This document shows, piece after piece, positions 1-64,000 of a DNA stretch of 64,000 bases. How positions within the stretch are numbered: position 1 is the first letter of the stretch; each line of letters starts with the position of its first letter. Both the position numbers and the translations under genes were made by a program. Where the stretch lies: assembly GCA_016182555.1 (NCBI GenBank), contig JACPGJ010000002.1, forward strand, positions 48,040 through 112,039, in the 5' to 3' direction. Below the pieces are notes generated by a model, which was not told where the DNA came from, did not search any database, and saw nothing but the letters and a program-made list of their open reading frames with translations. This stretch comes from Candidatus Kerfeldbacteria bacterium. Lineage in GTDB: Bacteria > Patescibacteriota > Patescibacteriia > UBA9570 > XYC2-FULL-38-9.

Positions 1-2
1 TG

Positions 3-30
3 TGCTCAAGCTGCACGAGCAGATTTTTTA
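3..30 (+). terminator. Putative intrinsic terminator (hairpin TGCTC-N9-GAGCA followed by a T-run)
   Basis: Stem-loop tgctcaagctgcacgagca followed by gattttttag. A near-identical tail gcagattttttagtRactggRaa recurs at 2168-2200. Confidence 0.3.
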
Positions 31-190
31 GTAACTGGGAATACGAAACATTTTCCGATGCAATGGAAAAAAACAAAAATTGTGAACGCCAGGCAACTGA
101 TTATACTCATTATTCCCTTCACGCCAGTAGTTATTCAACATAGATAATTTTTTTATGGAAAAAGTTTCAAAAGAACTTGTTTTCCGCCGC

Positions 191-577
191 TCAGTTAAAT
201 GATAGCTCATTGCCCATTTTCAAAAATGGTATCTTTTTAAAATCTTTTGTATTATAAGTCATCAACGGAATCCCTAATTCAATTGCCGTAGCCGCAATTA
301 ACATGTCCATAGAGCCAATATTGTGCTTGCGTGCAAAAATCGCTGCACGCTCTGCAATCGCTGTATTAACAGGGATAATATTACATATTTCCAGAATAGC
401 TTTTATGGCTTTTTCTTCTTGACGAGTAATAGCTGAATATTGCAATAATTCGAATACCGTGATGGTTGAAACAAATGTGGTATATGGATCAAATTCAATG
501 ACTCGGTCACCATTCACGTGATAAATAATAACATTCGTATCAAGCAATATTTGTTGCATATTATTTTTTACGCCCAC
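191..577 (-). CDS. vapC: PIN-domain ribonuclease toxin (VapC family)
   Basis: 128 aa. N-terminal LLDTNVIIY acidic motif and C-terminal LIAATAIELGIPLMTYNTKDF are typical of the PIN fold. The start overlaps the upstream small ORF by 17 nt, as in TA operons. Confidence 0.8.
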   Translation of the reverse strand: MGVKNNMQQILLDTNVIIYHVNGDRVIEFDPYTTFVSTITVFELLQYSAITRQEEKAIKAILEICNIIPVNTAIAERAAIFARKHNIGSMDMLIAATAIELGIPLMTYNTKDFKKIPFLKMGNELSFN

Positions 578-812
578 GAAGAGTATTGAGTTTTTTTAAA
601 CGTTTATCCGCTGACGCTCGATATTGTTCAATGGATTTGAGCAACTCTTTTCCACGTTTTTTTGACATGATGCCTGCAGTTTTCTGCCACACAGATGTTT
701 TTTGCTGATGTTGCCCTGACCACGTACTTAATTCAATGCGAAGTTCCCCCAGTTCTTTTTGAACGGTTTTCTCCAAGGTGTTAATTTTTATTGCTATGCG
801 ACGAGTATTCAT
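561..812 (-). CDS. Putative antitoxin partner of VapC (small charged coiled-coil protein)
   Basis: 83-aa ORF immediately upstream of, and overlapping, the PIN gene. Lys/Arg/Glu-rich with no other recognisable domain. Homologous to the small ORF at 4111-4281. Confidence 0.55.
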   Translation of the reverse strand: MNTRRIAIKINTLEKTVQKELGELRIELSTWSGQHQQKTSVWQKTAGIMSKKRGKELLKSIEQYRASADKRLKKLNTLRGRKK

Positions 813-863
813 ACTATTTTTGCTTATCTTAGCTATAAAATGGTTATTAAAATAAAAGGTACA

Positions 864-898
864 TTATCAACATACCACACGCCACCTTTATTGACAAG
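864..898. promoter_or_regulatory. Conserved TA-operon upstream element, copy 1 (TTATCAACATACCACACGCCACCyyTATTGACAAG)
   Basis: Near-identical ~35-40-bp sequence at 864-898, 3053-3091 and 4338-4376, each just upstream of a minus-strand TA operon start. Contains TTGACAA/TTGTCAA, which reads as a -35 hexamer on both strands. Confidence 0.5.
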
Positions 899-1003
899 CA
901 ATTTAAATACGAAATTTAAATACGATTTCAGGCTTATCTCGCAGCGGACAAGACTATTTTTTGACAGCTTTTTTACTCCGTAGTATCTTAATATATAAGA
1001 TAT

Positions 1004-2128
1004 ATGAACACATCAATTCTACAACAATTGTACGAATATGCTAGAGAGCGTTGTTTGCAGGAATTTTTAACTCTTGGTTTAACGAAAAAAGATTTTACAC
1101 AGATAGAAAAACGTATACGCGGAGGCGTGCGAGAAGATATGGCGTTATTGGATCTGACTGATCGTATTTTACGCATAGGAAAAGCGCACGCAGAACCGGA
1201 ACACGGTATTGTCGGCATGGATAGCTTGGTGCGCGCATTTCAAATGATGACGAATTATACGCCTCGTGAAGGGGTTCCGGTGGAGGTGGCAACGATATTT
1301 TTAGAGTACATCACTTTTTTTAAACAAGAGGGTGGATATTCAAAACCAGATGATGTAGAGAAATTTGTTCGGTTGGTTTTGTCTGCACACCAATCCATTG
1401 ATGCGTTTGCGAAAAAACATCATGTTGATTCACGAATTTCCTCGATTGCACACCACGTGTTGCATTGGTATTTGCAAGAATCTCCACACCTGGCATGCCG
1501 TAAAACTCCAGAAAAATTGGCGATGATTGCATACGCCATAGTGCGTCGGTTTCAAGAAACGGCAACAGAAAAATATTTTTCTGATTATTCACCAGAAGAC
1601 TTGGTGCGTTGGGGCGGTTTAAAAAATGTGGCCTCTCTGACGTCAAGCACATCCGCAGCATTTCATGATGTGGTGTATGGAGTGTACGATATTGATCTGT
1701 TATTTGTCGACCCGGTGAATCGACCATCTGATTGGCGAGAACGACTCGTGAAGGTTGCTCCAGCATTACAAGAACGTTTTTCACAACCTGCCAGTTTTTT
1801 GGATGATCCAGTGTTACCAGCATTTCCTTTTGATGATATTGAAGAGGTGAAAGAGCGGATGATGAATACGCTCCAGAAATGCGTAACAAATAACGCATTG
1901 ACTCTAGAAAAATTGCAACAGTATGTTTGGGAAGCCAGTGACCATGAAGATCCAGAACAAGCTGCTCAAACATATATGAAGCTCTGTTTACCACATATAT
2001 CTCCACAGATAGAAGATGATACTACTCTCCGAGCTATTATGACTGCATTCCTAGATGCATGGAATATTTTTCCGCATCAACAATTACAAGGAAAATCGCC
2101 ACGCGACATGATGAATGAACAATTGTAG
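1004..2128 (+). CDS. Hypothetical protein (374 aa) embedded between two TA modules
   Basis: Long intact ORF with no motif I can assign. Followed by hairpin plus T-run at 2147-2178. Confidence 0.5.
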   Translation: MNTSILQQLYEYARERCLQEFLTLGLTKKDFTQIEKRIRGGVREDMALLDLTDRILRIGKAHAEPEHGIVGMDSLVRAFQMMTNYTPREGVPVEVATIFLEYITFFKQEGGYSKPDDVEKFVRLVLSAHQSIDAFAKKHHVDSRISSIAHHVLHWYLQESPHLACRKTPEKLAMIAYAIVRRFQETATEKYFSDYSPEDLVRWGGLKNVASLTSSTSAAFHDVVYGVYDIDLLFVDPVNRPSDWRERLVKVAPALQERFSQPASFLDDPVLPAFPFDDIEEVKERMMNTLQKCVTNNALTLEKLQQYVWEASDHEDPEQAAQTYMKLCLPHISPQIEDDTTLRAIMTAFLDAWNIFPHQQLQGKSPRDMMNEQL

Positions 2129-2146
2129 AACTATTTTTTTTGATCC

Positions 2147-2178
2147 TCTGCTTACTACGCGTTCTCTGCAGATTTTTT
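2147..2178 (+). terminator. Putative intrinsic terminator of the 1004-2128 gene
   Basis: TCTGC-N16-GCAGA followed by TTTTTT. The tail sequence is shared with positions 19-50. Confidence 0.3.
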
Positions 2179-2200
2179 AGTGACTGGAAAAAGGAACGAA

Positions 2201-2686
2201 TTATTTCATGGATTCAAGATATGTTTGAATCGTTTGTATATACCTTGGAAATAGTTTCACGCTATTTTGCAGAGCAGCATAAAATTGCATGCTGTTGAGG
2301 TCGTCATATTCGTGAACAAGAATATTTCTTGTTCCAATGCAGGGTTTCGTTGCTTCAGCGAGTTCATGGTCAATGACATTCATTTTTACCAATATGTCAA
2401 AAGAATCTGCATAGCTCGGTGGCGTTTTTTCTCCGGCAGCACGAATAATATGCAAATTGATATCAATACATCGATTAATCACCCGCTCAATCCATCTTTC
2501 CGCAACAGCACTTTTTATATCGTCGTTCATTATGGCTTCATACGAAGATTCTTGGAGTAATTTGTGAATCCGTTCTAGGTCTTCAAGAATGTAGGCGCAC
2601 TTCTGTTCAATAAGCTGCGTGTTCAAATTGGAGGAGTTTTGTTTTGACATATTCATGCGTCGCTTTAAATAATGGTTCAGCATCAA
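2201..2686 (-). CDS. hepT: HepT-like HEPN toxin (DUF86 family)
   Basis: 161 aa with the C-terminal R-x4-H-x-Y motif (RNILVHEYDDL) typical of HepT/DUF86 HEPN RNases. Overlaps the downstream end of the nucleotidyltransferase gene, as in MntA-HepT pairs. Confidence 0.7.
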   Translation of the reverse strand: MMLNHYLKRRMNMSKQNSSNLNTQLIEQKCAYILEDLERIHKLLQESSYEAIMNDDIKSAVAERWIERVINRCIDINLHIIRAAGEKTPPSYADSFDILVKMNVIDHELAEATKPCIGTRNILVHEYDDLNSMQFYAALQNSVKLFPRYIQTIQTYLESMK

Positions 2687-3044
2687 AATATTTCATGAGT
2701 AAACGAATATATTGTTTTTCATCATCGGTTTCAGTGCCAAAGAGTTTGATCCCTTCTGTGGCAATCAGGTAGCCAAGCAGTGGTGGTGCAGTGACCAAGT
2801 TCACACAATCAAATACACTCTCTGAAAGTCCGAGAATATTTTCTATTTTATCATCAAACCCTTGTAAGCTAAAGAATGTTCCACGCGGCATATCACTGCC
2901 ATCATGGCGAAGATAGGCAAGGTCAACATCGCTGTGTTCATTTGCGTCGCCACGCGCATGAGAACCAAACAAATACAACAATTTGAGGTCAAATTCTTTT
3001 GCAACCTCTGCCAGTTGTATTCTTTGTTTTTCAGTAATTTTCAT
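2607..3044 (-). CDS. mntA: MntA-like minimal nucleotidyltransferase antitoxin
   Basis: Motif LFGSHARGDANEHSDVDLAYL (GS-x9-DxD) of the Pol-beta/minimal NTase fold. The start was moved to the internal MKITEKQ methionine. The conserved upstream element lies just 5' of this start. Confidence 0.7.
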   Translation of the reverse strand: MKITEKQRIQLAEVAKEFDLKLLYLFGSHARGDANEHSDVDLAYLRHDGSDMPRGTFFSLQGFDDKIENILGLSESVFDCVNLVTAPPLLGYLIATEGIKLFGTETDDEKQYIRLLMKYFDAEPLFKATHEYVKTKLLQFEHAAY

Positions 3045-3052
3045 ATAGTACC

Positions 3053-3091
3053 TTATCAACATACCACACGAAACCCCTATTGACAAGAATC
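3053..3091. promoter_or_regulatory. Conserved TA-operon upstream element, copy 2
   Basis: ttatcaacataccacacgaaacccctattgacaagaatc, matching copies 1 and 3. Confidence 0.5.
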
Positions 3092-3809
3092 CCACGCATT
3101 GGCCATTTGATTAGGTTGTGTTATATTTCTCTTGGAATGGACACTCCTTGTGAGTCGTTTTTTTATGCAAATATATCAAACCCAAACTCACATCATCAAC
3201 CTATTACCAAAGAGGATCCCAATAGAAAAAATGAACTTTTGCATCGCTTCACAGGAGTAACGCCTAATAATATCCTATTTTCCGTTCAAATAAAAGAAGA
3301 TAAAAAAACGAATGAAAAACGGCTTATCTCTTGTTTTAGTGCTGAAAAATAAAAAGGCTTCCCGCCAGTTTGTGGTGTATAAACCACGGCCGAAAGTCTT
3401 TTCACATACTAGTATATAACACTCATATTTTTCGTCAAACTACTGATGCGGTGGTCTATTACCCAACGTGTGGAGTGGATGTGAGTCCGTCGTCCGGGTT
3501 TCCGAATAGCCGTATGATTTATGCCGAACAAGAAGCTGCGTGTGCTGAAGCGTTCAAGCGCCATCATTTCTTCCCGGCACTCTCGTTTTCCGCCGCTCCA
3601 ACTCGTTACCGTCCAACTTGATTTCACTAAAACAATTTTTCGGTAATCAATTTTTCTACTCGTATTGCTGTTGCTAAAGCCTGTTCTGCATCTGTCCACG
3701 TAAATTCAGGAAATTCTCCTGGATAACGCGTTGTGAAATAAAAATCCGTTTGCCGTTCCGTCACGATGACGGAATATGGATTGTGCATTCAATTCATCAT
3801 CTTCTGCTT

Positions 3810-3890
3810 TCAATAGCCATTCACGCACCGCAAAATGAGTAAATCAATATCGCTGTGTACGGATGGGCTGCCCCAAAATAGGTGAAGCAT
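3810..3890 (-). pseudogene. Nucleotidyltransferase (MntA-like) gene fragment
   Basis: The minus-strand ATG at 3890 translates to MLHLFWGSPSVHSDIDLLILRCVNGY then a stop. It retains the LFGS...HSD[IV]DL NTase signature seen in the intact MntA at 2607-3044. No full-length ORF remains. Confidence 0.4.
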
Positions 3891-3896
3891 ATATTT

Positions 3897-4131
3897 TTAT
3901 AACGCATCTTCCATCGATCCAAAAACGGTTAATCCAGGAATTTTACGAAAATCTTTCTTATTTTTTGTGATTAACGGTATATCCAAAATAAGCGCCGTTG
4001 CGGCAATCAGTAGGTCTGGTAGTTTTGTTTTGCGTGTTCTCCCAAGCATTGCTGCTCGTTCTGCAATAAGCGAATCCACAGAGATAATAGTGGTATAGGA
4101 AAGCCATTTTTTAATTGCCGCTATTTCTTTT
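3897..4131 (-). pseudogene. 5'-truncated PIN (VapC) gene remnant
   Basis: The translation ...KEIAAIKKWLSYTTIISVDSLIAERAAMLGRT...LIAATALILDIPLITKNKKDFRKIP aligns to the C-terminal ~75 residues of the VapC at 191-577. The N-terminal catalytic region and a proper start are missing. Confidence 0.55.
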
Positions 4132-4281
4132 TAAGATACCGCCCATTTTTTTCCATGCTTCTCCGGCTGCGCTTACGTGTTTTTTACTTTCTTGTAGTTC
4201 GATTTTTGCAATATTCAAACGTAGAAGCGTGAGCTCTTTTTCAATATGTTGAATGTGTGTGGTGAGTTGTTGTGTGGTCAT
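4111..4281 (-). CDS. Short VapB-like antitoxin homolog (56 aa) of the decayed TA module
   Basis: ATG at 4281, stop at 4111 (MTTQQLTTHIQHIEKELTLLRLNIAKIELQESKK...). Resembles the N-terminal two-thirds of the 561-812 product. Below the 60-aa cutoff of the ORF track. Confidence 0.45.
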   Translation of the reverse strand: MTTQQLTTHIQHIEKELTLLRLNIAKIELQESKKHVSAAGEAWKKMGGILKRNSGN

Positions 4282-4337
4282 AATATATTATTTACCCTTA
4301 TTTTAGCCATGAAATGGCCGTGGAAGGAGAATCCACT

Positions 4338-4393
4338 TTATCAACATACCACACGCCACCCCTATTGACAAGAATCAAAAAGCGTGCTAATAT
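4338..4393 (+). promoter_or_regulatory. Conserved TA upstream element, copy 3, carrying a canonical sigma70-type promoter (TTGACA-N17-TAATAT) on the + strand
   Basis: TTGACA at 4365-4370, 17-bp spacer, TAATAT at 4388-4393. The same -35/spacer/-10 block recurs at 20351-20379 upstream of the 20406 gene. Confidence 0.5.
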
Positions 4394-4646
4394 GTTCGGT
4401 TCTTTACAATCGAGTTCGCTATTGAAGTGTTTGAGGGAGCTAGGACCCCCAAGAGCATATACACACCCAAGTACGTAAGTAAAAAGGGCATATTGAAAGA
4501 AATCTTTCCACCATTCGTGACTCTACCGCTTATGCAAAGCGTCGCCGAAAGGCACGATGCGCACAAACGGTTAGTGAAGAATGATGGATCCTAGCAGATT
4601 TCCGATGATATGCCTTTTTTACTGCCTTGTATGGTCGTTGGCTCCC

Positions 4647-4671
4647 TGTCATGGTGAGCCTGTCGAACCAT
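4647..4671. repeat. Direct repeat tgtcatggtgagcctgtcgaaccat (copy 1), hairpin-forming
   Basis: Second copy at 4770-4794. Contains the inverted repeat TCATGGT...ACCATGA. Lies at the low-GC/high-GC junction. Confidence 0.5.
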
Positions 4672-4769
4672 AAAAGGTAGCAGTACATTTACAACACATT
4701 AGGTTTGAATAGAAGTATTTTTTCCGAGTCAGAGAGAATGAGATTATTTTGTCATGCCGACTGCCCACT

Positions 4770-4794
4770 TGTCATGGTGAGCCTGTCGAACCAT
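4770..4794. repeat. Direct repeat tgtcatggtgagcctgtcgaaccat (copy 2)
   Basis: Identical 25-mer ~125 bp downstream of copy 1. Immediately precedes the GC-rich segment. Confidence 0.5.
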
Positions 4795-4974
4795 GAGCAC
4801 AACAAATGATTTTACTCTCTCTGGCTTGGAATTATCTACGTCGGAGAACCCCGGGGTCACCCGAAGGTCGAAAGACCAGAAGGAGGCCGCGTGGTCTCTC
4901 CGGGGAGTGTCTTTGTTGTCCGCAACCCATGGCGTCGCGACGTGTCTTACGTGCGGCGCCACTTTGGAGGTTCT

Positions 4975-5856
4975 ATGAATCGGTTTTTCGTCCTCGCCAC
5001 CGCGCTGGTGGCCGTGATGTTTTCGTCGACGGCCGTCGCGACGGCCGTACCTTCCAATCTTCTTGGTGAGGTGCAGAGGTCTGCACTCACCAAGGTCTGG
5101 GAGGTTGGACCCGGCTCCCTGCCGCCAGAGGGTGCCGAGTGCCAACCGGGAGAAATCCCGGTGGTGCGAGGCACCGCCGACGAGATCCCGGGCGGCGACA
5201 CCGCCCAGGTGCAGCTAGATTCGCGGCGGCTGATGGCCGTCGCTCCCGCCGGTTGGGACGGCTCCTGGGGGTGGATCGCCGGGACGACGACGTCCGGCGA
5301 CAGCGCCGGCGTAGTGGGATGTGCGCCGCGGGGCGCCTTCCCAGCCGCCACGGCGGCGCCCTCGGCCGCCGCCCCCCAGTCACCATACCCGGCCATGCCC
5401 GGCCTTGAGCTCCCCAATGGGGTGAGCCTGAATGCTGAGCTGGACCCCGAGCAGGTTGCGACACTGACGTCGCAGCTGCTCTGCCTCCAGGCGGGGCGGG
5501 GTAACGACTGCCTCGGCGCGTACGCCGGGGGGTCCAACCTGGGGAAGTTACTGGAGAACGGCGCCCCGTTCTCCCTCAGGATGCCGGGGCTCGACCTCGT
5601 CGTCCGCCCCGTGGCCGGCAAACGGAGGGCCGCCCCCGTCGAAGAGGGGAACGGAGAGGCCACCCGCAGGACCAGGTGGTTCTGCGGAGACCACCCGGTG
5701 GTCTGCCTGGCGGCGACCACGATCGTCGTGGTGGGCGGAGTCGCGCTCACCTCGGTGGTCATGGGAAACCCCGTCGTCGATATCGGCGGCGGGAGTGCCG
5801 GTGGTAGCGCCTCCGCAGGCGCCACCGCTGGGTTTACGGTGATGCGCTTTCGGTAG
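4975..5856 (+). CDS. Secreted/membrane-anchored hypothetical protein encoded in the GC-rich island
   Basis: Internal start MNRFFVLATALVAVMFSSTAVATA is signal-peptide-like. Ala/Gly/Pro-rich with a C-terminal hydrophobic stretch. The opposite-strand ORFs in this region look like GC-driven artefacts. Confidence 0.4.
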   Translation: MNRFFVLATALVAVMFSSTAVATAVPSNLLGEVQRSALTKVWEVGPGSLPPEGAECQPGEIPVVRGTADEIPGGDTAQVQLDSRRLMAVAPAGWDGSWGWIAGTTTSGDSAGVVGCAPRGAFPAATAAPSAAAPQSPYPAMPGLELPNGVSLNAELDPEQVATLTSQLLCLQAGRGNDCLGAYAGGSNLGKLLENGAPFSLRMPGLDLVVRPVAGKRRAAPVEEGNGEATRRTRWFCGDHPVVCLAATTIVVVGGVALTSVVMGNPVVDIGGGSAGGSASAGATAGFTVMRFR

Positions 5857-6316
5857 GCGCGCCACCAACTTCGACCGTCGCGTGAGGGTCAGCATCGGCT
5901 GAACCCGAACGCGCATCGCTGCTCTCCGCGGCGGCCGACTTCGAATTCAAACTTGTCGTGTTTCGGGAGGGACGCAACGACGCTGTTCATTCGCTGCGTC
6001 TCTCCCCCTTCTTTCCTTTCTCGGAATCATTTCAGAGAAAGAAAAGTGGGAAAACATTTCTCACGTGCACTTTACAAATTTTTTCACTCTTTATTCAACT
6101 CAAGCCAGGAGTATTCGGATGATCACACAGGAAGACCATAGATGATTCGAGTAATCCTGGCTTGTAGATGCGGCGCCAGGAGGTCCGGGGGGTATGCCCA
6201 CGCTGAAAAGCGCGAAGTGTGCCCTCCAGTGGGGCCTCCCGAGGATCGTTGTTAAACCGAGAGTACGGCCGCCACTGTTCCAATCATGGACAATGGGCGG
6301 CCGTAGAGGAGTCAAA

Positions 6317-7672
6317 ATGAAAAAATGTTTTTGCTGGCTCGCCATCGCAATGATGGTGATGGTCAGCACCACTGCATGCCGCATTCGCGGCGGCAGTGTT
6401 TACGATGACTCAGGGCGGGAGACAGCGGATTCCGCCCTGGATGGAGACAACGACGGCGTCCCCTCGGGCGCCGGTGACTGCGACGACAACGACGCGTCGG
6501 TTTATCCCGGCGCGACCGAGCTGTGCGACGGCGTCGACAACAACTGCGACGGCGAGGTCGACGAGGGGTGTTCGGCTGAAACGCCGACCCCCGAAGCAGA
6601 AACCCCGACCCCGGAACCGACGCCCCCCCTTGACGGGGATGGCGACGGCTACTCCGAGGTCGGTGGCGACTGCGACGACACCAGCTCGGCCGTCCATCCG
6701 GGCGCGGTCGAGGGCTGCGACAGCTTCGACAGCGACTGCGATGGCGCGGTAGATGAGGGGTGTGAGGAGGAGAATCCCACACCCGACGATACGCCGGAGC
6801 CGACCGAAACCCCCGAGCCAGACGACCTGGACGGAGACGGCTACACCGAGGTCGGTGGCGACTGCGATGACACTGATGCGACGGTCTACCCGGGGGCAGA
6901 AGAGCTGTGCAATGATGCAACGGATTCGGACTGTGACGGTAATTCGTCTGAGTCAGAATCTGGATGCGTCGTGTACAGCGATGACGCGGACGGAGATGGG
7001 TATTGTGAGAATTCGCCGTGTGTCGTTTCGACGATGCCGGCGGGTGACTGCGATGACACCGACGCCCGCACTTATCCCGGGGCCGCGGAGACCTGCGACG
7101 GCCTGGACAACGATTGCGATGGGGATCGCGACGACATCGCCGAAGGAACGGGTAGCCTCTACTACCAGGACTCCGACGGCGATGGGTATGGAACTGACTC
7201 TGAGGTTATTTCGGCCTGCAGCCGTCCCGCTGGCTATGCGGTTAGCGACGACGACTGCAACGACGGCAACGCGTCAATCCACCCGGGTGCCACCGAGACC
7301 TGCAACAACGTGGACGACGATTGCGACGGCGCCGTGGAAGACGACACCGTCTGCAACCCGGACTGCGCCGCCACCGCCTTCTGGTGGGGCGCAGATTTCA
7401 ACCTCGTGACCTGGGCGAGCGAGGGTCAGCACCTGATTTCCAATCAGGATGACCCGGACTCGTCCAATACGGTCGAGTCGTCGACCCCCTGGACGTACCA
7501 GGGGCAACTCAACATCTGCGCCGGCGCGACCAGCTCGGCCGACGAGGTTATGGCTGCCGTAAACATCGGCAGCAACACCTGCGTCGCCTGGGACACGGCG
7601 AACGCATATGACGACGATGGGGACGGTTTCTGCGTCCCTATCAAAAAGGCTGAGATCGATCACACTCCGTGA
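6317..7672 (+). CDS. Lipoprotein with tandem MopE-type putative metal-binding Cys/Asp-rich repeats
   Basis: Start MKKCFCWLAIAMMVMVSTTAC with a lipobox-like TAC. At least 7 repeats of DGDGY...GGDCDD-x5-PGA-x-E-x-CDG-x-DNDCDG-xx-DEGC, the 'putative metal-binding motif' repeat described for MopE and many myxobacterial proteins. Very high GC. Confidence 0.6.
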   Translation: MKKCFCWLAIAMMVMVSTTACRIRGGSVYDDSGRETADSALDGDNDGVPSGAGDCDDNDASVYPGATELCDGVDNNCDGEVDEGCSAETPTPEAETPTPEPTPPLDGDGDGYSEVGGDCDDTSSAVHPGAVEGCDSFDSDCDGAVDEGCEEENPTPDDTPEPTETPEPDDLDGDGYTEVGGDCDDTDATVYPGAEELCNDATDSDCDGNSSESESGCVVYSDDADGDGYCENSPCVVSTMPAGDCDDTDARTYPGAAETCDGLDNDCDGDRDDIAEGTGSLYYQDSDGDGYGTDSEVISACSRPAGYAVSDDDCNDGNASIHPGATETCNNVDDDCDGAVEDDTVCNPDCAATAFWWGADFNLVTWASEGQHLISNQDDPDSSNTVESSTPWTYQGQLNICAGATSSADEVMAAVNIGSNTCVAWDTANAYDDDGDGFCVPIKKAEIDHTP

Positions 7673-7684
7673 TTTGATCTCCTC

Positions 7685-7710
7685 TGCGCGGTTCACCACT
7701 GCCGCGCGGA
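7685..7710. repeat. GC-rich hairpin ctgcgcggttcaccactgccgcgcgg (copy 1), with the shared flank recurring at 10235-10330
   Basis: The 32-nt stretch ctctgcgcggttcaccactgccgcgcggaagt at 7682-7713 is identical to 10235-10266. Both are followed by cgctcctt...tcttcttttttttt. Confidence 0.5.
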
Positions 7711-8167
7711 AGTTAACACAAGTGGAGGTTCCCGGAGCGCCGCTGCGAAAAGCGATCGCGAGCCGGTGGAGGAGGGAACTGACGTACGGCCGCAAGGCCA
7801 CGAGACCCAAGCCGCGCAAGCGGAACGAAGAGGACCCATGTCCTCCAATCGTCGAGTGCAACACGCGCTCCTTGGGTCTTCTTTTTTTTATTCAAATTTT
7901 TCTATAAATACTTGACGAAAGCAAGGTATACAAGTACAGTGCTCGTAGAATATTGTTTTTTATGTTAAAATATAGACATGATCAATAAATACACCTATCG
8001 ACTATTTAGAGTTCCCACCTTTAAACGGGGCATGGCCAGCTTGATTGATATTACCGGCAAGTTGAACGAAATTCGATTTGATAAAAGTGGCTCTGAAGCT
8101 GACTATAAGGCTTTATCGAGTGACTGGAAAGCCGTGGGGGAAGATTTACAGAATGCTATGAATACTT

Positions 8168-8561
8168 ATGGAAGAAAAAAATCAGCTACAAGACCAAAGT
8201 AAATCACCGACAACAAATAATACGCATCAACTTATTGCTGTTCAGCATTCTTTTTCAGGTCCCATTCCACCGCCAGATGTGTTGAATGATTACGAACGTA
8301 TTGAAAAAGGATTGGCGAGTCGTATTGTAAATATGGCCGAGAAGCAGTCAGGCCATAGGCAAAACATTGAAAGCAGATATATTCGTTCAGCAAATCTTCG
8401 CTCAATTCGCTGGGTTGTTTGTAGGGGCATATTTAGTCATTCAGGGAAACAATGTCATGGGGATATTATTTTCTTCCGGGCCATTGGCAACAATTATTCT
8501 CGCTTTTTTAAATGAATCTAAAAAGGATAGAGCGGTAAAGCAGGAAGAGGAAGTCGAGTAA
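8168..8561 (+). pseudogene. DUF2335-like small membrane protein, apparently frameshifted
   Basis: Frame A (8168-8515) carries SGPIPPPDVLNDYERIEKGLASRIVNMAEKQSGHRQ. Overlapping frame B (8367-8561) carries the hydrophobic tail ...FAGLFVGAYLVIQGNNVMGILFSSGPLATIILAFLNE. Together they resemble one phage-associated DUF2335-type protein split by a +/-1 shift. The family assignment is from memory. Confidence 0.3.
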
Positions 8562-8604
8562 GTCTATGTAATATAAGGATTGGAGTGTTCCAGTTCGGTA
8601 TAAG

Positions 8605-8623
8605 ATCCCGCAAGGGATTTTTT
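8605..8623 (+). terminator. Intrinsic terminator (ATCCC-GCAA-GGGAT + T6)
   Basis: 5-bp stem with a GNRA tetraloop followed by a T-run, downstream of the DUF2335-like ORFs. Confidence 0.5.
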
Positions 8624-8660
8624 ACTTTATGGAAAGCGGTTTTTTTCCAAAATTTGTACA

Positions 8661-8733
8661 TTGACCCAGTACACAACTTTGATATACTAAACACAGTTGG
8701 ACACTACTCACCGTTGCGGAGCAGTGTTTTTTT
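8661..8733 (+). promoter_or_regulatory. Promoter (TTGACC-N16-TATACT) plus 5' leader hairpin/T7 attenuator-like structure upstream of Bro-N gene 1
   Basis: -35 at 8661-8666 and -10 at 8683-8688, then CACTACTC-N9-GAGCAGTG followed by TTTTTTT at 8703-8733. The ~95-bp module is ~90% identical to 10323-10401. Confidence 0.5.
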
Positions 8734-8765
8734 ACTTGATTCAAAAATTAAATTACAATAAAAGT

Positions 8766-9647
8766 ATGAGCAAACCACAAGACTCTAAATCAATCGTTTT
8801 ATTTGAAGACGTACCCGTCCGTCGTATTTGGGTAGAGCAGGAAGAAAAATGGTATTTTGCTATCGTGGATATCATTAAAATACTCACAGATAGCAAAGAT
8901 CCGCAAGGTTATATTAAAGATATGCGCCGTCGTGATTCTGTATTATCTCAAGGGTGGGGGCAAATTGCCACCCCCCTTTTGGTCGAAACCAGAGGAGGTA
9001 AGCAAAAGGTTAATTGTGCCAATGTTCAAGGGGTTTTGCGTATTATTCAAAGTATCCCATCCAAAAAAGCTGAACCGTTTAAACAGTGGTTAGCTAAGGT
9101 GGGCTATGAGCGGCTCCAAGAAACGGTTGACCCAGAACGGGCGTTAAACCGTGCACGCAAGAATTGGAAAGAATTAGGGCGATCTGAAAAGTGGATTGAG
9201 CAACGAATGCGCGGTCAAGAAACCCGTAATAAACTCACGGACTACTGGCAGACCCACGGGGTAAACGAACAGCCTGAATATGCCCAGTTAACAAATATTA
9301 TTCATAAGGAATGGAGTGGGTTGAGTGTTGGTGAGCATAAGAAACTCAAAAAGTTGAAACAGGAAAATTTACGAGATAATATGACCGAAGCTGAACTGAT
9401 CTTTACCGCTCTTGCCGAATTTTCTACTCGTCAGATTGCAAACCATAATCGATCAGAAGGTTTTGTTGAAAATGCTCAATCGGCTAAGCGAGGCGGAAAA
9501 ATTTCTGCTCATGCTCGTCAACAGCTTGAACAAGAGTCAGGAGAAAAAGTAGTCAGTGCTGAAAATTTTTTACCACCTATATCATTAAGCTCAGCGTTAA
9601 AAAAATCAAAAAACGCAAAGAAGCTGAACTCTCGAAACCGAAAATGA
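8766..9647 (+). CDS. Bro-N/KilA-N-like DNA-binding domain protein (phage antirepressor-like), paralog 1
   Basis: N-terminal ...VRRIWVEQEEKWYFAIVDIIKILTDS...QGVLRIIQSIPSKKAEPFKQWLAKVGYERLQE is a Bro-N-like fold signature. Start set at the internal MSKPQDSK. About 60% identical to the 10435-11286 product. Confidence 0.5.
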   Translation: MSKPQDSKSIVLFEDVPVRRIWVEQEEKWYFAIVDIIKILTDSKDPQGYIKDMRRRDSVLSQGWGQIATPLLVETRGGKQKVNCANVQGVLRIIQSIPSKKAEPFKQWLAKVGYERLQETVDPERALNRARKNWKELGRSEKWIEQRMRGQETRNKLTDYWQTHGVNEQPEYAQLTNIIHKEWSGLSVGEHKKLKKLKQENLRDNMTEAELIFTALAEFSTRQIANHNRSEGFVENAQSAKRGGKISAHARQQLEQESGEKVVSAENFLPPISLSSALKKSKNAKKLNSRNRK

Positions 9648-9673
9648 CTATATTTCATTTACCGATATCCTGA

Positions 9674-9705
9674 TTTTAATGTTATGGAATTCCATAACAT
9701 TAAAA
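9674..9705. repeat. 32-bp perfect palindrome TTTTAATGTTATGGAATTCCATAACATTAAAA
   Basis: Exact reverse-complement symmetry about the central GAATTC. Lies in the 9648-9864 intergenic gap between Bro-N gene 1 and the small wHTH gene. Confidence 0.7.
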
Positions 9706-9864
9706 ATGAAGCCGGTTCTCATGGTTTCATTTGAGATCATGGGCCAATAATTCAGGAATGAAAAAATTTGATAATCATGAATGACGATTTCTCAACCCCA
9801 GATAATGCAAATGTAATAAAATGAAGAGTTTCAAAAGTAATTTACAGAAGACCAATGAATACCA

Positions 9865-10059
9865 TTGGGATTGAATGTACGACAATTCAAAGCAGTGGTA
9901 TACGTTAAAAAAAAGAGAAAAATTACTAATAAAGAATATCAGCAATTATGCTTTGTATCCCGAGAAACTGCTTCGCGTGAGTTAGCGCATCTTACAGATA
10001 AAAATATTTTTGTACATTCGGGAAGTAAGGGTGCTGGTTCGTATTTTACATTAAAATAA
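9865..10059 (+). CDS. Small winged-helix DNA-binding protein
   Basis: 64 aa. ...ITNKEYQQLCFVSRETASRELAHLTDKNIFVHSGSKGAGSYFTL resembles the C-terminal wHTH found in Fic/RecG-like regulator families. Confidence 0.4.
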   Translation: MGLNVRQFKAVVYVKKKRKITNKEYQQLCFVSRETASRELAHLTDKNIFVHSGSKGAGSYFTLK

Positions 10060-10237
10060 TTGCGTCAAATAAATAAAATAAGCCCTGTGTAGCTAGGCCC
10101 TTGCGGGCGAACGGCATGAAGCCGACTTTCACATACACAGGACTTACTTATACGTATACAATAGAGATAGAGCAAATATTCAGGAATATCAAACTTACTT
10201 TTTAAAACTGAAAAATAGGCTTTCGTAACAATGGCCT

Positions 10238-10263
10238 CTGCGCGGTTCACCACTGCCGCGCGG
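10238..10263. repeat. GC-rich hairpin ctgcgcggttcaccactgccgcgcgg (copy 2)
   Basis: Identical to 7685-7710. A local GC-rich patch in otherwise AT-rich DNA. Confidence 0.5.
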
Positions 10264-10328
10264 AAGTCCTCCAATCGCCCCCGTGCACACGCGCTCCTTC
10301 TCGTCTTCTTTTTTTTCAAAATTTGTAC

Positions 10329-10401
10329 ATTGACGCTTCATACAAGTTTGATATACTAAACACAGTTGGACACTACTCACCTTTGCGGAGCAGTGTTTTT
10401 T
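10329..10401 (+). promoter_or_regulatory. Promoter (TTGACG-N16-TATACT) plus leader hairpin/T7 upstream of Bro-N gene 2
   Basis: Same module as 8661-8733. Hairpin CACTACTC...GAGCAGTG at 10370-10394, then T7. Confidence 0.5.
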
Positions 10402-10434
10402 TATGTGAAAATGAATTACTATTAAGAAAGGACT

Positions 10435-11286
10435 ATGCCAACACAAACCGTGCGTACACCAGAAACAACACAAATTGTCTTATTCAAAGGCAAGCAAATC
10501 CGGAAAACCATCCATAATAACGAATGGTGGTTTTCGGTGGTCGATGTAGTAGAAGCATTGACTGACAGCGTGAATGCTAATGATTATTGGTATAAAATGA
10601 AGGTTCGAGTACAGGATGAGGAAAAAATTGAACTATCGACAATTTGTCGACAGTTGAAATTGGTAGCTCCAGATGGAAAAATGCGTGAAACCGACTGTGC
10701 AAATACCGAAGGCATTTTCCGCATCATTCAATCTATTCCTTCTCCAAAAGCCGAGCCATTTAAGCGCTGGTTGGCGAAAGTCGGCTATGAGCGTGTACAG
10801 GAAATTGAAAATCCGGAGTTAGCGACGAAACGTACACGTATGCTCTACAAACTGAAAGGGTATAGTGATGGGTGGATAGAAAAACGAATGCGAGGTATTG
10901 CGATTCGTGAAGAGCTGACCGATGAATGGGATAAACGCGGGGCAAAAGAAGAACAAGATTATGAAATTTTGACTGCTGAAATTTCCAAAGCGACGTTTGG
11001 CGTTACACCGAAACAATACAAAAAATTGAAGGGTATCAAGCGAGAGAATTTACGCGATCACATGGAAGAATTAGAACTGATTTTTAATATGCTTGGAGAA
11101 AAAGCAACAACAGAAATTCACCAGAGTGAAAATTCGCAAGGTATGACGAAATTGAAAGCAGATGCTAAGGCCGGTGGAGATATTGCTGGTGGCGCGAGGA
11201 AAAAATTAGAAAAACGGCTTGGTCGTTCAATCGTTTCAAAAAAGAATTTTCTCAAAAACACCGAAGAGCGCAAGAAATTGAAATAA
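10435..11286 (+). CDS. Bro-N/KilA-N-like DNA-binding domain protein, paralog 2
   Basis: ...IRKTIHNNEWWFSVVDVVEALTDS...EGIFRIIQSIPSPKAEPFKRWLAKVGYERVQE, the same architecture as 8766-9647. Confidence 0.5.
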   Translation: MPTQTVRTPETTQIVLFKGKQIRKTIHNNEWWFSVVDVVEALTDSVNANDYWYKMKVRVQDEEKIELSTICRQLKLVAPDGKMRETDCANTEGIFRIIQSIPSPKAEPFKRWLAKVGYERVQEIENPELATKRTRMLYKLKGYSDGWIEKRMRGIAIREELTDEWDKRGAKEEQDYEILTAEISKATFGVTPKQYKKLKGIKRENLRDHMEELELIFNMLGEKATTEIHQSENSQGMTKLKADAKAGGDIAGGARKKLEKRLGRSIVSKKNFLKNTEERKKLK

Positions 11287-11408
11287 TGTAAATGTTTTGC
11301 ATCTGCAAAGCACCTTATAATATAGTTGAGTATCGTGGTTCAGACAGATACAGTGCCTGAATACCGCGCTCTATTTGGTATATTGAAAAGAAGAAGGGGA
11401 AATGCGCG

Positions 11409-11840
11409 ATGAAAAAGTGGGTAAGTCTTTATGTTCTGGGTTTGCTGTGCATGCTCAGTGGTTGCTCGCTTGGTGGAAATACCGAAGCCAGCAGTCGCGA
11501 GACGGCGGTGGAATCAACCCAGACTACCGCCATGACCGAAAACCCAGACTGCTCCGCAGACTGGGTGTGGGTGAAGGTTGACTTCACTCGAGTGCAATGG
11601 GCATGTGAAGGCGAGGATTGTGTGTATCCCACGACCGGCACCAGCGGTATGTGGGTTCCGACGCCATGGTCAGTCGGCACTGAAAAGGTCTCTCCCTGGG
11701 CTGGAGCGCTCACCTCATTCAGCAGCCTCTCAAGCGCGCTGACCTGGAGCAACTTATGCGTTGGATGGAATTCCAGTTCATTCTGGATTCCTTCCGGCAG
11801 CAATGGCGGCTGTGCACATCTGGAGAAAGTGGCGGAGTAG
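11409..11840 (+). CDS. Lipoprotein, hypothetical
   Basis: MKKWVSLYVLGLLCMLSGC signal plus lipobox. Trp/Cys-rich mature part. Moderately GC-enriched. Confidence 0.5.
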   Translation: MKKWVSLYVLGLLCMLSGCSLGGNTEASSRETAVESTQTTAMTENPDCSADWVWVKVDFTRVQWACEGEDCVYPTTGTSGMWVPTPWSVGTEKVSPWAGALTSFSSLSSALTWSNLCVGWNSSSFWIPSGSNGGCAHLEKVAE

Positions 11841-11984
11841 TCGCCACGGGCTCCGGATTATCGCGCGCAGGTAAAAAATTTCACGTCCGTCGGCTTGAAT
11901 AGAGCGGCAGGCGTGGTTTTTTCTGAATGGAGATAGTTATTTTTTACAAAAAACGCTATAATTGGCTGGCGATAAATAACGATT

Positions 11985-13424
11985 ATGCCGCAAGCACCAC
12001 AGCTTCACCAGCCATCTATTTTTGCACCATTGCGTGCGACAGCCCGCACTCGAGTGTTAGCTCTTTTTTTTGCGGCCACGTGGATCGTCGGCGTTGCAAG
12101 TTTGCTTTTTATCCCCGGCGTTCCGCATTGGTTTTTTTATGCGTTTATCGCTTTCACCGCCGCCAGCCTCTTTTTTGCGCAGTACCCACACCTCGCGCTC
12201 TATGGCATGGCCGCTACGTATCCCTTTCTGTACTGGCAAATTATTTTTGGGCCTATTAACGCACCGGTGGTTGACGTTATCGGCGTTTTTGCGGTTGCCG
12301 GTTTGGCAGTGCGTCTCCTCATTTTCGCTATGAGCGACAAAGCAGCATTTCGTGCCACGCATTGGTGGGGAGGTGGATTGTTTTTGGCTTGGGTTGCAGT
12401 TGGTATCATTTCCGCAACACAAACAATAGTATTACCGGTGACCAGCAGCCTTTATTACGTGTTGCGCATGATGAGTTTTTTCTACATTGCGTATATTTTT
12501 TTCCCAATGAACACCATGAGGAATTCGAAGACACTCCATCATATATTGCGTATTCTTTTGGGGGTGGGAGTGATTGTGGCGATCTATGGTCTATACAGTT
12601 TTGGTGTAGCGCTCGCCAACCCAAATATTCCGGACCGTGCTATTCCTGTAGTGATCTTCGGTTTTGCGCCACTTGGCATAAATCATAACTTGATTGCCGA
12701 TATGATGGTGGCGATTATTCCTATTGGGTTGTATTTATTGAGCCAAGAAAAAAACCCGGTTATACAACGCTTTTTTCTGCTTTCCATTTCGTTGATGGCT
12801 ATGGTCAATATGCTTACATTTTCTCGTACTGGCTGGTTAGCGTTTGTATTAGAAATGGTTTTGCTTGTGGTGTTCCAATACCGTCACCATATAAAACGTT
12901 TCTTCAAATATATGGTGTTGACCAGTCTCATTGCTTTTCCCATTATTGCGTATATGCTCTATTTCACCTTCACCAGCGATATCGTTCGCAGTTCCAACCA
13001 AAGCCGCTTATTTTTGAATGATATTGCACTGCAAATGTTTGAAGACCACCCGTTCATTGGCAATGGGCCAAACGCGTTTGTGTACCAGTTGTCATACAAC
13101 AAATTGTATACCTTAGAATATGGTGAACCGATTGATGCGCATGGGTTTATTCAAAAAGTAGGCAGTGAATTGGGTATTCTTGGTTTGCTTATTTATAATG
13201 CGCTGGTGATTTATGCCATATTCACTGCATATAGAGCTTATAGTCGTTACGCAAAAAATGCGCAAGAATCATATTTGCTCTTTTGCTTATTCCTCCTCGT
13301 GTGTGGTAGTATTTTTTCTCAGTTATTTCAAACGTCATATTATTCACCAAAAATGTGGTTTCCGATTGGTGTAGCGCTTGCCGCCGCATCACTGGCGAAG
13401 AAAAAAGAATCGTTGAGTATATGA
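11985..13424 (+). CDS. O-antigen ligase/polymerase-like membrane protein (Wzy_C family)
   Basis: Polytopic. Carries the LTFSRTGWLAFVLE and EPIDAHGFIQKVGSELGILGLL loop motifs characteristic of WaaL/Wzy-type proteins. The exact start is uncertain. Confidence 0.6.
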   Translation: MPQAPQLHQPSIFAPLRATARTRVLALFFAATWIVGVASLLFIPGVPHWFFYAFIAFTAASLFFAQYPHLALYGMAATYPFLYWQIIFGPINAPVVDVIGVFAVAGLAVRLLIFAMSDKAAFRATHWWGGGLFLAWVAVGIISATQTIVLPVTSSLYYVLRMMSFFYIAYIFFPMNTMRNSKTLHHILRILLGVGVIVAIYGLYSFGVALANPNIPDRAIPVVIFGFAPLGINHNLIADMMVAIIPIGLYLLSQEKNPVIQRFFLLSISLMAMVNMLTFSRTGWLAFVLEMVLLVVFQYRHHIKRFFKYMVLTSLIAFPIIAYMLYFTFTSDIVRSSNQSRLFLNDIALQMFEDHPFIGNGPNAFVYQLSYNKLYTLEYGEPIDAHGFIQKVGSELGILGLLIYNALVIYAIFTAYRAYSRYAKNAQESYLLFCLFLLVCGSIFSQLFQTSYYSPKMWFPIGVALAAASLAKKKESLSI

Positions 13425-14494
13425 AACAGATTGTCCATATCATTGATAGTCTCCGCTGCGATGGTGCTCAGCGTATGTTGACTGAATTGTTAACGCGTTT
13501 GGATTCGCAGCAATTTGAAGCACGGGTGATTGCGCTCACCGGTTCAGGTAACGATTATATCTACCAACAACTGCAGGCTGCGGGAATAGAGGTAGAAATT
13601 ATTCAAGAACGGGGAGTGGGGATGCGATCATTTTTTCAACTGATGCGGTTATTGAAACGCTGGCGGCCAGATATTGTGCATACACATTTATTTTTTTCAG
13701 ATGTGTGGGGTGCGGCCGCATGCAAGCTGGCTGGAGTGCCAGTATTGGTGTCAACTGAACATAATATCAACAGAGATTTTAACCGAACAAAATTAGTGTT
13801 CAAGCGAAAAGCATACAGAAAATGTGATGCGATTATAGCGATTTCACAGGCGGTGAAAGAATATATCGTCGAGCTTGATTCAAAGAACCAATGCAAGGTT
13901 CGATTGATTTATAATGGCATCGATCTTTCCCGTTTTTCTGCAAAGAAAACGCCAACAATGCTACACCAACCGCCCGTCATTTCTATTATTGGTCGTTTAG
14001 AAGAGCAGAAAGGACATGCCCAGGCGATAGCTGCGTTTGCGCAGGTGAAAGGAGCGGTTGATTTACATATTATTGGGCAGGGGAGTTTACAGCTTGCCTT
14101 AGAACAACAGGTACAGCAAATTGGGTTGAAAAACCGTGTGCAATTTTTGGGGCAACGAATAGATATTGAACAGGTGTATGCTGATTCGGATATTATTTTT
14201 ATCCCATCCCGTTTTGAAGGGTTCGGATTAGTCGCGGTTGAAGCCATGGCCGCTGGGAAACCCATTGTGGCTTCACGTGTTGATGGTTTGGCAGAAATTT
14301 TGCAACACGAAAAAACAGCGTTGTTGGTTGACATGCAACAACCCAAAACAGTGGCCCAGCAGATAGATCGTTTACTGGCTGAGCCGACATTGCGCGCCCA
14401 CCTTGGTGCAACAGCGAAACAAGATGCGCAACGTTTTGATATTGCAAAAACGGTGGAACAATACCAGCAGCTCTACAAAGAATTAACCACATGA
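13421..14494 (+). CDS. Glycosyltransferase family 4
   Basis: C-terminal EGFGLVAVEAMAAGKPIVASRVDG (the E-x7-E GT4 signature region). Start at the internal MKQIVHI. Confidence 0.8.
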   Translation: MKQIVHIIDSLRCDGAQRMLTELLTRLDSQQFEARVIALTGSGNDYIYQQLQAAGIEVEIIQERGVGMRSFFQLMRLLKRWRPDIVHTHLFFSDVWGAAACKLAGVPVLVSTEHNINRDFNRTKLVFKRKAYRKCDAIIAISQAVKEYIVELDSKNQCKVRLIYNGIDLSRFSAKKTPTMLHQPPVISIIGRLEEQKGHAQAIAAFAQVKGAVDLHIIGQGSLQLALEQQVQQIGLKNRVQFLGQRIDIEQVYADSDIIFIPSRFEGFGLVAVEAMAAGKPIVASRVDGLAEILQHEKTALLVDMQQPKTVAQQIDRLLAEPTLRAHLGATAKQDAQRFDIAKTVEQYQQLYKELTT

Positions 14495-14498
14495 GTGT

Positions 14499-15164
14499 AT
14501 GAAATTGACTGCACGGTTTTCTACGTATTTTCGTGATAAAAAATGGCAATTGTTTGAACAACATTTTTCGCTTCATCCGCAAACCACCATACTCGATATT
14601 GGTTATCAAAATAAGGAATACCAAGCGGCAGATAATTATTTAGAAAAACACTATCCGTTTCCAGCACAGATTACCGCACTCGGTATTGATCCACCGGAGG
14701 AGTTTCAACAACGGTATCCGCAAGTGAAAACGGTGCATTACGACGGCCGCGTTTTTCCATTCGCTGACAACACATTTGATATCGCCTGGTCCAACGCTAC
14801 TATTGAGCATGTGGGTCCATTCGACCGTCAACTCGTATTTATAAAAGAGATGGCACGCACGTCACGTAATCTTTTTTTCACCACTCCGAACCGTTGGTTT
14901 CCCATTGAAGTACACACCCGTTTTCCTTTTATTCACTGGTTGCCACGTCACTGGTTTAATGGCATAGTGAAGTTGTTCGGCAAAGATTGGGCCGCAGGCG
15001 ACTATATGTTTTTATTAAGCAGCCGGCAGCTGAAACGTTTACTCGCCGCTTCCGGTATTGAGCGCTATACGCTTATTCGTCAACGCTTCTGCGGTTTTAC
15101 TCTTCAGTTTATTGTTATTGTGCATCACTCATCAGCAACACATGAAGATACTCCAAATCAATAA
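14499..15164 (+). CDS. Class I SAM-dependent methyltransferase (Methyltransf_11-like)
   Basis: ILDIGYQ (motif I) and FPFADNTFDIAWSNATIEHV (motif II/post II). Confidence 0.6.
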   Translation: MKLTARFSTYFRDKKWQLFEQHFSLHPQTTILDIGYQNKEYQAADNYLEKHYPFPAQITALGIDPPEEFQQRYPQVKTVHYDGRVFPFADNTFDIAWSNATIEHVGPFDRQLVFIKEMARTSRNLFFTTPNRWFPIEVHTRFPFIHWLPRHWFNGIVKLFGKDWAAGDYMFLLSSRQLKRLLAASGIERYTLIRQRFCGFTLQFIVIVHHSSATHEDTPNQ

Positions 15165-16338
15165 ATTTTTTTACCGCCGTGCTGGTGCAGAGAATTATTT
15201 TTTAGATGTGAGCCGTGCGCTGGAACAGGCTGGTCACGAGATGGCGTTTTTTTCCATGCACCATCCGCAGAATGTACCGAGCCCGTACGCAAAATATTTT
15301 ATTGACGAAATTGATTTTGGGAGCGGTGCGCAGCGGTCAATACAAAAAGCCGCCCATTTTATTTATTCTACAGAAGCCGCAAAAAAATTAGAGCAGCTGA
15401 TTACCGATCACCGCCCAGACATTGCCCATGTGCATAATATTGCTCATCAGCTGACGCCATCAGTACTGGATACCCTTCGGAAACACCATATTCCTGTCGT
15501 GATGACGCTGCACGATTATCAAGTGCTTTGCCCGAATTACAAACTATTTACCCAAGGCAGCCCGTGCGAACGCTGTAAAGTGCATCAATATTGGAATGCC
15601 ATCAAATTCAACTGCGTGCAAGATGCGAAATTGCCCTCTGCACTTTCTGCAGTAGAAATGGCGGTGCAGAATGTGTTCAAAAAAACGTATGCTAAAGGAG
15701 TGAATATATTTATTGCACCATCACAGTTTATGTATACCAAAATGAATGAGTGGGGCTGGCCAGAAAGCCAACTGCACTACTTGCCAAACTTCATTGATCG
15801 CATTCGTGATACACGCATCAAAAAAAAGAATCAATTTGCCTATATTGGACGACTCACCAAAGAGAAGGGGGTGCACCTTGTGTTGGAAGCTGCTCGTCGC
15901 ATGCAAGATACCACATTTATTTTTGCCGGTTCTGGGGAAGAGGAATCAAACATGAAAGCAACGATTCAAAAAGAAGGTTTGAAAAATTGTGTCATGCTGG
16001 GTTTCCAACCTGAACACAAAATTGATACACTCATTCAAGAATCACAAGCGGTATTGGTACCGTCATTGTGGTGGGAGAACGCACCCTTGTCTGTATATGA
16101 AGCATTGGCGTTAGGCACGCCCGTTATTGCATCCAACCGTGGTGGCTTACCAGAATTGATAAAAAAAGGAAAAAATGGTATAATATTTAATCCAGAAAAA
16201 TCAAACGCCCTGGCTGAAGCCATTCAGCAAATGCTCGCTATGCCACCTTTACAAATTCCTAAAAATACGTATACTGTAGGGTCTCATGTCGAGGCACTCA
16301 CCGCACTTTATGAAAAAACTATTCGCCAAAAAAAATAG
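15142..16338 (+). CDS. Glycosyltransferase family 4
   Basis: MKILQINKFFYRRAGAE N-terminus. C-terminal SLWWENAPLSVYEALALGTPVIASNRGGLPE. Confidence 0.75.
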   Translation: MKILQINKFFYRRAGAENYFLDVSRALEQAGHEMAFFSMHHPQNVPSPYAKYFIDEIDFGSGAQRSIQKAAHFIYSTEAAKKLEQLITDHRPDIAHVHNIAHQLTPSVLDTLRKHHIPVVMTLHDYQVLCPNYKLFTQGSPCERCKVHQYWNAIKFNCVQDAKLPSALSAVEMAVQNVFKKTYAKGVNIFIAPSQFMYTKMNEWGWPESQLHYLPNFIDRIRDTRIKKKNQFAYIGRLTKEKGVHLVLEAARRMQDTTFIFAGSGEEESNMKATIQKEGLKNCVMLGFQPEHKIDTLIQESQAVLVPSLWWENAPLSVYEALALGTPVIASNRGGLPELIKKGKNGIIFNPEKSNALAEAIQQMLAMPPLQIPKNTYTVGSHVEALTALYEKTIRQKK

Positions 16339-18412
16339 GAATTCTCCGTTTGCGGCGTTGTTGTTTTTATCTTTGTGTATCTTCGCTGCCCCGCACCAAG
16401 CAGATGCGGCAAACAATAAACGGTTGATTGTGGGAAACATCAATGGAGATGGTACACCACTTATTGCTAATTGGAATTTTAAATGGAGTATTGATTCCGA
16501 TGAAGAGATGCAAGAATTGGCGCAATGGGATTTGATTATTGCCGATGTCGAGCAAGAAGCGTATTCGCGAGAGCGGTTGGAAAAGCTGAAAAAATTAAAC
16601 CCAGATATTATTTTGCTGGCCTATATTTCCATGACCGATATTCGGCCAGATGCTGCTACGCTGGATCAAGGAACCATGCGCCGGTATATTGGTGAATTGC
16701 TCGATGAACACCCGGAATGGATTTTGCGTGATCGTGCAGGAAAACCGGTGCACTGGTGGGAAGACTACTCTATTTTTAATATGAGCAATAGTGCGCCAGT
16801 GAGTGATACTGGTGAACGTTTCAATACCGTATTTCCCAAAATAATTCGCGATGCCATTATTAAAGATAATCTTTGGAATGGGGTTTTTTACGACAATCTG
16901 TGGGAAGATGTGTCTTTTGTGAATACCCATATTGATGAAAATATGGATGGCGTTGCTGAGAGCAAAAGTGATATGGATACGTCTTGGTTTAAGGGAATGA
17001 AAAAAGTGCTCATCCAGACACGCAAATACGCAAAAAAATATAGAAAAAACAAATTTATTATTACCGGAAATGGTGGGATGGGATATTATAAAGATGTGAA
17101 TGGCGTCGGGTTTGAACATTTTCCGAATACGAAATATGGGCAGTGGGTCGATTCAATGCAAGATTATAATTTCATTTTACAACATGCATTGCCACGCCAG
17201 TATGCAGTGATTAACACGAATACCGCCAACTCTGGTAACCGTACAGATTATAAGAAATTTCGTTTTGGTTTAACCTCGACTCTTCTGAATGATGGCTATT
17301 ACAGTTTTGATAATGGCGACCAAAGCCATGCTGAACGTTGGTTTTATGATGAATATAAAACGTGGCTGGGGACGCCGGTGAGCGGTGCCTATAACGTGCT
17401 GGATAAAAATGAACCACGCAAAATTCAACCAGGGCTCTGGCGACGTGATTATGAACAGGCCATTGTATTAGTGAATTCGATGAGCAGCGCACAGACCATT
17501 CGTTTAGAATCTGGGTTTGAAAAAATTCAAGGCGAACAAGACCCGGTAACGAATTCTGGTGATGTGATTGGTCAAATTACTATTCCCGCTGAAGATGGTA
17601 TTATTTTATTGAAGCGTCTCAGCACCGTGCGTGACACGAATTTTTTGAATGGGGGATATGCGAAAGTGTTTAACGCCCGTGGTAAACAGGTGCGTAAAAG
17701 TTTCTTTGCCTACGACGGCAGTTTTACGGGTGGTGCAGAGATTCATAAAATTTCGAAGAAAAATTATACTGTGGTTGCGGATGATACCAGTGTGCGAGTG
17801 TATAATAACCGCAATGATGAAATTGCTGCGTTTGCGCCCTATGGCACCGGGTATGCGTCTGGTGTAAATGTGGCCGTGGGAAATTTATATGGTAAGAAAA
17901 AACAATATATTGTTACTGGTAGTGCAAAAAAAAGTGGACATGTGCGTATATATACGTTGAAAGGTCGGCTGGTGAACTCTGGGTGTTTTCCGTATGGTAA
18001 TAGTTATAACTCTGGTGTGAGCGTGGCCATGGGAGATTTGAATGGCGATGGCAAAATGGAAATTGTTACCGGAACGGGGCCTGGTGGTGGCCCGCAAGTG
18101 CGGGTGCTCAATCGCTATTGTGAAGTGATTAACCCTGGTTTTCTGGCTTTTTCTAAAGATTTGCGTAGTGGAATAAATATCGCCGTTGGTGATGTCGATG
18201 GAAATGGCAAAGACGAAATTATTGCAGCCCCTGGGGCCGGTGGTGGCCCACAGGTGAGAATTTTCCGAAAAAGCGGTAAACTAGTAGGTGGAGGTTTCTT
18301 TGCCTATAAAGAGTCAGACCATAGTGGGATTTATGTTTCCACTGCCGATGTGAATAATGATGGCATTGATGAGATTATGACGAGTACATTCTCGATATTT
18401 AATTTATTTTAA
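16310..18412 (+). CDS. Secreted protein: N-terminal glycoside-hydrolase-like TIM-barrel region plus C-terminal FG-GAP/VCBS repeats
   Basis: Signal peptide MKKLFAKK...AAPHQADA. GH114-like segment DLIIADVEQ...ILLAYISMTD. At least 4 repeats of GDxNGDGKxEIvtGtGPGGGPQVRv. Confidence 0.5.
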   Translation: MKKLFAKKNRNSPFAALLFLSLCIFAAPHQADAANNKRLIVGNINGDGTPLIANWNFKWSIDSDEEMQELAQWDLIIADVEQEAYSRERLEKLKKLNPDIILLAYISMTDIRPDAATLDQGTMRRYIGELLDEHPEWILRDRAGKPVHWWEDYSIFNMSNSAPVSDTGERFNTVFPKIIRDAIIKDNLWNGVFYDNLWEDVSFVNTHIDENMDGVAESKSDMDTSWFKGMKKVLIQTRKYAKKYRKNKFIITGNGGMGYYKDVNGVGFEHFPNTKYGQWVDSMQDYNFILQHALPRQYAVINTNTANSGNRTDYKKFRFGLTSTLLNDGYYSFDNGDQSHAERWFYDEYKTWLGTPVSGAYNVLDKNEPRKIQPGLWRRDYEQAIVLVNSMSSAQTIRLESGFEKIQGEQDPVTNSGDVIGQITIPAEDGIILLKRLSTVRDTNFLNGGYAKVFNARGKQVRKSFFAYDGSFTGGAEIHKISKKNYTVVADDTSVRVYNNRNDEIAAFAPYGTGYASGVNVAVGNLYGKKKQYIVTGSAKKSGHVRIYTLKGRLVNSGCFPYGNSYNSGVSVAMGDLNGDGKMEIVTGTGPGGGPQVRVLNRYCEVINPGFLAFSKDLRSGINIAVGDVDGNGKDEIIAAPGAGGGPQVRIFRKSGKLVGGGFFAYKESDHSGIYVSTADVNNDGIDEIMTSTFSIFNLF

Positions 18413-18418
18413 AATTGC

Positions 18419-20275
18419 ATGCCTGAAGAACGCATTCCATTTCATCATAAGCATCTGCCTAGTCTGACTAAATGGACGCGTGCAGCATGTTGGAAATTGA
18501 GTCATTTGTATTTCCCGATTGTTATTCACTACATGACAGATAAATATACAGGTCGTTTGCACCATTTTGTGGTGGATATGATTTATGTGGTATTTACGGT
18601 TATTTTTGCGGCAGCAAATATTGGCCTAGCGATGTGGTTTTATTTGTATTTTACTCCAGCGGATATTGATGTGCATGCTGTTACCACAGCACATATTGTT
18701 AGTGGGAACGACACGGTCGTTTCCGTCGTGTATAAAAATGATAGCCGCGCTATTGATGATGTCGCGATTGAAGTATTTTTACCAGATGGGTTTATTCCGG
18801 CTGCGAGCACGAATGGCAACAATACCGGACAGCCGACCTATGTGAGCCTGGGGCATCTAGAACCATACGCGCAAGGATTGATTGAAATTCCAGGAGCGAT
18901 GTTTGGAGATGTTGATCATACCTATGCTGTTCGTGCGATGACGTCTTATACCTCCTTCAAACAACGCCATGAACAATTTACTACCCAACATTTTACTGTT
19001 GAAGGTACGTCGTTTGATGTGCGTGTGCAATTTCCTGATACCGTAACGTACGATACCGCTATTGAAGGCACCGTGCACTATACCAATAATAGTCATTATG
19101 ATTTAGATACGGCTACATTTACTTTGAATTTTCCAACCAATTTTGCGATAGATTCTATTGACTATAATACGACGAATGGAGCATTTGATGCAGCGCATCC
19201 GGAATTGACTATTACTGGTATTGCCGCGAATGAAGAAGGAGATTTGGTTGTGCATGGGCGGTTTATCAGAACCGATATTGCCCTAAGCGGAGACCAACAA
19301 AGTGAATTTTTGGTCAGCGTGCGTATCACTGTTGGTGGTGAAACGAGTGCTGTATCGAACCAAGTGGTGTTTGCCTCACCAGACGAACATACCGGTATTC
19401 GAGTAATCACCCCGCGATTAAGCGCTTCGATAACCGGAACGAGTATTGCCCGATTTGGGGATACAATTAGTGCGACAATCGTTGTAAATAATATTGGCGA
19501 TAGCCCCATTGAACAGATTGCTCTTTTTGGCGATATGCATGGGTCACCATTGCTTACCCATTCAGCAACCGTTCACTTAAACGATAATGGGGTGAATAGT
19601 CAGGTGACTGGCGCACAAACTGCTGGAGCAAACCGTATTCCGTTTCCAGTGCTTAGCCAATTGCCAGTGGGAGAAAGCCGAACCTTTACTATCAGTATTC
19701 CAACCAGTGCAGTAGATGCACAACAAGTCTCATCAAGTTTGTCCGTTTTTGGCAGCGGCTATTCACCCGAATTAGATGTGCAGATTGGTTTGCCGAGTAT
19801 GGCTATTGCGACCAAATATGATTCACAGGTCGACCTGTCATCTGCACTCTATTATTATGGGCCAAATGGGGAAGAGCTGGGATATGGCCCGTATCCACCA
19901 CAAGCTTGGCAGCCAACGGCGATGCGCGTCGTATTGAAAGTAGAAAATGTGAATAACCCATTGCGGAATGTGGTGATTCGAGCAACACTTCCTGGCCAAG
20001 TAGAATGGACAAATTTGTATAGCGTTACGGCTGGTTCAGAATTGCTTTGGAACTCCGCCACACGCACCATAGAATGGCATATTGATACCCTGGATCCACA
20101 AAGTAGCGGTTACGGCGCGCAATTTGAGGTCGTTCTTACGCCAAATCATTTGCAAATTGGGCTAACGCCTCACCTGGCTGACAATATACAACTCACGGCA
20201 ACGGACCAATATACTGGGCGTGTTATTAGTGCCCCGGGTGGTGCTGTGGTTTTGCCTGTGGCTGTTGTTCAATAA
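18419..20275 (+). CDS. Membrane-anchored repeat-domain surface protein (DUF11-like beta-sandwich repeats), hypothetical
   Basis: N-terminal TM helix (IYVVFTVIFAAANIGLAMWFYLYF), then Thr/Asn-rich repeated ~100-aa units. No catalytic motif. Confidence 0.4.
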   Translation: MPEERIPFHHKHLPSLTKWTRAACWKLSHLYFPIVIHYMTDKYTGRLHHFVVDMIYVVFTVIFAAANIGLAMWFYLYFTPADIDVHAVTTAHIVSGNDTVVSVVYKNDSRAIDDVAIEVFLPDGFIPAASTNGNNTGQPTYVSLGHLEPYAQGLIEIPGAMFGDVDHTYAVRAMTSYTSFKQRHEQFTTQHFTVEGTSFDVRVQFPDTVTYDTAIEGTVHYTNNSHYDLDTATFTLNFPTNFAIDSIDYNTTNGAFDAAHPELTITGIAANEEGDLVVHGRFIRTDIALSGDQQSEFLVSVRITVGGETSAVSNQVVFASPDEHTGIRVITPRLSASITGTSIARFGDTISATIVVNNIGDSPIEQIALFGDMHGSPLLTHSATVHLNDNGVNSQVTGAQTAGANRIPFPVLSQLPVGESRTFTISIPTSAVDAQQVSSSLSVFGSGYSPELDVQIGLPSMAIATKYDSQVDLSSALYYYGPNGEELGYGPYPPQAWQPTAMRVVLKVENVNNPLRNVVIRATLPGQVEWTNLYSVTAGSELLWNSATRTIEWHIDTLDPQSSGYGAQFEVVLTPNHLQIGLTPHLADNIQLTATDQYTGRVISAPGGAVVLPVAVVQ

Positions 20276-20350
20276 ATTTTCCTTACATTAGCAATTTTTT
20301 ATAGGACAAACTGGTCTTTTTTTTGTGGGTTCTTTGGCCCATTTTACCTA

Positions 20351-20379
20351 TTGACAAAAATCAAAAGTTGTGCTAAGTT
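20351..20379 (+). promoter_or_regulatory. Promoter TTGACA-N17-TAAGTT, a re-use of the 4365-4393 promoter block
   Basis: cctattgacaaaaatcaaaagttgtgctaagtt versus cctattgacaagaatcaaaaagcgtgctaatat at 4361-4393. Confidence 0.5.
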
Positions 20380-20405
20380 CTAGGGTCTTTTAAAACAGAC
20401 ACCCT

Positions 20406-23400
20406 ATGAAAATAGCTATGATTGGCCAAAAAGGAATACCCGCAACCTGGGGTGGCGTCGAACAACACGTCGACCATCTTAGCCAGGAATTGCGTGCGCT
20501 CGGGCACGAAATTTTTGTCTATTCTCGGGAGTATTATGTGAGTCCAAGCTTTGTTGCTGCCTATAATAAACAGCAGGCTGGTATTCAGGTGATCTCTTTA
20601 CCCACCATTCAATCCAAAAATATTGATACGATTGTCCATACGTTTCTAGCGACCATGCACGCCATTCTTTTTGTGAAGCCAGATATCTATCATTTCCATA
20701 GCGTTGGACCGTCGTTATTATCGTGGTTGCCTCGGGTGTTGCGCCCACGAGCGAAAGTGATTGTGACATTTCATTGCGAAGATCGATTGCACCAAAAATG
20801 GGGGCGTTTTGCGCGTTTTATGCTTACGCTTGGTGAATGGACGGCTACACACTTTCCACACCAAACGATTACCGTTTCCAAAACATTGACAGCCTATGCA
20901 TTGGAGAAATACGGGTGCACCGGAGTATATATCCCAAACGGCGTAGATATTGTGGCGCCATTGGCTCCGGCACAAATTACTGAACAGTGGGGTTTAACGC
21001 AAGGAAATTATATGTTGACCGTTGCGCGTTTAGTTCGCCATAAAGGAGTGCATCATTTAATTGAAGCGTTCAAGAAAACAACCACGGATAAAAAATTAGT
21101 GATCGTTGGTGGTTCAACGCATACAGATGAATACGTTCAATATTTGCACAAACTCGCTGGCGATGACCGTCGTATTATCTTCACTGGTTTTCAACGTGGC
21201 ACGGTATTAAATGAATTATTTGCAAATGCCTATCTGTATATACAGCCGTCTGAATCAGAAGGCTTGTCTGTAGCCGTATTGGAAGCTGCCAGTTTTGCTC
21301 GCCCGATTGTGGCTAGTGATATTCCAGCCAATGCAGAGATTGTCGCAGGTAACGGATTGCTCTTCCGTAACATGGATACGACAGATCTACAGAAGCAGCT
21401 CCTATTTGGCTTAGAACACACAGCGCAGATGAGAGAGGCTGGTAAGCAATTGCAGCGCCATATTCAGAAAGAGTATAATTGGCAGGCTATTGCGAAAGAG
21501 GTGAATACCGTATATAATCATTTATCTATAAATAAGCAAAAAATTATGTCGTATGCTATCCCAGTTCGTCATATGAAACGCATCATTCCATTTCTATTCT
21601 TCGCCGTGGTGAGTATTGGATTCTTTATGGTGTCTACACGTGCGGTTTCCGCCGCAACATTTACCGTGAATGGTACGGTAGATGATTATGATAATAGTCC
21701 TGCTGATGAAGAATGTATGGGGGAAAAAACCAACCTGTGTACATTGCGTGCGGCTATTATGGAAGCAAATGAACTTCCTGGAGAAGATACAGTATATCTT
21801 CCTGCTGGTACCTATCTGTTGGGTATTCCTGGTGCAGATGAAGACTCTGGATTTATGGGAGACTTGGATATAAAAGATGAGTTGGTGATTATCGGTGATG
21901 GTTCAGGAACAACCGTCATTCAACCACAAGAGATGTCCGGATTTGATGATCGTGTGTTTGACATATTAGAAACCGGTCAGTTGACCCTTCAGGGTATTAT
22001 GGTGACGGGTATGGCATATACGAATGATTATTGTAGTGGAATGATTATTCAGAATTATAGCGAGGCACCGTTAGTGATCGATGATGTGCGTGTGGAAAAT
22101 GTGACCTGTGAAGCACCAACGATATATGGTGGATTGATTGCCAGTTGGAGTGATGCCCAGATGACCATATCCAATAGCGTTTTTGATCAAGCGACGTTAA
22201 TTATTTCTGGTAATTATGCCGGAGTCATTGGTGGAGGAATATTGACGTATGGAAATGTACAATTGAATAATACGACCATTAGTAATATTTCCGTTCAAGG
22301 TTCCGGAACTCAGTTAACCTATGTGTATGGGCTTGGTGTGTATGCGAGTACCGTAGAGATGGATCATTCACGTATTGTCAATAACACGGCTTCTACGGAT
22401 GGATATGGAGAAATGCGTGGTGCTGGTATGATGACCTCTGTCGGAACTATTCAGCATAGTACCGTGAATGGTAATAGTTTTTCTGCCAATGAAGGATTGG
22501 TTGGTGGTGCTGGTATTCATGGTTATGAATTTACGCTTCTGAATAGTACGATCACTGATAATAGCGCTTTGGTAACGAATGGAGAAAGTTATGGTGCAGG
22601 TATCATGACTGAAGGCGGTGGTCGTGTAACGATTATGCATAGCACGATCAGTAATAATGTTTCTCATCAATCCGGTAGTCAAATTTATAATTTTTCTTCC
22701 ACTCCGATCATGATGAGCGGTTCTATTGTCAACAGCGAAGAATCGGTGGAGAATTGTGATATCTATGATTCCACGATATCCGTTACGGATTCTGGGGGGT
22801 ATAACATAGATAACGGAAATAGTTGCGGATTTTCTGAAAGCACTGACCAGGTGAATACCGACCCATTGCTGGATGAGAATGGTTTGGCAGATAACGGTGG
22901 TTCTACACTCACGATTGCATTGCAGGCTGCTTCTCCAGCAATCAATGTTGTTCCAGAAACGGCGTGTCTTAATTTGGTTGATCAACGTGACGTCGCGCGA
23001 GATTCACTCTGTGATGTTGGTGCATATGAATATGTGGATACGTCTGCTCCGGTGGTCACGGTGATTGGTTCGAATGCAATGGATATAGAGTGTCGAGTGA
23101 CATACACAGATTTAGGAGCGACAGCAACAGATGATGTTGATGGTGATTTGACGAACACGATTAGCACAACGAATCCTGTGGATGTGAATACCACTGGTGC
23201 ATATACAGTCAATTATGCTGTTGTAGATTTTGCGAATAATGCTCATTCCGCTACACGAACCGTGAACGTTCTTGATACCCTTGCTCCAAGCATGGTCATG
23301 AACGGCGCATCTTCTGTCGAAATTGCGCAAGGTGAAACGTATGTCGATAGTGGTGTAACAGCAACAGATGGTTGTGACAGTACGGTGGAGGTGACGACAA

Positions 23401-24116
23401 CGAATGCCGTGAATACGGCGGTGGCTGGTACGTACACCGTTACGTATACGGCGACGGATGATTCTGGCAATAGTAGTGATACACTGAATCGTACGGTGGT
23501 TGTGGTAGCGGCTGCTGTGACAGAAACTCCAGATAATAATGGAGAAGACAATGGAGGAGATGATGTTGAGGAGGTCGTGGATGAAACACCTGATGCAGAA
23601 GAAGAGGTGCGTTCGATCATTTCTGTTTCACCGACAGAGGATGGCACACTCGTGATTACTTATGAAGATGGAAGCAGTGCAGTTATTACGCCTTTTGATG
23701 GCAATGCGGATTTCCAGTATGTCATGAGCGGCGTTGCAGATCGTGTTATTGTCACGAATGGCAAGTTCGTGCGTTTATATGTGCATGGTGAACGTGTTGC
23801 GCAACAGCGTATCAATAAGAAAAAGCCAAAATTTGTGCAATTGACACTCGCACAGATGTTTGATGGTTATGAATCCATTGTCCTATTGACCAAGCGACAG
23901 GGAAAATTGAAGACCACGGCAGTACGCGTCACCAGTGATAATGATTTTACGAAACACAAACGTCGTGTACAGCAATTAACGGATGGACAATCTTCAAAAG
24001 AACTTGGGTTGACAGTGAAAGAAGATAAGCATCGCATTCTCGTGAGTATTGGTAAAAAAGAAATGATATACAAACTGACGAAAAAAGGAATATTGAAAGA
24101 GATTGTAAACGAATAA
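20406..24116 (+). CDS. 1236-codon ORF: GT4 glycosyltransferase (aa 1-~375) read through, without a stop, into a secreted CSLREA/parallel-beta-helix protein with DUF5011-type Ig-like domains (internal start ATG 21546)
   Basis: N-terminal GT4 motifs (...ESEGLSVAVLEAASFARPIVASD). At aa 381 a typical signal peptide MSYAIPVRHMKRIIPFLFFAVVSIGFFMVSTRAVSAA, then CTLRAAIMEAN (CSLREA-like), beta-helix repeats, ...DQRDVARDSLCDVGAYEY, and two P-x-I-x-L-x-G...Y-x-D-x-G-A-x-A-x-D Ig-like modules. Confidence 0.6.
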   Translation: MKIAMIGQKGIPATWGGVEQHVDHLSQELRALGHEIFVYSREYYVSPSFVAAYNKQQAGIQVISLPTIQSKNIDTIVHTFLATMHAILFVKPDIYHFHSVGPSLLSWLPRVLRPRAKVIVTFHCEDRLHQKWGRFARFMLTLGEWTATHFPHQTITVSKTLTAYALEKYGCTGVYIPNGVDIVAPLAPAQITEQWGLTQGNYMLTVARLVRHKGVHHLIEAFKKTTTDKKLVIVGGSTHTDEYVQYLHKLAGDDRRIIFTGFQRGTVLNELFANAYLYIQPSESEGLSVAVLEAASFARPIVASDIPANAEIVAGNGLLFRNMDTTDLQKQLLFGLEHTAQMREAGKQLQRHIQKEYNWQAIAKEVNTVYNHLSINKQKIMSYAIPVRHMKRIIPFLFFAVVSIGFFMVSTRAVSAATFTVNGTVDDYDNSPADEECMGEKTNLCTLRAAIMEANELPGEDTVYLPAGTYLLGIPGADEDSGFMGDLDIKDELVIIGDGSGTTVIQPQEMSGFDDRVFDILETGQLTLQGIMVTGMAYTNDYCSGMIIQNYSEAPLVIDDVRVENVTCEAPTIYGGLIASWSDAQMTISNSVFDQATLIISGNYAGVIGGGILTYGNVQLNNTTISNISVQGSGTQLTYVYGLGVYASTVEMDHSRIVNNTASTDGYGEMRGAGMMTSVGTIQHSTVNGNSFSANEGLVGGAGIHGYEFTLLNSTITDNSALVTNGESYGAGIMTEGGGRVTIMHSTISNNVSHQSGSQIYNFSSTPIMMSGSIVNSEESVENCDIYDSTISVTDSGGYNIDNGNSCGFSESTDQVNTDPLLDENGLADNGGSTLTIALQAASPAINVVPETACLNLVDQRDVARDSLCDVGAYEYVDTSAPVVTVIGSNAMDIECRVTYTDLGATATDDVDGDLTNTISTTNPVDVNTTGAYTVNYAVVDFANNAHSATRTVNVLDTLAPSMVMNGASSVEIAQGETYVDSGVTATDGCDSTVEVTTTNAVNTAVAGTYTVTYTATDDSGNSSDTLNRTVVVVAAAVTETPDNNGEDNGGDDVEEVVDETPDAEEEVRSIISVSPTEDGTLVITYEDGSSAVITPFDGNADFQYVMSGVADRVIVTNGKFVRLYVHGERVAQQRINKKKPKFVQLTLAQMFDGYESIVLLTKRQGKLKTTAVRVTSDNDFTKHKRRVQQLTDGQSSKELGLTVKEDKHRILVSIGKKEMIYKLTKKGILKEIVNE

Positions 24117-24127
24117 GAGATTCTTGA

Positions 24128-24161
24128 GACCGCCTCTTCACAGGGGCGGTCTTTTGTTTTT
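24128..24161 (+). terminator. Rho-independent terminator (GACCGCC-loop-GGCGGTC + T-run)
   Basis: gaccgcctcttcacaggggcggtcttttgttttt directly after the 24116 stop. Confidence 0.7.
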
Positions 24162-24193
24162 CATGATTTTTTGATAGAGTAGATGGTGTTGAT

Positions 24194-24643
24194 ATGAAAG
24201 TGACCGTTTTTCAATTTATGCGTTTTACCATCGTCGGTGCAACCAATACTGTTCTTGATGCGTTCATCTATATTGCATTGACGCGGAGTACAGATTTTTT
24301 TCACCGTTGGTACTTACTTGCGGCCGCAATCGCTTTTTTTCTTTCCAGCGCAAACAGTTTTTTTTGGAATAAGCATTGGACGTTTAAAGATGGTATACAC
24401 TATTCCCATGCTCAGCTGATGCGTTTTTTTATGGTGGCAGGCGTGGCATTTTTTCTTAATGAAATTTTACTGTGGTTGTGTGTAGAGTTTTTTCATGTAC
24501 ATGACATTGTTGCAAAATTACTCGCATCTATTGGCGCGGGTGGAATTAATTTTTTGATGCAGAAATTTTGGACATTTCCTATTGTTGATTATGAGGGTGG
24601 AGTTGGCGACGAGGAAAAAAGCGAGTATACTAGTCATATATGA
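24194..24643 (+). CDS. GtrA-like family membrane protein (polyprenyl-phosphate-sugar flippase-like)
   Basis: 149 aa with 4 TM helices. MRFTIVGATNTVLDAFIY and FFWNKHWTF match the GtrA family pattern. Confidence 0.65.
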   Translation: MKVTVFQFMRFTIVGATNTVLDAFIYIALTRSTDFFHRWYLLAAAIAFFLSSANSFFWNKHWTFKDGIHYSHAQLMRFFMVAGVAFFLNEILLWLCVEFFHVHDIVAKLLASIGAGGINFLMQKFWTFPIVDYEGGVGDEEKSEYTSHI

Positions 24644-25665
24644 ACGGCAAACAAACTATTTTTGATAAAAAAAATGTTTTAGTCATTGGTGGTGCAGGGT
24701 TTATTGGTTCGCATTTGTGTGACGCACTGGTGAAAACAGCAAAGGTTATTTGTATTGATAATTATGCTAGTGGCGGGGTAGAGAATATCTCTCATTTATT
24801 GCAGAATCCGAATTTCACGTTTATTCGTCATGATATGAGCGAACCGATTGATTTAGAATTGTTACCAGAGTCTGAATTATTCCAGGTCAAATTTCAAGGT
24901 ATTCAGGAAATATATTATTTAGCCTGCCCAACCATTCAACTGGGTTTTGAAGAGTATGCTGTGGCGACAGCGCGTGCCAATTCCCTCGGTGTCGTGAATG
25001 CTCTCGGTATTGCGAAACGGTATCATGCAAAATTTTTGTTTGGCTCCAGCCGTGCGGTGTACGGTGACCCATTACAAGGCCAAGAAAGTTTTTCTGAAGA
25101 TTATTGGGGCTTTGTTGATTTTTTGAACGAACGTGCCTGTTACAATTCTGGAAAGCGTTTTGCCGAAACACTCACCATGACCTATCATCGGTCATATAAA
25201 TTAGATACAAAAATTGCTCGCATTTTTAATATTTATGGTCCGCGCATGCGTTTGAATTCCGGCCGCATGATTCCTGATTTTGTTCGCGCAGCCATTGACC
25301 GGCAAGATTTGAAAATGTATGGCGATGGTTCATCGACGGAAAGTTTTTGTTATGTGGATGATTTGGTTCAAGGGTTGATGATTTTAATGCAATCGAACGT
25401 CAATGAGCCGGTGAATTTAGGGAGTGCGGAGACACACCAAATGATTGAAGTGGCCAAAATGATTATTGAATTGGTTGATTCCAAGTCGAACATTTTGTTT
25501 GAAGATGCGATTGCTGGTTTGGTAAAACCCGCATTGCCAGATATTAGCCGTGCAAAACATTTGCTGGGCTGGTTTCCCGTGACGGATATTCATACTGGCT
25601 TGCAGCGTACGGTTGAGAATATGCTTGGTTCTCGTGTGCTGACCTATACACCACCGACATCTTGA
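24640..25665 (+). CDS. NAD-dependent epimerase/dehydratase, UDP-glucuronate decarboxylase (UXS)-like
   Basis: VLVIGGAGFIGSHLCDAL Rossmann motif. ...AVYGDP...ERACYNSGKRFAE (YxxxK) closely parallels UXS/ArnA-type decarboxylases. Confidence 0.7.
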   Translation: MNGKQTIFDKKNVLVIGGAGFIGSHLCDALVKTAKVICIDNYASGGVENISHLLQNPNFTFIRHDMSEPIDLELLPESELFQVKFQGIQEIYYLACPTIQLGFEEYAVATARANSLGVVNALGIAKRYHAKFLFGSSRAVYGDPLQGQESFSEDYWGFVDFLNERACYNSGKRFAETLTMTYHRSYKLDTKIARIFNIYGPRMRLNSGRMIPDFVRAAIDRQDLKMYGDGSSTESFCYVDDLVQGLMILMQSNVNEPVNLGSAETHQMIEVAKMIIELVDSKSNILFEDAIAGLVKPALPDISRAKHLLGWFPVTDIHTGLQRTVENMLGSRVLTYTPPTS

Positions 25666-25738
25666 CTTGCGGCAGTATTTTTCCTATGATATTTGGGCGA
25701 AAGAGCTATTTTTTTATTATATAAATTTTGAGCATGTT

Positions 25739-27052
25739 ATGAATATTATTGTTGTTGGTACCGGGTATGTGGGGTTGGTGAGTGGTGCGTGTTTGGCAGA
25801 AATTGGACACACGGTAACTTGTGTTGATATTGACCAGAAAAAAATTGACGCACTCAAAAATGGAAAAATTCCCATTTTTGAACCCGGCCTCGAAACCATG
25901 GTAATGAACAATGTGCAATCTGGTCACCTGCGTTTTACTACAAAGTTAGCCGAGAATTTCGCTGATGCTGAAGTTGTGGTGATCGCGGTAGGAACGCCAT
26001 CGCGTCCAGATGGCCATGCCGATTTACAATATGTGTATGCCGTTGCCGAAGAAATTGGTGCGCAGATAACAGATTATACAGTTGTGGTGAATAAGAGCAC
26101 GGTGCCGGTGGGAACGGGTCGCGCTGTTGAAGATATTATTCGGAAAACCTATAGCGGTGAATTTGCAGTAGTGTCTTGCCCAGAGTTTTTACGTGAAGGT
26201 TCTGCGGTGGATGATTTTATGCACCCGGACCGTATTGTGATTGGTACACGCAATGACCGCGCCGCGAAAGTGATGCTGGATTTGTTTGCCAAAATTAAAG
26301 GAGAGAAGTTAGTGACGACTGTAGAAAGCGCCGAAATTATCAAATATGCTTCAAATGCCTTCCTTGCCACAAAGATTTCTTTCATCAATGAAATTGCCCA
26401 TTTGTGTGAACGTGCGGGTGGAGATATTGAAGAAGTGGCGTATGGTATTGGTTTAGACCAACGTATTGGGCCGAAATTTTTGAGTGCCGGTATTGGATGG
26501 GGTGGATCATGCTTTCCAAAAGATGTGCGTGCGTTGGAACAAATTGGTGGTTTGCACGGATATGATTTTCGTTTGTTGAAAGCGGTGATTGAAGTGAATA
26601 ATCATCAACGCATGCATTTTGTAGAAAAAATGAAAGAACATTTTGGTGGCAGTGTGAATGGTAAACGTATCGCCGTGCTTGGTTTGGCATTTAAAGGCAA
26701 CACCGATGATGTTCGTGAATCTGCCGCGATTGATATTATTTCTGCGCTCGTGAAAGAAGGTGCGACAGTGAGCGCGTTTGATTATGAAGCCGTCACAAAT
26801 ACAAAACAAGTATTAGCCGATGTGCCGGTGGACTATGCTGTTGACCCCTATGCCGCTGTTGCTGGTGCAGATGCGGTGGTCATTGCCACAGATTGGCCCC
26901 AATTTAAAGATTTGGATTGGAAGCGTATCAGTCAAACAGTGGGAACGCCGGTGGTGTTTGATGGTCGAAATATGTTTAATCCACAACGTATGCGCAGCGA
27001 ATATGGCTTTACTTATTATTCGATTGGACGGCCGAGCGCTACTGTAGCATAA
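25739..27052 (+). CDS. ugd: UDP-glucose 6-dehydrogenase
   Basis: MNIIVVGTGYVGLVSGACLAEIGH, GWGGSCFPKDV catalytic Cys motif, and a C-terminal UDP-binding domain. Confidence 0.85.
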   Translation: MNIIVVGTGYVGLVSGACLAEIGHTVTCVDIDQKKIDALKNGKIPIFEPGLETMVMNNVQSGHLRFTTKLAENFADAEVVVIAVGTPSRPDGHADLQYVYAVAEEIGAQITDYTVVVNKSTVPVGTGRAVEDIIRKTYSGEFAVVSCPEFLREGSAVDDFMHPDRIVIGTRNDRAAKVMLDLFAKIKGEKLVTTVESAEIIKYASNAFLATKISFINEIAHLCERAGGDIEEVAYGIGLDQRIGPKFLSAGIGWGGSCFPKDVRALEQIGGLHGYDFRLLKAVIEVNNHQRMHFVEKMKEHFGGSVNGKRIAVLGLAFKGNTDDVRESAAIDIISALVKEGATVSAFDYEAVTNTKQVLADVPVDYAVDPYAAVAGADAVVIATDWPQFKDLDWKRISQTVGTPVVFDGRNMFNPQRMRSEYGFTYYSIGRPSATVA

Positions 27053-27059
27053 TGAATGT

Positions 27060-28031
27060 ATGAAAAAGCTTATTGTCACGATTCCCGCATTCAATGAAGA
27101 GGAAAATATTGCCGAAGTGATTCGTGAAATTCCACGAACGATTCCGGGTATCGATTGTGTAGAAGTATTGGTTTTTGATGATGGGTCTACTGACCGAACA
27201 TGTGAACTTGCTCGTGCTGCTGGTGCTGAACATATTCGTACACATGCACGTAATAAAGGTTTGGCGATTACGTTTAAAGAATCGTTGTGGGAAGCATTAC
27301 AATTGGGCGCAGACATTATTGTGAACACCGATGGCGACAATCATTATGACCAATCACGCATTCCGGAGCTCGTTGCACCGATTTTGGCTGGAGCTGCTGA
27401 TATTACGATCGGTTCTCGGAAAGTCGCAGAGCTCGAGCACATGCCATTTCTGAATAAACATTTGAATAGAATTGGGAGTTATGTGTTGACGAAGTGGGTG
27501 GGCATGCCGCGGATGGATGTGTCCACTGGCTACCGTGGCTATTCACGCACTGCCGCGATTCAACTGGGCGTCTATTCGTTACATACATACGTGCATACTA
27601 CGCTGCTTTCCGCGCAAGATTTGCATTTGAATATTTTGGAAGTGCCGATTAAAGCCCGCAAAGTGACGCGTCGTTCGCGGTTGATTAAGAGTATTCCGAG
27701 TCATTTGTGGAAGGCGAGTGTGAATATTGTTCGTAATGTGGTGTTATTTCGACCGTTGCGTTTTTTCGGTATTTGTTCTGTAGTGTTGTTTGGCGTTGGA
27801 GCCGCAGCCATCAGTCGGTTCCTCTATTTTTATTTTATTGATGGTGGTCGTGGCCATGTGCAATCATTGATTCTTGCTGGAGTATTGATCATTCTCAGTT
27901 TCAATAGCTTGATGCTTGGGTTCTTGGGGTCTTCTATGGGGTGGTCGCGTAAAATTAGTGAAGAGATATTATTTTTTATTAAGAAAAGAGAATTAGAACA
28001 ATACACACATGACAAAGTTGATCACAATTAG
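27060..28031 (+). CDS. GT2 polyprenyl-phosphate glycosyltransferase (GtrB/DPM1-like) with C-terminal TM helices
   Basis: IVTIPAFNEEENI, VLVFDDGSTDRT, DGDNHYD (DxD), and two C-terminal TM segments. Confidence 0.75.
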   Translation: MKKLIVTIPAFNEEENIAEVIREIPRTIPGIDCVEVLVFDDGSTDRTCELARAAGAEHIRTHARNKGLAITFKESLWEALQLGADIIVNTDGDNHYDQSRIPELVAPILAGAADITIGSRKVAELEHMPFLNKHLNRIGSYVLTKWVGMPRMDVSTGYRGYSRTAAIQLGVYSLHTYVHTTLLSAQDLHLNILEVPIKARKVTRRSRLIKSIPSHLWKASVNIVRNVVLFRPLRFFGICSVVLFGVGAAAISRFLYFYFIDGGRGHVQSLILAGVLIILSFNSLMLGFLGSSMGWSRKISEEILFFIKKRELEQYTHDKVDHN

Positions 28032-28212
28032 CGACCAGCTCTTTTTAGAGCTTGAAGGAGTGCTCAAAAAAAAAGGAGGCGCTGCAGATATTCATGCCTA
28101 CGTGGAGGAATTGTTGCAAAAAGCCTTGCTTGCCGAAACCGATGGCATTTATAAGCCACACGATGAAGCAGAGATTCGTGATCGGTTGAAATCGCTTGGG
28201 TACATTGATTAA
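28009..28212 (+). CDS. Ribbon-helix-helix (CopG/Arc-like) small protein, paralog A
   Basis: 67 aa. The N-terminal beta-strand/helix pattern and the C-terminal ...EAEIRDRLKSLGYID are shared with the 38832-39038 product (...EADVKKRLEDLGYLD). Confidence 0.45.
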   Translation: MTKLITISDQLFLELEGVLKKKGGAADIHAYVEELLQKALLAETDGIYKPHDEAEIRDRLKSLGYID

Positions 28213-28241
28213 ACGTATTGGTGTGCTACGACCTTCACGCC

Positions 28242-28293
28242 AATTCTTCGAGAGCTTCGTTTTGCTTCGCAAATACGTGCTCTCTCCAGAATT
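28242..28293. repeat. Palindromic intergenic repeat, copy A (reverse orientation) of AATTCTGGAGAGAGCACGTATTTGCGAAGCAAAACGAAGCTCTCGAAGAATT
   Basis: 52-bp core with internal inverted repeats AATTCT/AGAATT and GAGAGC/GCTCTC. Other copies at 34444-34495, 36275-36326 and 43921-43972. Confidence 0.75.
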
Positions 28294-28334
28294 GTCGTTA
28301 CGGTCGTACATATAACCACTAACTTATTATATTT

Positions 28335-29501
28335 ATGGAACATGTTTTAATCCCTCCTCATGGTAACGTATTAGTCAATCGCGTATTATCTCCGGAGCAC
28401 GCGAAGGTGGCAAAAGAAAAAGCTGCTTCATTAGTACAAATCACGATTGACGAAGAACAGATTAAAGATATTAAAAATATTGCGCGTGGTGTATTGAGCC
28501 CATTGACTGGCCTGATGAACGAAGCCGATTTTGTGCGTGTGGTGAATGAAATGCGCTTAGCGAATGGTATACTCTGGTCGATGCCAATGGTATTAGATGT
28601 GAGTGAAGAAGAAGCTGGCCGCATGAAAACTGGTGACGAAGTGGCGTTGATAGACGAGCAAAAAAATGTGATTGCGATTCTTCATGTTGGCGATATCTAT
28701 TCTTATGATGCTATGCATGTAACGCGGCAAGTCTATGGAACAAATGACCAGGCGCATCCGGGCGTGGACCGTTGGATGAAAATGAAACCGCTCCTTGTGG
28801 GTGGGTTGATCGACTTGGTGGATAACTCCAAGGAACCGTATTATGAATTTAACCTTGATCCATTAGAAACTCGTTTTTTGTTTAAGACTCGTGGGTGGAA
28901 AACCGTAGTGGGTTTTCAAACGCGTAATGCACCGCACCGAGCTCATGAATATTTACAACGTATCGGTTTAGAATTATGTGATGGGCTGTTTATCAACCCA
29001 ATTATTGGTATGAAAAAAGTTGGTGATTTCAAAGATGAGATGATCATGAAAACATACGATTACATGGCGAAGCAAGTATATGCGAAAGACCGCGTGGTTT
29101 GTTCTATTTTACCGTCGCGCATGAATTATGCTGGTCCTCGGGACGCTATTTACCACGCCATTATTCGCAAAAACTTTGGTTGTACGCATTTCATTGTTGG
29201 CCGTGACCATGCCGGCGTTGGTGATTATTATGGCACATACGCTGCGCAAGAAATTTTTGAAAACATTGCCGCAGAAGATATTGGCATCACCATTTTGAAG
29301 CTCGAAAATTCGTTTATGTGTAAGAAGTGTGAAACGGTTTCGACCTCGAAAACTTGTGGCCATCAGGACTCCGACCGTGTTCCACCTTCCGGCACCAAAA
29401 TTCGTAACTTGTTGACTGAGAAAAAACCAGTGCCATGGGAAATTATGCGCCCCGAAGTAGTAGAAATTTTGTTGTCGGTCGATAATCCGTTTGTGGAATA
29501 A
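28335..29501 (+). CDS. sat: Sulfate adenylyltransferase (ATP sulfurylase)
   Basis: GFQTRNAPHRAHEYLQ (the QTRN/HRAHE active-site motifs), preceded by a PUA-like N-domain. Confidence 0.85.
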   Translation: MEHVLIPPHGNVLVNRVLSPEHAKVAKEKAASLVQITIDEEQIKDIKNIARGVLSPLTGLMNEADFVRVVNEMRLANGILWSMPMVLDVSEEEAGRMKTGDEVALIDEQKNVIAILHVGDIYSYDAMHVTRQVYGTNDQAHPGVDRWMKMKPLLVGGLIDLVDNSKEPYYEFNLDPLETRFLFKTRGWKTVVGFQTRNAPHRAHEYLQRIGLELCDGLFINPIIGMKKVGDFKDEMIMKTYDYMAKQVYAKDRVVCSILPSRMNYAGPRDAIYHAIIRKNFGCTHFIVGRDHAGVGDYYGTYAAQEIFENIAAEDIGITILKLENSFMCKKCETVSTSKTCGHQDSDRVPPSGTKIRNLLTEKKPVPWEIMRPEVVEILLSVDNPFVE

Positions 29502-29511
29502 TGTCATTGGT

Positions 29512-29603
29512 TTGATCCTCTCGAGGCATCTGTTCGTTGCTAGCGTCCACCCCTTCGGGGATGGCCGACAAATCGCATCTTCACAGATGCCTCTGCGGAT
29601 CAA
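29512..29603 (+). ncRNA. Structured GC-enriched intergenic element (nested stems, including a CCCC-UUCG-GGGG tetraloop hairpin)
   Basis: Outer stems TTGATCC/GGATCAA and AGGCATCTG/CAGATGCCT enclose gtccaccccttcggggatggc. Not followed by a U-run on either strand. Confidence 0.3.
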
Positions 29604-29666
29604 AAAATAGATACACCACTACGGATTTCAATATCAAGCTATAATAAATACTATTGGCAATTATCC

Positions 29667-30683
29667 ATGTCCTTATCTATAGATTTTCAAGAATATATAG
29701 AAGAGCAGCAGCCAAATAAATTGTTGTTGTTGTACCATTGGGATACCGACGGTTTGGCGTGTGCGGCGTTATTTTTGAATTATTTGGATGTCGCAAGTCC
29801 GAATACTGAAGTGGTGTTGATGCACCCAACAATTAACAATTATTTTTTGCTTCCGCGGGAGTATGCGCAGATTGCCGCGATGAATGTAGATGCCATTCTC
29901 ACGACCGATATTAATTTCCCACCCGATGTGTTTACTCGGTTGGAGCAAATCGTGCAGCCCGTATTTGTGTTTGACCATCATTCGCAAACCGCGGGCATTG
30001 GAAAGCCTGGTGTGCAAAATCCAAATTATCCTGGCTGTTCGATGCTGGTGAATGATTATTTAATGCAGCCGTTGTCTTTGGTCTCCGTGTTGGGTATGGT
30101 GGGTGATCAAGAAGAACGTATCCGAGAGTTCACCGCTTTTTATCCGCAAGTGGAAGAGATGATGAAAGAACATGGATTGTCGTTTGAAGAAATATTACGT
30201 CTGACGAAATTGATTGACACGATGTATATTGTGGGCGACACGGAAGGATTAGAATATGCGATTGCATTGTTGCGCCGTAATCCTATTGATGCGCTGACTG
30301 ACCAACGCTTGTTGAGCGCGGAAAAAGAGATCGCCGCAGAATTAGCGCGTGAATGTGCAAAAGAAATGAAACCGATGGGCGAGCATGTGTTGTACCAGCC
30401 GATTGATTCGCGGATGAGTTTAATTTCCGAAGTTACCCGTGCTCGTGCCCGCGAATTTCCAGAGAGCATTATCATGACCGATCACGTGCGTGGCGATGAT
30501 GCTAGCCTGTATCTTCGGCGCCGCAATGCACCAATTGACTTGGGCTGCGTGGTTGATTTGGCGCGAAAACTCGGTTACAATGCTGGAGGAAAGCCGGAAG
30601 TGGCAGGCGTCGTGTTGCCCGCAAAAGCGCTTGTCGATTTCCGTGCACAAGTGATTCAATTATTAGAACAACTTTATGGATAA
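29667..30683 (+). CDS. DHH-family phosphoesterase (NrnA-like pAp phosphatase/nanoRNase)
   Basis: LLLYHWDTDGLACAA (DHH motif I/II region), VFVFDHH (DHH motif III) and a DHHA1-like C-terminus. Sits between sat and cysC. Confidence 0.65.
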   Translation: MSLSIDFQEYIEEQQPNKLLLLYHWDTDGLACAALFLNYLDVASPNTEVVLMHPTINNYFLLPREYAQIAAMNVDAILTTDINFPPDVFTRLEQIVQPVFVFDHHSQTAGIGKPGVQNPNYPGCSMLVNDYLMQPLSLVSVLGMVGDQEERIREFTAFYPQVEEMMKEHGLSFEEILRLTKLIDTMYIVGDTEGLEYAIALLRRNPIDALTDQRLLSAEKEIAAELARECAKEMKPMGEHVLYQPIDSRMSLISEVTRARAREFPESIIMTDHVRGDDASLYLRRRNAPIDLGCVVDLARKLGYNAGGKPEVAGVVLPAKALVDFRAQVIQLLEQLYG

Positions 30684-32073
30684 ACGAAAAGTGATGGTGA
30701 TTGGTTTAGATTGTGCCACACCGCAATTATTATTCGAACGGTATAAAAAAGATTTACCGAATATTTCGCGTTTGATGGAACAGGGGACATGGGGAAAGTT
30801 ACGCAGTACCACCCCACCTATTACGGTTCCGGCATGGGCAGCGATGACCACTTCGAAACACGCTGGTGATTTAGGCGTGTATGGTTTTCGTTCACGGAAA
30901 GCTGGGGCGGCGTATGACGATATGGATATTGCGCATGGCGGCATGATTACTGAAAAACGTGTGTGGGACTATTTGGGTGATGCCGGGTACAAAGTGGGCA
31001 TGCTTGGTGTTCCACAAACCTACCCCATCACGAAGCCGGTCAATGGCATGCAAGTGACGTGTTTTCTCACTCCAAGCACAAAAGATGAATTCACCTGGCC
31101 GCGTGAACTCAAAAAAGAAATTGTAGATATGGTCGCGCCCGATGACTATATTTTTGATTTTGCGAATCGTTCACAAGAGCCACCGGAAAAGGCGCTCGAA
31201 ATTATTATCAAAATGACGAAACAGCGTCAGAAAATTTTTCGCCATTGGGTGCAAAATAAGAACTGGGATTTTTTGATGATGGTAGAAATGGGGGTAGATC
31301 GCATTCACCATTACCTGTGGCATTTTATGGATCCACAGCATAAAGATTATCTACCGGGTAACCCATTTGAAGGAAAGATTTTAGATTATTACCGCGATAT
31401 CGATGCGTTTATTGGCGAGATGCAGCAATTGGCGCCAAAAGATACGGTATTGTATGTTGTCTCTGACCACGGCGCAAAACGGATGGAAGGAATGTTTGTG
31501 ATTAACGAATGGTTAATCGACCATGGATATTTAGTATTGAAATCATTTCCATCAACACCAACGACTATTGAAAAATGTGATGTGGATTGGAGCCGTACCA
31601 AAGCGTGGGCGTGGGGTGGGTTCTATTCTCGATTGTTTGTGAATGTAGCTGGCCGCGAACCACAGGGATGCGTTCCACCAGAAGAAGTTGATGCGTTGCT
31701 GGAAGAGATTCGCACCAAGCTTATGGAAGAGCGCGTGGGACCAAATGGTGAAGAGATGCCGCCGCACCAAATTTATCGCTCGCAGGAGTTATATGATGTC
31801 ACGAATGGTGATTCACCTGATTTGTTGATTTTTTGGGGAGACCTGTTTTGGAAAGTAGCGGGAACCGTTGGGTATCACACCCACTACATTGAACACGATG
31901 ACAAAGGGTTGGATTATGGCGTGCATGATTGGAATGGAGTGTTTGTGAAATATGATCCTGCGCATCCTGGGAAGGGCGAACGCCCTGACTTGAATATTTT
32001 GGATGTCACCCCAACTATTTTACATGATTTTGGTATAACCATTCCGAGTGGCTTGCGAGGGAAAGTAATATAA
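30676..32073 (+). CDS. Alkaline-phosphatase-superfamily protein (type I phosphodiesterase/nucleotide pyrophosphatase-like)
   Basis: VIGLDCATPQLL...TPPITVPAWAAMTTSKHAGDLGVYGF matches the NPP/Phosphodiest metal-site and nucleophile-Thr region. Paralogous to 36350-37963. Confidence 0.6.
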   Translation: MDKRKVMVIGLDCATPQLLFERYKKDLPNISRLMEQGTWGKLRSTTPPITVPAWAAMTTSKHAGDLGVYGFRSRKAGAAYDDMDIAHGGMITEKRVWDYLGDAGYKVGMLGVPQTYPITKPVNGMQVTCFLTPSTKDEFTWPRELKKEIVDMVAPDDYIFDFANRSQEPPEKALEIIIKMTKQRQKIFRHWVQNKNWDFLMMVEMGVDRIHHYLWHFMDPQHKDYLPGNPFEGKILDYYRDIDAFIGEMQQLAPKDTVLYVVSDHGAKRMEGMFVINEWLIDHGYLVLKSFPSTPTTIEKCDVDWSRTKAWAWGGFYSRLFVNVAGREPQGCVPPEEVDALLEEIRTKLMEERVGPNGEEMPPHQIYRSQELYDVTNGDSPDLLIFWGDLFWKVAGTVGYHTHYIEHDDKGLDYGVHDWNGVFVKYDPAHPGKGERPDLNILDVTPTILHDFGITIPSGLRGKVI

Positions 32074-32077
32074 GGCA

Positions 32078-33757
32078 GTGAACCATAGTATCCGACAGTT
32101 GACTGTATACCGATTTCGCATCGCATTAGTTGTTATTTTGTTTGGTGCGGCCTGGTTACGGCTCTATGATATTGCAGAAGTGAAGAATGTGGATGAGCCG
32201 AACATTATTCATCGTGCGGTGAGTGTGGCGAATGGGCAGATGCATATTCACTGGTACAACTGGCCAGGGCAATCATTGATTCGTATTGATGGGGTAGTGT
32301 TTAAAATGGTGCAGATGACACGCGCAGTGAGCAATTCAGATTGGCGTCAGCCCATGACTGTGTTATATCAAGAACAAAAAAATTATTTTGAAACCATTGC
32401 TCATATAGTCACAGTTCTATTTGGGTTGATTTCTATTACGTTGGTCTTTTTCATCGCCGAACGATTATATTCTTCATTCGCTGGTACCCTTGCGGCACTT
32501 TTTCTATCCGTGAGTTATTTACATGTACGCCACTCGCGGTTTGCCACGCCAGATGTGCCGATGACCACGGCATTGTTAGCAAATATTTTGATTGCTCTTT
32601 TGTTATGGAATGAACAGCGTGCAAAGCGTGTACAACTTCTGTACCTGTTGGCGGGTATCGTAGTTGGTTTTGCTATTGCGACAAAATACACTGGTGCACT
32701 TGCGTTGATACCGATTATTTTCGTTCATATCATTCGATTTTTTGAACAGTATCACTGGCAGTGGAAAAAAATTATTCGTTCGAGTTGGCGTCTAATCAAT
32801 CTACCCGTACTGTTATTCTTCTTAGGCGCATTGGCTATGCATACCGTATTGAATCCATTTTTCTTTGTAGATATTCAAGCAATTCTGAAGCAATTATTGT
32901 ATGAAGCTCAACCGATCCGTATGGGGGTTGATTGGTCGGGTCAGAAGTATATTTTTTTGAAGAATCTACTCTTTTATCTCCGCGGGCCATTTGCTTGGAG
33001 TGGAACAGCCATTACCGGTATTGCCTATACAACTATTCTGTATAGTCTTTGGCGTTTTCATCGCACACGTTGGCGACCATTCACAGTGTTGAGTATTTTT
33101 TTTGTTATGACATTAGTTGGATTATCGTCCTTGGGTCTGCATTGGAGTCGTTGGGCTGTGCCATTTTCACCACTCATTGCAATTGCTGCTGGCGTTGGGA
33201 TTGCCGCTATTGTGGTCAAGATTCAGCAGCGCTGCAGACAACAGTTTCTCGTAGCGAGCATCACGACGTTTTTTTTAGTGATGATTATTTTTCCTCAAGC
33301 GTTGGTGAGCTTTGTCGCTGTGCATAGTTTTGAAGATCAAAGTACCTCACGGCAAATGGGTAAGTATATTCGTCAACATCTACCCACGGGAAGTACGATT
33401 GTCGCTGACACCTATTATCTTGAAACGGGTAAAGATTATCGCCTAGAAACTCCTCGCATGAAATTATATGCGCGCCTGCCAGAAGACTATCGCCAACAAG
33501 GAGTGGATTATTTGGTGATTAAAACGCAGCGTCATTCCTACGCCCGAAAACAGCCAGAGCTGTATCCAGAGATATTGACATTTTTTGATCAGCTGGACTA
33601 TTCAGCAAAAAAGATTGTCAGAGTTGTGCCAACGGATGATTCTTTGTTGAACCATAAGCGCGATATAGGGGTATATACATGGCTAGCGCAGCATGGATTT
33701 TCCAATCTCTTTTCTATTGAAAATGGAGGTGCGTTGACGCTGTATCAATTGCCATAA
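32078..33757 (+). CDS. Polytopic membrane protein, GT-C-fold glycosyltransferase-like (PMT/ArnT-like), uncertain
   Basis: About 12 predicted TM helices with an N-terminal hydrophilic loop containing DEP. Architecture similar to 46578 and 48547. Confidence 0.4.
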   Translation: MNHSIRQLTVYRFRIALVVILFGAAWLRLYDIAEVKNVDEPNIIHRAVSVANGQMHIHWYNWPGQSLIRIDGVVFKMVQMTRAVSNSDWRQPMTVLYQEQKNYFETIAHIVTVLFGLISITLVFFIAERLYSSFAGTLAALFLSVSYLHVRHSRFATPDVPMTTALLANILIALLLWNEQRAKRVQLLYLLAGIVVGFAIATKYTGALALIPIIFVHIIRFFEQYHWQWKKIIRSSWRLINLPVLLFFLGALAMHTVLNPFFFVDIQAILKQLLYEAQPIRMGVDWSGQKYIFLKNLLFYLRGPFAWSGTAITGIAYTTILYSLWRFHRTRWRPFTVLSIFFVMTLVGLSSLGLHWSRWAVPFSPLIAIAAGVGIAAIVVKIQQRCRQQFLVASITTFFLVMIIFPQALVSFVAVHSFEDQSTSRQMGKYIRQHLPTGSTIVADTYYLETGKDYRLETPRMKLYARLPEDYRQQGVDYLVIKTQRHSYARKQPELYPEILTFFDQLDYSAKKIVRVVPTDDSLLNHKRDIGVYTWLAQHGFSNLFSIENGGALTLYQLP

Positions 33758-33812
33758 GGGATCAATTTCTGTATACTTAAATATGTATATTACCAGGTGA
33801 ATTTTTTATTTT

Positions 33813-34418
33813 ATGCAACAAAAAGCAACAAATATTACGTGGCACGATGGCGAGGTAACCAAAACTCACCGCGAAGGTTTGCTGAAACAACAAGGGGTTA
33901 TTTTGTGGTTTACGGGTTTATCCGGTTCAGGGAAATCCACGATTACCGTGGCGTTGGAACAGGCGCTATATCAACATGGCCACGCCAGTTACCGGTTAGA
34001 TGGCGACAATATTAGGCATGGGTTGAATAAAGATTTAGGGTTTTCACCTGAAGACCGGACAGAAAATATCCGTCGGATTGGGGAAGTCGCAAAACTCATG
34101 ATGGACGCTGGTTTAGTAGTGATGACTTCATTTATTTCTCCATACCGCGCAGATCGTGATTTAGCTCGCAGCCTCGTCGCGCCAGGAGAATTTTTGGAAA
34201 TATACGTAAAATGTTCGTTGGAAAAATGTGAAGAGCGTGACCCGAAAGGCTTGTACAAAAAAGCCCGTGCAGGTGAGATTCCAGAATTTACAGGTATTAG
34301 CGCTCCGTATGAAGAACCAGAAGAACCGGAACTGGTGTTGGATACCGCCACGCTGAGTGTGGATGAAGCTGTGCAAACGATTCTTGAATACTTGAAACAG
34401 CATAACTACATTCATTAG
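33813..34418 (+). CDS. cysC: Adenylyl-sulfate kinase
   Basis: [18 protein letters not shown]-loop and ...[34 protein letters not shown], the canonical APS kinase. Confidence 0.9.
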
Positions 34419-34443
34419 TATTATTTCATTTGGCCGTAACGGC

Positions 34444-34495
34444 AATTCTGGAGAGAGCACGTATTTGCGAAGCAAAACGAAGCTCTCGAAGAATT
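34444..34495. repeat. Palindromic intergenic repeat, copy B
   Basis: Core identical to copy A (reverse-complemented). The flanks ccgtaacggc / ggcgtgaagg also match copy A. Confidence 0.75.
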
Positions 34496-34529
34496 GGCGT
34501 GAAGGACCAAATGTAGAGATGTATCATCC

Positions 34530-36245
34530 ATGAAGAAACATTTTTTCAAAATAATTATTATACTCGCAATCTGTATTGGTATTGGTGTGGGTTCGGGTGT
34601 TGTCTATTTTAATGATCACGCATGGGGTGCGTGGGGAGATGATTCGGCGGGGTATATCTATCTTGCTGGTCGCATGTATTCTGGAAAACCATTAATTTAC
34701 ACAGATGACTTAGCGTTGTCTGGTTTCAATTTTTTTGGAGATGAAAAATTGGCACGATGGTTACTGCCTACTCATCATCAATTTATTAACACGCACGGGG
34801 TTGCCGCATCCAAATATCCAGTGGGGCTATCGCTGTTGATGGTGCTTGCTGCAAAAATAATGCATTCCTCTTTTGGTTTTTATTTGTTGAATCCGTTGCT
34901 TGCCGCCGTGAACCTTGCACTCATCTACCTGTTAGCCCTCGTACTCTTTCCAAAATATCGATACCGGCATGCCATTGGCGTGCTTGCGTCATTCTTTCTT
35001 GGTATTTCGCACTTATACTACGACCATGCTCTTGCACAGCCAATGCGTGAAATTCCCTCTATAACGTTTTTATTATTGATGGCCATTCCACTCGTAAGAG
35101 TATTGGATCGTTTTCAAGAAAAACATATTTCAGCAAGAGATCGGTTGTTGAATTATGCGTTGTTGGCGCTTGCCGGTCTTGCCTATGGTATAGCGATTGA
35201 TGTTCGGGAGACGAGTATTATGTTATTTCCCGGAATCGTTCTTGCTGTATTGATGGTGTTGCGAAAACAATGGCGCGCAGTGATCATCAATGGAGCAGTA
35301 TTTATATTCATGATGGCGATTGCCCTCACTCCAACGATTCTCAACTCCATTCATCTCTCGGAGGATAAGGAAGTATTCAAAGCACGCGATAAAAGTTCAG
35401 TGGTGATTTTGTCGAATATCAACCACTTGGATACCATTAGTACCGATAATGTTTTTGACAATGAAGGACGTTTTCGTCCAGGAAAAGGTTCATTGCCGCA
35501 TTATTGGGACATTATGCAACAAGCCTCTCCGGTGCCATATTTTCTGGCATTTGTATTGCTCGGAATTATTTTTCTCTGGCGTATGAACAAGCCCAAGACG
35601 ATATTTTTATTGCTTTGGTGTCTTGGTACGCTCACCATTTTTGCTTTATGGATCAACCCATACTCTCGGTATATTTTACCAATGTTTCCACCACTCATGT
35701 TGTTTGCCAGTTTTGGTATTTGTTCATTTTTTCAAGAGTTTCTTCCTCGTGTTGTTCCAGAGCGGCGTGTCGTCCGTGTGCTGGCGTTTGTGGTCGTTGC
35801 TATTACATTTGGTTATGGGTATCAACCATTATTTGCAGAAGTGAAAGAGAATTTGCATAGCGATGTCTATATATTCAAAGCGATATCCAAAACTGATTTA
35901 GAAACGTTGATCGACTTGGGTGGCCAGTTGAAAACGTATCAGAAACCGGTATTGATGTTTTCCGGTTCGTGGCAATATGGAACGAGTGAAACATTAGAAG
36001 CCCATACGGGTTTGAAAGCTATTCGGTTTCCACTAGAGCAGCGTTTCGATTTTAGTAAAGACGAAGTATATACTTTTTTTAACCAGATGCTCGGAGATGG
36101 ATATACATTGTTCGTTTGGATTGATGCCACGTCATCACCTGAAGCCTTAGATTTTGTGAATCAATATAACGGTGAAGAAATTAAAACACTTCAATTTACT
36201 TTTCAGCCGGATGTTCATATTTATTCTGTTTCTTTGCAACGATAA
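34530..36245 (+). CDS. Polytopic membrane protein, probable GT-C-type glycosyltransferase, uncertain
   Basis: 571 aa with many TM helices. No soluble catalytic domain recognised. Confidence 0.4.
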   Translation: MKKHFFKIIIILAICIGIGVGSGVVYFNDHAWGAWGDDSAGYIYLAGRMYSGKPLIYTDDLALSGFNFFGDEKLARWLLPTHHQFINTHGVAASKYPVGLSLLMVLAAKIMHSSFGFYLLNPLLAAVNLALIYLLALVLFPKYRYRHAIGVLASFFLGISHLYYDHALAQPMREIPSITFLLLMAIPLVRVLDRFQEKHISARDRLLNYALLALAGLAYGIAIDVRETSIMLFPGIVLAVLMVLRKQWRAVIINGAVFIFMMAIALTPTILNSIHLSEDKEVFKARDKSSVVILSNINHLDTISTDNVFDNEGRFRPGKGSLPHYWDIMQQASPVPYFLAFVLLGIIFLWRMNKPKTIFLLLWCLGTLTIFALWINPYSRYILPMFPPLMLFASFGICSFFQEFLPRVVPERRVVRVLAFVVVAITFGYGYQPLFAEVKENLHSDVYIFKAISKTDLETLIDLGGQLKTYQKPVLMFSGSWQYGTSETLEAHTGLKAIRFPLEQRFDFSKDEVYTFFNQMLGDGYTLFVWIDATSSPEALDFVNQYNGEEIKTLQFTFQPDVHIYSVSLQR

Positions 36246-36274
36246 CAGGTAAATGTTTTTTGAGCTGTAGAGAA

Positions 36275-36326
36275 AATTCTGGAGAGAGCACGTATTTGCG
36301 AAGCAAAACGAAGCTCTCGAAGAATT
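36275..36326. repeat. Palindromic intergenic repeat, copy C (between convergent genes)
   Basis: Extended palindrome gagaaaattctgg...ccagaattttctc. Confidence 0.75.
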
Positions 36327-36349
36327 TTCTCGAAAGGCTAAAAAGAGGA

Positions 36350-37963
36350 TTACAACTTTATCTTTCCGAGAGCCTGATGAATAGATGACTTCTCACTGAT
36401 GAGTTTAGACGAAGGACCTTTCTCTACATCACGTATATATGCTTCTGCAGAGGTTTTGAATACAGATTTCTCTACGTGGCCATCGCAATCAGACGGTACA
36501 GGTAAATTCAACAAATGAAGTAATAGGGGAGTAATATCTTGCATTTTTAATCCTTCCACAGTTTTGTTTTCGGCAAAATCTGGCCCGAGCGCCATGAATA
36601 TCCCAAATTGATCGTGTTTGTTCTGAATTTCCTCTGCAAATAATTTCCCAGATTGAAATTGTCCTACTAACCAATAGTCACCAAGTTCAAAAAAGATATC
36701 TGGTGCTTGGTCTGGTGCATCATTTCCATAGACTTCTTCACGCGTCATAATGCGGGAAATAATTGGCCGGCCAGCATCATCGCGAATGGCACGCATTTTT
36801 TCAATCACCTCTGCACGAAGCGCAGGATATTCTTCTTTTGAAACTGTACCGTCTTTATATACCCATGCTTTGTTGATATACGCGCTGGTGATATAGCTCC
36901 CTTTTGGAAAACACACTTTCGTTTTACTAAAATCAATGCCCACATTCACTTTCAAGTTCACCGGTAAATATCGTTTTACCACTTTATGATAGGTAAATTT
37001 TGCGGCGCGTTCGAGCATAGGGAATTTGCTCAAAAATTCAAACACGCCAGAATTGATATTGATTCGTTTCTTTTGAGCACGGACTTTATCGGCTTCTTTC
37101 GCGCGGCGAGTTGCTGCACCACGAAATTGGTCAGCGTTCGTGTTGGTGGTTAAATATCCTTCCTTTTCTAACCAACGGTTAAAGTAAAATATTTTTTTAA
37201 ATGATTGAAACCCATGGTCGGAAACGATAATCAGGTTCGCGTCTTTTGGAAGGTGTTCCAAAAACCATGCCAGGTGCTCATCTACTTTTTCAAAAACACG
37301 CCGCGCTGATGCTTCTTCTTTTTCTTCTAGCTCGGTATAGGCCAAATGTGAAATCCAATCTGTATGCGAGAAGAGGTAAAAGAAAAAATCCCAGGGTTTT
37401 TTTTCAAATAGCCAACGCACACATGTGGTTTGTTCTTCCAAGTGCTTCAACAAATCTTCAATATATTCCTGCCGGCGTTCTTGCAGGCGCACACTTTCAT
37501 CGGGTGTAAGCCGATAATTTTTAAACGGCGGAAATTCTTCTTTTAGTGATTCAGGGTAAATCCATTTGTCGCCTTGGGTAAGCAAATCGGTAATCGTAAT
37601 ACTGTTCTTTAATTTTGGTGGGTAACTACCCGGCAGGTTCACGAGAATGGTTTTCATACCTTGCTCGTGCAGCATTTCATAAATCGTTTTATCACGAAAG
37701 TCGCTGCTTGTTGGAAATTTCATGTTGCCGAGTGAATCTGTGGGTAGCATGAAATCAAAAATACCGTGCTTACCCGGGTGTTTGCCAGTGGCAAATGTTC
37801 CCCACGATGCGGCGGTCATTGCTGGAATTGTGGATTCCAATTTTCCGCTGACACCCTGTTCCATGATCTTTTTCACCGTGGGCATGTAGCCTTTTTCGGC
37901 AAATGGTTTGAGGAGTTTCCAGGTGGCTCCATCGAGCCCGAGAACAACCGTTTTTTTCTTCAT
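36350..37963 (-). CDS. Alkaline-phosphatase-superfamily protein (NPP/phosphodiesterase-like), paralog 2
   Basis: Start at the internal MKKKTVVLGLDGATWKLL. ...STIPAMTAASWGTFATGKHPGKHGIFDF aligns to the 30676 protein. Confidence 0.6.
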   Translation of the reverse strand: MKKKTVVLGLDGATWKLLKPFAEKGYMPTVKKIMEQGVSGKLESTIPAMTAASWGTFATGKHPGKHGIFDFMLPTDSLGNMKFPTSSDFRDKTIYEMLHEQGMKTILVNLPGSYPPKLKNSITITDLLTQGDKWIYPESLKEEFPPFKNYRLTPDESVRLQERRQEYIEDLLKHLEEQTTCVRWLFEKKPWDFFFYLFSHTDWISHLAYTELEEKEEASARRVFEKVDEHLAWFLEHLPKDANLIIVSDHGFQSFKKIFYFNRWLEKEGYLTTNTNADQFRGAATRRAKEADKVRAQKKRININSGVFEFLSKFPMLERAAKFTYHKVVKRYLPVNLKVNVGIDFSKTKVCFPKGSYITSAYINKAWVYKDGTVSKEEYPALRAEVIEKMRAIRDDAGRPIISRIMTREEVYGNDAPDQAPDIFFELGDYWLVGQFQSGKLFAEEIQNKHDQFGIFMALGPDFAENKTVEGLKMQDITPLLLHLLNLPVPSDCDGHVEKSVFKTSAEAYIRDVEKGPSSKLISEKSSIHQALGKIKL

Positions 37964-38147
37964 AGATAGCGTTTTATTATGGATGAGCTTGAATTGTTGA
38001 GCAATATGAACAATAATAATAGTATTGGAGATTGGCCATTCTGGCAAGCACAGAGCAGAAAGCGGAGGATGCTTTTATTTTCTGTGTTTGCCGGAGGGGG
38101 CTGATTCTTTCTCCTTATTAAAGGGGGGACGAAAGGAAAGGCCATTT

Positions 38148-38678
38148 ATGTCGTCGACACAAGTTTTTAATGCGGCGGTGGAGTGGCTCGAAGCGCGCGA
38201 AGCTCTCTATCGCTCGGCGGTTCTCGCTGGGCAAGAGGGTGAGCTCCATGCCAGCCGGCAAGTCGAGTGGTTTGCCGGGTTGGTGGCGCAGTTTCGTGAT
38301 CTCGAGCTGCTCTGGCTCGAGGCAGGTCTTGATGATAAAGCTGTGCGATATTTGTGCACGGCGTTTCATCAGTCCTGCCGGCCACCCACGCGAAGCTCGG
38401 AAGAGTCGTTGGAGGTACGCACCCGCCGACGCGAGTGCTACTTCCTTCGCCAGGCTCTACGAGCTTCTGGTCTGCGACCGAATGGCAAGCTCCTTGAAAC
38501 CCAGGAGCTTTGCCTACAGCTCGCTGGAGTGGCTGAGCGATTCGCTGCGCGAGCAGGGGGTGCTCGTCAAAACCAACGGGCTGAGGAGTTGTCTCAGCTC
38601 GCTGACCACTTTCGCCGCGAAGCGAGAGAGGTCTATGAGCTCGCAATCATGCGCGGGCTCCTGAGCAAAGCGGCGTAG
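38148..38678 (+). CDS. Hypothetical protein encoded in a short GC-rich islet
   Basis: Start MSSTQVFNAAVEW. Ala/Arg/Leu/Glu-rich and predicted helical. GC visibly higher than the flanks. The opposite-strand ORFs are judged to be artefacts. Confidence 0.35.
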   Translation: MSSTQVFNAAVEWLEAREALYRSAVLAGQEGELHASRQVEWFAGLVAQFRDLELLWLEAGLDDKAVRYLCTAFHQSCRPPTRSSEESLEVRTRRRECYFLRQALRASGLRPNGKLLETQELCLQLAGVAERFAARAGGARQNQRAEELSQLADHFRREAREVYELAIMRGLLSKAA

Positions 38679-38775
38679 GTTTTTTTTCATGGCGCTGCCA
38701 GAGCGCTACTCACCATCCGTTCGTTTTCTGGACATCAATACGCGCCCGCTTCAAAGCGTGTTGATAAAACGAACT

Positions 38776-38815
38776 CCTTCCAGTATACAGTGCATGAGCA
38801 GTGTCTACTGGAAGG
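38776..38815 (-). terminator. Hairpin CCTTCCAGTA-N20-TACTGGAAGG followed by a U-rich tract on the minus strand
   Basis: 10-bp perfect stem directly 3' of the RHH gene 38832-39038. Confidence 0.45.
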
Positions 38816-38831
38816 ATATGTCTGAAAAAAA

Positions 38832-39038
38832 TTAATCTAAATAACCCAAATCTTCCAAGCGTTTTTTTACATCTGCTTCTTGCGCTGCCGTATAGCCCGT
38901 CGCGGTATCGTTTGCTGTTTGTTTTAACACCTCTTCTAAAATGTAGCACACATACTGCTCAACGGATTGAAATTCGCCAGAGGCTTTTACGCGTTCTTCC
39001 AATTGTTTTGCCAACGTTTCCGGTAATGTAATGTTCAT
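38832..39038 (-). CDS. Ribbon-helix-helix (CopG/Arc-like) small protein, paralog B
   Basis: MNITLPETLAKQLEERVKASGEFQSVEQYVCYILEEVL is a classic RHH N-terminus. C-terminal tail shared with 28009-28212. Confidence 0.5.
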   Translation of the reverse strand: MNITLPETLAKQLEERVKASGEFQSVEQYVCYILEEVLKQTANDTATGYTAAQEADVKKRLEDLGYLD

Positions 39039-39200
39039 GGGAGTCTATAATTAGTTCACTTTATTCGTGCAATTATAGTATACATTTTCGTTCTCATCGT
39101 CAACTATTCAGCAACCATTGTTATTTAAAATTGAAAAGTGGACTGCAACCATTGCTTTTTTCATTTATTTCGATATGATGTGTATATTATTTATAACTGT

Positions 39201-40133
39201 ATGGAATTAACTCAACATCGCATTTCATCGTTTGGCGATCTCCTCGATTTATGGAAACAAGGGAGCAAAACCGGCCTACAAAGTATTGAATTTGATTTGA
39301 GCGTTGGGCATCGGTCGGACGCCAGCACTCATCTTGATATCGGTCATCCCTTGGATTTGCTGCAGAGAGAAAAAAGAAACCAAACACCCATTCCCGCAGA
39401 AGAATTTTTTGACCAATTATCAACAGTAGGCATCAATGAAATTGTTATTGATATCAAAGCGCGTGGTTTTAACAAAGCGAAGTTCCAGAATGATGCCGGG
39501 CAACCAATAGCGGATGCAGAGTTTTTTGTTGGAGATCAGGAAAAATTATATCAAGAATTACCCGCGTTGTTGAAAACATATCAAGAGCAAGCACGTGAGA
39601 GGACTGGTAGAGAATCACGTATTGTTATCGCTTCAGTATTTCCAGAATTTTTTCTTCCAGAAGGAGAGGTGGCGGCTCATTCAGCAGCGTTTTTTCAAGA
39701 CTTATTGAAGTTGGGTGTCGCTACACGTTTTTTTGCCAGAACATTTGATGCGAAAGATTCAGAAAAAGATGTGAGTAAAAAAAGAAAAATCGATCCATTT
39801 GCTGAAGCAAACCGTTTAGGAGTTACGCAAATCGGTATCGAATTGCCAAAGCAGAATCTTGGAGAATATTTACGTTGGTTGAAGACATTACCACAGTATG
39901 AGCAGTATAGAGAATTCATTTCATTTTACACTGTTGATGATAAAACAGATTTAACAGAGATTCAAAAAGAGTTTCCCCGTGCAGAGGTTATTACCAATAA
40001 ATCATTTGCGTTAGAAGAAATTTCAAATAACAGTACAGAACAAGAAAAACGCAGAGAGGATGACGCGGTTCGTCAGAAAGAAGTAGCGCCATTCACTGTG
40101 AAAAACCCAGAATGGAAAACAAGATTTAATTAA
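39201..40133 (+). CDS. Hypothetical protein
   Basis: Intact ORF with no assignable motif. Divergent from the RHH gene. Confidence 0.4.
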   Translation: MELTQHRISSFGDLLDLWKQGSKTGLQSIEFDLSVGHRSDASTHLDIGHPLDLLQREKRNQTPIPAEEFFDQLSTVGINEIVIDIKARGFNKAKFQNDAGQPIADAEFFVGDQEKLYQELPALLKTYQEQARERTGRESRIVIASVFPEFFLPEGEVAAHSAAFFQDLLKLGVATRFFARTFDAKDSEKDVSKKRKIDPFAEANRLGVTQIGIELPKQNLGEYLRWLKTLPQYEQYREFISFYTVDDKTDLTEIQKEFPRAEVITNKSFALEEISNNSTEQEKRREDDAVRQKEVAPFTVKNPEWKTRFN

Positions 40134-40141
40134 CTATACGT

Positions 40142-40819
40142 ATGGCTGAAATAAAAACAATTGCAGACGTTATTCCGTTTCAAAAACCGCAAGATTCGAT
40201 TTTTTCGAAATTGATCAATCGGAAATTTTCACGCATCATCACCTTTTATTTGGTGAGAAATGTGAAGGGGATTCACCCCACACATATTAACATTGCTTCA
40301 CTCATTATTAGTCTTGCGGGGTGTGCCATGTTTTGGCACCCAAGTTACTGGGTACGATTCGCCGGTATTTTTGTGTTGCAACTTGGGTTCACGCTGGACT
40401 GCTGCGATGGGGAAATTGCGCGTATTAAAAATGTGGCCAGCCCTTTCGGAGCGTGGTTCGATTCTGTACTAGACCGCTTCAAAGAATTTGCGATGCTCGC
40501 TTCACTCATGGCGTTTTCGTATTTTCACCAACCGTATGGCGTGCATGTACTGGTCGTTGGCTTCCTGGCAATTATTGGTTTGCAACTTGTTTCCTATTTG
40601 CGTGAGGCAAAAAAGAGTTCTTGGCCATCGACGCGCACTGCCGAAGTGGCGATTAGCAAAAATATCTATATTGGAACGGTAGACGTAACCATTTACCTTG
40701 TCTGTTTTGCTGTTTTTCTTAACGCTCAGTATTATATGCTTTGGTTTTTCTTAACGCTCAGTTTACCGATGATTGCTAAGCAACTTCGCTCTGCGTTTCG
40801 TTTAGCTAAAAAATCATAA
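40142..40819 (+). CDS. CDP-alcohol phosphatidyltransferase family protein
   Basis: LDCCDGEIARIKNVASPFGAWFDSVLDR, the D-G-x2-A-R-x8-G-x3-D-x3-D signature. Polytopic. Confidence 0.7.
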   Translation: MAEIKTIADVIPFQKPQDSIFSKLINRKFSRIITFYLVRNVKGIHPTHINIASLIISLAGCAMFWHPSYWVRFAGIFVLQLGFTLDCCDGEIARIKNVASPFGAWFDSVLDRFKEFAMLASLMAFSYFHQPYGVHVLVVGFLAIIGLQLVSYLREAKKSSWPSTRTAEVAISKNIYIGTVDVTIYLVCFAVFLNAQYYMLWFFLTLSLPMIAKQLRSAFRLAKKS

Positions 40820-40830
40820 TATGCATTCCC

Positions 40831-41316
40831 ATGAATGAATATACACATCCAGTGGTGAAAAAATTACAGAATGAATCATATACGCCACAACAAGAGTACT
40901 GTGTGACTCGAGCCTTGCGTACGGTGTTTGCTCCAGAATTACGCCGCTATACTATTCAACACATTCCAAAATATGATAGTTTAAAAGGTCAGTCATTGGA
41001 GTCAATTGACCAAAAAAAATTTGCTGATATTGATTTTGAGATTGCAATTGAGATCCAGACTAATGCTAAAATGAAAGAGCTTTTATGGCGACTATTAGAA
41101 ACGCAAATGAGTGCACCAACAGACGTCGCCATAAAATCAGAAGTCGAATTATTTGCGGAATATATGTATCGGCAATCTGATGCGACAAAACAAAATGAAG
41201 TAATCCAAGCATTTCCTGAATACAAAGAACATATCATTTCTGAATATATGAGGCGTTCTGCTTTGCATAATGCTCAAACAATGCGTGAGCAAAAACGATC
41301 GATTGTTTTTCACTAA
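40831..41316 (+). CDS. Hypothetical protein
   Basis: 161-aa soluble ORF with no motif recognised. Confidence 0.35.
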   Translation: MNEYTHPVVKKLQNESYTPQQEYCVTRALRTVFAPELRRYTIQHIPKYDSLKGQSLESIDQKKFADIDFEIAIEIQTNAKMKELLWRLLETQMSAPTDVAIKSEVELFAEYMYRQSDATKQNEVIQAFPEYKEHIISEYMRRSALHNAQTMREQKRSIVFH

Positions 41317-41322
41317 TAACAA

Positions 41323-42111
41323 TTATTTTTTGTTTTGATTGCTATCGTATTCCATGAACACTTTGTAGTTCAACAGGCCAGAAATAGTGGAAAAGAAGAA
41401 GGCGAGAGCGGCGTAGAGAACAATACCAAAAGCAGCGTGATTTGTGAGCCCAAAAATAGTATAGAGTAATACGCGGTCAGAAAGTTTAAATAGGGAAGAG
41501 TGTTTGAGTGTGCGAAGCAACTGATTTCCTTTATCATTTTTAATAAACATGCGCGGAGTGTCTTTTTTGCCACTCGTTTCGAGTGTGAACATATCGCGGT
41601 TGAGCGCGCAGATATTTCGCAAGAATTGAAAGAAGATGCCGAAGAAAGCAAGGAGCAATACCCACACGAGTTGGTCACCAGAAGCGGTGTATGCACCCCA
41701 AGCGAAGCCGATAAGAATACATCCGTCTTTGATTTTATCTGAATGATAATCAAACCATGCGCCGGCTTGAATTTTTAACCCCATCAAGCGCGCGAGTTGA
41801 CCATCGCAACAATCGAAGATAAATGAGATGTGCAGAATAATGACGCCCCATATCAACGATTGATAATCGCCGCGAGAAAAAAGATACGCGGTGAGAAGCC
41901 CCAGCATCAGCGAACTGCTCGTGAAAAAATTCGGTGTTACACGAGGCAAAAAACGAAACGTAAACCAAACAATTCGATTTGCCACTTGCGCGGAAAAATA
42001 ATACGCCAAAAATCCGTCTTCTTTTTTAATAACATCATGTGGAGCAGTATAGGGTGCGGCGATCGGGCGTTGGTTAGACATACTTCGAGATAAATATATT
42101 ATATTGTTCAA
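41323..42111 (-). CDS. CDP-alcohol phosphatidyltransferase family protein (second copy)
   Basis: FDCCDGQLARLMGLKIQAGAWFDYHSDKIKD signature. Overlaps the 3' end of the G1PDH-like gene. Confidence 0.7.
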   Translation of the reverse strand: MNNIIYLSRSMSNQRPIAAPYTAPHDVIKKEDGFLAYYFSAQVANRIVWFTFRFLPRVTPNFFTSSSLMLGLLTAYLFSRGDYQSLIWGVIILHISFIFDCCDGQLARLMGLKIQAGAWFDYHSDKIKDGCILIGFAWGAYTASGDQLVWVLLLAFFGIFFQFLRNICALNRDMFTLETSGKKDTPRMFIKNDKGNQLLRTLKHSSLFKLSDRVLLYTIFGLTNHAAFGIVLYAALAFFFSTISGLLNYKVFMEYDSNQNKK

Positions 42112-43144
42112 TACAGGCTATTGCTTTTTTTCGATCCAGATTCAGTTGTTCAAAAATGGTGTAGCGTTCCGAACGAGTTTCAGGTGCGCGGAGCAATACT
42201 TCAACCATTTGTTCGTCAGTTAACCCGAGGGCAGTATGCGTTAGTGGTAAATGAACGCTTTTGAAAAAATCAATCAAATGTTCGATAGATTCTCCACGCA
42301 TCATGCCGGTCAATAGCATGCCATACGCTACTTGCAGGCCATGCATAGAAGTTTTTGGATATAACAAATCAATGGCATGTGAAATTTTATGTTCAGAACC
42401 CGAACATGGTCGAGAACTGCCAGCAATATTCATGGCAATGCCAGATAAAATTAACCCATGCACCAGCTTTTGTAAAAATGTTTCTTCTTGTAAATCCATT
42501 TTGCCCCCGCGGCAAGTTTCATAAATGAGTTGTGCCGCAGAGTAGGCGATAGACGCTGCAAAATCATCCATCGATTCTTTTCCAGCAGCGTAGGCTAAAC
42601 GCCAATCCGCAATGGCAGACATGTTTGAGATTAAATCGCCAACACCCGAACGAATATTTTCTATTGGCGCGCTGGTAAGCATTTTTGTGTCTACTAAAAT
42701 ACCAACGGGCATATTTACTGGAATGCTTTCCGTGAGCCCTTCTTCATTGATTAACACAGCGACGGGAGATGAAATACCATCATTTGAAGGAGAAGTTGGG
42801 ATAGAGATGTAGTTCACGCCAGCTTTCGTTGCAATATATTTCCCCAAATCCAGCACCCGACCGCCACCAATATTGACCAATACATCATTCCGTTTTTCGC
42901 GAATTTCACGAATAATTTCTTTTGCACGAGCAAGAGAGTTTTCATTTGTCAGAATTGTTGCTGGGTCGTTCAGCGCATGCACGACATCGTTTCCACCCAT
43001 TTCTAAAATATGTTTTTCAGAAATAATTAACGGTTTTTGAAAATGGATATGCTGTTCATCTAAAATTTTTCGAATATTTCTGAGACAGCCGGTTTCTATT
43101 TTAATAAACAAAGGAATTTGAATGTTGCGTAGAATGACTGACAT
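42074..43144 (-). CDS. Glycerol-1-phosphate dehydrogenase-like enzyme (Fe-ADH_2/AraM/EgsA family)
   Basis: NIGGGRVLDLGKYIATKAG (GGGxxxDxxK) and SIPTSPSNDGISSPVAVL (the PT-x-S-x-DG-x-SP motif of G1PDH/glycerol dehydrogenase-type enzymes). Confidence 0.6.
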   Translation of the reverse strand: MSVILRNIQIPLFIKIETGCLRNIRKILDEQHIHFQKPLIISEKHILEMGGNDVVHALNDPATILTNENSLARAKEIIREIREKRNDVLVNIGGGRVLDLGKYIATKAGVNYISIPTSPSNDGISSPVAVLINEEGLTESIPVNMPVGILVDTKMLTSAPIENIRSGVGDLISNMSAIADWRLAYAAGKESMDDFAASIAYSAAQLIYETCRGGKMDLQEETFLQKLVHGLILSGIAMNIAGSSRPCSGSEHKISHAIDLLYPKTSMHGLQVAYGMLLTGMMRGESIEHLIDFFKSVHLPLTHTALGLTDEQMVEVLLRAPETRSERYTIFEQLNLDRKKAIACIEQYNIFISKYV

Positions 43145-43145
43145 A

Positions 43146-43880
43146 TTATTGTCGTATCTGTTTAATCAGTTCTTTCGCCGCTTCCAAATCTTCGTGTGTG
43201 TCAATTTCCATGACGGGCAATCCTTCGGTGGATATTTTTTTAATTTGTGTTCCGTAGTCGTCAATCATTTGCTGAATAGCATCTTCATAGTACACTAACG
43301 GGTCTTCACCCATCTTTTTTTCCGCGGCCGCCAGTAGCGCATCTTTTGTGGGTTTTGAAAAACGGAGAATACCGACATATTCGCCATGTGCTGTTGCTGG
43401 GTCGAGTGTTTTGTGAATGCGTTGAATGTATCCGTTCTCATCAGCAAGGACTTTCATTTCTTCTTCGCCGAGCGTTTTTACATCATCTACCATCATCGCA
43501 TTTGCTTCCGGTGAAGCCAATAATTTTTTCAAAATATCGGTATGAAAAATAGTATCGGAATTGATCCAAACAAAATCGTCATCGAACAAATGTTCCGCGG
43601 AAGGGATGCCAATGATATTTCCGGTTGTGGCATATTCGGGAATAAAATGCAGATCAATACTCACGTCATTGGCATCGGCATACCGTGAGGTAAATTCTTC
43701 AACGAATTCATGCCCGTGACCCGTGAGAATATCAAAGTGCTCCATGCCAGCATGCCGTGCATTATCTAAAATATGCTCTAAAATGATTTTTTCATCTACA
43801 GGAAGTAATGTCTTTGGAATAGTATCAGTTTTTGGACGAAGTCGTTTGGAAACTCCACCGGCTAAAATAATACAGCGCAT
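43146..43880 (-). CDS. Sugar/polyol-phosphate nucleotidyltransferase (NTP_transferase family)
   Basis: Start MRCIILAGGVSKRLRPKTDTIPKTLLPV, a G-x-G-x-R-L signature. The ORF-track N-terminal extension runs through the palindromic repeat and is rejected. Confidence 0.6.
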   Translation of the reverse strand: MRCIILAGGVSKRLRPKTDTIPKTLLPVDEKIILEHILDNARHAGMEHFDILTGHGHEFVEEFTSRYADANDVSIDLHFIPEYATTGNIIGIPSAEHLFDDDFVWINSDTIFHTDILKKLLASPEANAMMVDDVKTLGEEEMKVLADENGYIQRIHKTLDPATAHGEYVGILRFSKPTKDALLAAAEKKMGEDPLVYYEDAIQQMIDDYGTQIKKISTEGLPVMEIDTHEDLEAAKELIKQIRQ

Positions 43881-43920
43881 AAAATATATTAATGGAAAAG
43901 TATTTGAGAGCCAGAGCGGC

Positions 43921-43972
43921 AATTCCGGAGAGAGCACGTATTTGCGAAGCAAAACGAAGCTCTCGAGGAATT
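43921..43972. repeat. Palindromic intergenic repeat, copy D
   Basis: aattccggagagagcacgtatttgcgaagcaaaacgaagctctcgaggaatt. Its flanks cggc / gtcgctacgg partly mirror copy A. Confidence 0.7.
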
Positions 43973-43993
43973 GTCGCTACGGCTCTCTACAGC

Positions 43994-45460
43994 TTATAAA
44001 TCATTTGTATTCTTTTCGATTTTTCTTGTGAGAATCTGTTTCATAATAATTTTATCTTCCTCACTAAAGAATCGGAATATCCATAAGGCGAATAGATACA
44101 CAAAAGCTCCAAGAATAACCAAAACTATAACAGGAAGTGTTCCTTTTGACAAGTATAAAACACTGAACATCACGACGGTTGCACCGATAATGGGCAATAG
44201 TGATGCGAGGTCGCGGAGATTCGATTGACGCAAGAAATGATTCGAGAGATAAATAGACGAAACCGTAATCGTGATTTCCGTAATGAGCGTAGCAATCGCT
44301 GCACCAGTAGCTCCATAATTTCGCACCAAAAAAATATCGAGCACGACATTTAAAACCAACGTTGCCAATTGAATGCCGGCACGCAGCCCCTGATGATCGG
44401 TTGTGGTTAACGAATTTCCATGACCAATGCCCACAAAGCGAATAGCCAGAAACCACCCGAAGACTTGTAACACTGGAACGGCCGCCAAAAATTCCGGTTT
44501 ATGGTAGACCAGTGGAATAATCGCTGGTGCCAAAAACCATAATCCAATACCCGCAGGAATACCAATGGCAGCAAGATATCGATTCGTTAAATTTTGTGCA
44601 CGGGTATATTTTTCCATATTGTTCTTGCTGTAGCGATACATAATTGGCATCGTCACCTGGAATAACATGAGCGGCACAAATAAGAACATCGACACTAACT
44701 TCGCTGCCGCAGAATAAATACCCACTTCTCCTTGATCACGAATAATCGAAATAATAATTTGATCGATTTGAAAATAGAGCATGAAGAACATATTGTACAA
44801 GGTGAACACATACGCTTGTTTGATCATGGGTAGAATCAATTTCGTGTCGAATTGTGGCTTCACTAGTTTTCGTGTATAGGCAAATAACAGCACGATACAA
44901 AATAGATCAACCCATAAACTAGTGTGCGCAATACCAAGCAAACCGCGGTCTGGATTTTTCACCAACCAAATAATGCCAAAAGTAAAGAAACAAAAGAGCG
45001 TGCCGTTGATTACTTCCACCACGCCGATAATTTTTAGGTTCAGTGCTACACGAAAGACGCCACGCATCACTTTTCGGAATTCAAATATGAGGTTTGATGC
45101 ACCAAGAAGGGCCATGAGCACAATGGTGGTATGCGAATAACCAATGCCAACTCCAATACCAATAATGATAAAAAAGAGTATCACGGATAACACCGTTTCA
45201 ACTAACAATGTATTCCCAAAATAAATCGCCATCTTTTTTTCATCCCGTGCTCCTTCACGCACAATTAAGGTGCTCATTCCTAAATCATTGAGCGCCAAAA
45301 ACATATTTGCCCACGCTGTTGCGGTTTCAAACATGCCGTAGCGTTCTTTGCCCAGATAGTTGGCGGCGTAAATTAACGCAATCGCGGTCAGAAATCGAAA
45401 TGCGGTTCGCGCAATCAACAAGTACGATACATTTTTAAATACCGATTTGGCAGTGCTCAT
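43994..45460 (-). CDS. Wzx-like polysaccharide flippase (MOP superfamily, Polysacc_synt family)
   Basis: 488 aa with ~12-14 TM helices. N-terminal ...NVSYLLIARTAFRFLTAIALIYAANYLGKERYG is typical of Wzx/RfbX proteins. Confidence 0.65.
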   Translation of the reverse strand: MSTAKSVFKNVSYLLIARTAFRFLTAIALIYAANYLGKERYGMFETATAWANMFLALNDLGMSTLIVREGARDEKKMAIYFGNTLLVETVLSVILFFIIIGIGVGIGYSHTTIVLMALLGASNLIFEFRKVMRGVFRVALNLKIIGVVEVINGTLFCFFTFGIIWLVKNPDRGLLGIAHTSLWVDLFCIVLLFAYTRKLVKPQFDTKLILPMIKQAYVFTLYNMFFMLYFQIDQIIISIIRDQGEVGIYSAAAKLVSMFLFVPLMLFQVTMPIMYRYSKNNMEKYTRAQNLTNRYLAAIGIPAGIGLWFLAPAIIPLVYHKPEFLAAVPVLQVFGWFLAIRFVGIGHGNSLTTTDHQGLRAGIQLATLVLNVVLDIFLVRNYGATGAAIATLITEITITVSSIYLSNHFLRQSNLRDLASLLPIIGATVVMFSVLYLSKGTLPVIVLVILGAFVYLFALWIFRFFSEEDKIIMKQILTRKIEKNTNDL

Positions 45461-45463
45461 ATA

Positions 45464-46531
45464 TTACAGACGTTCAAATAATTTTTTATATTGTGCCGCA
45501 ACATCTTCCCAGCGAGAATGTTCACGGGTGTATGCGGCTGCCGTTTTTCCAAATGTCTGGCGTTGCGCCGGATGGTTGAGCCATGTCAATACCGCATTGG
45601 TGTATGCTTCTGTATCGCCTGGAGTAATCAATATACCGTTGTGTTGATCGGCAATAGCAGAGGGAATTCCGTCAATACGCGAAGCAATGACCGGCAAACC
45701 GTATGCGGCGGCTTCAATGGCAACAAAACCGAATCCTTCCGCATCACCATCAACATTGATATTCGGCATAACAAATAGATCAGCGGCAGAGTAGAGGAAC
45801 CGTAATTCTTCATCAGTCACTTTGCCGAGCAGACGGACATGGTGCGCTAGATTCAACTGTTGAATCAATGATTCAATCTGTTCTTTTTCTGGTCCAGTGG
45901 AAACAATGAGGTATATTGGTAGTGGCTGTGGAAGCTTTGCAAATACGTGCTCAATGAACCATGCCACGCCTTTGCGGCGCACAAGCCGGCCAACAGTGAG
46001 GAGCCATGGTTTTTCTGTAGGGAGAGAAAAACGTGCTGCCAATTTTTTTCGTGCTTGCGTTCTATCAATGACTGGTGGTTGAACCACGCCGTGTGTAATA
46101 ATAGAAATTTTTTCTGCGGGAATACCATTTTTCTTGAGAAGATCTGCGGTGAAATCACTCACAGCGACAAAATGATTGATAGAGCGGAGTGATCGGCGGA
46201 TCAGCCATTGATAGCCGGGGATACTGTTGAACGTAAGTTCCAGAGCATGCACCGTTACCACGATCGGTTTTTGCATGAACCATTTCAATATGATCGCAAT
46301 GGGACCCAACACTAAATCTCCAAGATGAATCAGGTCAACGCGACGAGATAGAAACAACGCGCGCACGCAGAGCAGAGGAGCTGCCCAAAGAATATCCAAT
46401 TTCCGCTGTCCATAATGGATGATTGTTTTGGGGCCAGCATAATTTTCTGTGAGCTCCCAACTAAATGTTTCCATACCACCTTTTTGTGGTGGAAATTTTC
46501 GTGTCAAAAAAAGAATACGCATATGATTCAT
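45464..46531 (-). CDS. Glycosyltransferase family 4
   Basis: Start at MNHMRILFLTRKFPPQKGGME. C-terminal EGFGFVAIEAAAYGLPVIASRIDGIPS. The 46532-47134 part of the ORF-track call overlaps the + strand gene and is rejected. Confidence 0.75.
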   Translation of the reverse strand: MNHMRILFLTRKFPPQKGGMETFSWELTENYAGPKTIIHYGQRKLDILWAAPLLCVRALFLSRRVDLIHLGDLVLGPIAIILKWFMQKPIVVTVHALELTFNSIPGYQWLIRRSLRSINHFVAVSDFTADLLKKNGIPAEKISIITHGVVQPPVIDRTQARKKLAARFSLPTEKPWLLTVGRLVRRKGVAWFIEHVFAKLPQPLPIYLIVSTGPEKEQIESLIQQLNLAHHVRLLGKVTDEELRFLYSAADLFVMPNINVDGDAEGFGFVAIEAAAYGLPVIASRIDGIPSAIADQHNGILITPGDTEAYTNAVLTWLNHPAQRQTFGKTAAAYTREHSRWEDVAAQYKKLFERL

Positions 46532-46577
46532 TCTATTGTAGCAGACGGGCAGAAATAATTGAATAATTGAACAAGAA

Positions 46578-48545
46578 ATGATAGTATTTGTCAATATGAA
46601 AGAGCTTGTAAATTTTATGAGCCTCCCGTGGTGGACGTTGCAATGGATATCCGCCATTGTGCTTCTTTTTGCCATGTATCGCGCTACACGTTCGCAGTCA
46701 GAACGTTTTCCGTTTTTTACTGCACTCGCTTTTTTCCCTGGGCTGACATTGTATGAAGCGTTGATATTATGGCACGAACCCCTGTTGCAGAGCCAACATT
46801 TTCTGTTGACGGTTGCATGGGCAGCGTGTATTGCACAAATAGTATTTTCCGCAAAACCAGAGTGGCGTTTTTCAGTAAAGCAGTGGCGCTGGTTCGCCGC
46901 CGTTTTGCTGTGTATAACGGCCGTGCTGGCTGGAGTTATTCGCTTCTTCCCTACGCTTTTTCTGACATCCAGCCTGTTCGTATTATTCATCGTATTGTGG
47001 ATGCTCATCCTTCGTTTTGTTCCGTTGAATATGTTAGAACATGTTGCCGGCGAGACGCCAAAGCCGTTGCGACAGCAGTGGTATTGGGTTATCGCTATTG
47101 GCATTATCATTCTATGTGCGGGGTGGGTGCGCATCGCCAGTTTGAATGCATTTCCATTTCAAAACGATGAATTTTTTCACCTGGAAACCGCGAAAGGATA
47201 TGTGGAAACTGGTCGCTACGTTCAGTGGAATTTTTTAACGCAGCAGCCACAAGAGGTGTATACACGTGCCTGGCCGTATACGTGGCAGGTTGCGCAGAGT
47301 GCAAAGTTTTTTGGTTTTTCAGAATGGTCGCTACGGTTGCCAGCATTGGTGTGGGGGATGCTATTTCTGATCCTTGTTCCTTTCGTCGCTTATTCTTGGA
47401 CACGGCGTGCTTCGGTTGCTTTCACGGCCACACTCATTGCTGCTTTTGACCCCAGCCTCATTTGGTCTTCAAGTTATACTCGCATGTACTCCATGTTTTG
47501 GACATTGTCGTTATTCACTGTGTGGTGTTTTTGGAAAGCCGTGCATGAAAAAGAAATATCGGTAAAATCTCAGCACTCTGCGCAGCGTTGGGTATGGTTA
47601 TTCGTTTCGGGTGTAGCTGCCTGCGCCAGTGCGTTTATTCATGAAGCCGGGTTATTGTTATTTGCTGGCATGGGTGTAACCATAGTCGTATTGTGGCTGC
47701 GTGAACCAAAGAATAGGTATTATCGTGTATTAACTTTTTGTTTCTGTGCCGGCGTTGTGGCAGTATTCACGGCTCACGTGATTCACCCTTTTCTTCCATT
47801 GGGATTTATTACCCTGCGTCAACATCCAGCATTTAGCTATATGGATTATTTATTTGGAGAATTTTTATTACCTTGGTTTGCATTACTCATTACTGTGGCG
47901 TTTCTTTTTTTCACTCGCGCAAAACGATTACCATATTGGGTAATCATCGCTTCTAGCTTTGGCATTTCTCTCACAGGGTATTTTGTGTATTTTGCTAACC
48001 GGTATGCGGTACGTAAATATAGTTTCTTTTTCATCATGCCCGTATTCATCGTATTTGCCTATGCATGGGAGCAATATATGCAGTATTTGTTTCCTCAATC
48101 AGCCAAGCCGTGGCTGCGTCGAACGCTGAGTATTCTGCTATTCGTGTGGTTGGCTATTCCATTATCCTTTCCTGGCATTCCGGAGTCTTTCTTGTTTACG
48201 ACGGCACGTGCTGATAAATCATATACAGAGATTGAGTATTATAATTATCCGGTGGCCTATGCATATTTGGAAGAGCACGCAGAACCGAATGCAACAGTGT
48301 TGATGCTTTCTCCTCAAACTTACTATCTTCACCGAACAGATTTACATATTCAACGTTTGCCACTCGAACGTGCGCTCACGGTTGAAGAACTAAAATCGAT
48401 GCTGGCTGCTTCACACAGTGGCTGGATGGTGTTACCAAAATACAAACAATATCATCTTAACCCAGCGGTAAAAAATTACATTCAGAAACATCTACGTTTA
48501 GTGAATGATGATCCCAATACGAATATGTTGATCTATCAATGGTAG
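46578..48545 (+). CDS. GT-C-fold membrane glycosyltransferase, PMT/ArnT-like (PMT_2 family), paralog 1
   Basis: Polytopic. DEFFHLETAKGY periplasmic-loop acidic motif and the RLPALVWGMLFLILV helix are typical of ArnT/PMT-type GT39/GT83 enzymes. Confidence 0.55.
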   Translation: MIVFVNMKELVNFMSLPWWTLQWISAIVLLFAMYRATRSQSERFPFFTALAFFPGLTLYEALILWHEPLLQSQHFLLTVAWAACIAQIVFSAKPEWRFSVKQWRWFAAVLLCITAVLAGVIRFFPTLFLTSSLFVLFIVLWMLILRFVPLNMLEHVAGETPKPLRQQWYWVIAIGIIILCAGWVRIASLNAFPFQNDEFFHLETAKGYVETGRYVQWNFLTQQPQEVYTRAWPYTWQVAQSAKFFGFSEWSLRLPALVWGMLFLILVPFVAYSWTRRASVAFTATLIAAFDPSLIWSSSYTRMYSMFWTLSLFTVWCFWKAVHEKEISVKSQHSAQRWVWLFVSGVAACASAFIHEAGLLLFAGMGVTIVVLWLREPKNRYYRVLTFCFCAGVVAVFTAHVIHPFLPLGFITLRQHPAFSYMDYLFGEFLLPWFALLITVAFLFFTRAKRLPYWVIIASSFGISLTGYFVYFANRYAVRKYSFFFIMPVFIVFAYAWEQYMQYLFPQSAKPWLRRTLSILLFVWLAIPLSFPGIPESFLFTTARADKSYTEIEYYNYPVAYAYLEEHAEPNATVLMLSPQTYYLHRTDLHIQRLPLERALTVEELKSMLAASHSGWMVLPKYKQYHLNPAVKNYIQKHLRLVNDDPNTNMLIYQW

Positions 48546-48546
48546 T

Positions 48547-50130
48547 ATGAAGGGTACACAGAAATTGATCACAGATCGGCGTGCACACTCTATACTCGTT
48601 GGTATTGTCTCGTTTGCCTGTCTATTCAATTTTATGCTTGGGTTTTTCCGTCTCGGTCAGCATGATTTTCGTGAAGATGAATTTCAAGTGGTGGATACGG
48701 CGGTGAATTATGTCCACAACGGAGAATGGTATAAATGGGACTGGGTGCAAGACCAATCAGGGAAATTCACTGATTGCATTACTCAAGATCCGCGGTGTCA
48801 TTATACGCGTGCGTGGCCACATACCTGGCTTGTTGCGCAGTCATTCCGCTTGTTTGGCATTTCCCCATGGGCCGCTCGGTTAGTCTCTGTGTTGTTTGGT
48901 GTATTGGCTACCGCAGTGGTCTTTTTTGTGGCGCGTTTTTTTACACACAATCGTTTGATTGCGGTGTTGAGTTCGTTCAGTTTTGCTCTTTCGCCGGAGC
49001 TATTGGCTCTGTTTCGCCTTACACGTATGTATGCGCTTTTACTGCCGTTGTTTTTGCTGGCGGCATATTTTTTATATCGTGGAATAACAGAGACGCAGCG
49101 TGTGAATACAGGTAGCCGACGCTTGAACACATTTTTTGAACGCTATCTGCATGTTCATTATGGTTATCTGGGGCTTGGTATTCTCTGTTTATTTTTGGCC
49201 ACACTCCTCCATGTGAACGCGCTTATTCTGTTGCCTGTGTTATTTGTCTATATGATCTATTTGGCGCTGATGTATCGTCACCCTACAGCTATCCTTTCTT
49301 GTGTGGTGGGTATAATTGGTATTACGCTCGCAACGTATTTTATTCGATACACAGATGTGCTTTTTTCTATAGAAGGATTTTTTGCACCGTTGACGTTGCG
49401 CCATTTTATTTATCTTCGCTTTATCGCGGGCTATCCGTTCCCCGTGTGGCTTGGAACCGTGGCATTGATTGGAACCATGTTTGGTTGCTGGATGATTCGT
49501 CGCCGGCAAGCACGGGATAAAATGGTGTATCTATCTACGCTGGTTGCTGTTGCACTATTCTTTTTTATTTTTGTTGCTGATCGCTATACAACATTTACCT
49601 ATATTTCCCATATTGTGCCGTTCGGTCTCATGCTCATACTCTACGGTATGGTGGTGTTTCCTTCCTTACTATTGAAAAGTTTCCCACGCGCCGTGCGTGT
49701 ATGGAAAATTGTTGTTACTGTGTTGGTGTTGAGTTTCTGCATAGCAGCAGTATATTCACACCGCGGAGTATTGTATGGAGAAGAATATGCGTATGGTCGT
49801 TTTTCTGAAGCATACCAAGTTATTGTTGAGGATTATCAACCAGAACAGGCCGTATTTGCTCAATATTTACGTGGAATATATGTAGACGGCTTACCAGCGA
49901 ATACGCATGTGGTGAATATGCTGAAAAATAAAGCCTATACCGAGCAACAATTTTTTGCGGATTTGCATGCCTATCCTTCTGGTTGGATAACGTGGGAAAC
50001 TCGAAAGGCATATCATTTGAGGCAATCGATCCGATTATATATTCGTCAGCATTTTCGCCATGTGCATGGGGTTGGGGTGGATAATACCCATGTTGAAGTG
50101 TATTATTTTGATCAATCGATGGTGAAATAA
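48547..50130 (+). CDS. GT-C-fold membrane glycosyltransferase, PMT/ArnT-like, paralog 2 (tandem)
   Basis: DEFQVVDTAVNY and ARLVSVLFGVLATAVVFF. Alignable with the 46578 product (YTRAWP[YH]TW[QL]VAQS). Confidence 0.55.
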   Translation: MKGTQKLITDRRAHSILVGIVSFACLFNFMLGFFRLGQHDFREDEFQVVDTAVNYVHNGEWYKWDWVQDQSGKFTDCITQDPRCHYTRAWPHTWLVAQSFRLFGISPWAARLVSVLFGVLATAVVFFVARFFTHNRLIAVLSSFSFALSPELLALFRLTRMYALLLPLFLLAAYFLYRGITETQRVNTGSRRLNTFFERYLHVHYGYLGLGILCLFLATLLHVNALILLPVLFVYMIYLALMYRHPTAILSCVVGIIGITLATYFIRYTDVLFSIEGFFAPLTLRHFIYLRFIAGYPFPVWLGTVALIGTMFGCWMIRRRQARDKMVYLSTLVAVALFFFIFVADRYTTFTYISHIVPFGLMLILYGMVVFPSLLLKSFPRAVRVWKIVVTVLVLSFCIAAVYSHRGVLYGEEYAYGRFSEAYQVIVEDYQPEQAVFAQYLRGIYVDGLPANTHVVNMLKNKAYTEQQFFADLHAYPSGWITWETRKAYHLRQSIRLYIRQHFRHVHGVGVDNTHVEVYYFDQSMVK

Positions 50131-50134
50131 TGGT

Positions 50135-51085
50135 ATGGTGAAACCCAATACATGGATATCATTTGTGCTGAAGTTGACGGGTACACTGCTGTTGTGCGCT
50201 GTGATTCTTGCGCGCATGGATCTGTCACAAGTTGGACACTTGCTTGTGAATGTGCAGCCTGAGCCGGTAGTCATCATGCTGGTGATTTGGTTTATGGCCT
50301 TGGTGGTCAGTGCACTCCGATGGCAGAGTGTGTTAACGGGCTATGGTCTACGGCAAACGTTGTGGCAAACAATTTCGCTCTATTGGATTGGATCCTTTTT
50401 CAATAATTTTTTGCCAACGAGTATTGGTGGCGATTCATATAAATTTCTCCATGTACGAAAAATATTTCCAGGGAAAGATGCGGCAATTCTTTCATCGCTC
50501 ATTGTTGAACGTGGGTGTGGTCTTATTGCTATTCTGGTATTTGCTGCGGCATTCGGTGGGTATTTTTTTGATGTCATAAAAAACAACGCTCCCTTTGCTT
50601 GGTGTTATGCCTTTGTTATTGCATCGATTATTGTTATTCCTATTGTGCTCTGGTTGATTCAACAACATCTCGTACACAAATCAGTTCGCAGTGGTTTGTT
50701 GCAAAAATTGATTACTGGCTTAGAAACATTTTTCTCTCTGCAGCATCATCGTTCTCTCGTACTATTTCGTGCACTAGGCTTATCTATTTTTTTTCTGATA
50801 TTGAATATTGTTGCTTATTGGTATGGTTTCCGGGCGATAGGGGAGCACATGCCGCTGTTGGTGTTATGTGCCATCGTTCCCTGTATTCAATTATCACGCA
50901 TGATACCGCTGACCCTCAATTCCATCGGTATTGCCGAAGGAGCTGGCATCTATTTTTTTTCTTTATTTGGTGTCAGTTACGAAGTGGCGTTATCTGTGTT
51001 ATTACTCAATCGCGTTGTTGGCCTCTTTGCTACGTTCACCGGTGGCTTCCGCTACCTAAGCTGGAATGCTAAAAAGACCACCTGA
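50135..51085 (+). CDS. Flippase-like domain membrane protein (UPF0104/LPG-synthase-TM-like)
   Basis: 8 TM helices. FNNFLPTSIGGDSYKF motif. Confidence 0.5.
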   Translation: MVKPNTWISFVLKLTGTLLLCAVILARMDLSQVGHLLVNVQPEPVVIMLVIWFMALVVSALRWQSVLTGYGLRQTLWQTISLYWIGSFFNNFLPTSIGGDSYKFLHVRKIFPGKDAAILSSLIVERGCGLIAILVFAAAFGGYFFDVIKNNAPFAWCYAFVIASIIVIPIVLWLIQQHLVHKSVRSGLLQKLITGLETFFSLQHHRSLVLFRALGLSIFFLILNIVAYWYGFRAIGEHMPLLVLCAIVPCIQLSRMIPLTLNSIGIAEGAGIYFFSLFGVSYEVALSVLLLNRVVGLFATFTGGFRYLSWNAKKTT

Positions 51086-51149
51086 TTATTTGACAAAAGT
51101 GGTAATTTTTAGTTGAATTCAAGCTGTATTTTATGATGATTGACCTTCA

Positions 51150-52337
51150 ATGAAGATCCTTTTTATTGCGCCGACGCCATTTTTTGCAGATCGGGGTACC
51201 CATATTCGCATATTTGAAGAAGCTCGCGCACTGGAAAAACGCCAGCATCACATTATCATTGCGACATACCATGTTGGACGAAATATTGCCCAAGAAGTGG
51301 GAAGCACGATTGATATTCGTCGTATCAATCGGTGGCTCTTTTGGTATAAAAAATTAGAAGCCGGACCGGATTGGCAAAAAATTATTTTAGATCTTTTTTT
51401 GTTGCGAAAAGTCTTGTGGCTGACGTGGCGTCAGCGGCCAGATGTTATTCATGGTCACTTGCATGAAGGCGTACTGCTGGGGTGGCTCACACAGAAAGTA
51501 TTTTTTTGGCGCCATATTCCTTTGGTTGCTGATTTTCATGGAAGTCTTACTGGTGAAATGGTTTCTCACCAGTATCTGCGTATTGGATTCATGCAAAAAA
51601 TATTTCAATACATCGAACGCAAGATTGACAATTTGGGCGATGCCGCGGTTGCCAGTTCTGTTGAAAATAAACAGATCATTGATGCAATGCGCAAAAAAAA
51701 TGCGGTGCATGTGGTTCTCGATGGTGTGCACGTAGATGAAAAAAAGTCACCGCAAGAAATTGTACAAACAAAAATGGCACTTCAACTTCCCCTTACTCAA
51801 CCCATTGTCGTTTATGCAGGCGCGTTGCTACCGAACAAGGGTATCCACTATTTATTGGAAGCTATTCCTCTTGTGCTTGCTAAAAAACCGGAAACCTATT
51901 TTGTTATCGCGGGTTCTCCAAAAGAATTAATTGTACATGCGATTGCCTCATACCAGCTTGCTCATTCGGTAAAGCTCATTTCACCAATCACGCATATTAA
52001 TGTGCCCGCCGTGCTTTCGGTTGCGGATATTGCGGTTGATCCTAAGGATTCTCAAACTAATCAAGCGAGTGGAAAGATATTGCAGTACATGGGTGCTGGG
52101 TTACCCGTTGTCTGTTTTGATCGCACGAATAACCGCTCATATCTTGGTTCAGCAGCACATTACGCCACGCCGATGAGCGCACAAGGAATTGCCGATGCTC
52201 TGTTGTATTACCTAGACCACCCGCAAGAACGAATAGCACACGCAGCGGCAAATCGTGAACGAGCTGTGGCATTCAGTTGGGATGTTGCTGGAAAACAGTT
52301 AGAAGAGCTTTATAGACATCTATGCCAGAGCAGGTAA
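51150..52337 (+). CDS. Glycosyltransferase family 4
   Basis: MKILFIAPTPFFADRGTHIR... GT-B architecture. Confidence 0.7.
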   Translation: MKILFIAPTPFFADRGTHIRIFEEARALEKRQHHIIIATYHVGRNIAQEVGSTIDIRRINRWLFWYKKLEAGPDWQKIILDLFLLRKVLWLTWRQRPDVIHGHLHEGVLLGWLTQKVFFWRHIPLVADFHGSLTGEMVSHQYLRIGFMQKIFQYIERKIDNLGDAAVASSVENKQIIDAMRKKNAVHVVLDGVHVDEKKSPQEIVQTKMALQLPLTQPIVVYAGALLPNKGIHYLLEAIPLVLAKKPETYFVIAGSPKELIVHAIASYQLAHSVKLISPITHINVPAVLSVADIAVDPKDSQTNQASGKILQYMGAGLPVVCFDRTNNRSYLGSAAHYATPMSAQGIADALLYYLDHPQERIAHAAANRERAVAFSWDVAGKQLEELYRHLCQSR

Positions 52338-53374
52338 ACACCATCGCTATTATTGTGTTGAATTGGAATGGCAAATCACTAGTAGAGCACTGTTTGCCAT
52401 CGGTGCTTGGACAAACATACAAACACATACGTCTATTGTTTGTCGATAATGGTTCCACAGACGGTTCGGTGGAATATGTGCGCGAACATTTTTCGGCGGT
52501 AGAAATTATTGCACTCGACCATAATACTGGTTTTGCCTACGCCAACAATGTCGCGATCGCGCAAGCTTTGAAGGATTCGTCTGTGAGCGCTGTGGTCACA
52601 TTGAATAACGACACAGAACTTGCTCCAACTTGTATTGAAGAGTTATTCGCAGCCACTCAGCGTCACCCTGAAGCCGGTGCTGTGCAAGGCAAGGTTCGTA
52701 ATTTTTATAAACGCCAACAAATAGATAGTGCCGGTATTTTAATTTACCCAGACATGAGCGCCATCAACCGTGGGCAGAAAGAACAAGACCATGGCCAATT
52801 CGACACCGAAGAAGAAGTATTTGGTGTCAGCGCTAGCGCGGCGTTGTATACCCGCGCCGCACTCGAAGCGACCAAACTCTCTACTGATGAATTTTTTGAT
52901 AACAGTTATTTTGCCTATTATGAAGATGTCGACCTTGCTTGGCGCATTCGTTTAGCTGGATTGAGCGCGTATTTGGCACCCAAAGCGTTGGTCTACCATG
53001 TGCATAGTGCAACAGCCGTAAGCCACTCGCCATTCAAAGCATTTCACATTCACCGCAATCAATACTATAATATCATCAAAGATCTACCACTGAGGTTTCT
53101 GTTGCTGGCATTGCTCCGAATGCCAGTGCGGTATTTCTTGCTTCTTTCCAGTGTGTTTCGCAAACGTGGTGCATCCGCAGAACTAAAAAAGAAAACGAGC
53201 GGTGGGGGAATAGTGAAATTAGTGCTTGGCTCATGGAAAGATATTATTATTCACTTTCCATCATTACTTCGCAAACGATGGCAGATTCAACAGCAGCGCC
53301 GAGTACCTGTGCGCCAAGTCGGCCACTGGTTCCGCGATTACCGAGCAGATATCAATAAAATTATTTATGGCTAA
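52322..53374 (+). CDS. Glycosyltransferase family 2 (rhamnosyl/galactosyltransferase-like)
   Basis: IAIIVLNWNGKSLVEHCLPSVLGQTY, FVDNGSTDGS, YYEDVDLAWR (DxD). Confidence 0.75.
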   Translation: MPEQVNTIAIIVLNWNGKSLVEHCLPSVLGQTYKHIRLLFVDNGSTDGSVEYVREHFSAVEIIALDHNTGFAYANNVAIAQALKDSSVSAVVTLNNDTELAPTCIEELFAATQRHPEAGAVQGKVRNFYKRQQIDSAGILIYPDMSAINRGQKEQDHGQFDTEEEVFGVSASAALYTRAALEATKLSTDEFFDNSYFAYYEDVDLAWRIRLAGLSAYLAPKALVYHVHSATAVSHSPFKAFHIHRNQYYNIIKDLPLRFLLLALLRMPVRYFLLLSSVFRKRGASAELKKKTSGGGIVKLVLGSWKDIIIHFPSLLRKRWQIQQQRRVPVRQVGHWFRDYRADINKIIYG

Positions 53375-54146
53375 ACAACACGAAAATTACCGCGAATTGA
53401 TTTGGCGCCTCGCAAAAACTGATTTTACTTTGCGTTATCATGGGTCGGTGTTGGGGTATGTATGGGCTATTCTCAAGCCATTATTTATTTTCACTATTTT
53501 GAATTTTGTTTTTTCTTCTATTTTTAATCCGCGTGGGCAGGGCAATGAATATTATTCGTTGGAATTGATTGTGGCCATCATGGTGTTTAATTTTTTTGCA
53601 GAAGGGACCACGGCGGGAATGAATGCTTTGCTTTCGAAATCAGAACTGGTGAAGAAAATTTATGTTCCACGATGGACCATTATTGTTGCTGCTACGGTAA
53701 ATTCTGCATTGGTTTTTTTAATGAACTTAGGGGTGGTTATTATTTTTTTCGGTGTGAAAGAGTTTGTCCCGAGTATCGCCGGTGTAGCGGTTTTTTTGCT
53801 CTACATTTGTTTGCTGTATATTATTATTGTTACTTTTGGCTTGTTTACCGCACCGCTCTATGTGTATTTCCGCGACCTCATGCTCATTTGGGAAGTGTTA
53901 TTAACAGCACTGTTTTATGCAACTCCCGTATTCTATTCACTCACGATGATGCCTGATTATATTCAACGTGTCTTGTTGCTGAGCCCGATTGCTTTTATTA
54001 TTCATTTCACCAAAGAATCATTAATTCACCACCATTTTGCCGATGTTTGGCAAAATCTCGGTTTCATGGCATTGGTTGCCGTAGCATTTGGGTTGAGTAC
54101 CGTTTTTTACCGCAAGGTATCACCAAGTATTGCTGAAAAGTTATAG
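53367..54146 (+). CDS. ABC-2 type polysaccharide/teichoic-acid export permease (Wzm/TagG-like)
   Basis: Start MAKQHENYRELIWRLAKTDFTLRYHGSVLGYVWAILKPL, 6 TM helices. No cognate ATPase gene is adjacent. Confidence 0.6.
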   Translation: MAKQHENYRELIWRLAKTDFTLRYHGSVLGYVWAILKPLFIFTILNFVFSSIFNPRGQGNEYYSLELIVAIMVFNFFAEGTTAGMNALLSKSELVKKIYVPRWTIIVAATVNSALVFLMNLGVVIIFFGVKEFVPSIAGVAVFLLYICLLYIIIVTFGLFTAPLYVYFRDLMLIWEVLLTALFYATPVFYSLTMMPDYIQRVLLLSPIAFIIHFTKESLIHHHFADVWQNLGFMALVAVAFGLSTVFYRKVSPSIAEKL

Positions 54147-54347
54147 GTCGATACGTTCCACACGGGTCCTTGTGTGCTTGCGCTTGACTATTTTTTCTTA
54201 TCCTGGTAGATTCCAAGGTACTATAAATCGACTGTTGTTTCCTCGTGCATCTATACATATAGTTGCATTTGTCCATGTTCACTTGCTTGCGCGCTGTAAA
54301 AAGCGAGAAGCGTTTGGGTGAATGAAACAGCACCAATAACCATTATT

Positions 54348-54992
54348 ATGGAACAAGAACAGATGAGTCAAAGTGTAGAAGAGATTTTTGAATTTCTTCC
54401 TAAAGAAGAACACCAAGAGCATTACGAATTATTGCTCTTAGTGGCTGGCAGCCAAACAGAGGAAGAGGTCGCCAGTATTGTGCTCTCCGTGAAAGATCAA
54501 GTAGTCACATTCGGTGGGCAGATTACTCGTGAAGAAAATTTAGGCCGCCGAAATTTAGCCTATACGGTTGCAGGCACACAGAGTGGTGTGTATTCGCTGA
54601 TGGAATTTGATTTAGTCACCCTGCGGTTGCCAGAACTGAATGAAAAGTTGCGTATTCGTAAAGATATTACGCGTTTCTTGATTATCAAAAAACGTGTGAA
54701 AAGCGAAGCTGAGTTGGCAGAAGAAGAGCGCGTTCGGCAAAAAATTGACACTCGTAAAAAAGCCAAAATGCAGAAAGATATTTCGGCATTAGAAGATGAG
54801 GCAACAGCGGAACGTAAACCGGCAGCAGTTCGGAAAGAAACACCGGCTGTGACAACGAGCACTTCTCTTCCAACGCCGGAAGCAACTGAAGAGGTGAAAC
54901 CAGCGAAATCAACCAAGAAAAAAGAAGCGAGTACATTAGAAAACATTGACCAAGAGATTGAAAAACTCTTGAGCGATGATATTGATGTTTAA
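54348..54992 (+). CDS. rpsF: 30S ribosomal protein S6 with long Lys/Glu-rich C-terminal extension
   Basis: [62 protein letters not shown] is the S6 fold core. Conserved rpsF-ssb-rpsR order. Start choice (54318, 54348 or 54363) is uncertain. Confidence 0.75.
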
Positions 54993-55003
54993 TACAAAAT
55001 TAT

Positions 55004-55447
55004 ATGGACCTCAATAAAGTCATGTTAATTGGTCGCCTTACACGCGACCCAGAAATGCGCACGATTCCTTCTGGCGAAAATGTGGCAACATTTTCTATCG
55101 CCACTGGCCGCCAATGGACGGATAAATCGAGTGGTGAAAAAAAATCGGTTACTGAATTTCATAATGTGGTAGCGTGGCGTCGTTTAGCAGATATTTGTGG
55201 GCAGTATTTAAAGAAGGGTCGACAGGTATATATAGAAGGTCGTTTGCAAACGCGTTCATGGGATGACCCGAGCGGCAACAAACGTTACCGTACAGAGATT
55301 GTAGCCGAGAATTTGATCATGCTTGGCAGTAAAGATGGTGGTGGTTCCACTGCGTCACCAGCAATGGATACAAGCATGCCACAAACGCCTCCACCACCAG
55401 CAGGAAATGATGAAGAAACGATCTCCATCGAAGACATTCCTTTTTAA
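55004..55447 (+). CDS. ssb: Single-stranded DNA-binding protein
   Basis: OB-fold [19 protein letters not shown]...[37 protein letters not shown] and acidic DIPF tail. Confidence 0.85.
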
Positions 55448-55475
55448 TCAATGAGCGAAACTGAGAATTATCTAT

Positions 55476-55724
55476 ATGCCAAAACCAACGGCGAAGAAAA
55501 AACAATCACGCACACGAAAACACTATTGTTATTTTTGTGTCAATAACATTTCGGATATTGATTATATCAATACCACAATCTTGCAGAAGTTTACTTCGAA
55601 TTATCAGAAAATTTTACCACGATCTCGCATGGGTTCGTGCGCAAAACACCAACGTCAATTAGGCCAAGCGGTAAAACGAGCACGGTTTATGGCACTTATT
55701 CCATACGTGAACGAACAACGATAA
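55476..55724 (+). CDS. rpsR: 30S ribosomal protein S18
   Basis: CYFCVNNISDIDYINTTILQKFTS...GSCAKHQRQLGQAVKRARFMALIPY. Confidence 0.85.
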   Translation: MPKPTAKKKQSRTRKHYCYFCVNNISDIDYINTTILQKFTSNYQKILPRSRMGSCAKHQRQLGQAVKRARFMALIPYVNEQR

Positions 55725-55736
55725 ACACCACTGCGT

Positions 55737-56294
55737 ATGTATAGCATGTCTGATTTAAAAGTTGGTACAACGATCACTCACGAAGGCGCACCGTATCAAA
55801 TTATTCGAGCCGAGCATTCAAAGCAAGCACGCAGCGCTGCGGTATTACGCACCAAAATGCGTCATGTGATTACGGGTCAAGTATTGGAAAAAACATTTCA
55901 ATCTGGAGATACGCTGCAACCTGCAGATTTAGAACGCGCGAAAGCGAACTATTTATATAAAGATGATGAAGGGCTCACCTTCATGAATAATCAAACGTTT
56001 GATCAATTTTTGTTGCCACACAGCGCTGTGGGTGAAGTTGCCAATTACGTAAAAGAAGGGGAAGATGTCGATGTGTTGTATTTTGAAGGCAAGCCGGTGA
56101 GTGTTGCTGTCCCCGCAAAAGTGACATTAACTGTTGTTGAATCACCGCCAGGTGTGAAAGGCGATTCTGCTTCTAATGTAACCAAAAAAGTTAAACTGGA
56201 AACGGGGCATGAGGTGTCTGTTCCATTATTTGTCAATCAAGGCGATAAAATTCGTATCAATACCTCCACGGGTGAGTACGTAGAACGAGCTTAG
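55737..56294 (+). CDS. efp: Elongation factor P (Arg-type modification loop)
   Basis: KVGTTITHEGAPYQIIRAEHSKQARSAAVLRTKMRHVITGQV. The loop reads K-Q-A-R-S-A-A, with Arg where beta-lysylated EF-Ps have Lys, like EarP-type EF-P (K-S-G-R-N-A-A). Confidence 0.8.
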   Translation: MYSMSDLKVGTTITHEGAPYQIIRAEHSKQARSAAVLRTKMRHVITGQVLEKTFQSGDTLQPADLERAKANYLYKDDEGLTFMNNQTFDQFLLPHSAVGEVANYVKEGEDVDVLYFEGKPVSVAVPAKVTLTVVESPPGVKGDSASNVTKKVKLETGHEVSVPLFVNQGDKIRINTSTGEYVERA

Positions 56295-56298
56295 TGCA

Positions 56299-59200
56299 CT
56301 ATTCAACTTGATTCGTTTCTTTTGTGGCATTAAGTGTGACTCGTGTGAGGTAATCCAGCACGCCAGTTTGTTGTAAGCCATGATTCAGTTGGAAACGTAG
56401 GAGTGCATGTTCGGTGGTTTCATCAAATACCTGGTCAGCTTCACGTTTTAAGAGATACAAACCGTGTAATCGTTTTTCCAAATAGAGTACGGCAGCATTC
56501 GAAATTCCCTGAGAGAGTTCTTCGGTAAACCCGAAACGAACACGAATTTTTTTATGAAGTGACCCACGCAAACCCGAAGGATTTTTTACATGAACGCGAT
56601 ATCGCTGTGGGGTGAATCCAGCCGGGATAGTGACTGTCATTTGATATGGATTCATAAACACCACGTTATCCATTCGTTTTTTGCCAAAGAATACACGGGA
56701 GCGTGGTTTAAAATTTTGTCCATTCATTTGGACGGTCCGATCAATATTATTTGATATCGATTGTACCGAAAGATTAGAGATGATTGGTCCGCCTTTTTGA
56801 ATATGTACTTTTTTTGCTGCCGTGAGTGTCGTGCCATCAGGCATCACCAACGAAAATGTGTACCGTCCGGTGGGTAAACCAGCAGGAACCGTGGCGGTGA
56901 TATGTTCGCGGTCGACAACAGTGACGGTGGAGAGTTCCATACCATTCAGGTACGCATGGGTTGTGCCGGTGAGTAAGAAATTTGTGCCACGTACCCGTAC
57001 GGTTTCATCTGTATTATTATTCACAAACCGATTTTTGACTTTCGTAATATGCGCACCATTTCCCAACAACCAAGTTGTGAGTGTATCGAGAACACTTGCT
57101 TTCGTTGTGTCACCGTCATCATTGATAGATTCAATACCGAAGGTGAGATAGACCAACCGGTAGGTGCTATTGTCTACACGTAAGCCCGCAATTTTTTCTG
57201 TGCTGTTCCCATTGGTGTAGGCAAATAGTGTATCTACACTATCATCAGCATTGATAGCAATTTCTTCTGCAGAAAAATTTGTATGTGCACTATCACCATT
57301 CAAATCGAAGTAATTGGTATTGAGCGTTACCCCATCAAAAGCACCACCGGTTGTGCCGAGCACGGTTTCCGGGTGGAAGAGAGTAGAGATGTACCGCGCA
57401 TGCGCATAGTTCCAAAGAAAGTCACTGGGCGTTTCCCATGTTTCAGCGGAAGCGAGTGATTCAGAAGAGAGCAAGAGGTTTCCGCCTTGATCCAAGTAGG
57501 ATTGCAGTACGCTGCTATCAGCTTCATTGAAGGCCGTGTCTAGCCAGATGACGGCAGGAAACAGGAGCAAGTCGGTATCTAGGGGTTCATATAATTGTGC
57601 AGAATTCCAAAGCATAACGGAGTACCCAAGGCTGGTGAGTGTATCCGCCACCGTATGCCCGGCCGTGCTGCAGGTGGAAACGCCGCCAGCACTCCATCCA
57701 TAGATGGTGGTGTCTCCGCAATATGAATTATCGACCACAAGAATGGTGGGTAATTCGCCGATCCAAAAATTTGTTGAACGTGTTGCGGTTTCTTCGCTAT
57801 CGATATCAGTGATAGTCACGTTCAGGGTATATTCACCGTTTGCCGCATCGGTCGGAATAGTGAGTGGAGCGGAATTGATTTGTTGTTGCATTCCACTATA
57901 CCAGTCAGTAGACAGATCAATTGTTTCAGTGGTACCGGTGAGTGCATCAATACTTGTTCCGCTGGGATCAGTTACCGTATAGGATATTTGTACATGGTGA
58001 TTTTCCCCATCGACCGTTGTTGCCTCTGCCCAAATGGTTATTTCATCGCCAGCCGCAAACAGATTATTAGATAGGCTGGTATTTTGCTGCATAAATGCAT
58101 TGATATCATCGGGGCCTGGATAAGATTGAGTGTGCATATCACTGAAATCTGTACCAGCTTCGTCATTGTTTTCGCCATAGTGATTCACGCCAATATTGTC
58201 TGGGGTAACGGTGTCTGGAAGAACAGCTATTGCTATCGTATTTCCCGTTGTGCTCGTTGGTGTTGCGGTAATTGTTGCCAGTCCTTCCGTGTCATCAGCA
58301 GTAAACGTGACGCTTGTGGTGCCATCTACACCCGTGGTTGAGTTACTGGCGGACAACGTACCAGTACTTGTCGACCATGTCACGTTATCACCGTTGACGG
58401 CATTGCCGCTGCTATCACGAACAGAAACGGTGACGATGATATCATCAGAACCATCTGCCAGGATAAACCCACCATCTGCATAGAGATAGGAAGAGGCATT
58501 AAGTGTACCGGTCGCTGCCAGTGCATTGACCGACCCGTACCCAGATACATAATCTGATCCGGTCATATTGCCGAAATCATCGGCGGTGGTTTCTAACACT
58601 TGGCGTATCGCTGCCGCTGTCGTAAGTGCGTGGGTTTGTGCGACTAATGCAGCAACACCCGCCACAAACGGCGATGCCATACTGGTTCCGGAATAGGAAG
58701 TGTAGGTATCGCCAGGAGTTGTAGAAAGAATATCATCGCCCGGTGCCATGATATCGACTTTCCCCCAATTGGAGAAATAGGCTTTTTCTCCATCTTCAGT
58801 GAGTGCGCCAACAGAAACAACACCAGCATAATTGGCTGGGTATGATGGGAGCGTAAAACTATTTTCATTTCCTGCTGCAGCAACCACTAATACGCCTGCC
58901 GCAACGGCGTAATCTACAGCTTCTTTTAAGGTATTCGAAGCTAAGCTACTCCCAAGGCTTAAGTTGATAATATCTGCGCCATTGTCTACCGCGTAGCGAA
59001 TACCATCAGCGATGTTGCTGTCATAGCCATAGCCTTCGGAATCTAATACTTTCACCGCCATCACTGCCGCCGACGGTGCAACCCCGCGCACACCAATACT
59101 ATTATCTTCTGCAGCGATAATGCCGGCGACATGTGTTCCATGTCCGAATTCATCTTGCGGCTCACTATCTGGTGCCACACTCGTATACAGGCTGCCAATA

Positions 59201-59709
59201 AAATCATAACCATACACATCATCCACATACCCATTGCTGTCGTTATCAATGCCATCATCAGCGGTTTCACCAATGTTTATCCAACGATTAGCGTTTAAAT
59301 CTTCATGTGCATAATCCACGCCGGAATCCACCACGGCAACAATCATTCCTAATCCAGTGGCGCCATTCGTGCTCGCTGCTTCCACGGCTTGTACGTTATC
59401 CGTGCCCCAGGATGTTTCTTGCCCATACGCGTGAACAAGCGGGTCACATTCGGCATAGGCCGTAGACGCTTGTGCATCCCATTCGTTCACCGCATCATCC
59501 ACTTGATCTGCTGAATCTACTGGAACGCTGATTCGTTGTCCATTTGTTTGTTTCACAATAATGTGGTTGGTGGCACAACCGGCATTGGTTGGTGTGTTTC
59601 CCGAATTCCATAACTCATCAGCACTTGTTGTGCTGGCGGCGAGGGGGTGCACAGGAAGAAGCAAAAGAGATGCAGCAACAAACCAGAAACGAATAGAGAA
59701 ATTGGTCAT
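56299..59709 (-). CDS. Secreted subtilisin-like serine protease (peptidase S8) with large C-terminal Ig-like/Thr-rich extension and terminal peptidoglycan-binding-like domain
   Basis: Signal peptide, then VAVVDSGVDYAHEDL (Asp), HGTHVAGIIAA (His), GTSMASPFVAGVAALV (Ser). C-terminal ALLRFQLNHGLQQTGVLDYLTRVTL is PG_binding_1-like. Confidence 0.8.
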   Translation of the reverse strand: MTNFSIRFWFVAASLLLLPVHPLAASTTSADELWNSGNTPTNAGCATNHIIVKQTNGQRISVPVDSADQVDDAVNEWDAQASTAYAECDPLVHAYGQETSWGTDNVQAVEAASTNGATGLGMIVAVVDSGVDYAHEDLNANRWINIGETADDGIDNDSNGYVDDVYGYDFIGSLYTSVAPDSEPQDEFGHGTHVAGIIAAEDNSIGVRGVAPSAAVMAVKVLDSEGYGYDSNIADGIRYAVDNGADIINLSLGSSLASNTLKEAVDYAVAAGVLVVAAAGNENSFTLPSYPANYAGVVSVGALTEDGEKAYFSNWGKVDIMAPGDDILSTTPGDTYTSYSGTSMASPFVAGVAALVAQTHALTTAAAIRQVLETTADDFGNMTGSDYVSGYGSVNALAATGTLNASSYLYADGGFILADGSDDIIVTVSVRDSSGNAVNGDNVTWSTSTGTLSASNSTTGVDGTTSVTFTADDTEGLATITATPTSTTGNTIAIAVLPDTVTPDNIGVNHYGENNDEAGTDFSDMHTQSYPGPDDINAFMQQNTSLSNNLFAAGDEITIWAEATTVDGENHHVQISYTVTDPSGTSIDALTGTTETIDLSTDWYSGMQQQINSAPLTIPTDAANGEYTLNVTITDIDSEETATRSTNFWIGELPTILVVDNSYCGDTTIYGWSAGGVSTCSTAGHTVADTLTSLGYSVMLWNSAQLYEPLDTDLLLFPAVIWLDTAFNEADSSVLQSYLDQGGNLLLSSESLASAETWETPSDFLWNYAHARYISTLFHPETVLGTTGGAFDGVTLNTNYFDLNGDSAHTNFSAEEIAINADDSVDTLFAYTNGNSTEKIAGLRVDNSTYRLVYLTFGIESINDDGDTTKASVLDTLTTWLLGNGAHITKVKNRFVNNNTDETVRVRGTNFLLTGTTHAYLNGMELSTVTVVDREHITATVPAGLPTGRYTFSLVMPDGTTLTAAKKVHIQKGGPIISNLSVQSISNNIDRTVQMNGQNFKPRSRVFFGKKRMDNVVFMNPYQMTVTIPAGFTPQRYRVHVKNPSGLRGSLHKKIRVRFGFTEELSQGISNAAVLYLEKRLHGLYLLKREADQVFDETTEHALLRFQLNHGLQQTGVLDYLTRVTLNATKETNQVE

Positions 59710-59781
59710 ACAATAGGCTAATGAATAAATATATTATTCATCATACTAGTAAATAAAAAAAAATTCCAGTACAATAGAGTT

Positions 59782-61101
59782 ATGAAATATACAAAAATTA
59801 TTTGTACGATTGGCCCAGCTTCACATACCAAAACACGATTGAAGCAAATGATTCGTGCGGGAATGAATGTGGCACGTTTGAATTTTTCTCATGGTGATTA
59901 TGCAGACCATGCAAAATTGATTCGCACCATTCGCCGTGCAGCGCAAGAATGTGGTCGACCAATAGCCCTGCTTCAAGATTTACAAGGGCCGCGTATTCGT
60001 ATTGGTGTTGTGCCGCGGGAGGGGATAATGATTCATAAAAAAGATTCCATTGTTTTAGTTTCACAAACGGAATATGCACGCGCAGCAACACCACGCGTAA
60101 AAGCAGCTATTTCGATCCCTATTCAATATGCCAAACTATACACTGTGGTGAAACCAGGCGGACGTATTTTGATTCAAGATGGGTTGATAGAATTGCAGGT
60201 GGAACGTATTGCAGAGAAAAATGTGTATTGTCGAGTAGTGCAAGGTGGTGTGGTATTTTCGCACAAGGGGCTTAATGCACCGGGCGTGACTATCCCTGCT
60301 AAAGTGATTACGGCTAAGGACGAAGCAGATTTGAAATTTGGGCTCTCTCAAGGAATAGATTATGTCGCGCTTTCGTTTGTGAAAGATGCAAAAGATATTC
60401 TCGATTTACGTAAACGTATTCCCGCGAAGAAGCGTGTAAAAATTATTGCCAAAATTGAACGCGCTGAAGCGGTGAAAAATTTCGATCGTATTGTCAACGC
60501 CGCAGATGGAATCATGGTGGCGCGTGGGGATTTGGGAATTGAAATTGGTTCAGCAAGCGTGCCGGTGCGGCAAAAAGAAATGATAGAGCAGTGTATACGT
60601 CTGGGCAAACCGGTCATTGTGGCAACGCAAATGTTAGAATCGATGACTCAGCAACCAAGGCCCACACGCGCCGAAGCTTCCGATGTTGCCAATGCCGTCA
60701 TCGATCATACAGATGCGGTGATGTTGTCCGCTGAAACGGCCAGTGGAAAATTTCCGGTAGAGACCGTGCGGATGATGGCAGAAATTATTCAACAAACTGA
60801 AGCTTCTCGTTTTGATGACATGTCTGAGGGTGTTCAAAGAAAAATGGTTCACCCGGTGTTTGACCTGTTTGGTCGCGACAGCATAGAAAAAGCACAATCT
60901 ATGCGTGCAAAAAAAATTATACTCTCTAGTGAATATGGTGAAGAAGCATTAGCACTCAGTCAACTACGTTCACAACAGGTTCGCGTTATTGTTCGTACTT
61001 CTCGTGCACAAACGCAGCGACATCTGGCATTGGTTTGGGGGATAGAAACTCAGCGGGTCAAGAAATTAAACAGATCTTCTCGGGTGTTGTTTCTTCGTTG
61101 A
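59782..61101 (+). CDS. pyk: Pyruvate kinase
   Basis: MKYTKIICTIGPASHT...ARLNFSHGDYADHAKLI...MVARGDLGIEIGSASVPVRQKEMIEQC...VIVATQMLESM. Confidence 0.85.
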   Translation: MKYTKIICTIGPASHTKTRLKQMIRAGMNVARLNFSHGDYADHAKLIRTIRRAAQECGRPIALLQDLQGPRIRIGVVPREGIMIHKKDSIVLVSQTEYARAATPRVKAAISIPIQYAKLYTVVKPGGRILIQDGLIELQVERIAEKNVYCRVVQGGVVFSHKGLNAPGVTIPAKVITAKDEADLKFGLSQGIDYVALSFVKDAKDILDLRKRIPAKKRVKIIAKIERAEAVKNFDRIVNAADGIMVARGDLGIEIGSASVPVRQKEMIEQCIRLGKPVIVATQMLESMTQQPRPTRAEASDVANAVIDHTDAVMLSAETASGKFPVETVRMMAEIIQQTEASRFDDMSEGVQRKMVHPVFDLFGRDSIEKAQSMRAKKIILSSEYGEEALALSQLRSQQVRVIVRTSRAQTQRHLALVWGIETQRVKKLNRSSRVLFLR

Positions 61102-62316
61102 TTTTCGACGTTTCACCCAAAAATAGAGTATCAATAATACAATACACAGACCAATGATACTCCCAAAACGTATCCCTGTTGATTTTTGTTTACCGATATC
61201 CGCAATCCGAAAAGAAAAATTTGTGCTGGGTGATTCTCCTCCAGGATATCGAAGGAATACGGCCAGGGTATATCTTCCTTCATCAATAATCGTTAGCGTG
61301 TCTGTAACGGGAGTGTCTGTTTGTGGTGGTAGCGCGTATGGCATTTCTCGAGTCTGTACAACCCGGTCTCCATCTCTGAGCTCGATAATCAGATGGGTTG
61401 GAATCCATGATGATGTGTTATTGATCGCTGCTGCGGCAATCGTGAGAGGAGTATTGTTTTGGTAGAATGCACTTGTCTCTTCCCGCTGTTCACCTTGCAG
61501 TGTCACCAATGCGAATGCAGGCGTGAATGCAATGGATTCCGGTGGCAGAATTTCTAATAATAACTGACGTTCCGCACTCACTGCATCTGCTGCATCAGTG
61601 ATTGATATATTCATCAAATAGTTTCCGACATCCAAAGAATTGGATAACAGATAAAATTGTGTTTGATCAGAAAAAGCGGAAACGGGGGCTTGCTGCATTG
61701 CTGCATCGTGGGTCATAAAGATGTGTTCATTCTCCATATCCGTGACGACAATGGAGATATGCGTAGGCGCAGCAGGAACATTGCCCGTATTACGCACTGT
61801 ATAAAAAATAGGTATTTCCCACCCAGATTCTTGTGGAGTAGTCATAATATCAGTCACCGTATATGCGGTAACGGAGTGTTGTTGTATCGTGAGTTCAACC
61901 GGAATGGCAAGCGTTTCCATAAGGGTTGCTATGGTATTAGAGTCATTGTGAGTAGGCGCAGCTGATGGTTGTTTGGAAATGTATATGTTTCCAGAAAATT
62001 GTTGGTCAACTATTTCTGCAGGCACTTGAATATGCACATGGAAGGGTATGCTTGAGCTATCGGCCGGTAAGGTGATTGTTGTTCCTTCTTCAATAGACAC
62101 AATAGAAGCGATGGTATCATCAATCACCAATTGATATGTACTTTCCTCTGTGTTCCCGCTATCACTGAGTGCAAATTGTACGGTATAGGAAGAATCAGAC
62201 ACCAATAGATCATTTTTTATTTGAGAAGGACTGATCCCTATACCAACACACCTATTCGGAATAGACCACGCAATGGTGATGAGGGTGATACTACACAATA
62301 GAGAGAAAAATTTCAT
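61066..62316 (-). CDS. Hypothetical cell-surface protein (signal peptide, beta-rich, C-terminal TM anchor plus basic tail)
   Basis: MKFFSLLCSITLITIAWSIPN signal. C-terminal GIRFGSIIGLCIVLLILYFWVKRRKSTKKQ anchor. Convergent with, and overlapping, the pyk 3' end. Confidence 0.4.
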   Translation of the reverse strand: MKFFSLLCSITLITIAWSIPNRCVGIGISPSQIKNDLLVSDSSYTVQFALSDSGNTEESTYQLVIDDTIASIVSIEEGTTITLPADSSSIPFHVHIQVPAEIVDQQFSGNIYISKQPSAAPTHNDSNTIATLMETLAIPVELTIQQHSVTAYTVTDIMTTPQESGWEIPIFYTVRNTGNVPAAPTHISIVVTDMENEHIFMTHDAAMQQAPVSAFSDQTQFYLLSNSLDVGNYLMNISITDAADAVSAERQLLLEILPPESIAFTPAFALVTLQGEQREETSAFYQNNTPLTIAAAAINNTSSWIPTHLIIELRDGDRVVQTREMPYALPPQTDTPVTDTLTIIDEGRYTLAVFLRYPGGESPSTNFSFRIADIGKQKSTGIRFGSIIGLCIVLLILYFWVKRRKSTKKQHPRRSV

Positions 62317-62322
62317 ACATGC

Positions 62323-64000
62323 TTAATCAATATTCGGATCAGAAACAGCGGTAAAGGTAATCGTTCCAGAACAAGAACCATCGACGCCCGTTGTCGGCAT
62401 TCCCATCCCCCAATACAGTGTTCCTGTTGTTGAAGCATCAGTGCGTTGCGCAATATCGAGATCAATTTCTGTCGCAGAACCGGTTAATGCTGTTCCCGCT
62501 AAATCATAATCAAATGTGCTGGTACTATACTCTTCATTTCCAATCGACACTTTGCCAATAGTACACGAAAGCGCATATCCATCAGCCGGGGAAGAACCAT
62601 AACCAGAAACCGAAACATCAATACCTTCATTGCCCGTATTCGTAATGGTCGTGCTTTGGTTAGTGGTATCCGTATTCGCACCTAGTGCCAGTGTTCCATA
62701 ACTCACGCTCGATGTCACATTTAATGCTGTTAATGTATTCATTTCAATGGTATCACTATCTGTTGTCCCAGATTCTGTCGCGTCACTTGGGGTAATAAGT
62801 GCCGTCCAATTATCTGTTGAATTGACACTAGCAGCATCCGTGGGGTCAGCAAAATATTGTGTGTTAATAGTACAGGTATACGTTGCGGTATTATCACCTC
62901 CGCCACCGCAACTCCCACCATCTTGTGTACAGGAAACCGTGTAATGATTGTTATCATCATCCGCCGCACCGCTCCCCACTGAAGTTCGATAAAATTTTGC
63001 CTGGGCACTGGCAATATCACTACAACCATTCGTATCAGTGACAGTCGTCGTTACCGTCACCGCGGTTGTGGTATTTTCTGTCAGAGTCACTGATGCAGCA
63101 GCGGTATTAATGCTGGTGCTGGAAGCCACCGGAACAGCATTGCTGACAGCAGTAGTGGTAAATGTGATGCTTGATGACCAACTGGAATTGCCGCTGCTGT
63201 TGGTGTGGCGTACACGAATATAATAGGTCGTGTTTGTGGCTAATTGTGTTTGACCAACCAGTGCATTTTGAAACGTACCATTTGTTGTATCGACCGTGAT
63301 ACTCGTTTTATTTGTATTATCACTCATTTTGCACCACACAATATTGGTATCAGAACAATCGCTGTCAGAAAACGTATTATTATCAGAAATTTGCCAATCA
63401 GAAGTATTATGAGCGCCAATACCAGCGTAGGTAGATGACGTGGTGGTCGGATTTCGACTCACCCCAGTTTGACTCGCTGTTGGTGAAGTAATAGAAGGAG
63501 TATTTGGTATGCCATATACTGTACAATCATTCCCCGCTGTTGCTGTACTGGTTGCACTACCTCCGGTACAGCTGGTTGTTCCAGAAAAATTATAAGTGCC
63601 ACTTAACGCAATTAATCCGCCGCCGCCGCCGCCGCCTTTGGTTGTTGCGCCGTTTCCACCAGTGCCACCATTGGCGGTTAAAGAACCGATGCCACTTAAT
63701 GTGCCGTATGTTAAATAAATAGATCCACCAGCGCCACCACCGGCACCATAACCACCACCGGCTGCGCCATTTGAACCATTAGAAGTAATACTACCGTTAA
63801 TAGTCATGGTACCGGAAGCGGAAATTTCCACTGCTCCACCGCCATCACCACCGGTTGAACCACTGTTGTTACTACCTCCGCCACCTGATCCTAAATCAAC
63901 CGGTGCAGCAGCCGTATCATACGTACCACCACCAATACCGGTTGGAGACGAAGCACTACTGCCATTCCCTCCGGCTCCGCCATGGCCAGCGCCACCACCA
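62323..64000 (-). CDS. Large Gly/Thr/Ser-rich secreted repeat protein, 5' end outside the window
   Basis: The frame stays open to the window edge, with GGxGGxG runs continuing upstream of the annotated Met. Low complexity; likely an adhesin or S-layer-like protein. Confidence 0.4.
   Translation of the reverse strand, partial: GGGAGHGGAGGNGSSASSPTGIGGGTYDTAAAPVDLGSGGGGSNNSGSTGGDGGGAVEISASGTMTINGSITSNGSNGAAGGGYGAGGGAGGSIYLTYGTLSGIGSLTANGGTGGNGATTKGGGGGGGLIALSGTYNFSGTTSCTGGSATSTATAGNDCTVYGIPNTPSITSPTASQTGVSRNPTTTSSTYAGIGAHNTSDWQISDNNTFSDSDCSDTNIVWCKMSDNTNKTSITVDTTNGTFQNALVGQTQLATNTTYYIRVRHTNSSGNSSWSSSITFTTTAVSNAVPVASSTSINTAAASVTLTENTTTAVTVTTTVTDTNGCSDIASAQAKFYRTSVGSGAADDDNNHYTVSCTQDGGSCGGGGDNTATYTCTINTQYFADPTDAASVNSTDNWTALITPSDATESGTTDSDTIEMNTLTALNVTSSVSYGTLALGANTDTTNQSTTITNTGNEGIDVSVSGYGSSPADGYALSCTIGKVSIGNEEYSTSTFDYDLAGTALTGSATEIDLDIAQRTDASTTGTLYWGMGMPTTGVDGSCSGTITFTAVSDPNID

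Follow-up and report, generated by a model that had tools for sequence, protein, structure and literature searches.

The analysed window comprises 64,000 nucleotides of a Candidatus Kerfeldbacteria genome (contig JACPGJ010000002.1), at the left end of which three toxin–antitoxin (TA) operons are encoded on the minus strand. Operon 1 (191–812) consists of a VapB-like antitoxin of 83 aa without a family match (561–812) and a PIN/VapC toxin (191–559, open reading frame to 577; Pfam PIN, 1.3e-16). Operon 2 (2201–3044) is a type VII module made up of the nucleotidyltransferase antitoxin MntA (2607–3044) and the RNase toxin HepT (2201–2650), each scoring above its NCBIfam cut-off. Operon 3 (3897–4281) is decayed: it retains a truncated VapB' (4111–4281), 27% identical to the VapB of operon 1, and an open frame from ~4127 to 3897 that holds the C-terminal part of a PIN protein (detected at 3897–4079) and lacks the N-terminal part. 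Pfam and NCBIfam thus upheld the gene identities first proposed for this locus, i.e. VapBC, MntA-HepT and a decayed VapB-VapC'. Operons 1 and 3 are, to judge from their sequences, old VapB-like/PIN paralogues, and a search among 1.84 billion representatives returned, for the VapB-like proteins, themselves and one weak relative only. The island is rich in duplicated or decayed pieces, among them a PIN_3 3'-end remnant (2150–2200), a HEPN remnant and the truncated operon 3.

Upstream of each operon lies one copy of a minus-strand repeat, delimited by a repeat finder as a 42-nt family at 861–902, 3050–3091 and 4335–4376. Its 39-mer consensus is matched with three mismatches at 864–902 (copy 1), with two at 3053–3091 (copy 2) and exactly at 4338–4376 (copy 3); it had no match in 100 dinucleotide-preserving shuffles, and no copies are expected by chance. 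Pairwise identities of the 35-nt cores are 33/35, 33/35 and 31/35. The original prediction of a repeat of about 40 bp, placed 10–60 nt ahead of three TA operons, was therefore borne out, the distances from repeat to ATG being 52, 9 and 57 nt. Over some 73 kb of the genome (the window together with the 9.4 kb to its left), a profile search (nhmmer --max) revealed no fourth or degenerate copy beyond the three TA-linked ones, and the element was absent beyond this locus from the public sequence collections scanned, with no related genome possessing it. Copies 1 and 2 were exactly reproduced in an independent Logan assembly of SRR12113422, and copy 3 was seen in the window only. A REP, MITE or IS terminal repeat is not indicated, as the unit of 39–42 nt occurs three times within 3.5 kb and nowhere else in the 73 kb; neither a hairpin nor a partner repeat was found in association with it.

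Read on the minus strand, the element has the form GATTC-TTGTCA-N17-(TGTGG)TATGTT-GATAA. Promoter scoring recovered TTGTCA and TATGTT, 17 nt apart and with TG ahead of the −10, in all three copies, which supports the minus-strand promoter that had been suggested and places and orients it correctly for the TA operons. Against a sigma-70 pattern of a −35 matching TTGACA in at least 4/6 positions and a −10 with A2 and T6, separated by 16–18 nt, the element offers a −35 of 5/6 and a −10 with T1, A2 and T6, along with an extended −10 TG, the proper orientation and a short distance to the gene starts. The sequence directly preceding the −10, TGTGG, fits the TRTG ‘−16 region’, an extended −10 feature of Gram-positive promoters. 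In copy 1 (−35 at 897–892, −10 at 874–869), transcription is predicted to start at ~862–864, 50 nt before the VapB-like ATG at 812; in copy 2 (3086–3081 and 3063–3058) at ~3051–3052, ~7 nt before the MntA ATG at 3044; and in copy 3 (4371–4366 and 4348–4343) at ~4336–4337, 55 nt before the VapB' ATG at 4281. The conserved stretch runs from ~5 nt upstream of the −35 to ~3 nt past GATAA, approximately the predicted transcription start. Within the 35-nt core only four bases vary, all of them in the spacer upstream of TGTGG, and the −35, extended −10, −10 and discriminator are invariant in all copies. A point against the promoter reading is that promoter-like matches of such quality are frequent (24 found versus 14.3 expected in 5 kb).

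The predicted start at copy 2 cuts into the AAGG Shine–Dalgarno-like sequence of MntA, so that MntA would have to be translated from a short leader unless the actual start lies further upstream. Other genes here also have canonical promoters in this style, several of them with TGn (for example at 961–989, before the ATG at 1004, at 8662, 10331 and 20351, and at the Phd and AbiEii operons). Since short or Shine–Dalgarno-less leaders also occur at other genes of this sequence, a 7-nt leader for MntA would not be out of character.

The element is the sole sequence that operon 2 has in common with operons 1 and 3, whose genes belong to different Pfam/NCBIfam families, and outside it the homology of copies 2 and 3 is at random level (flanks 10/40 and 13/40 identical). 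Copies 1 and 3 alone, with paralogous genes behind them, can be extended to 88 nt at 76% identity. The proteins of operons 1 and 3 are 27% and 54% identical and their leaders 64% (34/53), versus 94% (33/35) for the core (core versus leader, Fisher p = 0.0009). One might regard the copies as functionless leftovers of a recent segmental duplication or gene conversion in a decaying TA island, given the abundance of duplicated and decayed pieces, the restriction of the copies to 3.5 kb and the dead operon behind copy 3. We consider this improbable: operons 1 and 3 have diverged too far for a 94% core to be a passive remnant, a conversion tract from −40 to +3 would be needed twice, once into an unrelated operon without flanking homology, and both the edges and the substitution pattern match promoter anatomy.

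As single-stranded DNA the element folds like its shuffled counterparts (−0.2 to −2.4 kcal/mol, z +0.6 to −1.0), which bears on the idea that TA cassettes are exchanged at it as a recombination or cassette-boundary site of the integron attC or tyrosine-recombinase core type. One copy does lie between successive same-strand TA modules, as in a cassette array, the homology ends abruptly beside the gene at copy 2, and the minus-strand GTTGATA is two mismatches away from the attC core GTTRRRY. However, the GTTRRRY core itself is not matched, the inverse core is missing, no hairpin forms, and a tyrosine recombinase would require a gap shorter than the 16 nt that separate the weak arms; moreover, the genes called on the Logan contig, which extends ~9.4 kb beyond the left end of the window, include none with a recorded integrase Pfam family, and copies 1 and 2 are separated by a 374-aa gene on the opposite strand. 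Such a site is thus very unlikely.

No more credible is a function of the element as a transcribed sequence, be it a 5'-leader RNA motif or a short plus-strand coding segment, LSTYHT(P/K)PLLT, present in all copies. In a hairpin predicted at copy 2 (z = −2.9), the MntA start codon is base-paired to the element, and the CC-to-TT change that separates copy 1 from copy 3 is silent in the plus frame; against this, no RNA structure common to the three leaders and no Rfam match were found, and there is no credible promoter further upstream. The plus-strand frames are unrelated beyond the element, run antisense to the antitoxin starts, have no start codon at copy 2 and suffer a radical Pro-to-Lys change in that copy.

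At copy 3 alone, the −35 region of the minus-strand element also belongs to a plus-strand promoter module (4361–4413): TTGACA (4365–4370) is followed by a 17-nt spacer, TGC and TAATAT (4388–4393). The palindromic TTGACAA/TTGTCAA here provides the −35 of either strand, and a −10 follows 17 nt away in each direction; because the plus-strand −10 is found at one copy of three, bidirectionality is not inherent to the repeat. A sibling of this module (20347–20399, plus strand; TTGACA-17-TGC-TAAGTT at 20351–20379) lies 26 nt before a gene for a GT4 glycosyltransferase/Ig-like surface protein (20406–24116, plus strand). Positions 4359–4393 and 20345–20379 are identical at 27/35 sites, including 18 of the 26 not fixed by the promoter definition, a match unequalled elsewhere in the window, and the similarity of the two modules reaches ~53 nt (39/53). 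The reuse of the promoter core ahead of the GT4 gene, as originally predicted, hence stands as a genuine similarity, but one to the plus-strand promoter of copy 3 and not to the TA promoter. With the TA element the GT4 promoter shares just the 16-nt CCTATTGACAAGAATC block of the −35 region, on the opposite strand, and for this reason the TA promoter is not the driver of the GT4 gene. The 15–16-nt −35 block recurs at a fourth site, 20348–20362; three matches at ≤2 mismatches were found versus 0.54 expected.

Downstream of the plus-strand promoter, the region 4394–4625 had been put forward as a candidate small RNA. It contains a single-copy imperfect hairpin of 146 nt (4478–4623, plus strand) with a GAAA apex and a subsequent T-run, which is very stable (z = −7.9) and might possibly form the main part and the terminator of an RNA of ~225 nt transcribed from the promoter at 4365. 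The minus strand folds equally well and likewise ends in a T-run, leaving the strand ambiguous. The proposal accordingly keeps its consensus extended −10 promoter, hairpin and T-run, but gains no support from homology: Rfam 15 gave no gathering-score match in the whole window and none at E ≤ 1 in 1–5000, which covers the element and 4394–4625, and no homologue was found.

Operators of type II TA modules are antitoxin-bound palindromes overlapping the promoter, and the element might, in addition to its promoter function, be an operator, as also proposed originally, through which one trans-acting regulator co-controls the heterologous TA modules and, via the shared −35 block, the GT4 gene and the candidate RNA, being bound at the half-sites TTATCAACA and TATTGACAA or at the shared CCTATTGACAAGAATC block. 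This is compatible with the promoter reading, to which it adds a layer, and we hold it to be unlikely, though the least so of the alternatives. It would account for the 13/17 spacer positions and the hexamer-flanking bases that are invariant in all three copies, beyond what a promoter alone needs, for conservation far above that of the adjacent paralogous leader, for the intact copy 3 ahead of a dead operon and for the recurrence of the −35 block at 20348–20362. However, there is no convincing palindrome or direct-repeat layout, the best inverted repeat being the two half-sites, complementary at 7/9 positions across a 16-nt gap. The VapB-like antitoxins matched no DNA-binding family (RHH, AbrB, HTH or Phd) in Pfam/NCBIfam, the island contains no recognisable regulator gene, and the substitutions sit exactly where a plain promoter tolerates change. 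The element is also absent from the neighbouring TA operons Phd/PIN_3 and DUF6922/AbiEii and from the sole homologous VapB/VapC operon found elsewhere (VapC 55% identical). In MntA, the nucleotidyltransferase profile spans residues 15–124 of 145, leaving no space for a DNA-binding domain, and the protein works by adenylylation (PMC8138530). The bolder proposition of a dedicated regulator of type II and type VII TA modules in a reduced-genome bacterium of the Candidate Phyla Radiation (CPR), with copy 3 as a bidirectional switch to a new structured RNA of ~225 nt and with the −35 block as the link to the GT4 gene, seems to us improbable. As an operon-specific antitoxin operator, a second conserved block in the 5' leader is a candidate: CCATTTTATAGCTAAGATAAG at 823–843 (minus strand) in operon 1, with its counterpart at 4297–4317 (minus strand) in operon 3, which contains the palindrome GCCAT-TTC-ATGGC.

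We favour, with a probability of roughly 0.6, the reading of the element as a sigma-70-type core promoter cassette that has been reused in the manner of a ‘mobile promoter’. The cassette would span about −40 to +3 (−35, 17-nt spacer, TGTGG extended −10 and −10) and would drive leftward transcription of three neighbouring TA operons within an accessory island rich in TA modules. The VapB-like/PIN paralogues of operons 1 and 3 would have kept, or re-homogenised, one promoter, and MntA/HepT may either have gained the promoter alone or have been inserted right behind a pre-existing copy. Homology at copy 2 stops ~9 nt ahead of the MntA ATG, and the portable promoter or cassette shuffling envisaged from the outset fits these sharp edges; the route of spread, like initiation by RNA polymerase at the element, is something we infer from the DNA sequence. 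At copy 3, a second, divergent promoter would overlap the first through the palindromic −35, and because this promoter has its GT4 sibling 16 kb away, short promoter modules appear to have been copied around this genome. Copy 3 is perfectly conserved though the operon behind it is dead, which cannot be explained by purifying selection for TA expression; this suggests that the copy spread recently, was subject to gene conversion or has a different function, for instance in the overlapping plus-strand promoter. On the whole, the locus is a real yet fairly ordinary case of local promoter reuse.

To our knowledge, the transcription signals of CPR bacteria (Patescibacteria) are almost unstudied. 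If the promoter reading holds, the locus would be a neat, compact case of a promoter being reused in a CPR genome, in which the edge of homology coincides with the transcription start and two promoter modules are fused via one palindromic −35. A shuffled or horizontally acquired TA pair could then be expressed immediately on insertion downstream of a promoter already in place, and the element is a ready 42-bp candidate promoter for CPR genetics. No new kind of biology is involved, as there are precedents both for mobile or shared promoters and for TA islands that contain decayed paralogues.

Among known systems, integron attC sites (e.g. the Vibrio VCR) similarly recur as short repeats between successive TA modules, whereas the element is devoid of their single-strand fold and core/inverse-core sites, has no integrase nearby and lies 5' of each operon, at the promoter. 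Like type II TA operators it is found at TA promoters, but one element serves non-homologous antitoxins, including the enzyme MntA, and has no clear palindrome; the palindromic leader block of operons 1 and 3 is more operator-like. Copy 3 resembles back-to-back divergent promoters in sharing a palindromic −35 between strands, an arrangement confined to one copy of three by its plus-strand −10. There is a likeness also to sigma-70/SigA extended −10 promoters (TTGTCA, 17-nt spacer and TGTGG-TATGTT, 7–55 nt before start codons), although the copies also conserve spacer and flanking bases not required by the consensus. Finally, putative mobile promoters, most families of which have two members, require, by their operational definition, an alignment of ≥50 nt with ≥80% identity (Matus-Garcia, Nijveen and van Passel 2012; PMC3488235). 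The element, of 39–42 nt, falls below this threshold, two of its three downstream operons are distant paralogues, and its copies are not dispersed but lie within 3.5 kb of one island. It nonetheless shares with these promoters the small family size, identity of >90%, the proposed role of a promoter reused apart from its gene and, with MntA/HepT versus VapB-like/PIN, the presence of near-identical non-coding DNA directly upstream of non-homologous genes in one genome.

The repeated element is real: the 39-mer matches at 864-902 (three mismatches), 3053-3091 (two) and 4338-4376 (none), and 100 shuffled controls gave 0 matches, which confirms the three copies of the 40-bp repeat put forward in the original prediction. 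A repeat finder delimited the family as 42-nt units at 861-902, 3050-3091 and 4335-4376, and, compared in pairs over the 35-nt core, the copies agree at 33/35, 33/35 and 31/35 positions. Window proteins match, at 100% identity, NCBI records on a 123.5-kb contig of a metagenome-assembled Candidatus Kerfeldbacteria genome (Candidate Phyla Radiation, Patescibacteria). The Logan assembly of SRR12113422 (contigs L002 and L003) spans the window from position 1 to approximately 3400 and extends 9.4 kb further left; this independent source carries copies 1 and 2 unchanged. No further copy was detected in the window or in L003 with a three-copy profile (nhmmer --max), the next best match having an E-value of 0.84.

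Read on the minus strand, the element has the order GATTC TTGTCA ATAGGGGTGGCG TGTGG TATGTT GATAA nGT, and a consensus scan scored each copy as TTGTCA-17-TATGTT, with TG preceding the -10 hexamer; TGTGG-TATGTT also fits the extended -10 (TRTG) described for Gram-positive promoters. The conserved stretch runs from approximately 5 nt upstream of the -35 to approximately 3 nt past GATAA, i.e. to the predicted transcription start (~862-864, 3051-3052 and 4336-4337), and outside this unit copies 2 and 3 show random identity (10/40 to the left and 13/40 to the right). All four variable bases are located in the spacer upstream of TGTGG, as two dinucleotide changes, with the -35, extended -10, -10 and discriminator invariant across copies; this substitution pattern is what a working promoter should show. 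We favour, with a probability of roughly 60%, the reading of the element as a sigma-70-type core promoter that has been reused within a decaying TA island. In the direction of the minus-strand promoter, the -35 of copy 1 is immediately preceded by a tandemly doubled 13-mer (AATTTAAATACGA, 901-926), a possible binding site or AT-rich tract of the UP-element kind.

The genes downstream of the copies are borne out as a VapBC pair, MntA-HepT and a decayed VapB-VapC': operon 1 comprises a PIN/VapC (191-577) and an antitoxin-like ORF of 83 aa (561-812), MntA (2607-3044) and HepT (2201-2650) of operon 2 each score above the NCBIfam thresholds set for type VII, and in operon 3 a 56-aa VapB' (4111-4281) is followed by a PIN fragment with the C-terminal part only. 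Operons 1 and 3 are old paralogues, with 27% identity between VapB and VapB' and 54% between the PIN proteins; their 5' leaders are identical at 34/53 positions vs 33/35 in the core (Fisher p = 0.0009). Operon 2 is unrelated to the others and has the element alone in common with them. Its MntA start codon (ATG) lies 9 nt from the repeat end, which implies a leader of ~7 nt and a truncated AAGG Shine-Dalgarno-like sequence. As several other consensus promoters of the genome are likewise followed by short or Shine-Dalgarno-less leaders (961-989 before ATG 1004, 20351-20379 before ATG 20406, and those of the Phd and AbiEii-antitoxin operons on L003), we consider this a weakness of the promoter reading rather than its refutation.

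The copy that matches the consensus with 0 mismatches belongs to the dead operon 3, and selection for TA expression is therefore not the whole reason for the conservation. The retention of this perfect copy ahead of a dead operon, together with a conservation of the spacer that exceeds promoter needs, speaks for a regulator shared by the operons and acting as a layer on the element. However, this shared operator comes without a binding architecture and without a candidate binding protein, and we regard it as unlikely; the MntA antitoxin acts enzymatically (PMC8138530) and has no spare domain. A better candidate than the shared element for an operon-specific antitoxin operator is a second conserved leader block, CCATTTyATrGCTAArATAAG, found in operons 1 and 3 (823-843 and 4297-4317), which at copy 3 makes the palindrome GCCAT-TTC-ATGGC.

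The TA island is turning over through duplication and decay: a C-terminal remnant of PIN_3 at 2150-2200 resembles the 3' end of the intact PIN_3 at window positions 1-60, and a frameshifted HEPN remnant is located at 3627-3828. A possible small plus-strand gene occupies 3099-3352 (ATG 3139, 71 aa, without family match), preceded by a promoter TTGGCC-17-TGT-TATATT, 8 nt from copy 2; with this gene, all three copies of the element would lie in divergent intergenic regions. Between copies 1 and 2 lies a 374-aa gene, whose possible paralogy with the ORF at 10435 was considered and rejected.

On the plus strand, a promoter TTGACA-17-TGC-TAATAT (4365-4393) is present at copy 3 only; a suitably spaced -10 is lacking from copies 1 and 2. 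Perfect TTGACA-N16-18-TAnnnT sites number only three in the window, and two of them, at 4365 and 20351, are homologous, with 27/35 positions identical over the promoter and 39/53 over approximately -41 to +12; at positions not set by the promoter definition, the 18/26 matches are unequalled elsewhere in the window. A gene for a 1236-aa GT4 glycosyltransferase/Ig-like surface protein begins 26 nt after the 20351 site. Hence there are two promoter modules, the TA module on the minus strand (three copies) and another on the plus strand (two copies); at copy 3 they overlap in a 16-nt block, CCTATTGACAAGAATC, where the palindrome TTGACAA/TTGTCAA provides the -35 on both strands. The suggestion that the TA core drives the glycan gene thus stands as regards the homology of the 20351 promoter with the plus-strand promoter at 4365, but was imprecise, the plus-strand module being distinct from the TA module. 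Another duplicated promoter region, here with seemingly paralogous genes, is a 100-nt repeat (8640-8739 and 10309-10408, 90% identical), which consists of a consensus promoter (TTGACC or TTGACG, 16-nt spacer, TGA, TATACT) and leader and precedes the ORFs 8697-9647 and 10435-11286.

Downstream of the 4365 promoter, where ORFs have no protein family match, the region 4394-4630 shows much more stable folding than its shuffled versions, with z = -4.8 and -5.6 for the two strands. The signal derives from a single-copy, imperfect hairpin of 146 nt (4478-4623; GAAA apex, -57.3 kcal/mol, z = -7.9), with T-runs beyond it on both strands. A transcript of ~225 nt from this promoter is a plausible candidate. 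The small RNA originally proposed at 4394-4625 hence gains a stable hairpin and T-runs in a region without a family-matching ORF, but no homologue: Rfam gave no match for the region, nor did plasmid blastn with 4380-4880. A 25-nt repeat (TGTCATGGTGAGCCTGTCGAACCAT) is found further right in two perfect copies, 123 nt apart (4647-4671 and 4770-4794), and each of them sits in a longer inverted repeat of its own (4622-4680 and 4722-4831); this REP- or MITE-like pair is situated between the TA island and a GC-rich island.

The latter covers 3 kb (4860-7860) with 58-70% GC, vs ~42% for the contig, and encodes a signal-peptide ORF without family match (4975-5856) and, at 6194-7672, a protein in which Cu-binding_MopE is repeated five times; the island was either acquired horizontally from an organism of high GC or results from a mis-joined assembly. 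Proteins of the GC island and the copy-3 side had no record in Logan/ENA look-ups, and the Logan assembly of SRR12113422 stops at ~3400, between copies 2 and 3, which points to a population that is heterogeneous in the segment with copy 3 and the GC island, or to a break caused there by repeats. A native element of ~70 nt, with a GC-rich hairpin (CTGCGCGG...CCGCGCGG) ending in a T-run, is found at 7681-7880 and 10235-10300 (5' ends 33/33 identical), and GC-rich DNA of ~150 nt seems to interrupt its 7681 copy where the island ends on the right. More prominent than the TA element is a terminator-like or REP-like family of 79 nt (34433-34511, 36264-36342 and 43910-43988; 82-85% identical), which forms a hairpin of very high stability (-42 kcal/mol, z = -8.2) and has all its copies at gene ends.

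Several other identities of the element were rejected. An attC or integron-like site was dismissed because single-stranded DNA of the element does not fold (free energies between -0.2 and -2.4 kcal/mol, z between +0.6 and -1.0), GTTGATA is two bases off the attC core and no integrase was recognised nearby. The three leaders have no common structure and no Rfam match, which disposes of an RNA motif. The plus-frame peptide LSTYHT(P/K)PLLT, with a Pro-to-Lys change in copy 2, has unrelated flanks and frames antisense to the antitoxin starts, and this reading was judged accidental. Although TTATCAACA is one mismatch from TTATCCACA, a DnaA box or replication origin was rejected because neither GC skew nor gene orientation shifts in the flank left of the window.

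Beyond this locus, the pattern ATCAACATACCACAC-N9-ATTGACA had 0 matches in GTDB species representatives and 0 in IMG/VR, and its one match in JGI metagenomes, which falls in coding sequence on an AT-rich contig, was taken as chance. The 13 matches to ACCYYTATTGACAAGAATC in GTDB representatives compare with a chance expectation of ~17 by our own estimate; their left halves are all random (2-9/20), and one falls within hisS, the histidyl-tRNA synthetase gene, of a member of the Komeilibacteria. Pattern scans of the three collections thus returned chance matches only. Searches with the VapB-like and MntA proteins found no relative except themselves, and VapC had one, with 55% identity, in a homologous VapB/VapC operon (L004); this operon, the only homologous one found in public data, has no element in the 96 nt upstream. 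The promoters of the neighbouring TA operons Phd/PIN_3 and DUF6922/AbiEii are unrelated to it. On the evidence of the scanned collections, the element is confined to this lineage.

Among described phenomena, the closest is promoter reuse by 'putative mobile promoters', homologous upstream DNA before non-homologous genes (PMC3488235). The element is shorter than the operational length of at least 50 nt used for these, and is described here as working like a mobile promoter without formal membership of that class.

What the first reader, a model, noticed from the sequence alone, without database searches (positions are those of the whole stretch)
4800..7900. Abrupt ~3-kb GC-rich segment encoding a MopE-type Cys/Asp-repeat lipoprotein: foreign island or chimeric assembly
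Base composition switches visibly near 4800-4850 to a G+C-dominated segment, roughly two-thirds GC by eye against ~40% elsewhere, and switches back near 7900. The two genes in it read cleanly in one frame only. One is a secreted protein (4975-5856) and the other a lipoprotein (6317-7672) built from at least 7 tandem repeats of DGDGY..GGDCDD..PGA.E.CDG.DNDCDG..DEGC. That repeat is the 'putative metal-binding motif' best known from myxobacterial and other high-GC proteins. Opposite-strand ORFs across the region have the Arg/Ala/Pro/Thr-rich look of GC-driven artefacts. The left junction is marked by a duplicated 25-mer hairpin repeat (4647-4671, 4770-4794). The right junction carries a GC hairpin module (7682-7713) repeated 2.5 kb further on at 10235-10266. 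The segment is either a recently acquired island or a metagenome mis-join.
Basis: seen in the sequence. Interest (0 to 1): 0.62.

Follow-up and report, generated by a model that had tools for sequence, protein, structure and literature searches.

The report
GC-rich surface-protein gene pair in CPR bacteria
The GC-rich 3-kb stretch is real and correctly assembled, and it is this tiny bacterium's copy of a fast-changing pair of cell-surface genes that sit beside the same sugar-polymerase gene in many related bacteria and are unusually GC-rich in most of them, for reasons still unknown.

Summary
Window 4830-7865 is 63.6% GC against 43% elsewhere (z=13). Third-codon-position GC is 0.83 and 0.75 in the two genes, against 0.34-0.46 in neighbours.

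The window is a contig of a Candidatus Kerfeldbacteria MAG (CPR/Patescibacteria). Chimerism is rejected. A second assembler's contigs cross both composition boundaries. A related genome (L016) carries a homologous GC-rich MopE-repeat gene upstream of the same Wzy gene.

The 'one-off foreign island' reading is not supported either. Gene A is a secreted, membrane-anchored protein with a new 83-aa two-cysteine domain, possibly an OmpA-like fold. Gene B is a lipoprotein-like protein with 5 PF11617 repeats. Together they form a module upstream of a collinear Wzy-GT4-GHL15/FG-GAP envelope cluster. Wzz lies on the left in other genomes but is absent from this window.

In 8 loci found through gene A, the pair is 52-70% GC in hosts of about 34-60% GC. 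In 20 syntenic genomes found through GHL15 alone, 18 have a GC-elevated slot (P=1.6e-4). Several of these slots encode MopE-repeat lipoproteins.

The enrichment is confined to coding sequence and affects all synonymous classes. A Flavobacteriales MopE gene sits at host GC.

The cause is unresolved: lateral allele replacement from a GC-rich pool (favoured), or a GC-favouring force restricted to coding sequence.

The parts
4647..4794 (+). Two exact copies of a 25-nt hairpin-forming repeat (4647-4671 and 4770-4794), both to the left of the GC-rich segment. It belongs to a dispersed short-repeat family and is not an island boundary.
   Evidence: The 23-nt core occurs exactly in at least 120 metagenome contigs of 27-74% GC.
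4975..5856 (+). Gene A (MBI2410334.1, 293 aa). It has a signal peptide, a conserved 83-aa two-cysteine domain (about aa 37-119), a variable middle part, and a C-terminal transmembrane and Gly-rich tail. GC is 70% and GC3 is 0.83.
5857..6316 (+). A-B spacer. The 100-nt windows dip to 42-45% GC in its AT-richer middle. It contains a long imperfect hairpin at 6096-6170 and a GGAG motif ahead of the 6317 start.
   Evidence: sequence; hairpin -33.4 kcal/mol, z=-6.6; spacer GC in all loci.
6317..7672 (+). Gene B (MBI2410335.1; NCBI starts it at 6194). It has a lipoprotein-like signal, 5 PF11617 Cys/Asp repeats joined by Pro/Thr/Glu linkers, and a Trp/Cys-rich C-terminal domain (aa 347-445). GC is 63% and GC3 is 0.75.
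   Evidence: The only PDB sequence match is residues 5-46 of MopE* 2VOV. The C-terminal domain matches the small lipoprotein at 11409.
7673..7896 (+). Structured 3' region of gene B. It holds the 33-nt hairpin (7681-7713), a 126-nt GC-rich stretch (7714-7839) that is absent from the second copy, and a stem-loop followed by T8 (about 7803-7888) that looks like a terminator.
   Evidence: alignment with 10214-10360. (-99.7 kcal/mol, z=-4.6).
7978..11286 (+). Lineage-specific low-GC insert between gene B and Wzy. It carries a small ORF, DUF2335, two Bro-N genes (8697-9647 and 10435-11286), the second 33-nt hairpin copy (10235-10267), and 100-nt upstream repeats (8640-8739 and 10309-10408).
   Evidence: The relative L016 has no match to this stretch; there 2.5 kb separate the B homologue from Wzy.
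11409..11840 (+). Small lipoprotein (143 aa, LSGC lipobox) paralogous to the C-terminal domain and N-terminus of gene B. GC is 56% and GC3 is 0.62.
   Evidence: BLASTP E=5e-8. GC. One other homologue among 5.8e9 proteins.
11985..20275 (+). Conserved right-hand neighbours: Wzy_C (11985-13424), GT4 (13355-14494), methyltransferase (14499-15164), GT4 (15058-16338), GHL15/FG-GAP (16286-18412), and a 618-aa protein (18419-20275). These fix the position of the A-B slot across genomes.
   Evidence: Pfam. Orthology to L012, L013 and L016.
2201..4281 (-). Left flank. An intact HepT/MNT toxin-antitoxin pair is followed by fragments of HEPN, nucleotidyltransferase and PIN genes. No Wzz gene is present in the window, so the left border of the slot has been rearranged.

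Best explanation
The segment is not a mis-join, and it is not a novel insertion. It is the Kerfeldbacteria copy of a two-gene cell-surface module that lies next to a collinear Wzy-GT4-GHL15/FG-GAP envelope gene cluster in Kerfeld-, Magasanik-, Falkow- and Uhrbacteria-type Patescibacteria.

Gene A is exported. Its new two-cysteine domain may bind the cell wall, because the fold resembles OmpA/Pal domains, and the protein is held in the membrane by a C-terminal helix. Gene B is a lipid-anchored protein built from disulfide-rich, Asp-rich repeats that probably bind calcium. Together they most likely form a variable surface layer or adhesin displayed alongside the Wzy-made glycan. These functions are inferred, not shown.

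The module is hypervariable. The partner of A differs between genomes (MopE, PKD or Dicty_CTDC-type repeats), and the A domain is present in only some genomes.

I think the GC-rich composition most likely arises because alleles of this module are repeatedly replaced by lateral exchange from a pool of about 65-70% GC. That is comparable to the swapping of O-antigen and capsule loci. After import, the alleles decay slowly towards host composition.

Shown here: correct assembly, synteny, recurrence of the GC excess, its restriction to coding sequence, and the protein architectures. Inferred: lateral replacement as the cause, and the surface or adhesin function.
For: Assembly. Two Logan contigs equal the window across both GC boundaries.

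Synteny. L012 and L013 read Wzz-A-B-Wzy-GT4-(MT)-GHL15. The window has Wzy-GT4-MT-GT4-GHL15-618 aa in the same order, with orthologues 23-45% identical. L016 is collinear over more than 17 kb.

Recurrence of the GC excess:
- L013: A is 63% and B is 64% GC (GC3 .80 and .91) in flanks of 28-40%.
- L006: 65% and 64% against about 50%.
- L009: 63% and 60% against 45%.
- L012: 54% and 52% against about 38%.
- In 20 syntenic GTDB genomes chosen through GHL15 only, 18 are GC-elevated upstream of Wzy, and 15 have at least 25% of the slot more than 10 points above background. The background median is 3% (Wilcoxon P=1.6e-4).
- Those slots encode PF11617 lipoproteins and secreted proteins with a transmembrane tail, with GC3 .77-.98.

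For lateral replacement:
- B is only 24-38% identical between the window and L016, while flanking genes are 40-74%.
- The A domain is absent from all 80 GHL15-anchored loci.
- Cassette GC mostly clusters at 59-72% whatever the host GC, with a tail of intermediate values (L012, L047, L024, L029, L034, L044) that looks like amelioration.
- GC1/2/3 of gene A matches a genome of about 67% GC.
- Toxin-antitoxin and Bro-N genes crowd the locus here and in L006.
Against: No donor was found. Gene A has no relative above about 55% identity among 1.8e9 representative proteins. Every named member of its family is a Patescibacterium.

The cassette is GC-richer than even the roughly 60% GC relatives that carry it.

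The spacers between A and B sit at host-like GC (23-45% in L013, the window, L009 and L011). A recently imported block from a 65-70% GC donor would not look like that.

A-domain divergence between genomes (38-39%) matches that of the flanking genes (23-45%), as expected for long residence.

The window lacks Wzz and the left-hand synteny.

Confidence: 0.5

Rival explanations
1. A GC-favouring force acts in place. The module has been resident in each lineage for a long time, and something acting only on its coding sequence keeps it near 65-70% GC against the host's AT-biased mutation. Candidates are GC-biased gene conversion at a recombination hot spot, or selection on the mRNA or codons.
For: The excess recurs in hosts of 25-62% GC and at a fixed place.

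It stops at the start and stop codons while spacers stay host-like.

It affects NNY, NNR and four-fold codons alike.

The cassette exceeds host GC even in roughly 60% GC genomes.

MopE genes at other loci of Patescibacteria are also GC-rich: L094 has GC3 .64 against .11-.23, and L095 has .69 against about .5.

A-domain divergence equals flank divergence. No donor is known.
Against: To my knowledge, no bacterial process is known to raise GC3 by 40-60 points.

Biased gene conversion should also enrich the spacers, and it does not.

Several syntenic genomes have host-like or only mildly raised slots (L030, L093, L045).

Cassette values look bimodal, with a plateau and a decaying tail, rather than scaling with host GC.
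Confidence: 0.28
2. A single recent import of a foreign island from a high-GC non-CPR donor such as Myxococcota or Actinobacteria, specific to this genome.
For: GC1/2/3 looks like a genome of about 67% GC. PF11617 proteins are common in Myxococcota and other high-GC MAGs. The locus is full of toxin-antitoxin and Bro-N genes.
Against: There is no integrase, tRNA or flanking repeat.

The A family is found only in Patescibacteria-type contexts.

The same gene pair lies in the same position in L012, L013 and L006, and a B homologue lies there in the relative L016.

The nearest B relatives are only about 40-44% identical, and only over the repeats.
Confidence: 0.1
3. Chimeric metagenome assembly that joined a high-GC organism's contig into a low-GC contig.
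For: The right end of the Logan contig L001 falls inside the 33-nt repeat that also occurs at 10235. The link across 7681-7713 therefore depends on the original assembler.
Against: L001 runs from 1.4 kb of low-GC flank through both genes without a branch. L002 runs from the repeat through the GC-rich 7714-7860 into 850 nt of low-GC DNA. Either way of resolving the repeat keeps the genes inside this genome.

The same arrangement is seen in more than 20 independent assemblies, including an 886-kb chromosome-level record (L026), and in the relative L016.
Confidence: 0.02

Closest known systems
O-antigen and capsule (Wzx/Wzy-dependent) gene clusters, which have hypervariable content and atypical base composition at a fixed chromosomal site
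   Same: The module lies beside Wzy and GT4 genes of an envelope cluster, with Wzz on the other side in L012, L013 and L092. Its content differs between relatives while the flanks are conserved. Its composition departs strongly from the genome.
   Different: From general knowledge, those clusters are typically AT-rich relative to the genome, and their variable genes encode sugar enzymes. Here the deviation is towards GC, by 15-30 points. The deviant genes encode a secreted anchor protein and a repeat lipoprotein. The pattern also spans order-level lineages, not strains.
PF11617 'putative metal-binding motif' proteins (annotated 'MopE-related') of Myxococcota and other bacteria
   Same: Gene B has 5 repeats above the Pfam cut-off (186 bits against 27). 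There are thousands of homologues at about 35-44% identity.
   Different: In Patescibacteria the gene is much GC-richer than its genome. A Flavobacteriales member is at host GC. B also has a lipoprotein-like leader and a private C-terminal domain shared only with the small lipoprotein at 11409.
MopE/CorA copper-binding surface proteins of methanotrophs (PDB 2VOV)
   Same: One roughly 40-residue Cys/Asp motif is shared.
   Different: Only residues 5-46 of the 336-residue MopE* align (E=2.9e-4). [quoted passage not shown] Nothing here supports copper binding.
OmpA_C/Pal/MotB-type peptidoglycan-binding domains
   Different: There is no Pfam or PDB sequence match, and Foldseek finds nothing significant. 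The domain has two invariant cysteines and only about 83 residues.
Large cysteine-rich extracellular proteins of CPR bacteria (Peribacteria; PMC4736985)
   Same: [quoted passage not shown]
   Different: That paper reports no compositional anomaly and no fixed locus. Those genomes are 58% GC.
Classical integrase-borne genomic island
   Same: Atypical composition, and neighbouring toxin-antitoxin and phage-like genes.
   Different: No integrase, no tRNA target and no bracketing direct repeats. Homologues lie at the same site in relatives.

Membership tests
Integrase-type genomic island | Base composition deviates from the genome | tested here: met
   63.6% against 43.0% GC, z=13.4. GC3 is .83 and .75 against .34-.46.
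Integrase-type genomic island | Carries an integrase, recombinase or transposase | tested here: not met
   Only two genes lie in 4830-7865. Neither they nor the tested neighbours have such a domain.
Integrase-type genomic island | Inserted at a tRNA or bracketed by direct repeats | tested here: not met
   There is no tRNA in 64 kb. Both 25-mers lie to the left. The 33-mers bracket the Bro-N unit, not the island.
Integrase-type genomic island | Absent from the same site in close relatives | tested here: not met
   L016 has a homologous GC-rich MopE gene upstream of Wzy. L012, L013 and L006 have the A-B pair beside orthologous neighbours.
Assembly chimera | Junctions not reproduced by an independent assembly | tested here: not met
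   Logan contigs equal 3371-7710 and 7684-8707 with 0 mismatches. Read-level coverage could not be checked.
PF11617 repeat proteins | Pfam HMM above the gathering score, in several copies | tested here: met
   186.3 bits against 27, with 5 stretches.
MopE/CorA copper proteins | Homology over the copper-binding core of MopE* | tested here: not met
   Only residues 5-46 of 2VOV_A align. PMC6189053 makes the same point about PF11617.
Bacterial lipoprotein (gene B) | Signal peptide ending in a lipobox cysteine | tested here: inconclusive
   MKKCFCWLAIAMMVMVSTTAC has the hydrophobic core and the Cys, but T-T-A-C is not the canonical L-[AS]-[GA]-C. No predictor was available. B-type partners in L009, L011, L012, L080 and L092 have clearer G-C or A-C lipoboxes.
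OmpA_C-like peptidoglycan-binding domain (gene A) | Fold match to solved OmpA_C/Pal domains | tested here: inconclusive
OmpA_C-like peptidoglycan-binding domain (gene A) | Sequence match to PF00691 or to PDB OmpA-like chains | tested here: not met
   No Pfam hit at E<=0.01. The profile search against PDB found nothing relevant.
Wzy-dependent surface-glycan cluster (context) | Wzy polymerase plus glycosyltransferases next to the module | tested here: met
   Wzy_C at 11985-13424, and GT4 at 13355-14494 and 15058-16338.
Wzy-dependent surface-glycan cluster (context) | Wzz/PCP chain-length determinant at the left border, as in L012, L013 and L092 | tested here: not met
   tblastn with five Wzz-like proteins finds nothing in the window.
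Diversity-generating retroelement target | Template/variable repeat pair and a reverse transcriptase nearby | not tested
   No such repeat pair appeared in the repeat finder of 4000-11500. The window was not scanned for a reverse transcriptase.

The most novel reading that the evidence does not exclude
Across a whole class-level clade of AT-rich CPR bacteria, a process restricted to coding sequence holds one surface-protein module at about 60-70% GC (GC3 up to 0.9-0.98) against the host's mutational bias. The process could be biased gene conversion, or selection on the mRNA or codons. If so, this is a natural and unusually strong case of gene-specific GC maintenance in bacteria.
Probability: 0.27. 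Interest if true: 0.85.

Novelty: new variant of a known kind. Interest (0 to 1): 0.62.

Why it matters
If the pattern holds, three things follow.

1. Binning and contamination filters that discard GC outliers will systematically remove, or break contigs at, a real and probably important surface locus of CPR genomes. Several contigs here start or end inside it.

2. The module is a candidate for the variable surface structure through which these episymbionts meet hosts or phages.

3. A gene pair that stays 15-30 GC points above its genome in many lineages, only within its coding sequence, is a sharp test case for an old question: whether bacterial GC content is shaped by biased gene conversion or selection rather than mutation alone. 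Polarised polymorphism data from existing deep metagenomes could decide between import followed by decay and active maintenance.

Tried and rejected
Searches that found nothing:
- Rfam (gathering thresholds) and ARAGORN over the whole window.
- A word-indexed homologue search for gene A, which returned only itself. Full HMMER was needed.
- The search for related loci with the A-domain alignment. The 3-sequence alignment found no relative in genome, metagenome or viral collections.
- The afdb50 fold library was unavailable. Foldseek against PDB was uninformative. The A profile against PDB sequences gave only a chance hit.
- blastn of the segment against related loci showed similarity only inside coding repeats and the A domain, with no conserved non-coding element.
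- Four literature searches found no description of GC-rich cassettes in CPR, and a search for PF11617 found only the two papers used for MopE.

Analyses that could not decide the cause:
- Dinucleotide signatures separate cassettes from hosts, but the Asp/Gly/Cys-rich composition confounds this, so I did not use it to decide the cause.
- Copies of related loci from different samples were identical, so substitutions could not be polarised.

Ideas considered and rejected:
- Translational-accuracy selection on NNC codons: the shift also affects NNR and four-fold codons.
- An intrinsic codon need of the MopE repeat: the Flavobacteriales gene is at host GC.
- Adenine-specific (DGR-like) mutagenesis: the sense strand is not A-depleted, and AT skew is positive in gene B.
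- The 25-mer and 33-mer as att sites: their positions do not bracket the segment.
Full report
**1. What the window is**

Exact protein look-ups place the window on a 123,536-bp contig of a MAG named Candidatus Kerfeldbacteria bacterium, a member of the CPR/Patescibacteria. The two genes of the finding are MBI2410334.1 (HYV32_00360) and MBI2410335.1. The genome background is 43% GC.

**2. The observation**

The composition shift is real and sharp.
- In 60-nt windows, GC climbs from about 0.47 to 0.58-0.60 at about 4830. It falls from 0.62 to 0.28 between 7810 and 7930.
- Window 4830-7865 is 63.6% GC against 43.0% elsewhere. That is 13.4 standard deviations above all 3-kb windows of 8-64 kb.
- Gene 4975-5856 is 70% GC, with GC by codon position .69/.58/.83.
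- Gene 6317-7672 is 63% GC, with .63/.51/.75.
- Fourteen other genes have GC3 of .34-.46.
- The excess is found in C-ending NNY codons, G-ending NNR codons and four-fold sites alike. It is therefore a general synonymous shift. It is not an effect of amino-acid content or of accuracy selection.

- PF11617 is present at E=8.5e-56, but with 5 repeats, not 7 or more.
- Both repeat pairs are exact, but neither brackets the segment.
- Antisense and alternative-frame ORFs have no family.

**3. It is not a chimera**

The public Logan assembly of run SRR12113422 holds two relevant contigs.
- One is identical to window 3371-7710. It runs from 1.4 kb of low-GC flank through both genes.
- The other is identical to 7684-8707. 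It runs from the 33-nt repeat through the GC-rich 7714-7860 into low-GC DNA.

Both contigs stop at repeats: the 33-mer, and the 100-nt Bro-N upstream repeat. The only link not seen twice is therefore the one across the 33-mer. Either way of resolving that repeat leaves the genes inside this genome.

The right-hand module (7681-7896) is a longer version of the element at 10235-10320, with 126 extra GC-rich bases. The GC boundary therefore lies inside a repeated element that also occurs in this genome's low-GC DNA.

**4. Gene A**

A word-indexed search of 5.8e9 proteins found only the protein itself. Full HMMER against 1.84e9 representatives found 16 distant hits to residues about 4-146, including one hyalin-like hit from a sea star that looks like chance. 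The 15 that align share an 83-residue domain with invariant W, P, C, P, G, Q, L, R, T and C.

Every member that carries a name is a Patescibacterium (Magasanikbacteria, Magasanikiibacteriota, 'Patescibacteria group'), apart from that sea-star hit.

The protein also has a signal peptide and a C-terminal hydrophobic helix.

**5. Gene B**

B has a lipoprotein-like leader. It then has five Cys/Asp repeats joined by Pro/Thr/Glu linkers, and a Trp/Cys-rich C-terminal domain.

It shares only one roughly 40-residue motif with MopE* (residues 5-46 of 2VOV). This agrees with the remark in PMC6189053 that PF11617 covers only a small part of MopE/CorA. B is therefore a PF11617-repeat protein, not a MopE orthologue, and copper binding is unsupported.

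Its C-terminal domain, and even its leader, resemble the 143-aa lipoprotein at 11409-11840 (E=5e-8). That gene is itself 56% GC.

**6. The pair recurs, at the same place, and is GC-rich elsewhere too**

Contigs carrying A homologues show the following.

| Locus | Source | What follows A | GC of A, B | Host GC |
|---|---|---|---|---|
| L006 | Logan | PF11617 protein | 65%, 64% | about 50%; toxin-antitoxin genes on both sides and an orthologue of the window's GT4 downstream |
| L009 | 131-kb Patescibacteria contig | MopE-repeat lipoprotein | 63%, 60% | 45% |
| L012 | 347-kb Patescibacteria contig | PKD and Cys-repeat protein | 54%, 52% | about 38% |
| L013 | Magasanikiibacteriota | Dicty_CTDC-repeat protein | 63%, 64% (GC3 .80.91) | flanks 28-40%, GC3 .19-.33 |
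| L003, L007 | hosts of about 60% GC | 2363-aa protein (L003); PKD lipoprotein (L007) | 65-66% | about 58-60% |

L012 and L013 both read Wzz - A - B - Wzy - GT4 - (MT) - GHL15/FG-GAP. The window has Wzy, GT4, MT, GT4, GHL15/FG-GAP and a roughly 600-aa protein in the same order, with orthologues 23-45% identical.

In every one of these loci the GC excess begins and ends within about 100 nt of the coding sequences. Most spacers longer than about 300 nt dip towards host-like values: 23-42% in L013's 698-nt spacer, and 42-45% in the window. The short spacers of L007 and L012 do not dip in this way.

**7. An ascertainment-free test**

Loci found through gene A could be biased towards GC-rich cases. 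I therefore anchored a genome scan on the GHL15/FG-GAP protein instead.

None of the 80 loci returned has the A domain. Twenty of them have Wzy upstream of GHL15 with enough sequence upstream to test. Among these 20:
- 18 have raised mean GC in the 5 kb upstream of Wzy.
- 15 have at least a quarter of that slot more than 10 GC points above background. The median for the rest of each locus is 3% (Wilcoxon P=1.6e-4).

The GC-rich ORFs there are again of two kinds: secreted proteins with a C-terminal membrane helix, and lipoproteins. The lipoproteins carry PF11617 repeats in L092, L080, L022, L017 and L016, and a marginal Dicty_CTDC-type match, just under the Pfam cut-off, in L018. Their GC3 is .77-.98.

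These records include a 2015 genome (GW2011_GWA2_47_26, L092) and a chromosome-level record of 886 kb (L026).

L016 is a close relative of the window genome. It is collinear from Wzy onward, with 40-74% protein identity. It has a GC-rich MopE gene (64-72% GC, GC3 .98) that is only 24-38% identical to B. The gene lies 2.5 kb upstream of Wzy and has no Bro-N insert after it.

**8. Is GC-richness a property of the repeat?**

It is not. A Flavobacteriales PF11617 gene has host composition, with GC3 .43 against .40-.48.

Two MopE genes at other loci of Patescibacteria are GC-rich.
- In an Uhrbacteria contig whose other genes are about 29-37% GC (L094), GC3 is .64 against .11-.23.
- In L095, GC3 is .69 against about .5.

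**9. Interpretation**

The solid conclusion is this: the segment is the local copy of a hypervariable two-gene surface module with a fixed address beside the Wzy cluster, and its GC-richness is a recurrent trait of that module in this clade.

The cause is open.

I favour repeated lateral replacement of alleles from a GC-rich pool, followed by slow decay. The reasons are:
- B diverges far faster than its flanks.
- Slot content differs between genomes.
- Cassette GC mostly plateaus at about 60-72% whatever the host, with an intermediate tail.
- Codon-position GC looks like a genome of about 67% GC.

Four points weigh against this:
- No donor exists among 1.8e9 proteins.
- The A family is confined to Patescibacteria.
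- The cassette exceeds even hosts of about 60% GC.
- Spacers are host-like while GC3 is not, although neutral decay should treat the two alike.

These points favour a GC-favouring force restricted to coding sequence. That would be unusual for bacteria. Biased gene conversion alone does not explain the AT-rich spacers.

I could not polarise substitutions, because copies from different samples were identical.

**10. Function (inferred)**

Three observations bear on function: the export signals; a possible wall-binding domain plus membrane anchor in A; and a lipid anchor plus disulfide-rich, Asp-rich repeats in B. The module's position next to the Wzy polymerase and glycosyltransferases points the same way.

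Together they suggest a surface layer or adhesin displayed with the Wzy-made glycan. Its variability would fit pressure from hosts or phages. This is in line with the Cys-rich, strain-variable extracellular proteins noted in Peribacteria (PMC4736985).

**11. Novelty**

I found no description of this pattern in the searchable literature, and absence there is not proof. It resembles the atypical-GC, hypervariable O-antigen and capsule loci, but with the opposite sign, different gene types and a much wider phylogenetic span. I therefore rate it a new variant of a known kind.

Noticed in passing
Their GC ranges from 27% to 74%. It often lies next to a partner motif ...CCTTCGACAAGCTCAGGATGAGCGG.... 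This is a dispersed short repeat shared across very different genomes, of unknown nature.
   Followed up: partly
window 38100-38700: A second GC-rich islet (58-61% GC, and the only other place where 300-nt windows exceed 58%) overlaps an ORF of about 176 aa (38148-38678, + strand) with no Pfam family. The reading frame is uncertain.
   Followed up: partly
window 11400-12450: About 1 kb of moderately raised GC (50-62%) covers the small lipoprotein 11409-11840, a paralogue of the C-terminal domain of gene B. It also covers the first roughly 300 nt of Wzy (52.5% GC against 41% for the rest of that gene). It could be an old recombination tract.
   Followed up: partly
window 7681-11286: Two Bro-N genes appear as a tandem duplication. 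Each is preceded by a 100-nt repeat (90% identical), and each unit is opened by the same 33-nt GC hairpin. The first unit also carries DUF2335 and a small ORF. The relative L016 has no match to this stretch.
   Followed up: partly
window 6096-6170: A long imperfect hairpin of about 30 bp lies in the A-B spacer (-33.4 kcal/mol, z=-6.6). No T-run follows it and it has no Rfam family. It could be a regulatory element or a small inserted repeat.
   Followed up: no
window 7714-7839: A 126-nt GC-rich, strongly folding stretch lies between the two halves of the hairpin/terminator element. The copy at 10235-10320 lacks it. The whole region 7673-7900 folds at z=-4.6.
   Followed up: partly
window 2201-4281: An intact HepT/MNT toxin-antitoxin pair is followed by about 1.2 kb of broken HEPN, nucleotidyltransferase and PIN fragments and a small antitoxin-like ORF: a toxin-antitoxin graveyard. 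In L006 the same gene pair is also flanked by toxin-antitoxin modules (AbiEii/DUF6922 and HicAB).
   Followed up: partly
loci L014-L093 (record titles): About half of the GTDB records that carry this Patescibacteria-type cluster are titled 'uncultured Gammaproteobacteria bacterium'. One is titled Nanoarchaeia and one Bacillota. These titles look like placeholders or mislabels.
   Followed up: no
L016 position 1; L009 and L010 ends: Contigs from independent assemblies repeatedly begin or end inside the GC-rich repeat gene. This locus may therefore be under-represented or split in CPR MAGs.
   Followed up: no

Follow-up and report, generated by a model that had tools for sequence, protein, structure and literature searches.

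A repeated promoter and stem-loop block upstream of two Bro-N genes in a Candidatus Kerfeldbacteria genome

Introduction

In lambda (PR'-tR') and phage 82, the late promoter is followed by an early terminator that is overridden by a Q-type antiterminator. Those terminators are strong and located 100-200 nt downstream, and the system also relies on an adjacent Q gene and a sigma-dependent pause site. The antirepressor operons of P1/P7 (c4), P4 (CI) and N15 (CA RNA) keep Ant/Bro-type genes off by premature termination in the leader, from which a small RNA is derived; these leaders are longer than the ones described below and carry defined complementary sites. In Gifsy-1, the leaky promoter-proximal terminator of the IsrK locus gives rise to both a short RNA and a read-through mRNA, and experiments have demonstrated this short RNA as well as its pairing in trans (PMC4825925).

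Here we describe two copies of a ~95-bp block, R2 and R3, each located ahead of a Bro-N gene in a 64,000-nt stretch (hereafter the window) of the genome of an uncultured CPR bacterium, Candidatus Kerfeldbacteria. As at the IsrK locus, a promoter is soon followed by a hairpin with a U-run, beyond which lie genes of an accessory/prophage-type island that includes an antirepressor-type gene; expression needs partial read-through. Nevertheless, the block bears no sequence similarity to IsrK and has no AntQ-like gene, and its putative RNA would be only ~35-39 nt long. The block resembles lambda PR'-tR' and phage 82 in its strong promoter and in an early terminator that lies before delayed genes, but neither the strong distant terminator nor the adjacent Q gene was found at R2/R3. 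The likeness to the P1/P7, P4 and N15 operons lies in an Ant/Bro-type gene that would be kept off by premature termination in its leader, with a small leader-derived RNA; in contrast to those operons, no complementary sites at R2/R3 were detected in a duplex scan of the window, and the Bro-N genes are known by domain match, their antirepressor role being putative. REP/BOX/MITE-like genome-specific repeats are likewise short non-coding blocks repeated in the intergenic spacers of one genome, whereas the R2/R3 block lacks terminal inverted repeats and target-site duplications and was seen in two full copies only.

Results

R2 (8640..8734) and R3 (10309..10403; all features described here lie on the plus strand) were delimited by repeat alignment, promoter match and folding. 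They share 91.6% identity over 95 nt, in agreement with the ~90% given in an earlier note on this DNA, and 90% over 100 nt if R2 8640-8739 is compared with R3 10309-10408. Read 5' to 3', both copies consist of a T/A tract, the promoter TTGACS-N16-TGnTATACT (TTGACC in R2 and TTGACG in R3), the stem-loop CACTACTC-N9-GAGCAGTG and T7. In R2, a T7/A-tract, which may play an UP-like role, precedes the -35 (8661-8666), the TG (8680-8681) and the -10 (8683-8688), and the stem-loop at 8702-8726 is extendable from 8699; in R3, the -35, the -10 and the stem-loop occupy 10330-10335, 10352-10357 and 10371-10395, respectively. The 5' arm (8702-8709 in R2 and 10371-10378 in R3), the 9-nt loop and the 3' arm (8719-8726 and 10388-10395) run directly into T7 (8727-8733 and 10396-10402), and this pattern was matched twice in the window against zero expected matches. 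The earlier note was thus right that a promoter, a 5' stem-loop and U7 precede both Bro-N genes, and that a T-run (T7 or T8) lies ahead of each promoter. The hairpin is farther from the -10 than the ~8 nt proposed, as its core starts 13 nt after the -10, or 10 nt if GGA pairs with the Us. T-runs are frequent in the AT-rich spacers here.

The promoter scored 10/12 with its TG, which ranks it in the top three of the promoter-like sites in 4-14 kb. The T/A-rich upstream tract, TTGACS, the 16-nt spacer and the TG-extended TATACT would together make a strong sigma-70-type promoter, and, judging from the spacing after the -10, transcription would start near 8695 in R2 and 10364 in R3. Counted from these predicted starts, the extended stem begins at ~+5 and its core at ~+8, and U7 lies ~33-39 nt away in both copies.

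A third region had been listed as sharing the same architecture. This region, R1 (7880-7977 within the 7860-7977 of the earlier note; annotated as 7882..7977), is a degenerate relative of the block with T8, TTGACG-N17-TACAGT and no hairpin; the TTGACS-N16-TATACT promoter therefore holds for R2 and R3, but not for R1 with its 17-nt spacer and TACAGT. The homology of R1 to R2/R3 is patchy: only TGTTTTTTATGTnAAAAT is common to R1 and R3, the sole blastn match between them is 16 nt long, and the alignment to the block opens a 14-nt gap over the 5' arm of the hairpin. The best fold at that position reaches -2.8 kcal/mol, and the hairpin with seven Us is confined to R2 and R3.

The differences between R2 and R3 are unevenly distributed, with one in the 57 nt from the -10 to U7 against seven in the 38 nt upstream (Fisher p = 0.006 for a split chosen post hoc). 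Five of the eight fall in the promoter spacer and one in the hairpin loop, while no difference touches the -10, the initially transcribed region, either stem arm or U7. The transcribed part is 98% identical. The homology begins at the T-run and stops exactly at U7, right beyond which the identity is 45%, i.e. random.

The genes behind R2 and R3, Bro-N1 (8766..9647) and Bro-N2 (10435..11286), are intact, full-length ORFs that were assigned, as described before, to Pfam Bro-N, and also to PADLOC PDC-S13 and phrog_15286. Like other 'DinD-like' Bro-N proteins of this group, both match the PDC-S13 profile PDLC04920 end to end (E = 1.1e-112 over residues 7-285 for Bro-N1; E = 5.4e-119 over residues 11-280 for Bro-N2). 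PDC-S13 is a candidate defence gene only, and some homologues are named 'DNA-damage-inducible protein D' (DinD) in their sources. The two proteins are only 43% identical to each other, while their closest relatives elsewhere reach 70-74% (Bro-N1) and 84-86% (Bro-N2), each gene being closer to genes of other phyla than to its paralogue. Elsewhere, members of the family are usually solitary, have a short or leaderless promoter of their own and lack the R2/R3 block; the homologues show an enrichment of strong -10-like hexamers at 4-10 nt upstream of the ATG. We found the block in none of 80 homologous loci, nor at two further loci, one of them in another Kerfeldbacteria genome of the same sample series, and pattern scans of viral and JGI sequences gave no match, so that the search for further copies proposed in the earlier note recovered none. 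Since each of the two genes has closer relatives in other phyla, the block seems, from these comparisons, to be resident to the Kerfeldbacteria genome and to have been placed before two independently acquired genes.

Downstream of the R2 U7, a second promoter-like site (TTTACT-N17-TACAAT; 8731..8759) is found in a leaderless-type arrangement, with its -35 overlapping the U-run and its -10 ending 6 nt before the ATG of Bro-N1. Bro-N2 has a Shine-Dalgarno sequence, AAGAAAGGA, and no other recognisable promoter between the R3 U7 and the SD/ATG; therefore, read-through past the R3 U7 must occur. The sharp end of the homology at U7 suits equally well a self-contained small-RNA gene, i.e. a promoter-to-terminator unit for a ~35-39-nt hairpin RNA acting, like IsrK, in cis or in trans on the neighbouring Bro-N/PDC-S13 gene. 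The near-identity of the transcribed part and the separate -10 of Bro-N1 past U7 point the same way, and a leaky terminator yielding a small RNA and a read-through mRNA beside an antirepressor-type gene is documented (PMC4825925). We nevertheless regard such a gene as unlikely, as Bro-N2 appears to depend on the block promoter, the hairpin is weak (see below), a duplex scan of the window gave no target beyond chance-level 10-11-nt matches, and there are neither copies elsewhere nor comparable elements at the homologous loci. Alternatively, a stem-loop so close to the predicted 5' end could shield the mRNA from 5'-end-dependent decay, with U7 being incidental or part of the next -35/UP. The overlap of the R2 U-run with TTTACT and the frequency of T-runs in AT-rich spacers would fit this explanation, which is decidedly unlikely given the weak stem, a start site that is predicted only, and the exact juxtaposition of stem and U7 retained in both copies.

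The earlier note took the hairpin for a constitutive terminator, to be overridden by a processive Q/N/put-like antiterminator or to work as a condition-dependent attenuator. A perfect U7 right after the stem at ~33-39 nt from the predicted start in both copies, an element common to both paralogues that would permit their co-regulation, and the phage late promoters with early terminators such as lambda PR'-tR' speak for this model. The fold energies, however, do not. The stem of 8 positions with an A.C mismatch and a 9-nt loop has a core of -4.9 kcal/mol (-8.9 kcal/mol with borrowed Us), far below the -14 to -20 kcal/mol of the true terminators of this genome in the window, and it folds no better than shuffled sequences (z of -0.4 to -0.6; 48/200 and 61/200 shuffles fold equally well). 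U7 provides the tract of at least 5-6 Us that directly follows the stem of intrinsic terminators, but the stable, GC-rich, uninterrupted stem with a loop of 3-8 nt is lacking. The terminator discriminant d, which is calibrated on E. coli and not on CPR bacteria, was -5.8 and -5.4 (threshold d > 0) against 11 to 36 for accepted terminators in the same window; its formula is reportedly that of d'Aubenton-Carafa et al. 1990. As the hairpin begins at ~+5 to +8, no upstream RNA is available for an antiterminator structure; the whole leaders were unstructured (z of +0.8 and +0.4), and no stable competing fold over the 5' arm emerged from full-leader folds. ORFs in 7.9-11.8 kb were scanned with Pfam, NCBIfam and PHROG, and those in 0-4.3 kb and 24-41 kb with Pfam; neither set gave a Q/N/NusG-type match, leaving the scanned 0-12 kb and 24-41 kb without an antiterminator ORF. 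With Rfam, the whole window was free of hits at the gathering thresholds, and at E <= 10 the hits in 7400-11500 were at chance level only. A hairpin with a T-run precedes the gene in one of 62 homologous loci and is missing from the other 61, and the window holds no prophage. We consider the model of an overridden terminator or attenuator extremely unlikely.

Because the stem is no stabler than shuffles, the hairpin may not work as RNA at all. The inverted repeat CACTnCTC-N9-GAGnAGTG, kept in both copies at +8 to +32, could instead be a DNA operator, i.e. a putative roadblock site for a repressor such as Bro-N or an SOS-type regulator. Bro-N is named in Pfam as a DNA-binding domain family, and the DinD name of some homologues would suit the latter. 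An operator is very unlikely, though, as the half-site centres are 17 bp apart and probably off-phase for a typical dimer, the only regulator-like gene nearby is a 64-aa HTH fragment, and the window holds no further copies of the motif.

The surroundings of the block fit the term 'phage-like cassettes' loosely at best. The 74-aa ORF at 7978..8202 (phrog_27385, function not assigned), identical in Logan contig L085, is followed by a DUF2335/phrog_3996 membrane protein gene (8168..8561), a pseudogene split by a frameshift into 8168-8515 and 8367-8561; the frameshift is also found in an independent assembly. A canonical intrinsic terminator (8602..8623; -17.1 kcal/mol with flanks, d = 11) lies after this remnant, and a 64-aa winged-helix ORF with weak HTH matches only (9865..10059) is likely a gene remnant. 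The PHROG matches were of the moron type only. The region is flanked by PIN and HepT/MntA toxin-antitoxin pairs at one end and by a cluster of envelope-polysaccharide genes at the other. A prophage or phage-derived cassette array was rejected, as neither integrase nor structural genes were found in the window and blastn against 50,697 phage records gave no match. As a precedent, a different promoter block of 42-88 nt stands before three toxin-antitoxin operons in the same window, which also contains a 4-copy hairpin family.

The GC-rich hairpin said to bracket the unit is indeed present twice, its 26 nt being exact within an exact 33-nt repeat (7681..7713 and 10235..10267), with copy 1 of the hairpin starting at 7684, not 7685. 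Copy 1 lies 9 nt past the stop codon of a MopE-repeat gene and is continued by a GC-rich structured segment (7714..7840; no Rfam match), the fold of 7675-7895 reaching -98.1 kcal/mol (z of -4.3). A three-way-junction stem followed by U8 (7802..7889; -42.4 kcal/mol, z of -4.8, d = 21) is likely the intrinsic terminator of this high-GC gene. Copy 2 (-23.8 kcal/mol, z of -3.5) is aligned as the remnant of a 210-nt element with a deletion of these 127 nt. It is followed by a decayed remnant of the 7841-7889 terminator arm (10268..10316; alignment and terminator scoring), which lacks the 5' arm, so that no hairpin abuts its T8. Thus, contrary to the earlier note, a terminator is not a uniform part of the repeated module, since R3 has no hairpin at its upstream T-run. 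Independent Logan contigs from SRR12113422 matched 3371-7710 and 7684-8707 at 100% and break at repeats; neither the repeats nor the GC/AT junctions can therefore be put down to an artefact of a single assembly.

In a region that contains a pseudogene, a fragmentary gene and a repeat copy with a deletion, the similarity could also be a neutral relic, left by recent recombination or gene conversion in an island undergoing decay, with the hairpin and U7 being functionless. The chance-level fold and the loss of the hairpin from R1 are consistent with this, and by our own arithmetic eight differences would miss the 16 stem bases with a chance of ~0.23. The differences nevertheless avoid the stretch from the -10 to U7 (by the same post-hoc split), and both downstream genes are intact, which makes a relic improbable.

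Discussion

The repeat is real and ordinary in kind, and the attenuator reading is unsupported. The likeliest role of the weak hairpin with its seven Us is that of a leaky stop signal, not of a switchable, phage-style attenuator. We tentatively favour, at somewhat less than even chances, a reading in which the two genes, lying in a TA/defence-type island, share a strong promoter that is followed by a leaky terminator or stem-loop at the 5' end of the transcript. R2 and R3 would then be two copies of a resident regulatory block, whose first ~32 nt of RNA could fold into a weak, interrupted stem-loop running into U7. Intrinsic termination or pausing at this structure would be leaky and unregulated: some transcripts would stop as a ~35-39-nt RNA and the remainder would read into Bro-N, so that the expression of both accessory genes, which are potentially harmful, would be damped and co-ordinated. 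Local recombination or gene conversion, and not a duplication of the genes, probably brought the block to its places ahead of the two PDC-S13/Bro-N genes, and 7.7-11.3 kb may be viewed as a decaying mosaic (pseudogene, gene fragment and a GC-rich 3' element whose copy is partly deleted) between the toxin-antitoxin cassettes and the envelope-polysaccharide cluster. It is attractive, albeit highly improbable, to speculate that the block is a portable promoter-to-terminator mini-gene for the hairpin RNA, installed before newly acquired, potentially toxic genes, and that the RNA or the leaky terminator is an obligatory expression-gating partner, comparable to an RNA antitoxin or to an immunity RNA derived from a leader.

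As a repeat of two copies that is specific to this lineage, has a weak hairpin and gains no support from comparison, the block is of low general importance. To our knowledge, regulatory signals in CPR/Patescibacteria are almost unstudied. If the favoured reading of a shared promoter and leaky terminator is true, R2 and R3 would provide a concrete CPR example of a leaky 5' terminator behind a sigma-70-type promoter, of a resident promoter block re-used before independently acquired accessory genes, and possibly of dosage control of the widespread candidate defence gene PDC-S13.

Near-identical promoter blocks in front of two Bro-N genes

Two regions, R2 (8640-8734) and R3 (10309-10403), are 91.6% identical and represent copies of a ~95-nt block preceding the genes Bro-N1 (8766-9647) and Bro-N2 (10435-11286), respectively. 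The upstream half of the block comprises, 5' to 3', a T7/T8 run with an A-tract, TTGACC/TTGACG, a 16-nt spacer and TG-n-TATACT, and the -10 is followed by 13 nt, CACTACTC, a 9-nt loop, GAGCAGTG and T7. Of the eight differences between the copies, seven fall within the first 38 nt, five of these being in the promoter spacer, and the eighth is a loop position; it is the only difference across the 57 nt that run from the extended -10 through U7 (Fisher p = 0.006, for a split chosen post hoc). Identity drops to 45% just past U7. The earlier note had assigned the same architecture to a third region, R1 (7860-7977 in the note, 7882-7977 here). This grouping holds for R2 and R3 but not for R1, a remote and patchy relative with TTGACG-N17-TACAGT as its promoter, a 14-nt alignment gap in place of the 5' arm of the hairpin and a best fold of -2.8 kcal/mol. 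TGTTTTTTATGTnAAAAT is the sole stretch common to R1 and R3.

The proteins of Bro-N1 and Bro-N2 share 43% identity, and each is much more similar to proteins from other genomes and phyla (70-74% for Bro-N1 and 84-86% for Bro-N2). The two genes are thus separate acquisitions, despite which their upstream blocks remain nearly identical. The block was absent from 80 homologous loci, of which the upstream regions are unrelated, and from two additional loci (L087 and L088, the latter being another Kerfeldbacteria from the same sample series); any upstream hairpin with a T-run was found in one of 62 homologous loci. The block is therefore a property of this genome, not of the gene family. L088 was considered as a carrier and rejected: its upstream T7 forms part of the loop in an unrelated hairpin, and its alignment to the block shows no homology. 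When viral contigs and JGI metagenomes were scanned for exact patterns, the leader hairpin and the GC hairpin described below gave 0 matches, and blastn-short against 88 fetched loci gave chance matches only, so that the proposed search for further copies recovered none beyond chance. The block is a lineage-specific two-copy regulatory repeat, real and of a known general kind.

Profile searches, as proposed earlier, recognised both genes, which match PADLOC PDC-S13 and phrog_15286 end to end. Each of the two proteins also has a 100% match labelled Candidatus Kerfeldbacteria (CPR/Patescibacteria). No solved structure for a Bro-N protein and no paper naming PDC-S13 was found. The Bro-N/'DinD-like'/PDC-S13 family retains 65-86% protein identity across CPR, Gammaproteobacteria, Bacteroidota, Planctomycetota, Nitrospirota and others (L001-L080), which is unusually high for a mobile accessory gene, and its members are mostly solitary among housekeeping genes. 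A perfect 32-bp AT-rich palindrome (TTTTAATGTTATGGAA/TTCCATAACATTAAAA; 9674-9705; -18.6 kcal/mol, z = -4.6 relative to shuffles) lies 27 nt past the Bro-N1 stop codon, with no U-run after it.

Leader hairpin and transcription of the Bro-N genes

The earlier note regarded the U7 hairpin as a stable, constitutive terminator to be overridden by antitermination. The U7 is indeed ideal for termination, but the stem is weak. Folding gave -4.9 kcal/mol for the core stem-loop (-8.9 kcal/mol if GGA pairs with the first Us), and 48 and 61 of 200 shuffles folded as well or better for the two hairpins, which speaks against the supposed stability. Their terminator discriminant scores (d; E. coli-calibrated, with a formula reportedly from d'Aubenton-Carafa (1990)) were -5.8 and -5.4, below the threshold of d > 0 and below those of genuine gene-end sites in the window, at 24128-24151 (-17.2 kcal/mol, d = 36), 8606-8617 (d = 11) and 11883-11916 (-14.8 kcal/mol, d = 8). 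The full R2 and R3 leaders were no more structured than shuffles, and Rfam searches of the whole window at gathering thresholds and of 7400-11500 at E <= 10 yielded nothing meaningful. Only a weak, leaky version of the attenuator claim is plausible.

We infer that transcription starts ~7 nt past the -10, which would place the beginning of the stem at +5 to +8 and leave no room for an antiterminator. Regulated antitermination is the least supported reading, considering that (i) the stem is weak, (ii) no factor gene was found in the search among the ORFs scanned, (iii) no competing fold was seen and (iv) there is no prophage. Bro-N2 has a Shine-Dalgarno sequence and no second recognisable promoter, so read-through would be required if this gene is expressed. 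Bro-N1 possesses an additional TTTACT-N17-TACAAT site, the -10 of which stops 6 nt short of the ATG. In the homologues, strong -10-like hexamers are most frequent at this position (18 of 64 at offsets 4-10 versus ~0.7 per other offset). A hexamer of this kind precedes the ATG by 4-10 nt in about a quarter of the genes in the family, which hints at leaderless transcripts.

Genomic setting

The region had been described as an array of phage-like cassettes, a description that found little backing: neither integrase, phage structural gene nor antiterminator occurred among the ORFs scanned, phage and plasmid records showed no DNA similarity to the region, and the neighbours are toxin-antitoxin and polysaccharide genes. 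No tRNA or tmRNA genes were found. To the left lie a PIN toxin-antitoxin cassette (191-577), a HepT/MntA cassette (2201-3095) and a truncated PIN (3897-4079); an envelope-polysaccharide cluster (Wzy, GT4 enzymes, epimerase, UDP-glucose dehydrogenase and sulfate activation genes) extends rightward from 11.9 kb. The DUF2335/phrog_3996 gene (8168-8561) is broken by a frameshift into two frames that overlap.

The window is mostly 38-48% GC, except for a ~3-kb stretch at about 4890-7890 (58-70% GC, in a CPR genome of ~43% GC). It encodes a secreted protein with a signal peptide and a MopE-repeat lipoprotein (PF11617, E = 1.6e-55), for which the nearest relatives are <=44% identical, over repeats; the stretch was probably gained horizontally from a high-GC donor. 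Just to its left, an exact 25-nt direct repeat (TGTCATGGTGAGCCTGTCGAACCAT) occurs at 4647-4671 and 4770-4794, spaced by 123 nt. Logan contigs from SRR12113422, an independent assembly, match 3371-7710, 7684-8707 and 10671-23424 at 100%, break exactly at the repeats and span both GC/AT junctions of the stretch. Thus, the junctions, repeats and DUF2335 frameshift are real, the DUF2335 gene is a genuine pseudogene rather than a sequencing error, and an assembly chimera is rejected as the cause of either the high-GC stretch or the GC hairpins.

The GC hairpin is contained in a 33-nt repeat, the two copies of which (7681 and 10235) match exactly. Homology extends rightward past both of them, in diverged form and interrupted by a 127-nt indel. 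Since the 10235 copy lacks these 127 nt (7714-7840) and has also lost the terminal stem's 5' arm, it is a decayed version of a ~210-nt GC-rich element. The complete element (7681-7890; -98 kcal/mol, z = -4.3) is located downstream of the MopE-repeat gene and folds into two GCAA tetraloop hairpins and a three-way junction, followed by U8. It is most simply read as an elaborate 3' UTR and terminator of that gene (d = 21), possibly with some further role; it had no Rfam match and no homologues. An att-site reading of the 33-nt repeats was rejected, because the homology runs on to the right of both copies, and no integrase was found among the nearby ORFs scanned. An integron-type cassette array was also rejected: the repeats are heterogeneous and promoter-bearing, and no attC-like or intI-like feature was apparent in the general-purpose scans. 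On the left, unit A (with R1) resembles unit C (with R3), and on the right, unit B (with R2) resembles C; the three units are therefore mosaic. Between a 64-aa HTH fragment and the second GC hairpin lies another hairpin (10079-10146; -26.3 kcal/mol, z = -3.2), with a chance-level, opposite-strand match to rncO as its sole Rfam match.

Two other repeat families were noticed. A hairpin family occupies four intergenic sites (28250-28284 on the minus strand, 34433-34511, 36264-36342 and 43910-43988) with an identical 35-nt core, GAGAGCACGTATTTGCGAAGCAAAACGAAGCTCTC; folding of three copies gave -38 to -51 kcal/mol (z = -6 to -9), and the outer stems of these three vary in sequence and keep their self-complementarity. 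The hairpin matched no Rfam family or viral contig, and resembles a REP/MITE-like or structured-RNA element specific to this genome. A second promoter block (TTGTCA-N17-TGnTATGTT; 811-902, 3050-3091 and 4285-4376, minus strand) immediately precedes three toxin-antitoxin operons. The HepT/MntA operon is unrelated to the two PIN-type operons, and its block matches the third copy over 42 nt at 93%. Like R2/R3, this is one block in front of different genes.

Possible roles of the block

The block may be a small-RNA gene, a reading which stays alive given the sharp 3' boundary of homology; against it, a duplex scan for trans targets gave self-antisense and chance-level sites only. The Gifsy-1 IsrK locus is a documented precedent, its leaky terminator giving rise to a short RNA as well as to a read-through mRNA (PMC4825925). 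The stem-loop may otherwise be a stabiliser, the inverted repeat an operator, or the block a neutral relic. We favour a strong promoter resident in this genome, with a leaky 5' terminator or stem-loop; recombination would have placed a copy of this unit ahead of each of the two accessory genes. If so, the outcome would be damped and co-ordinated expression of Bro-N1 and Bro-N2.
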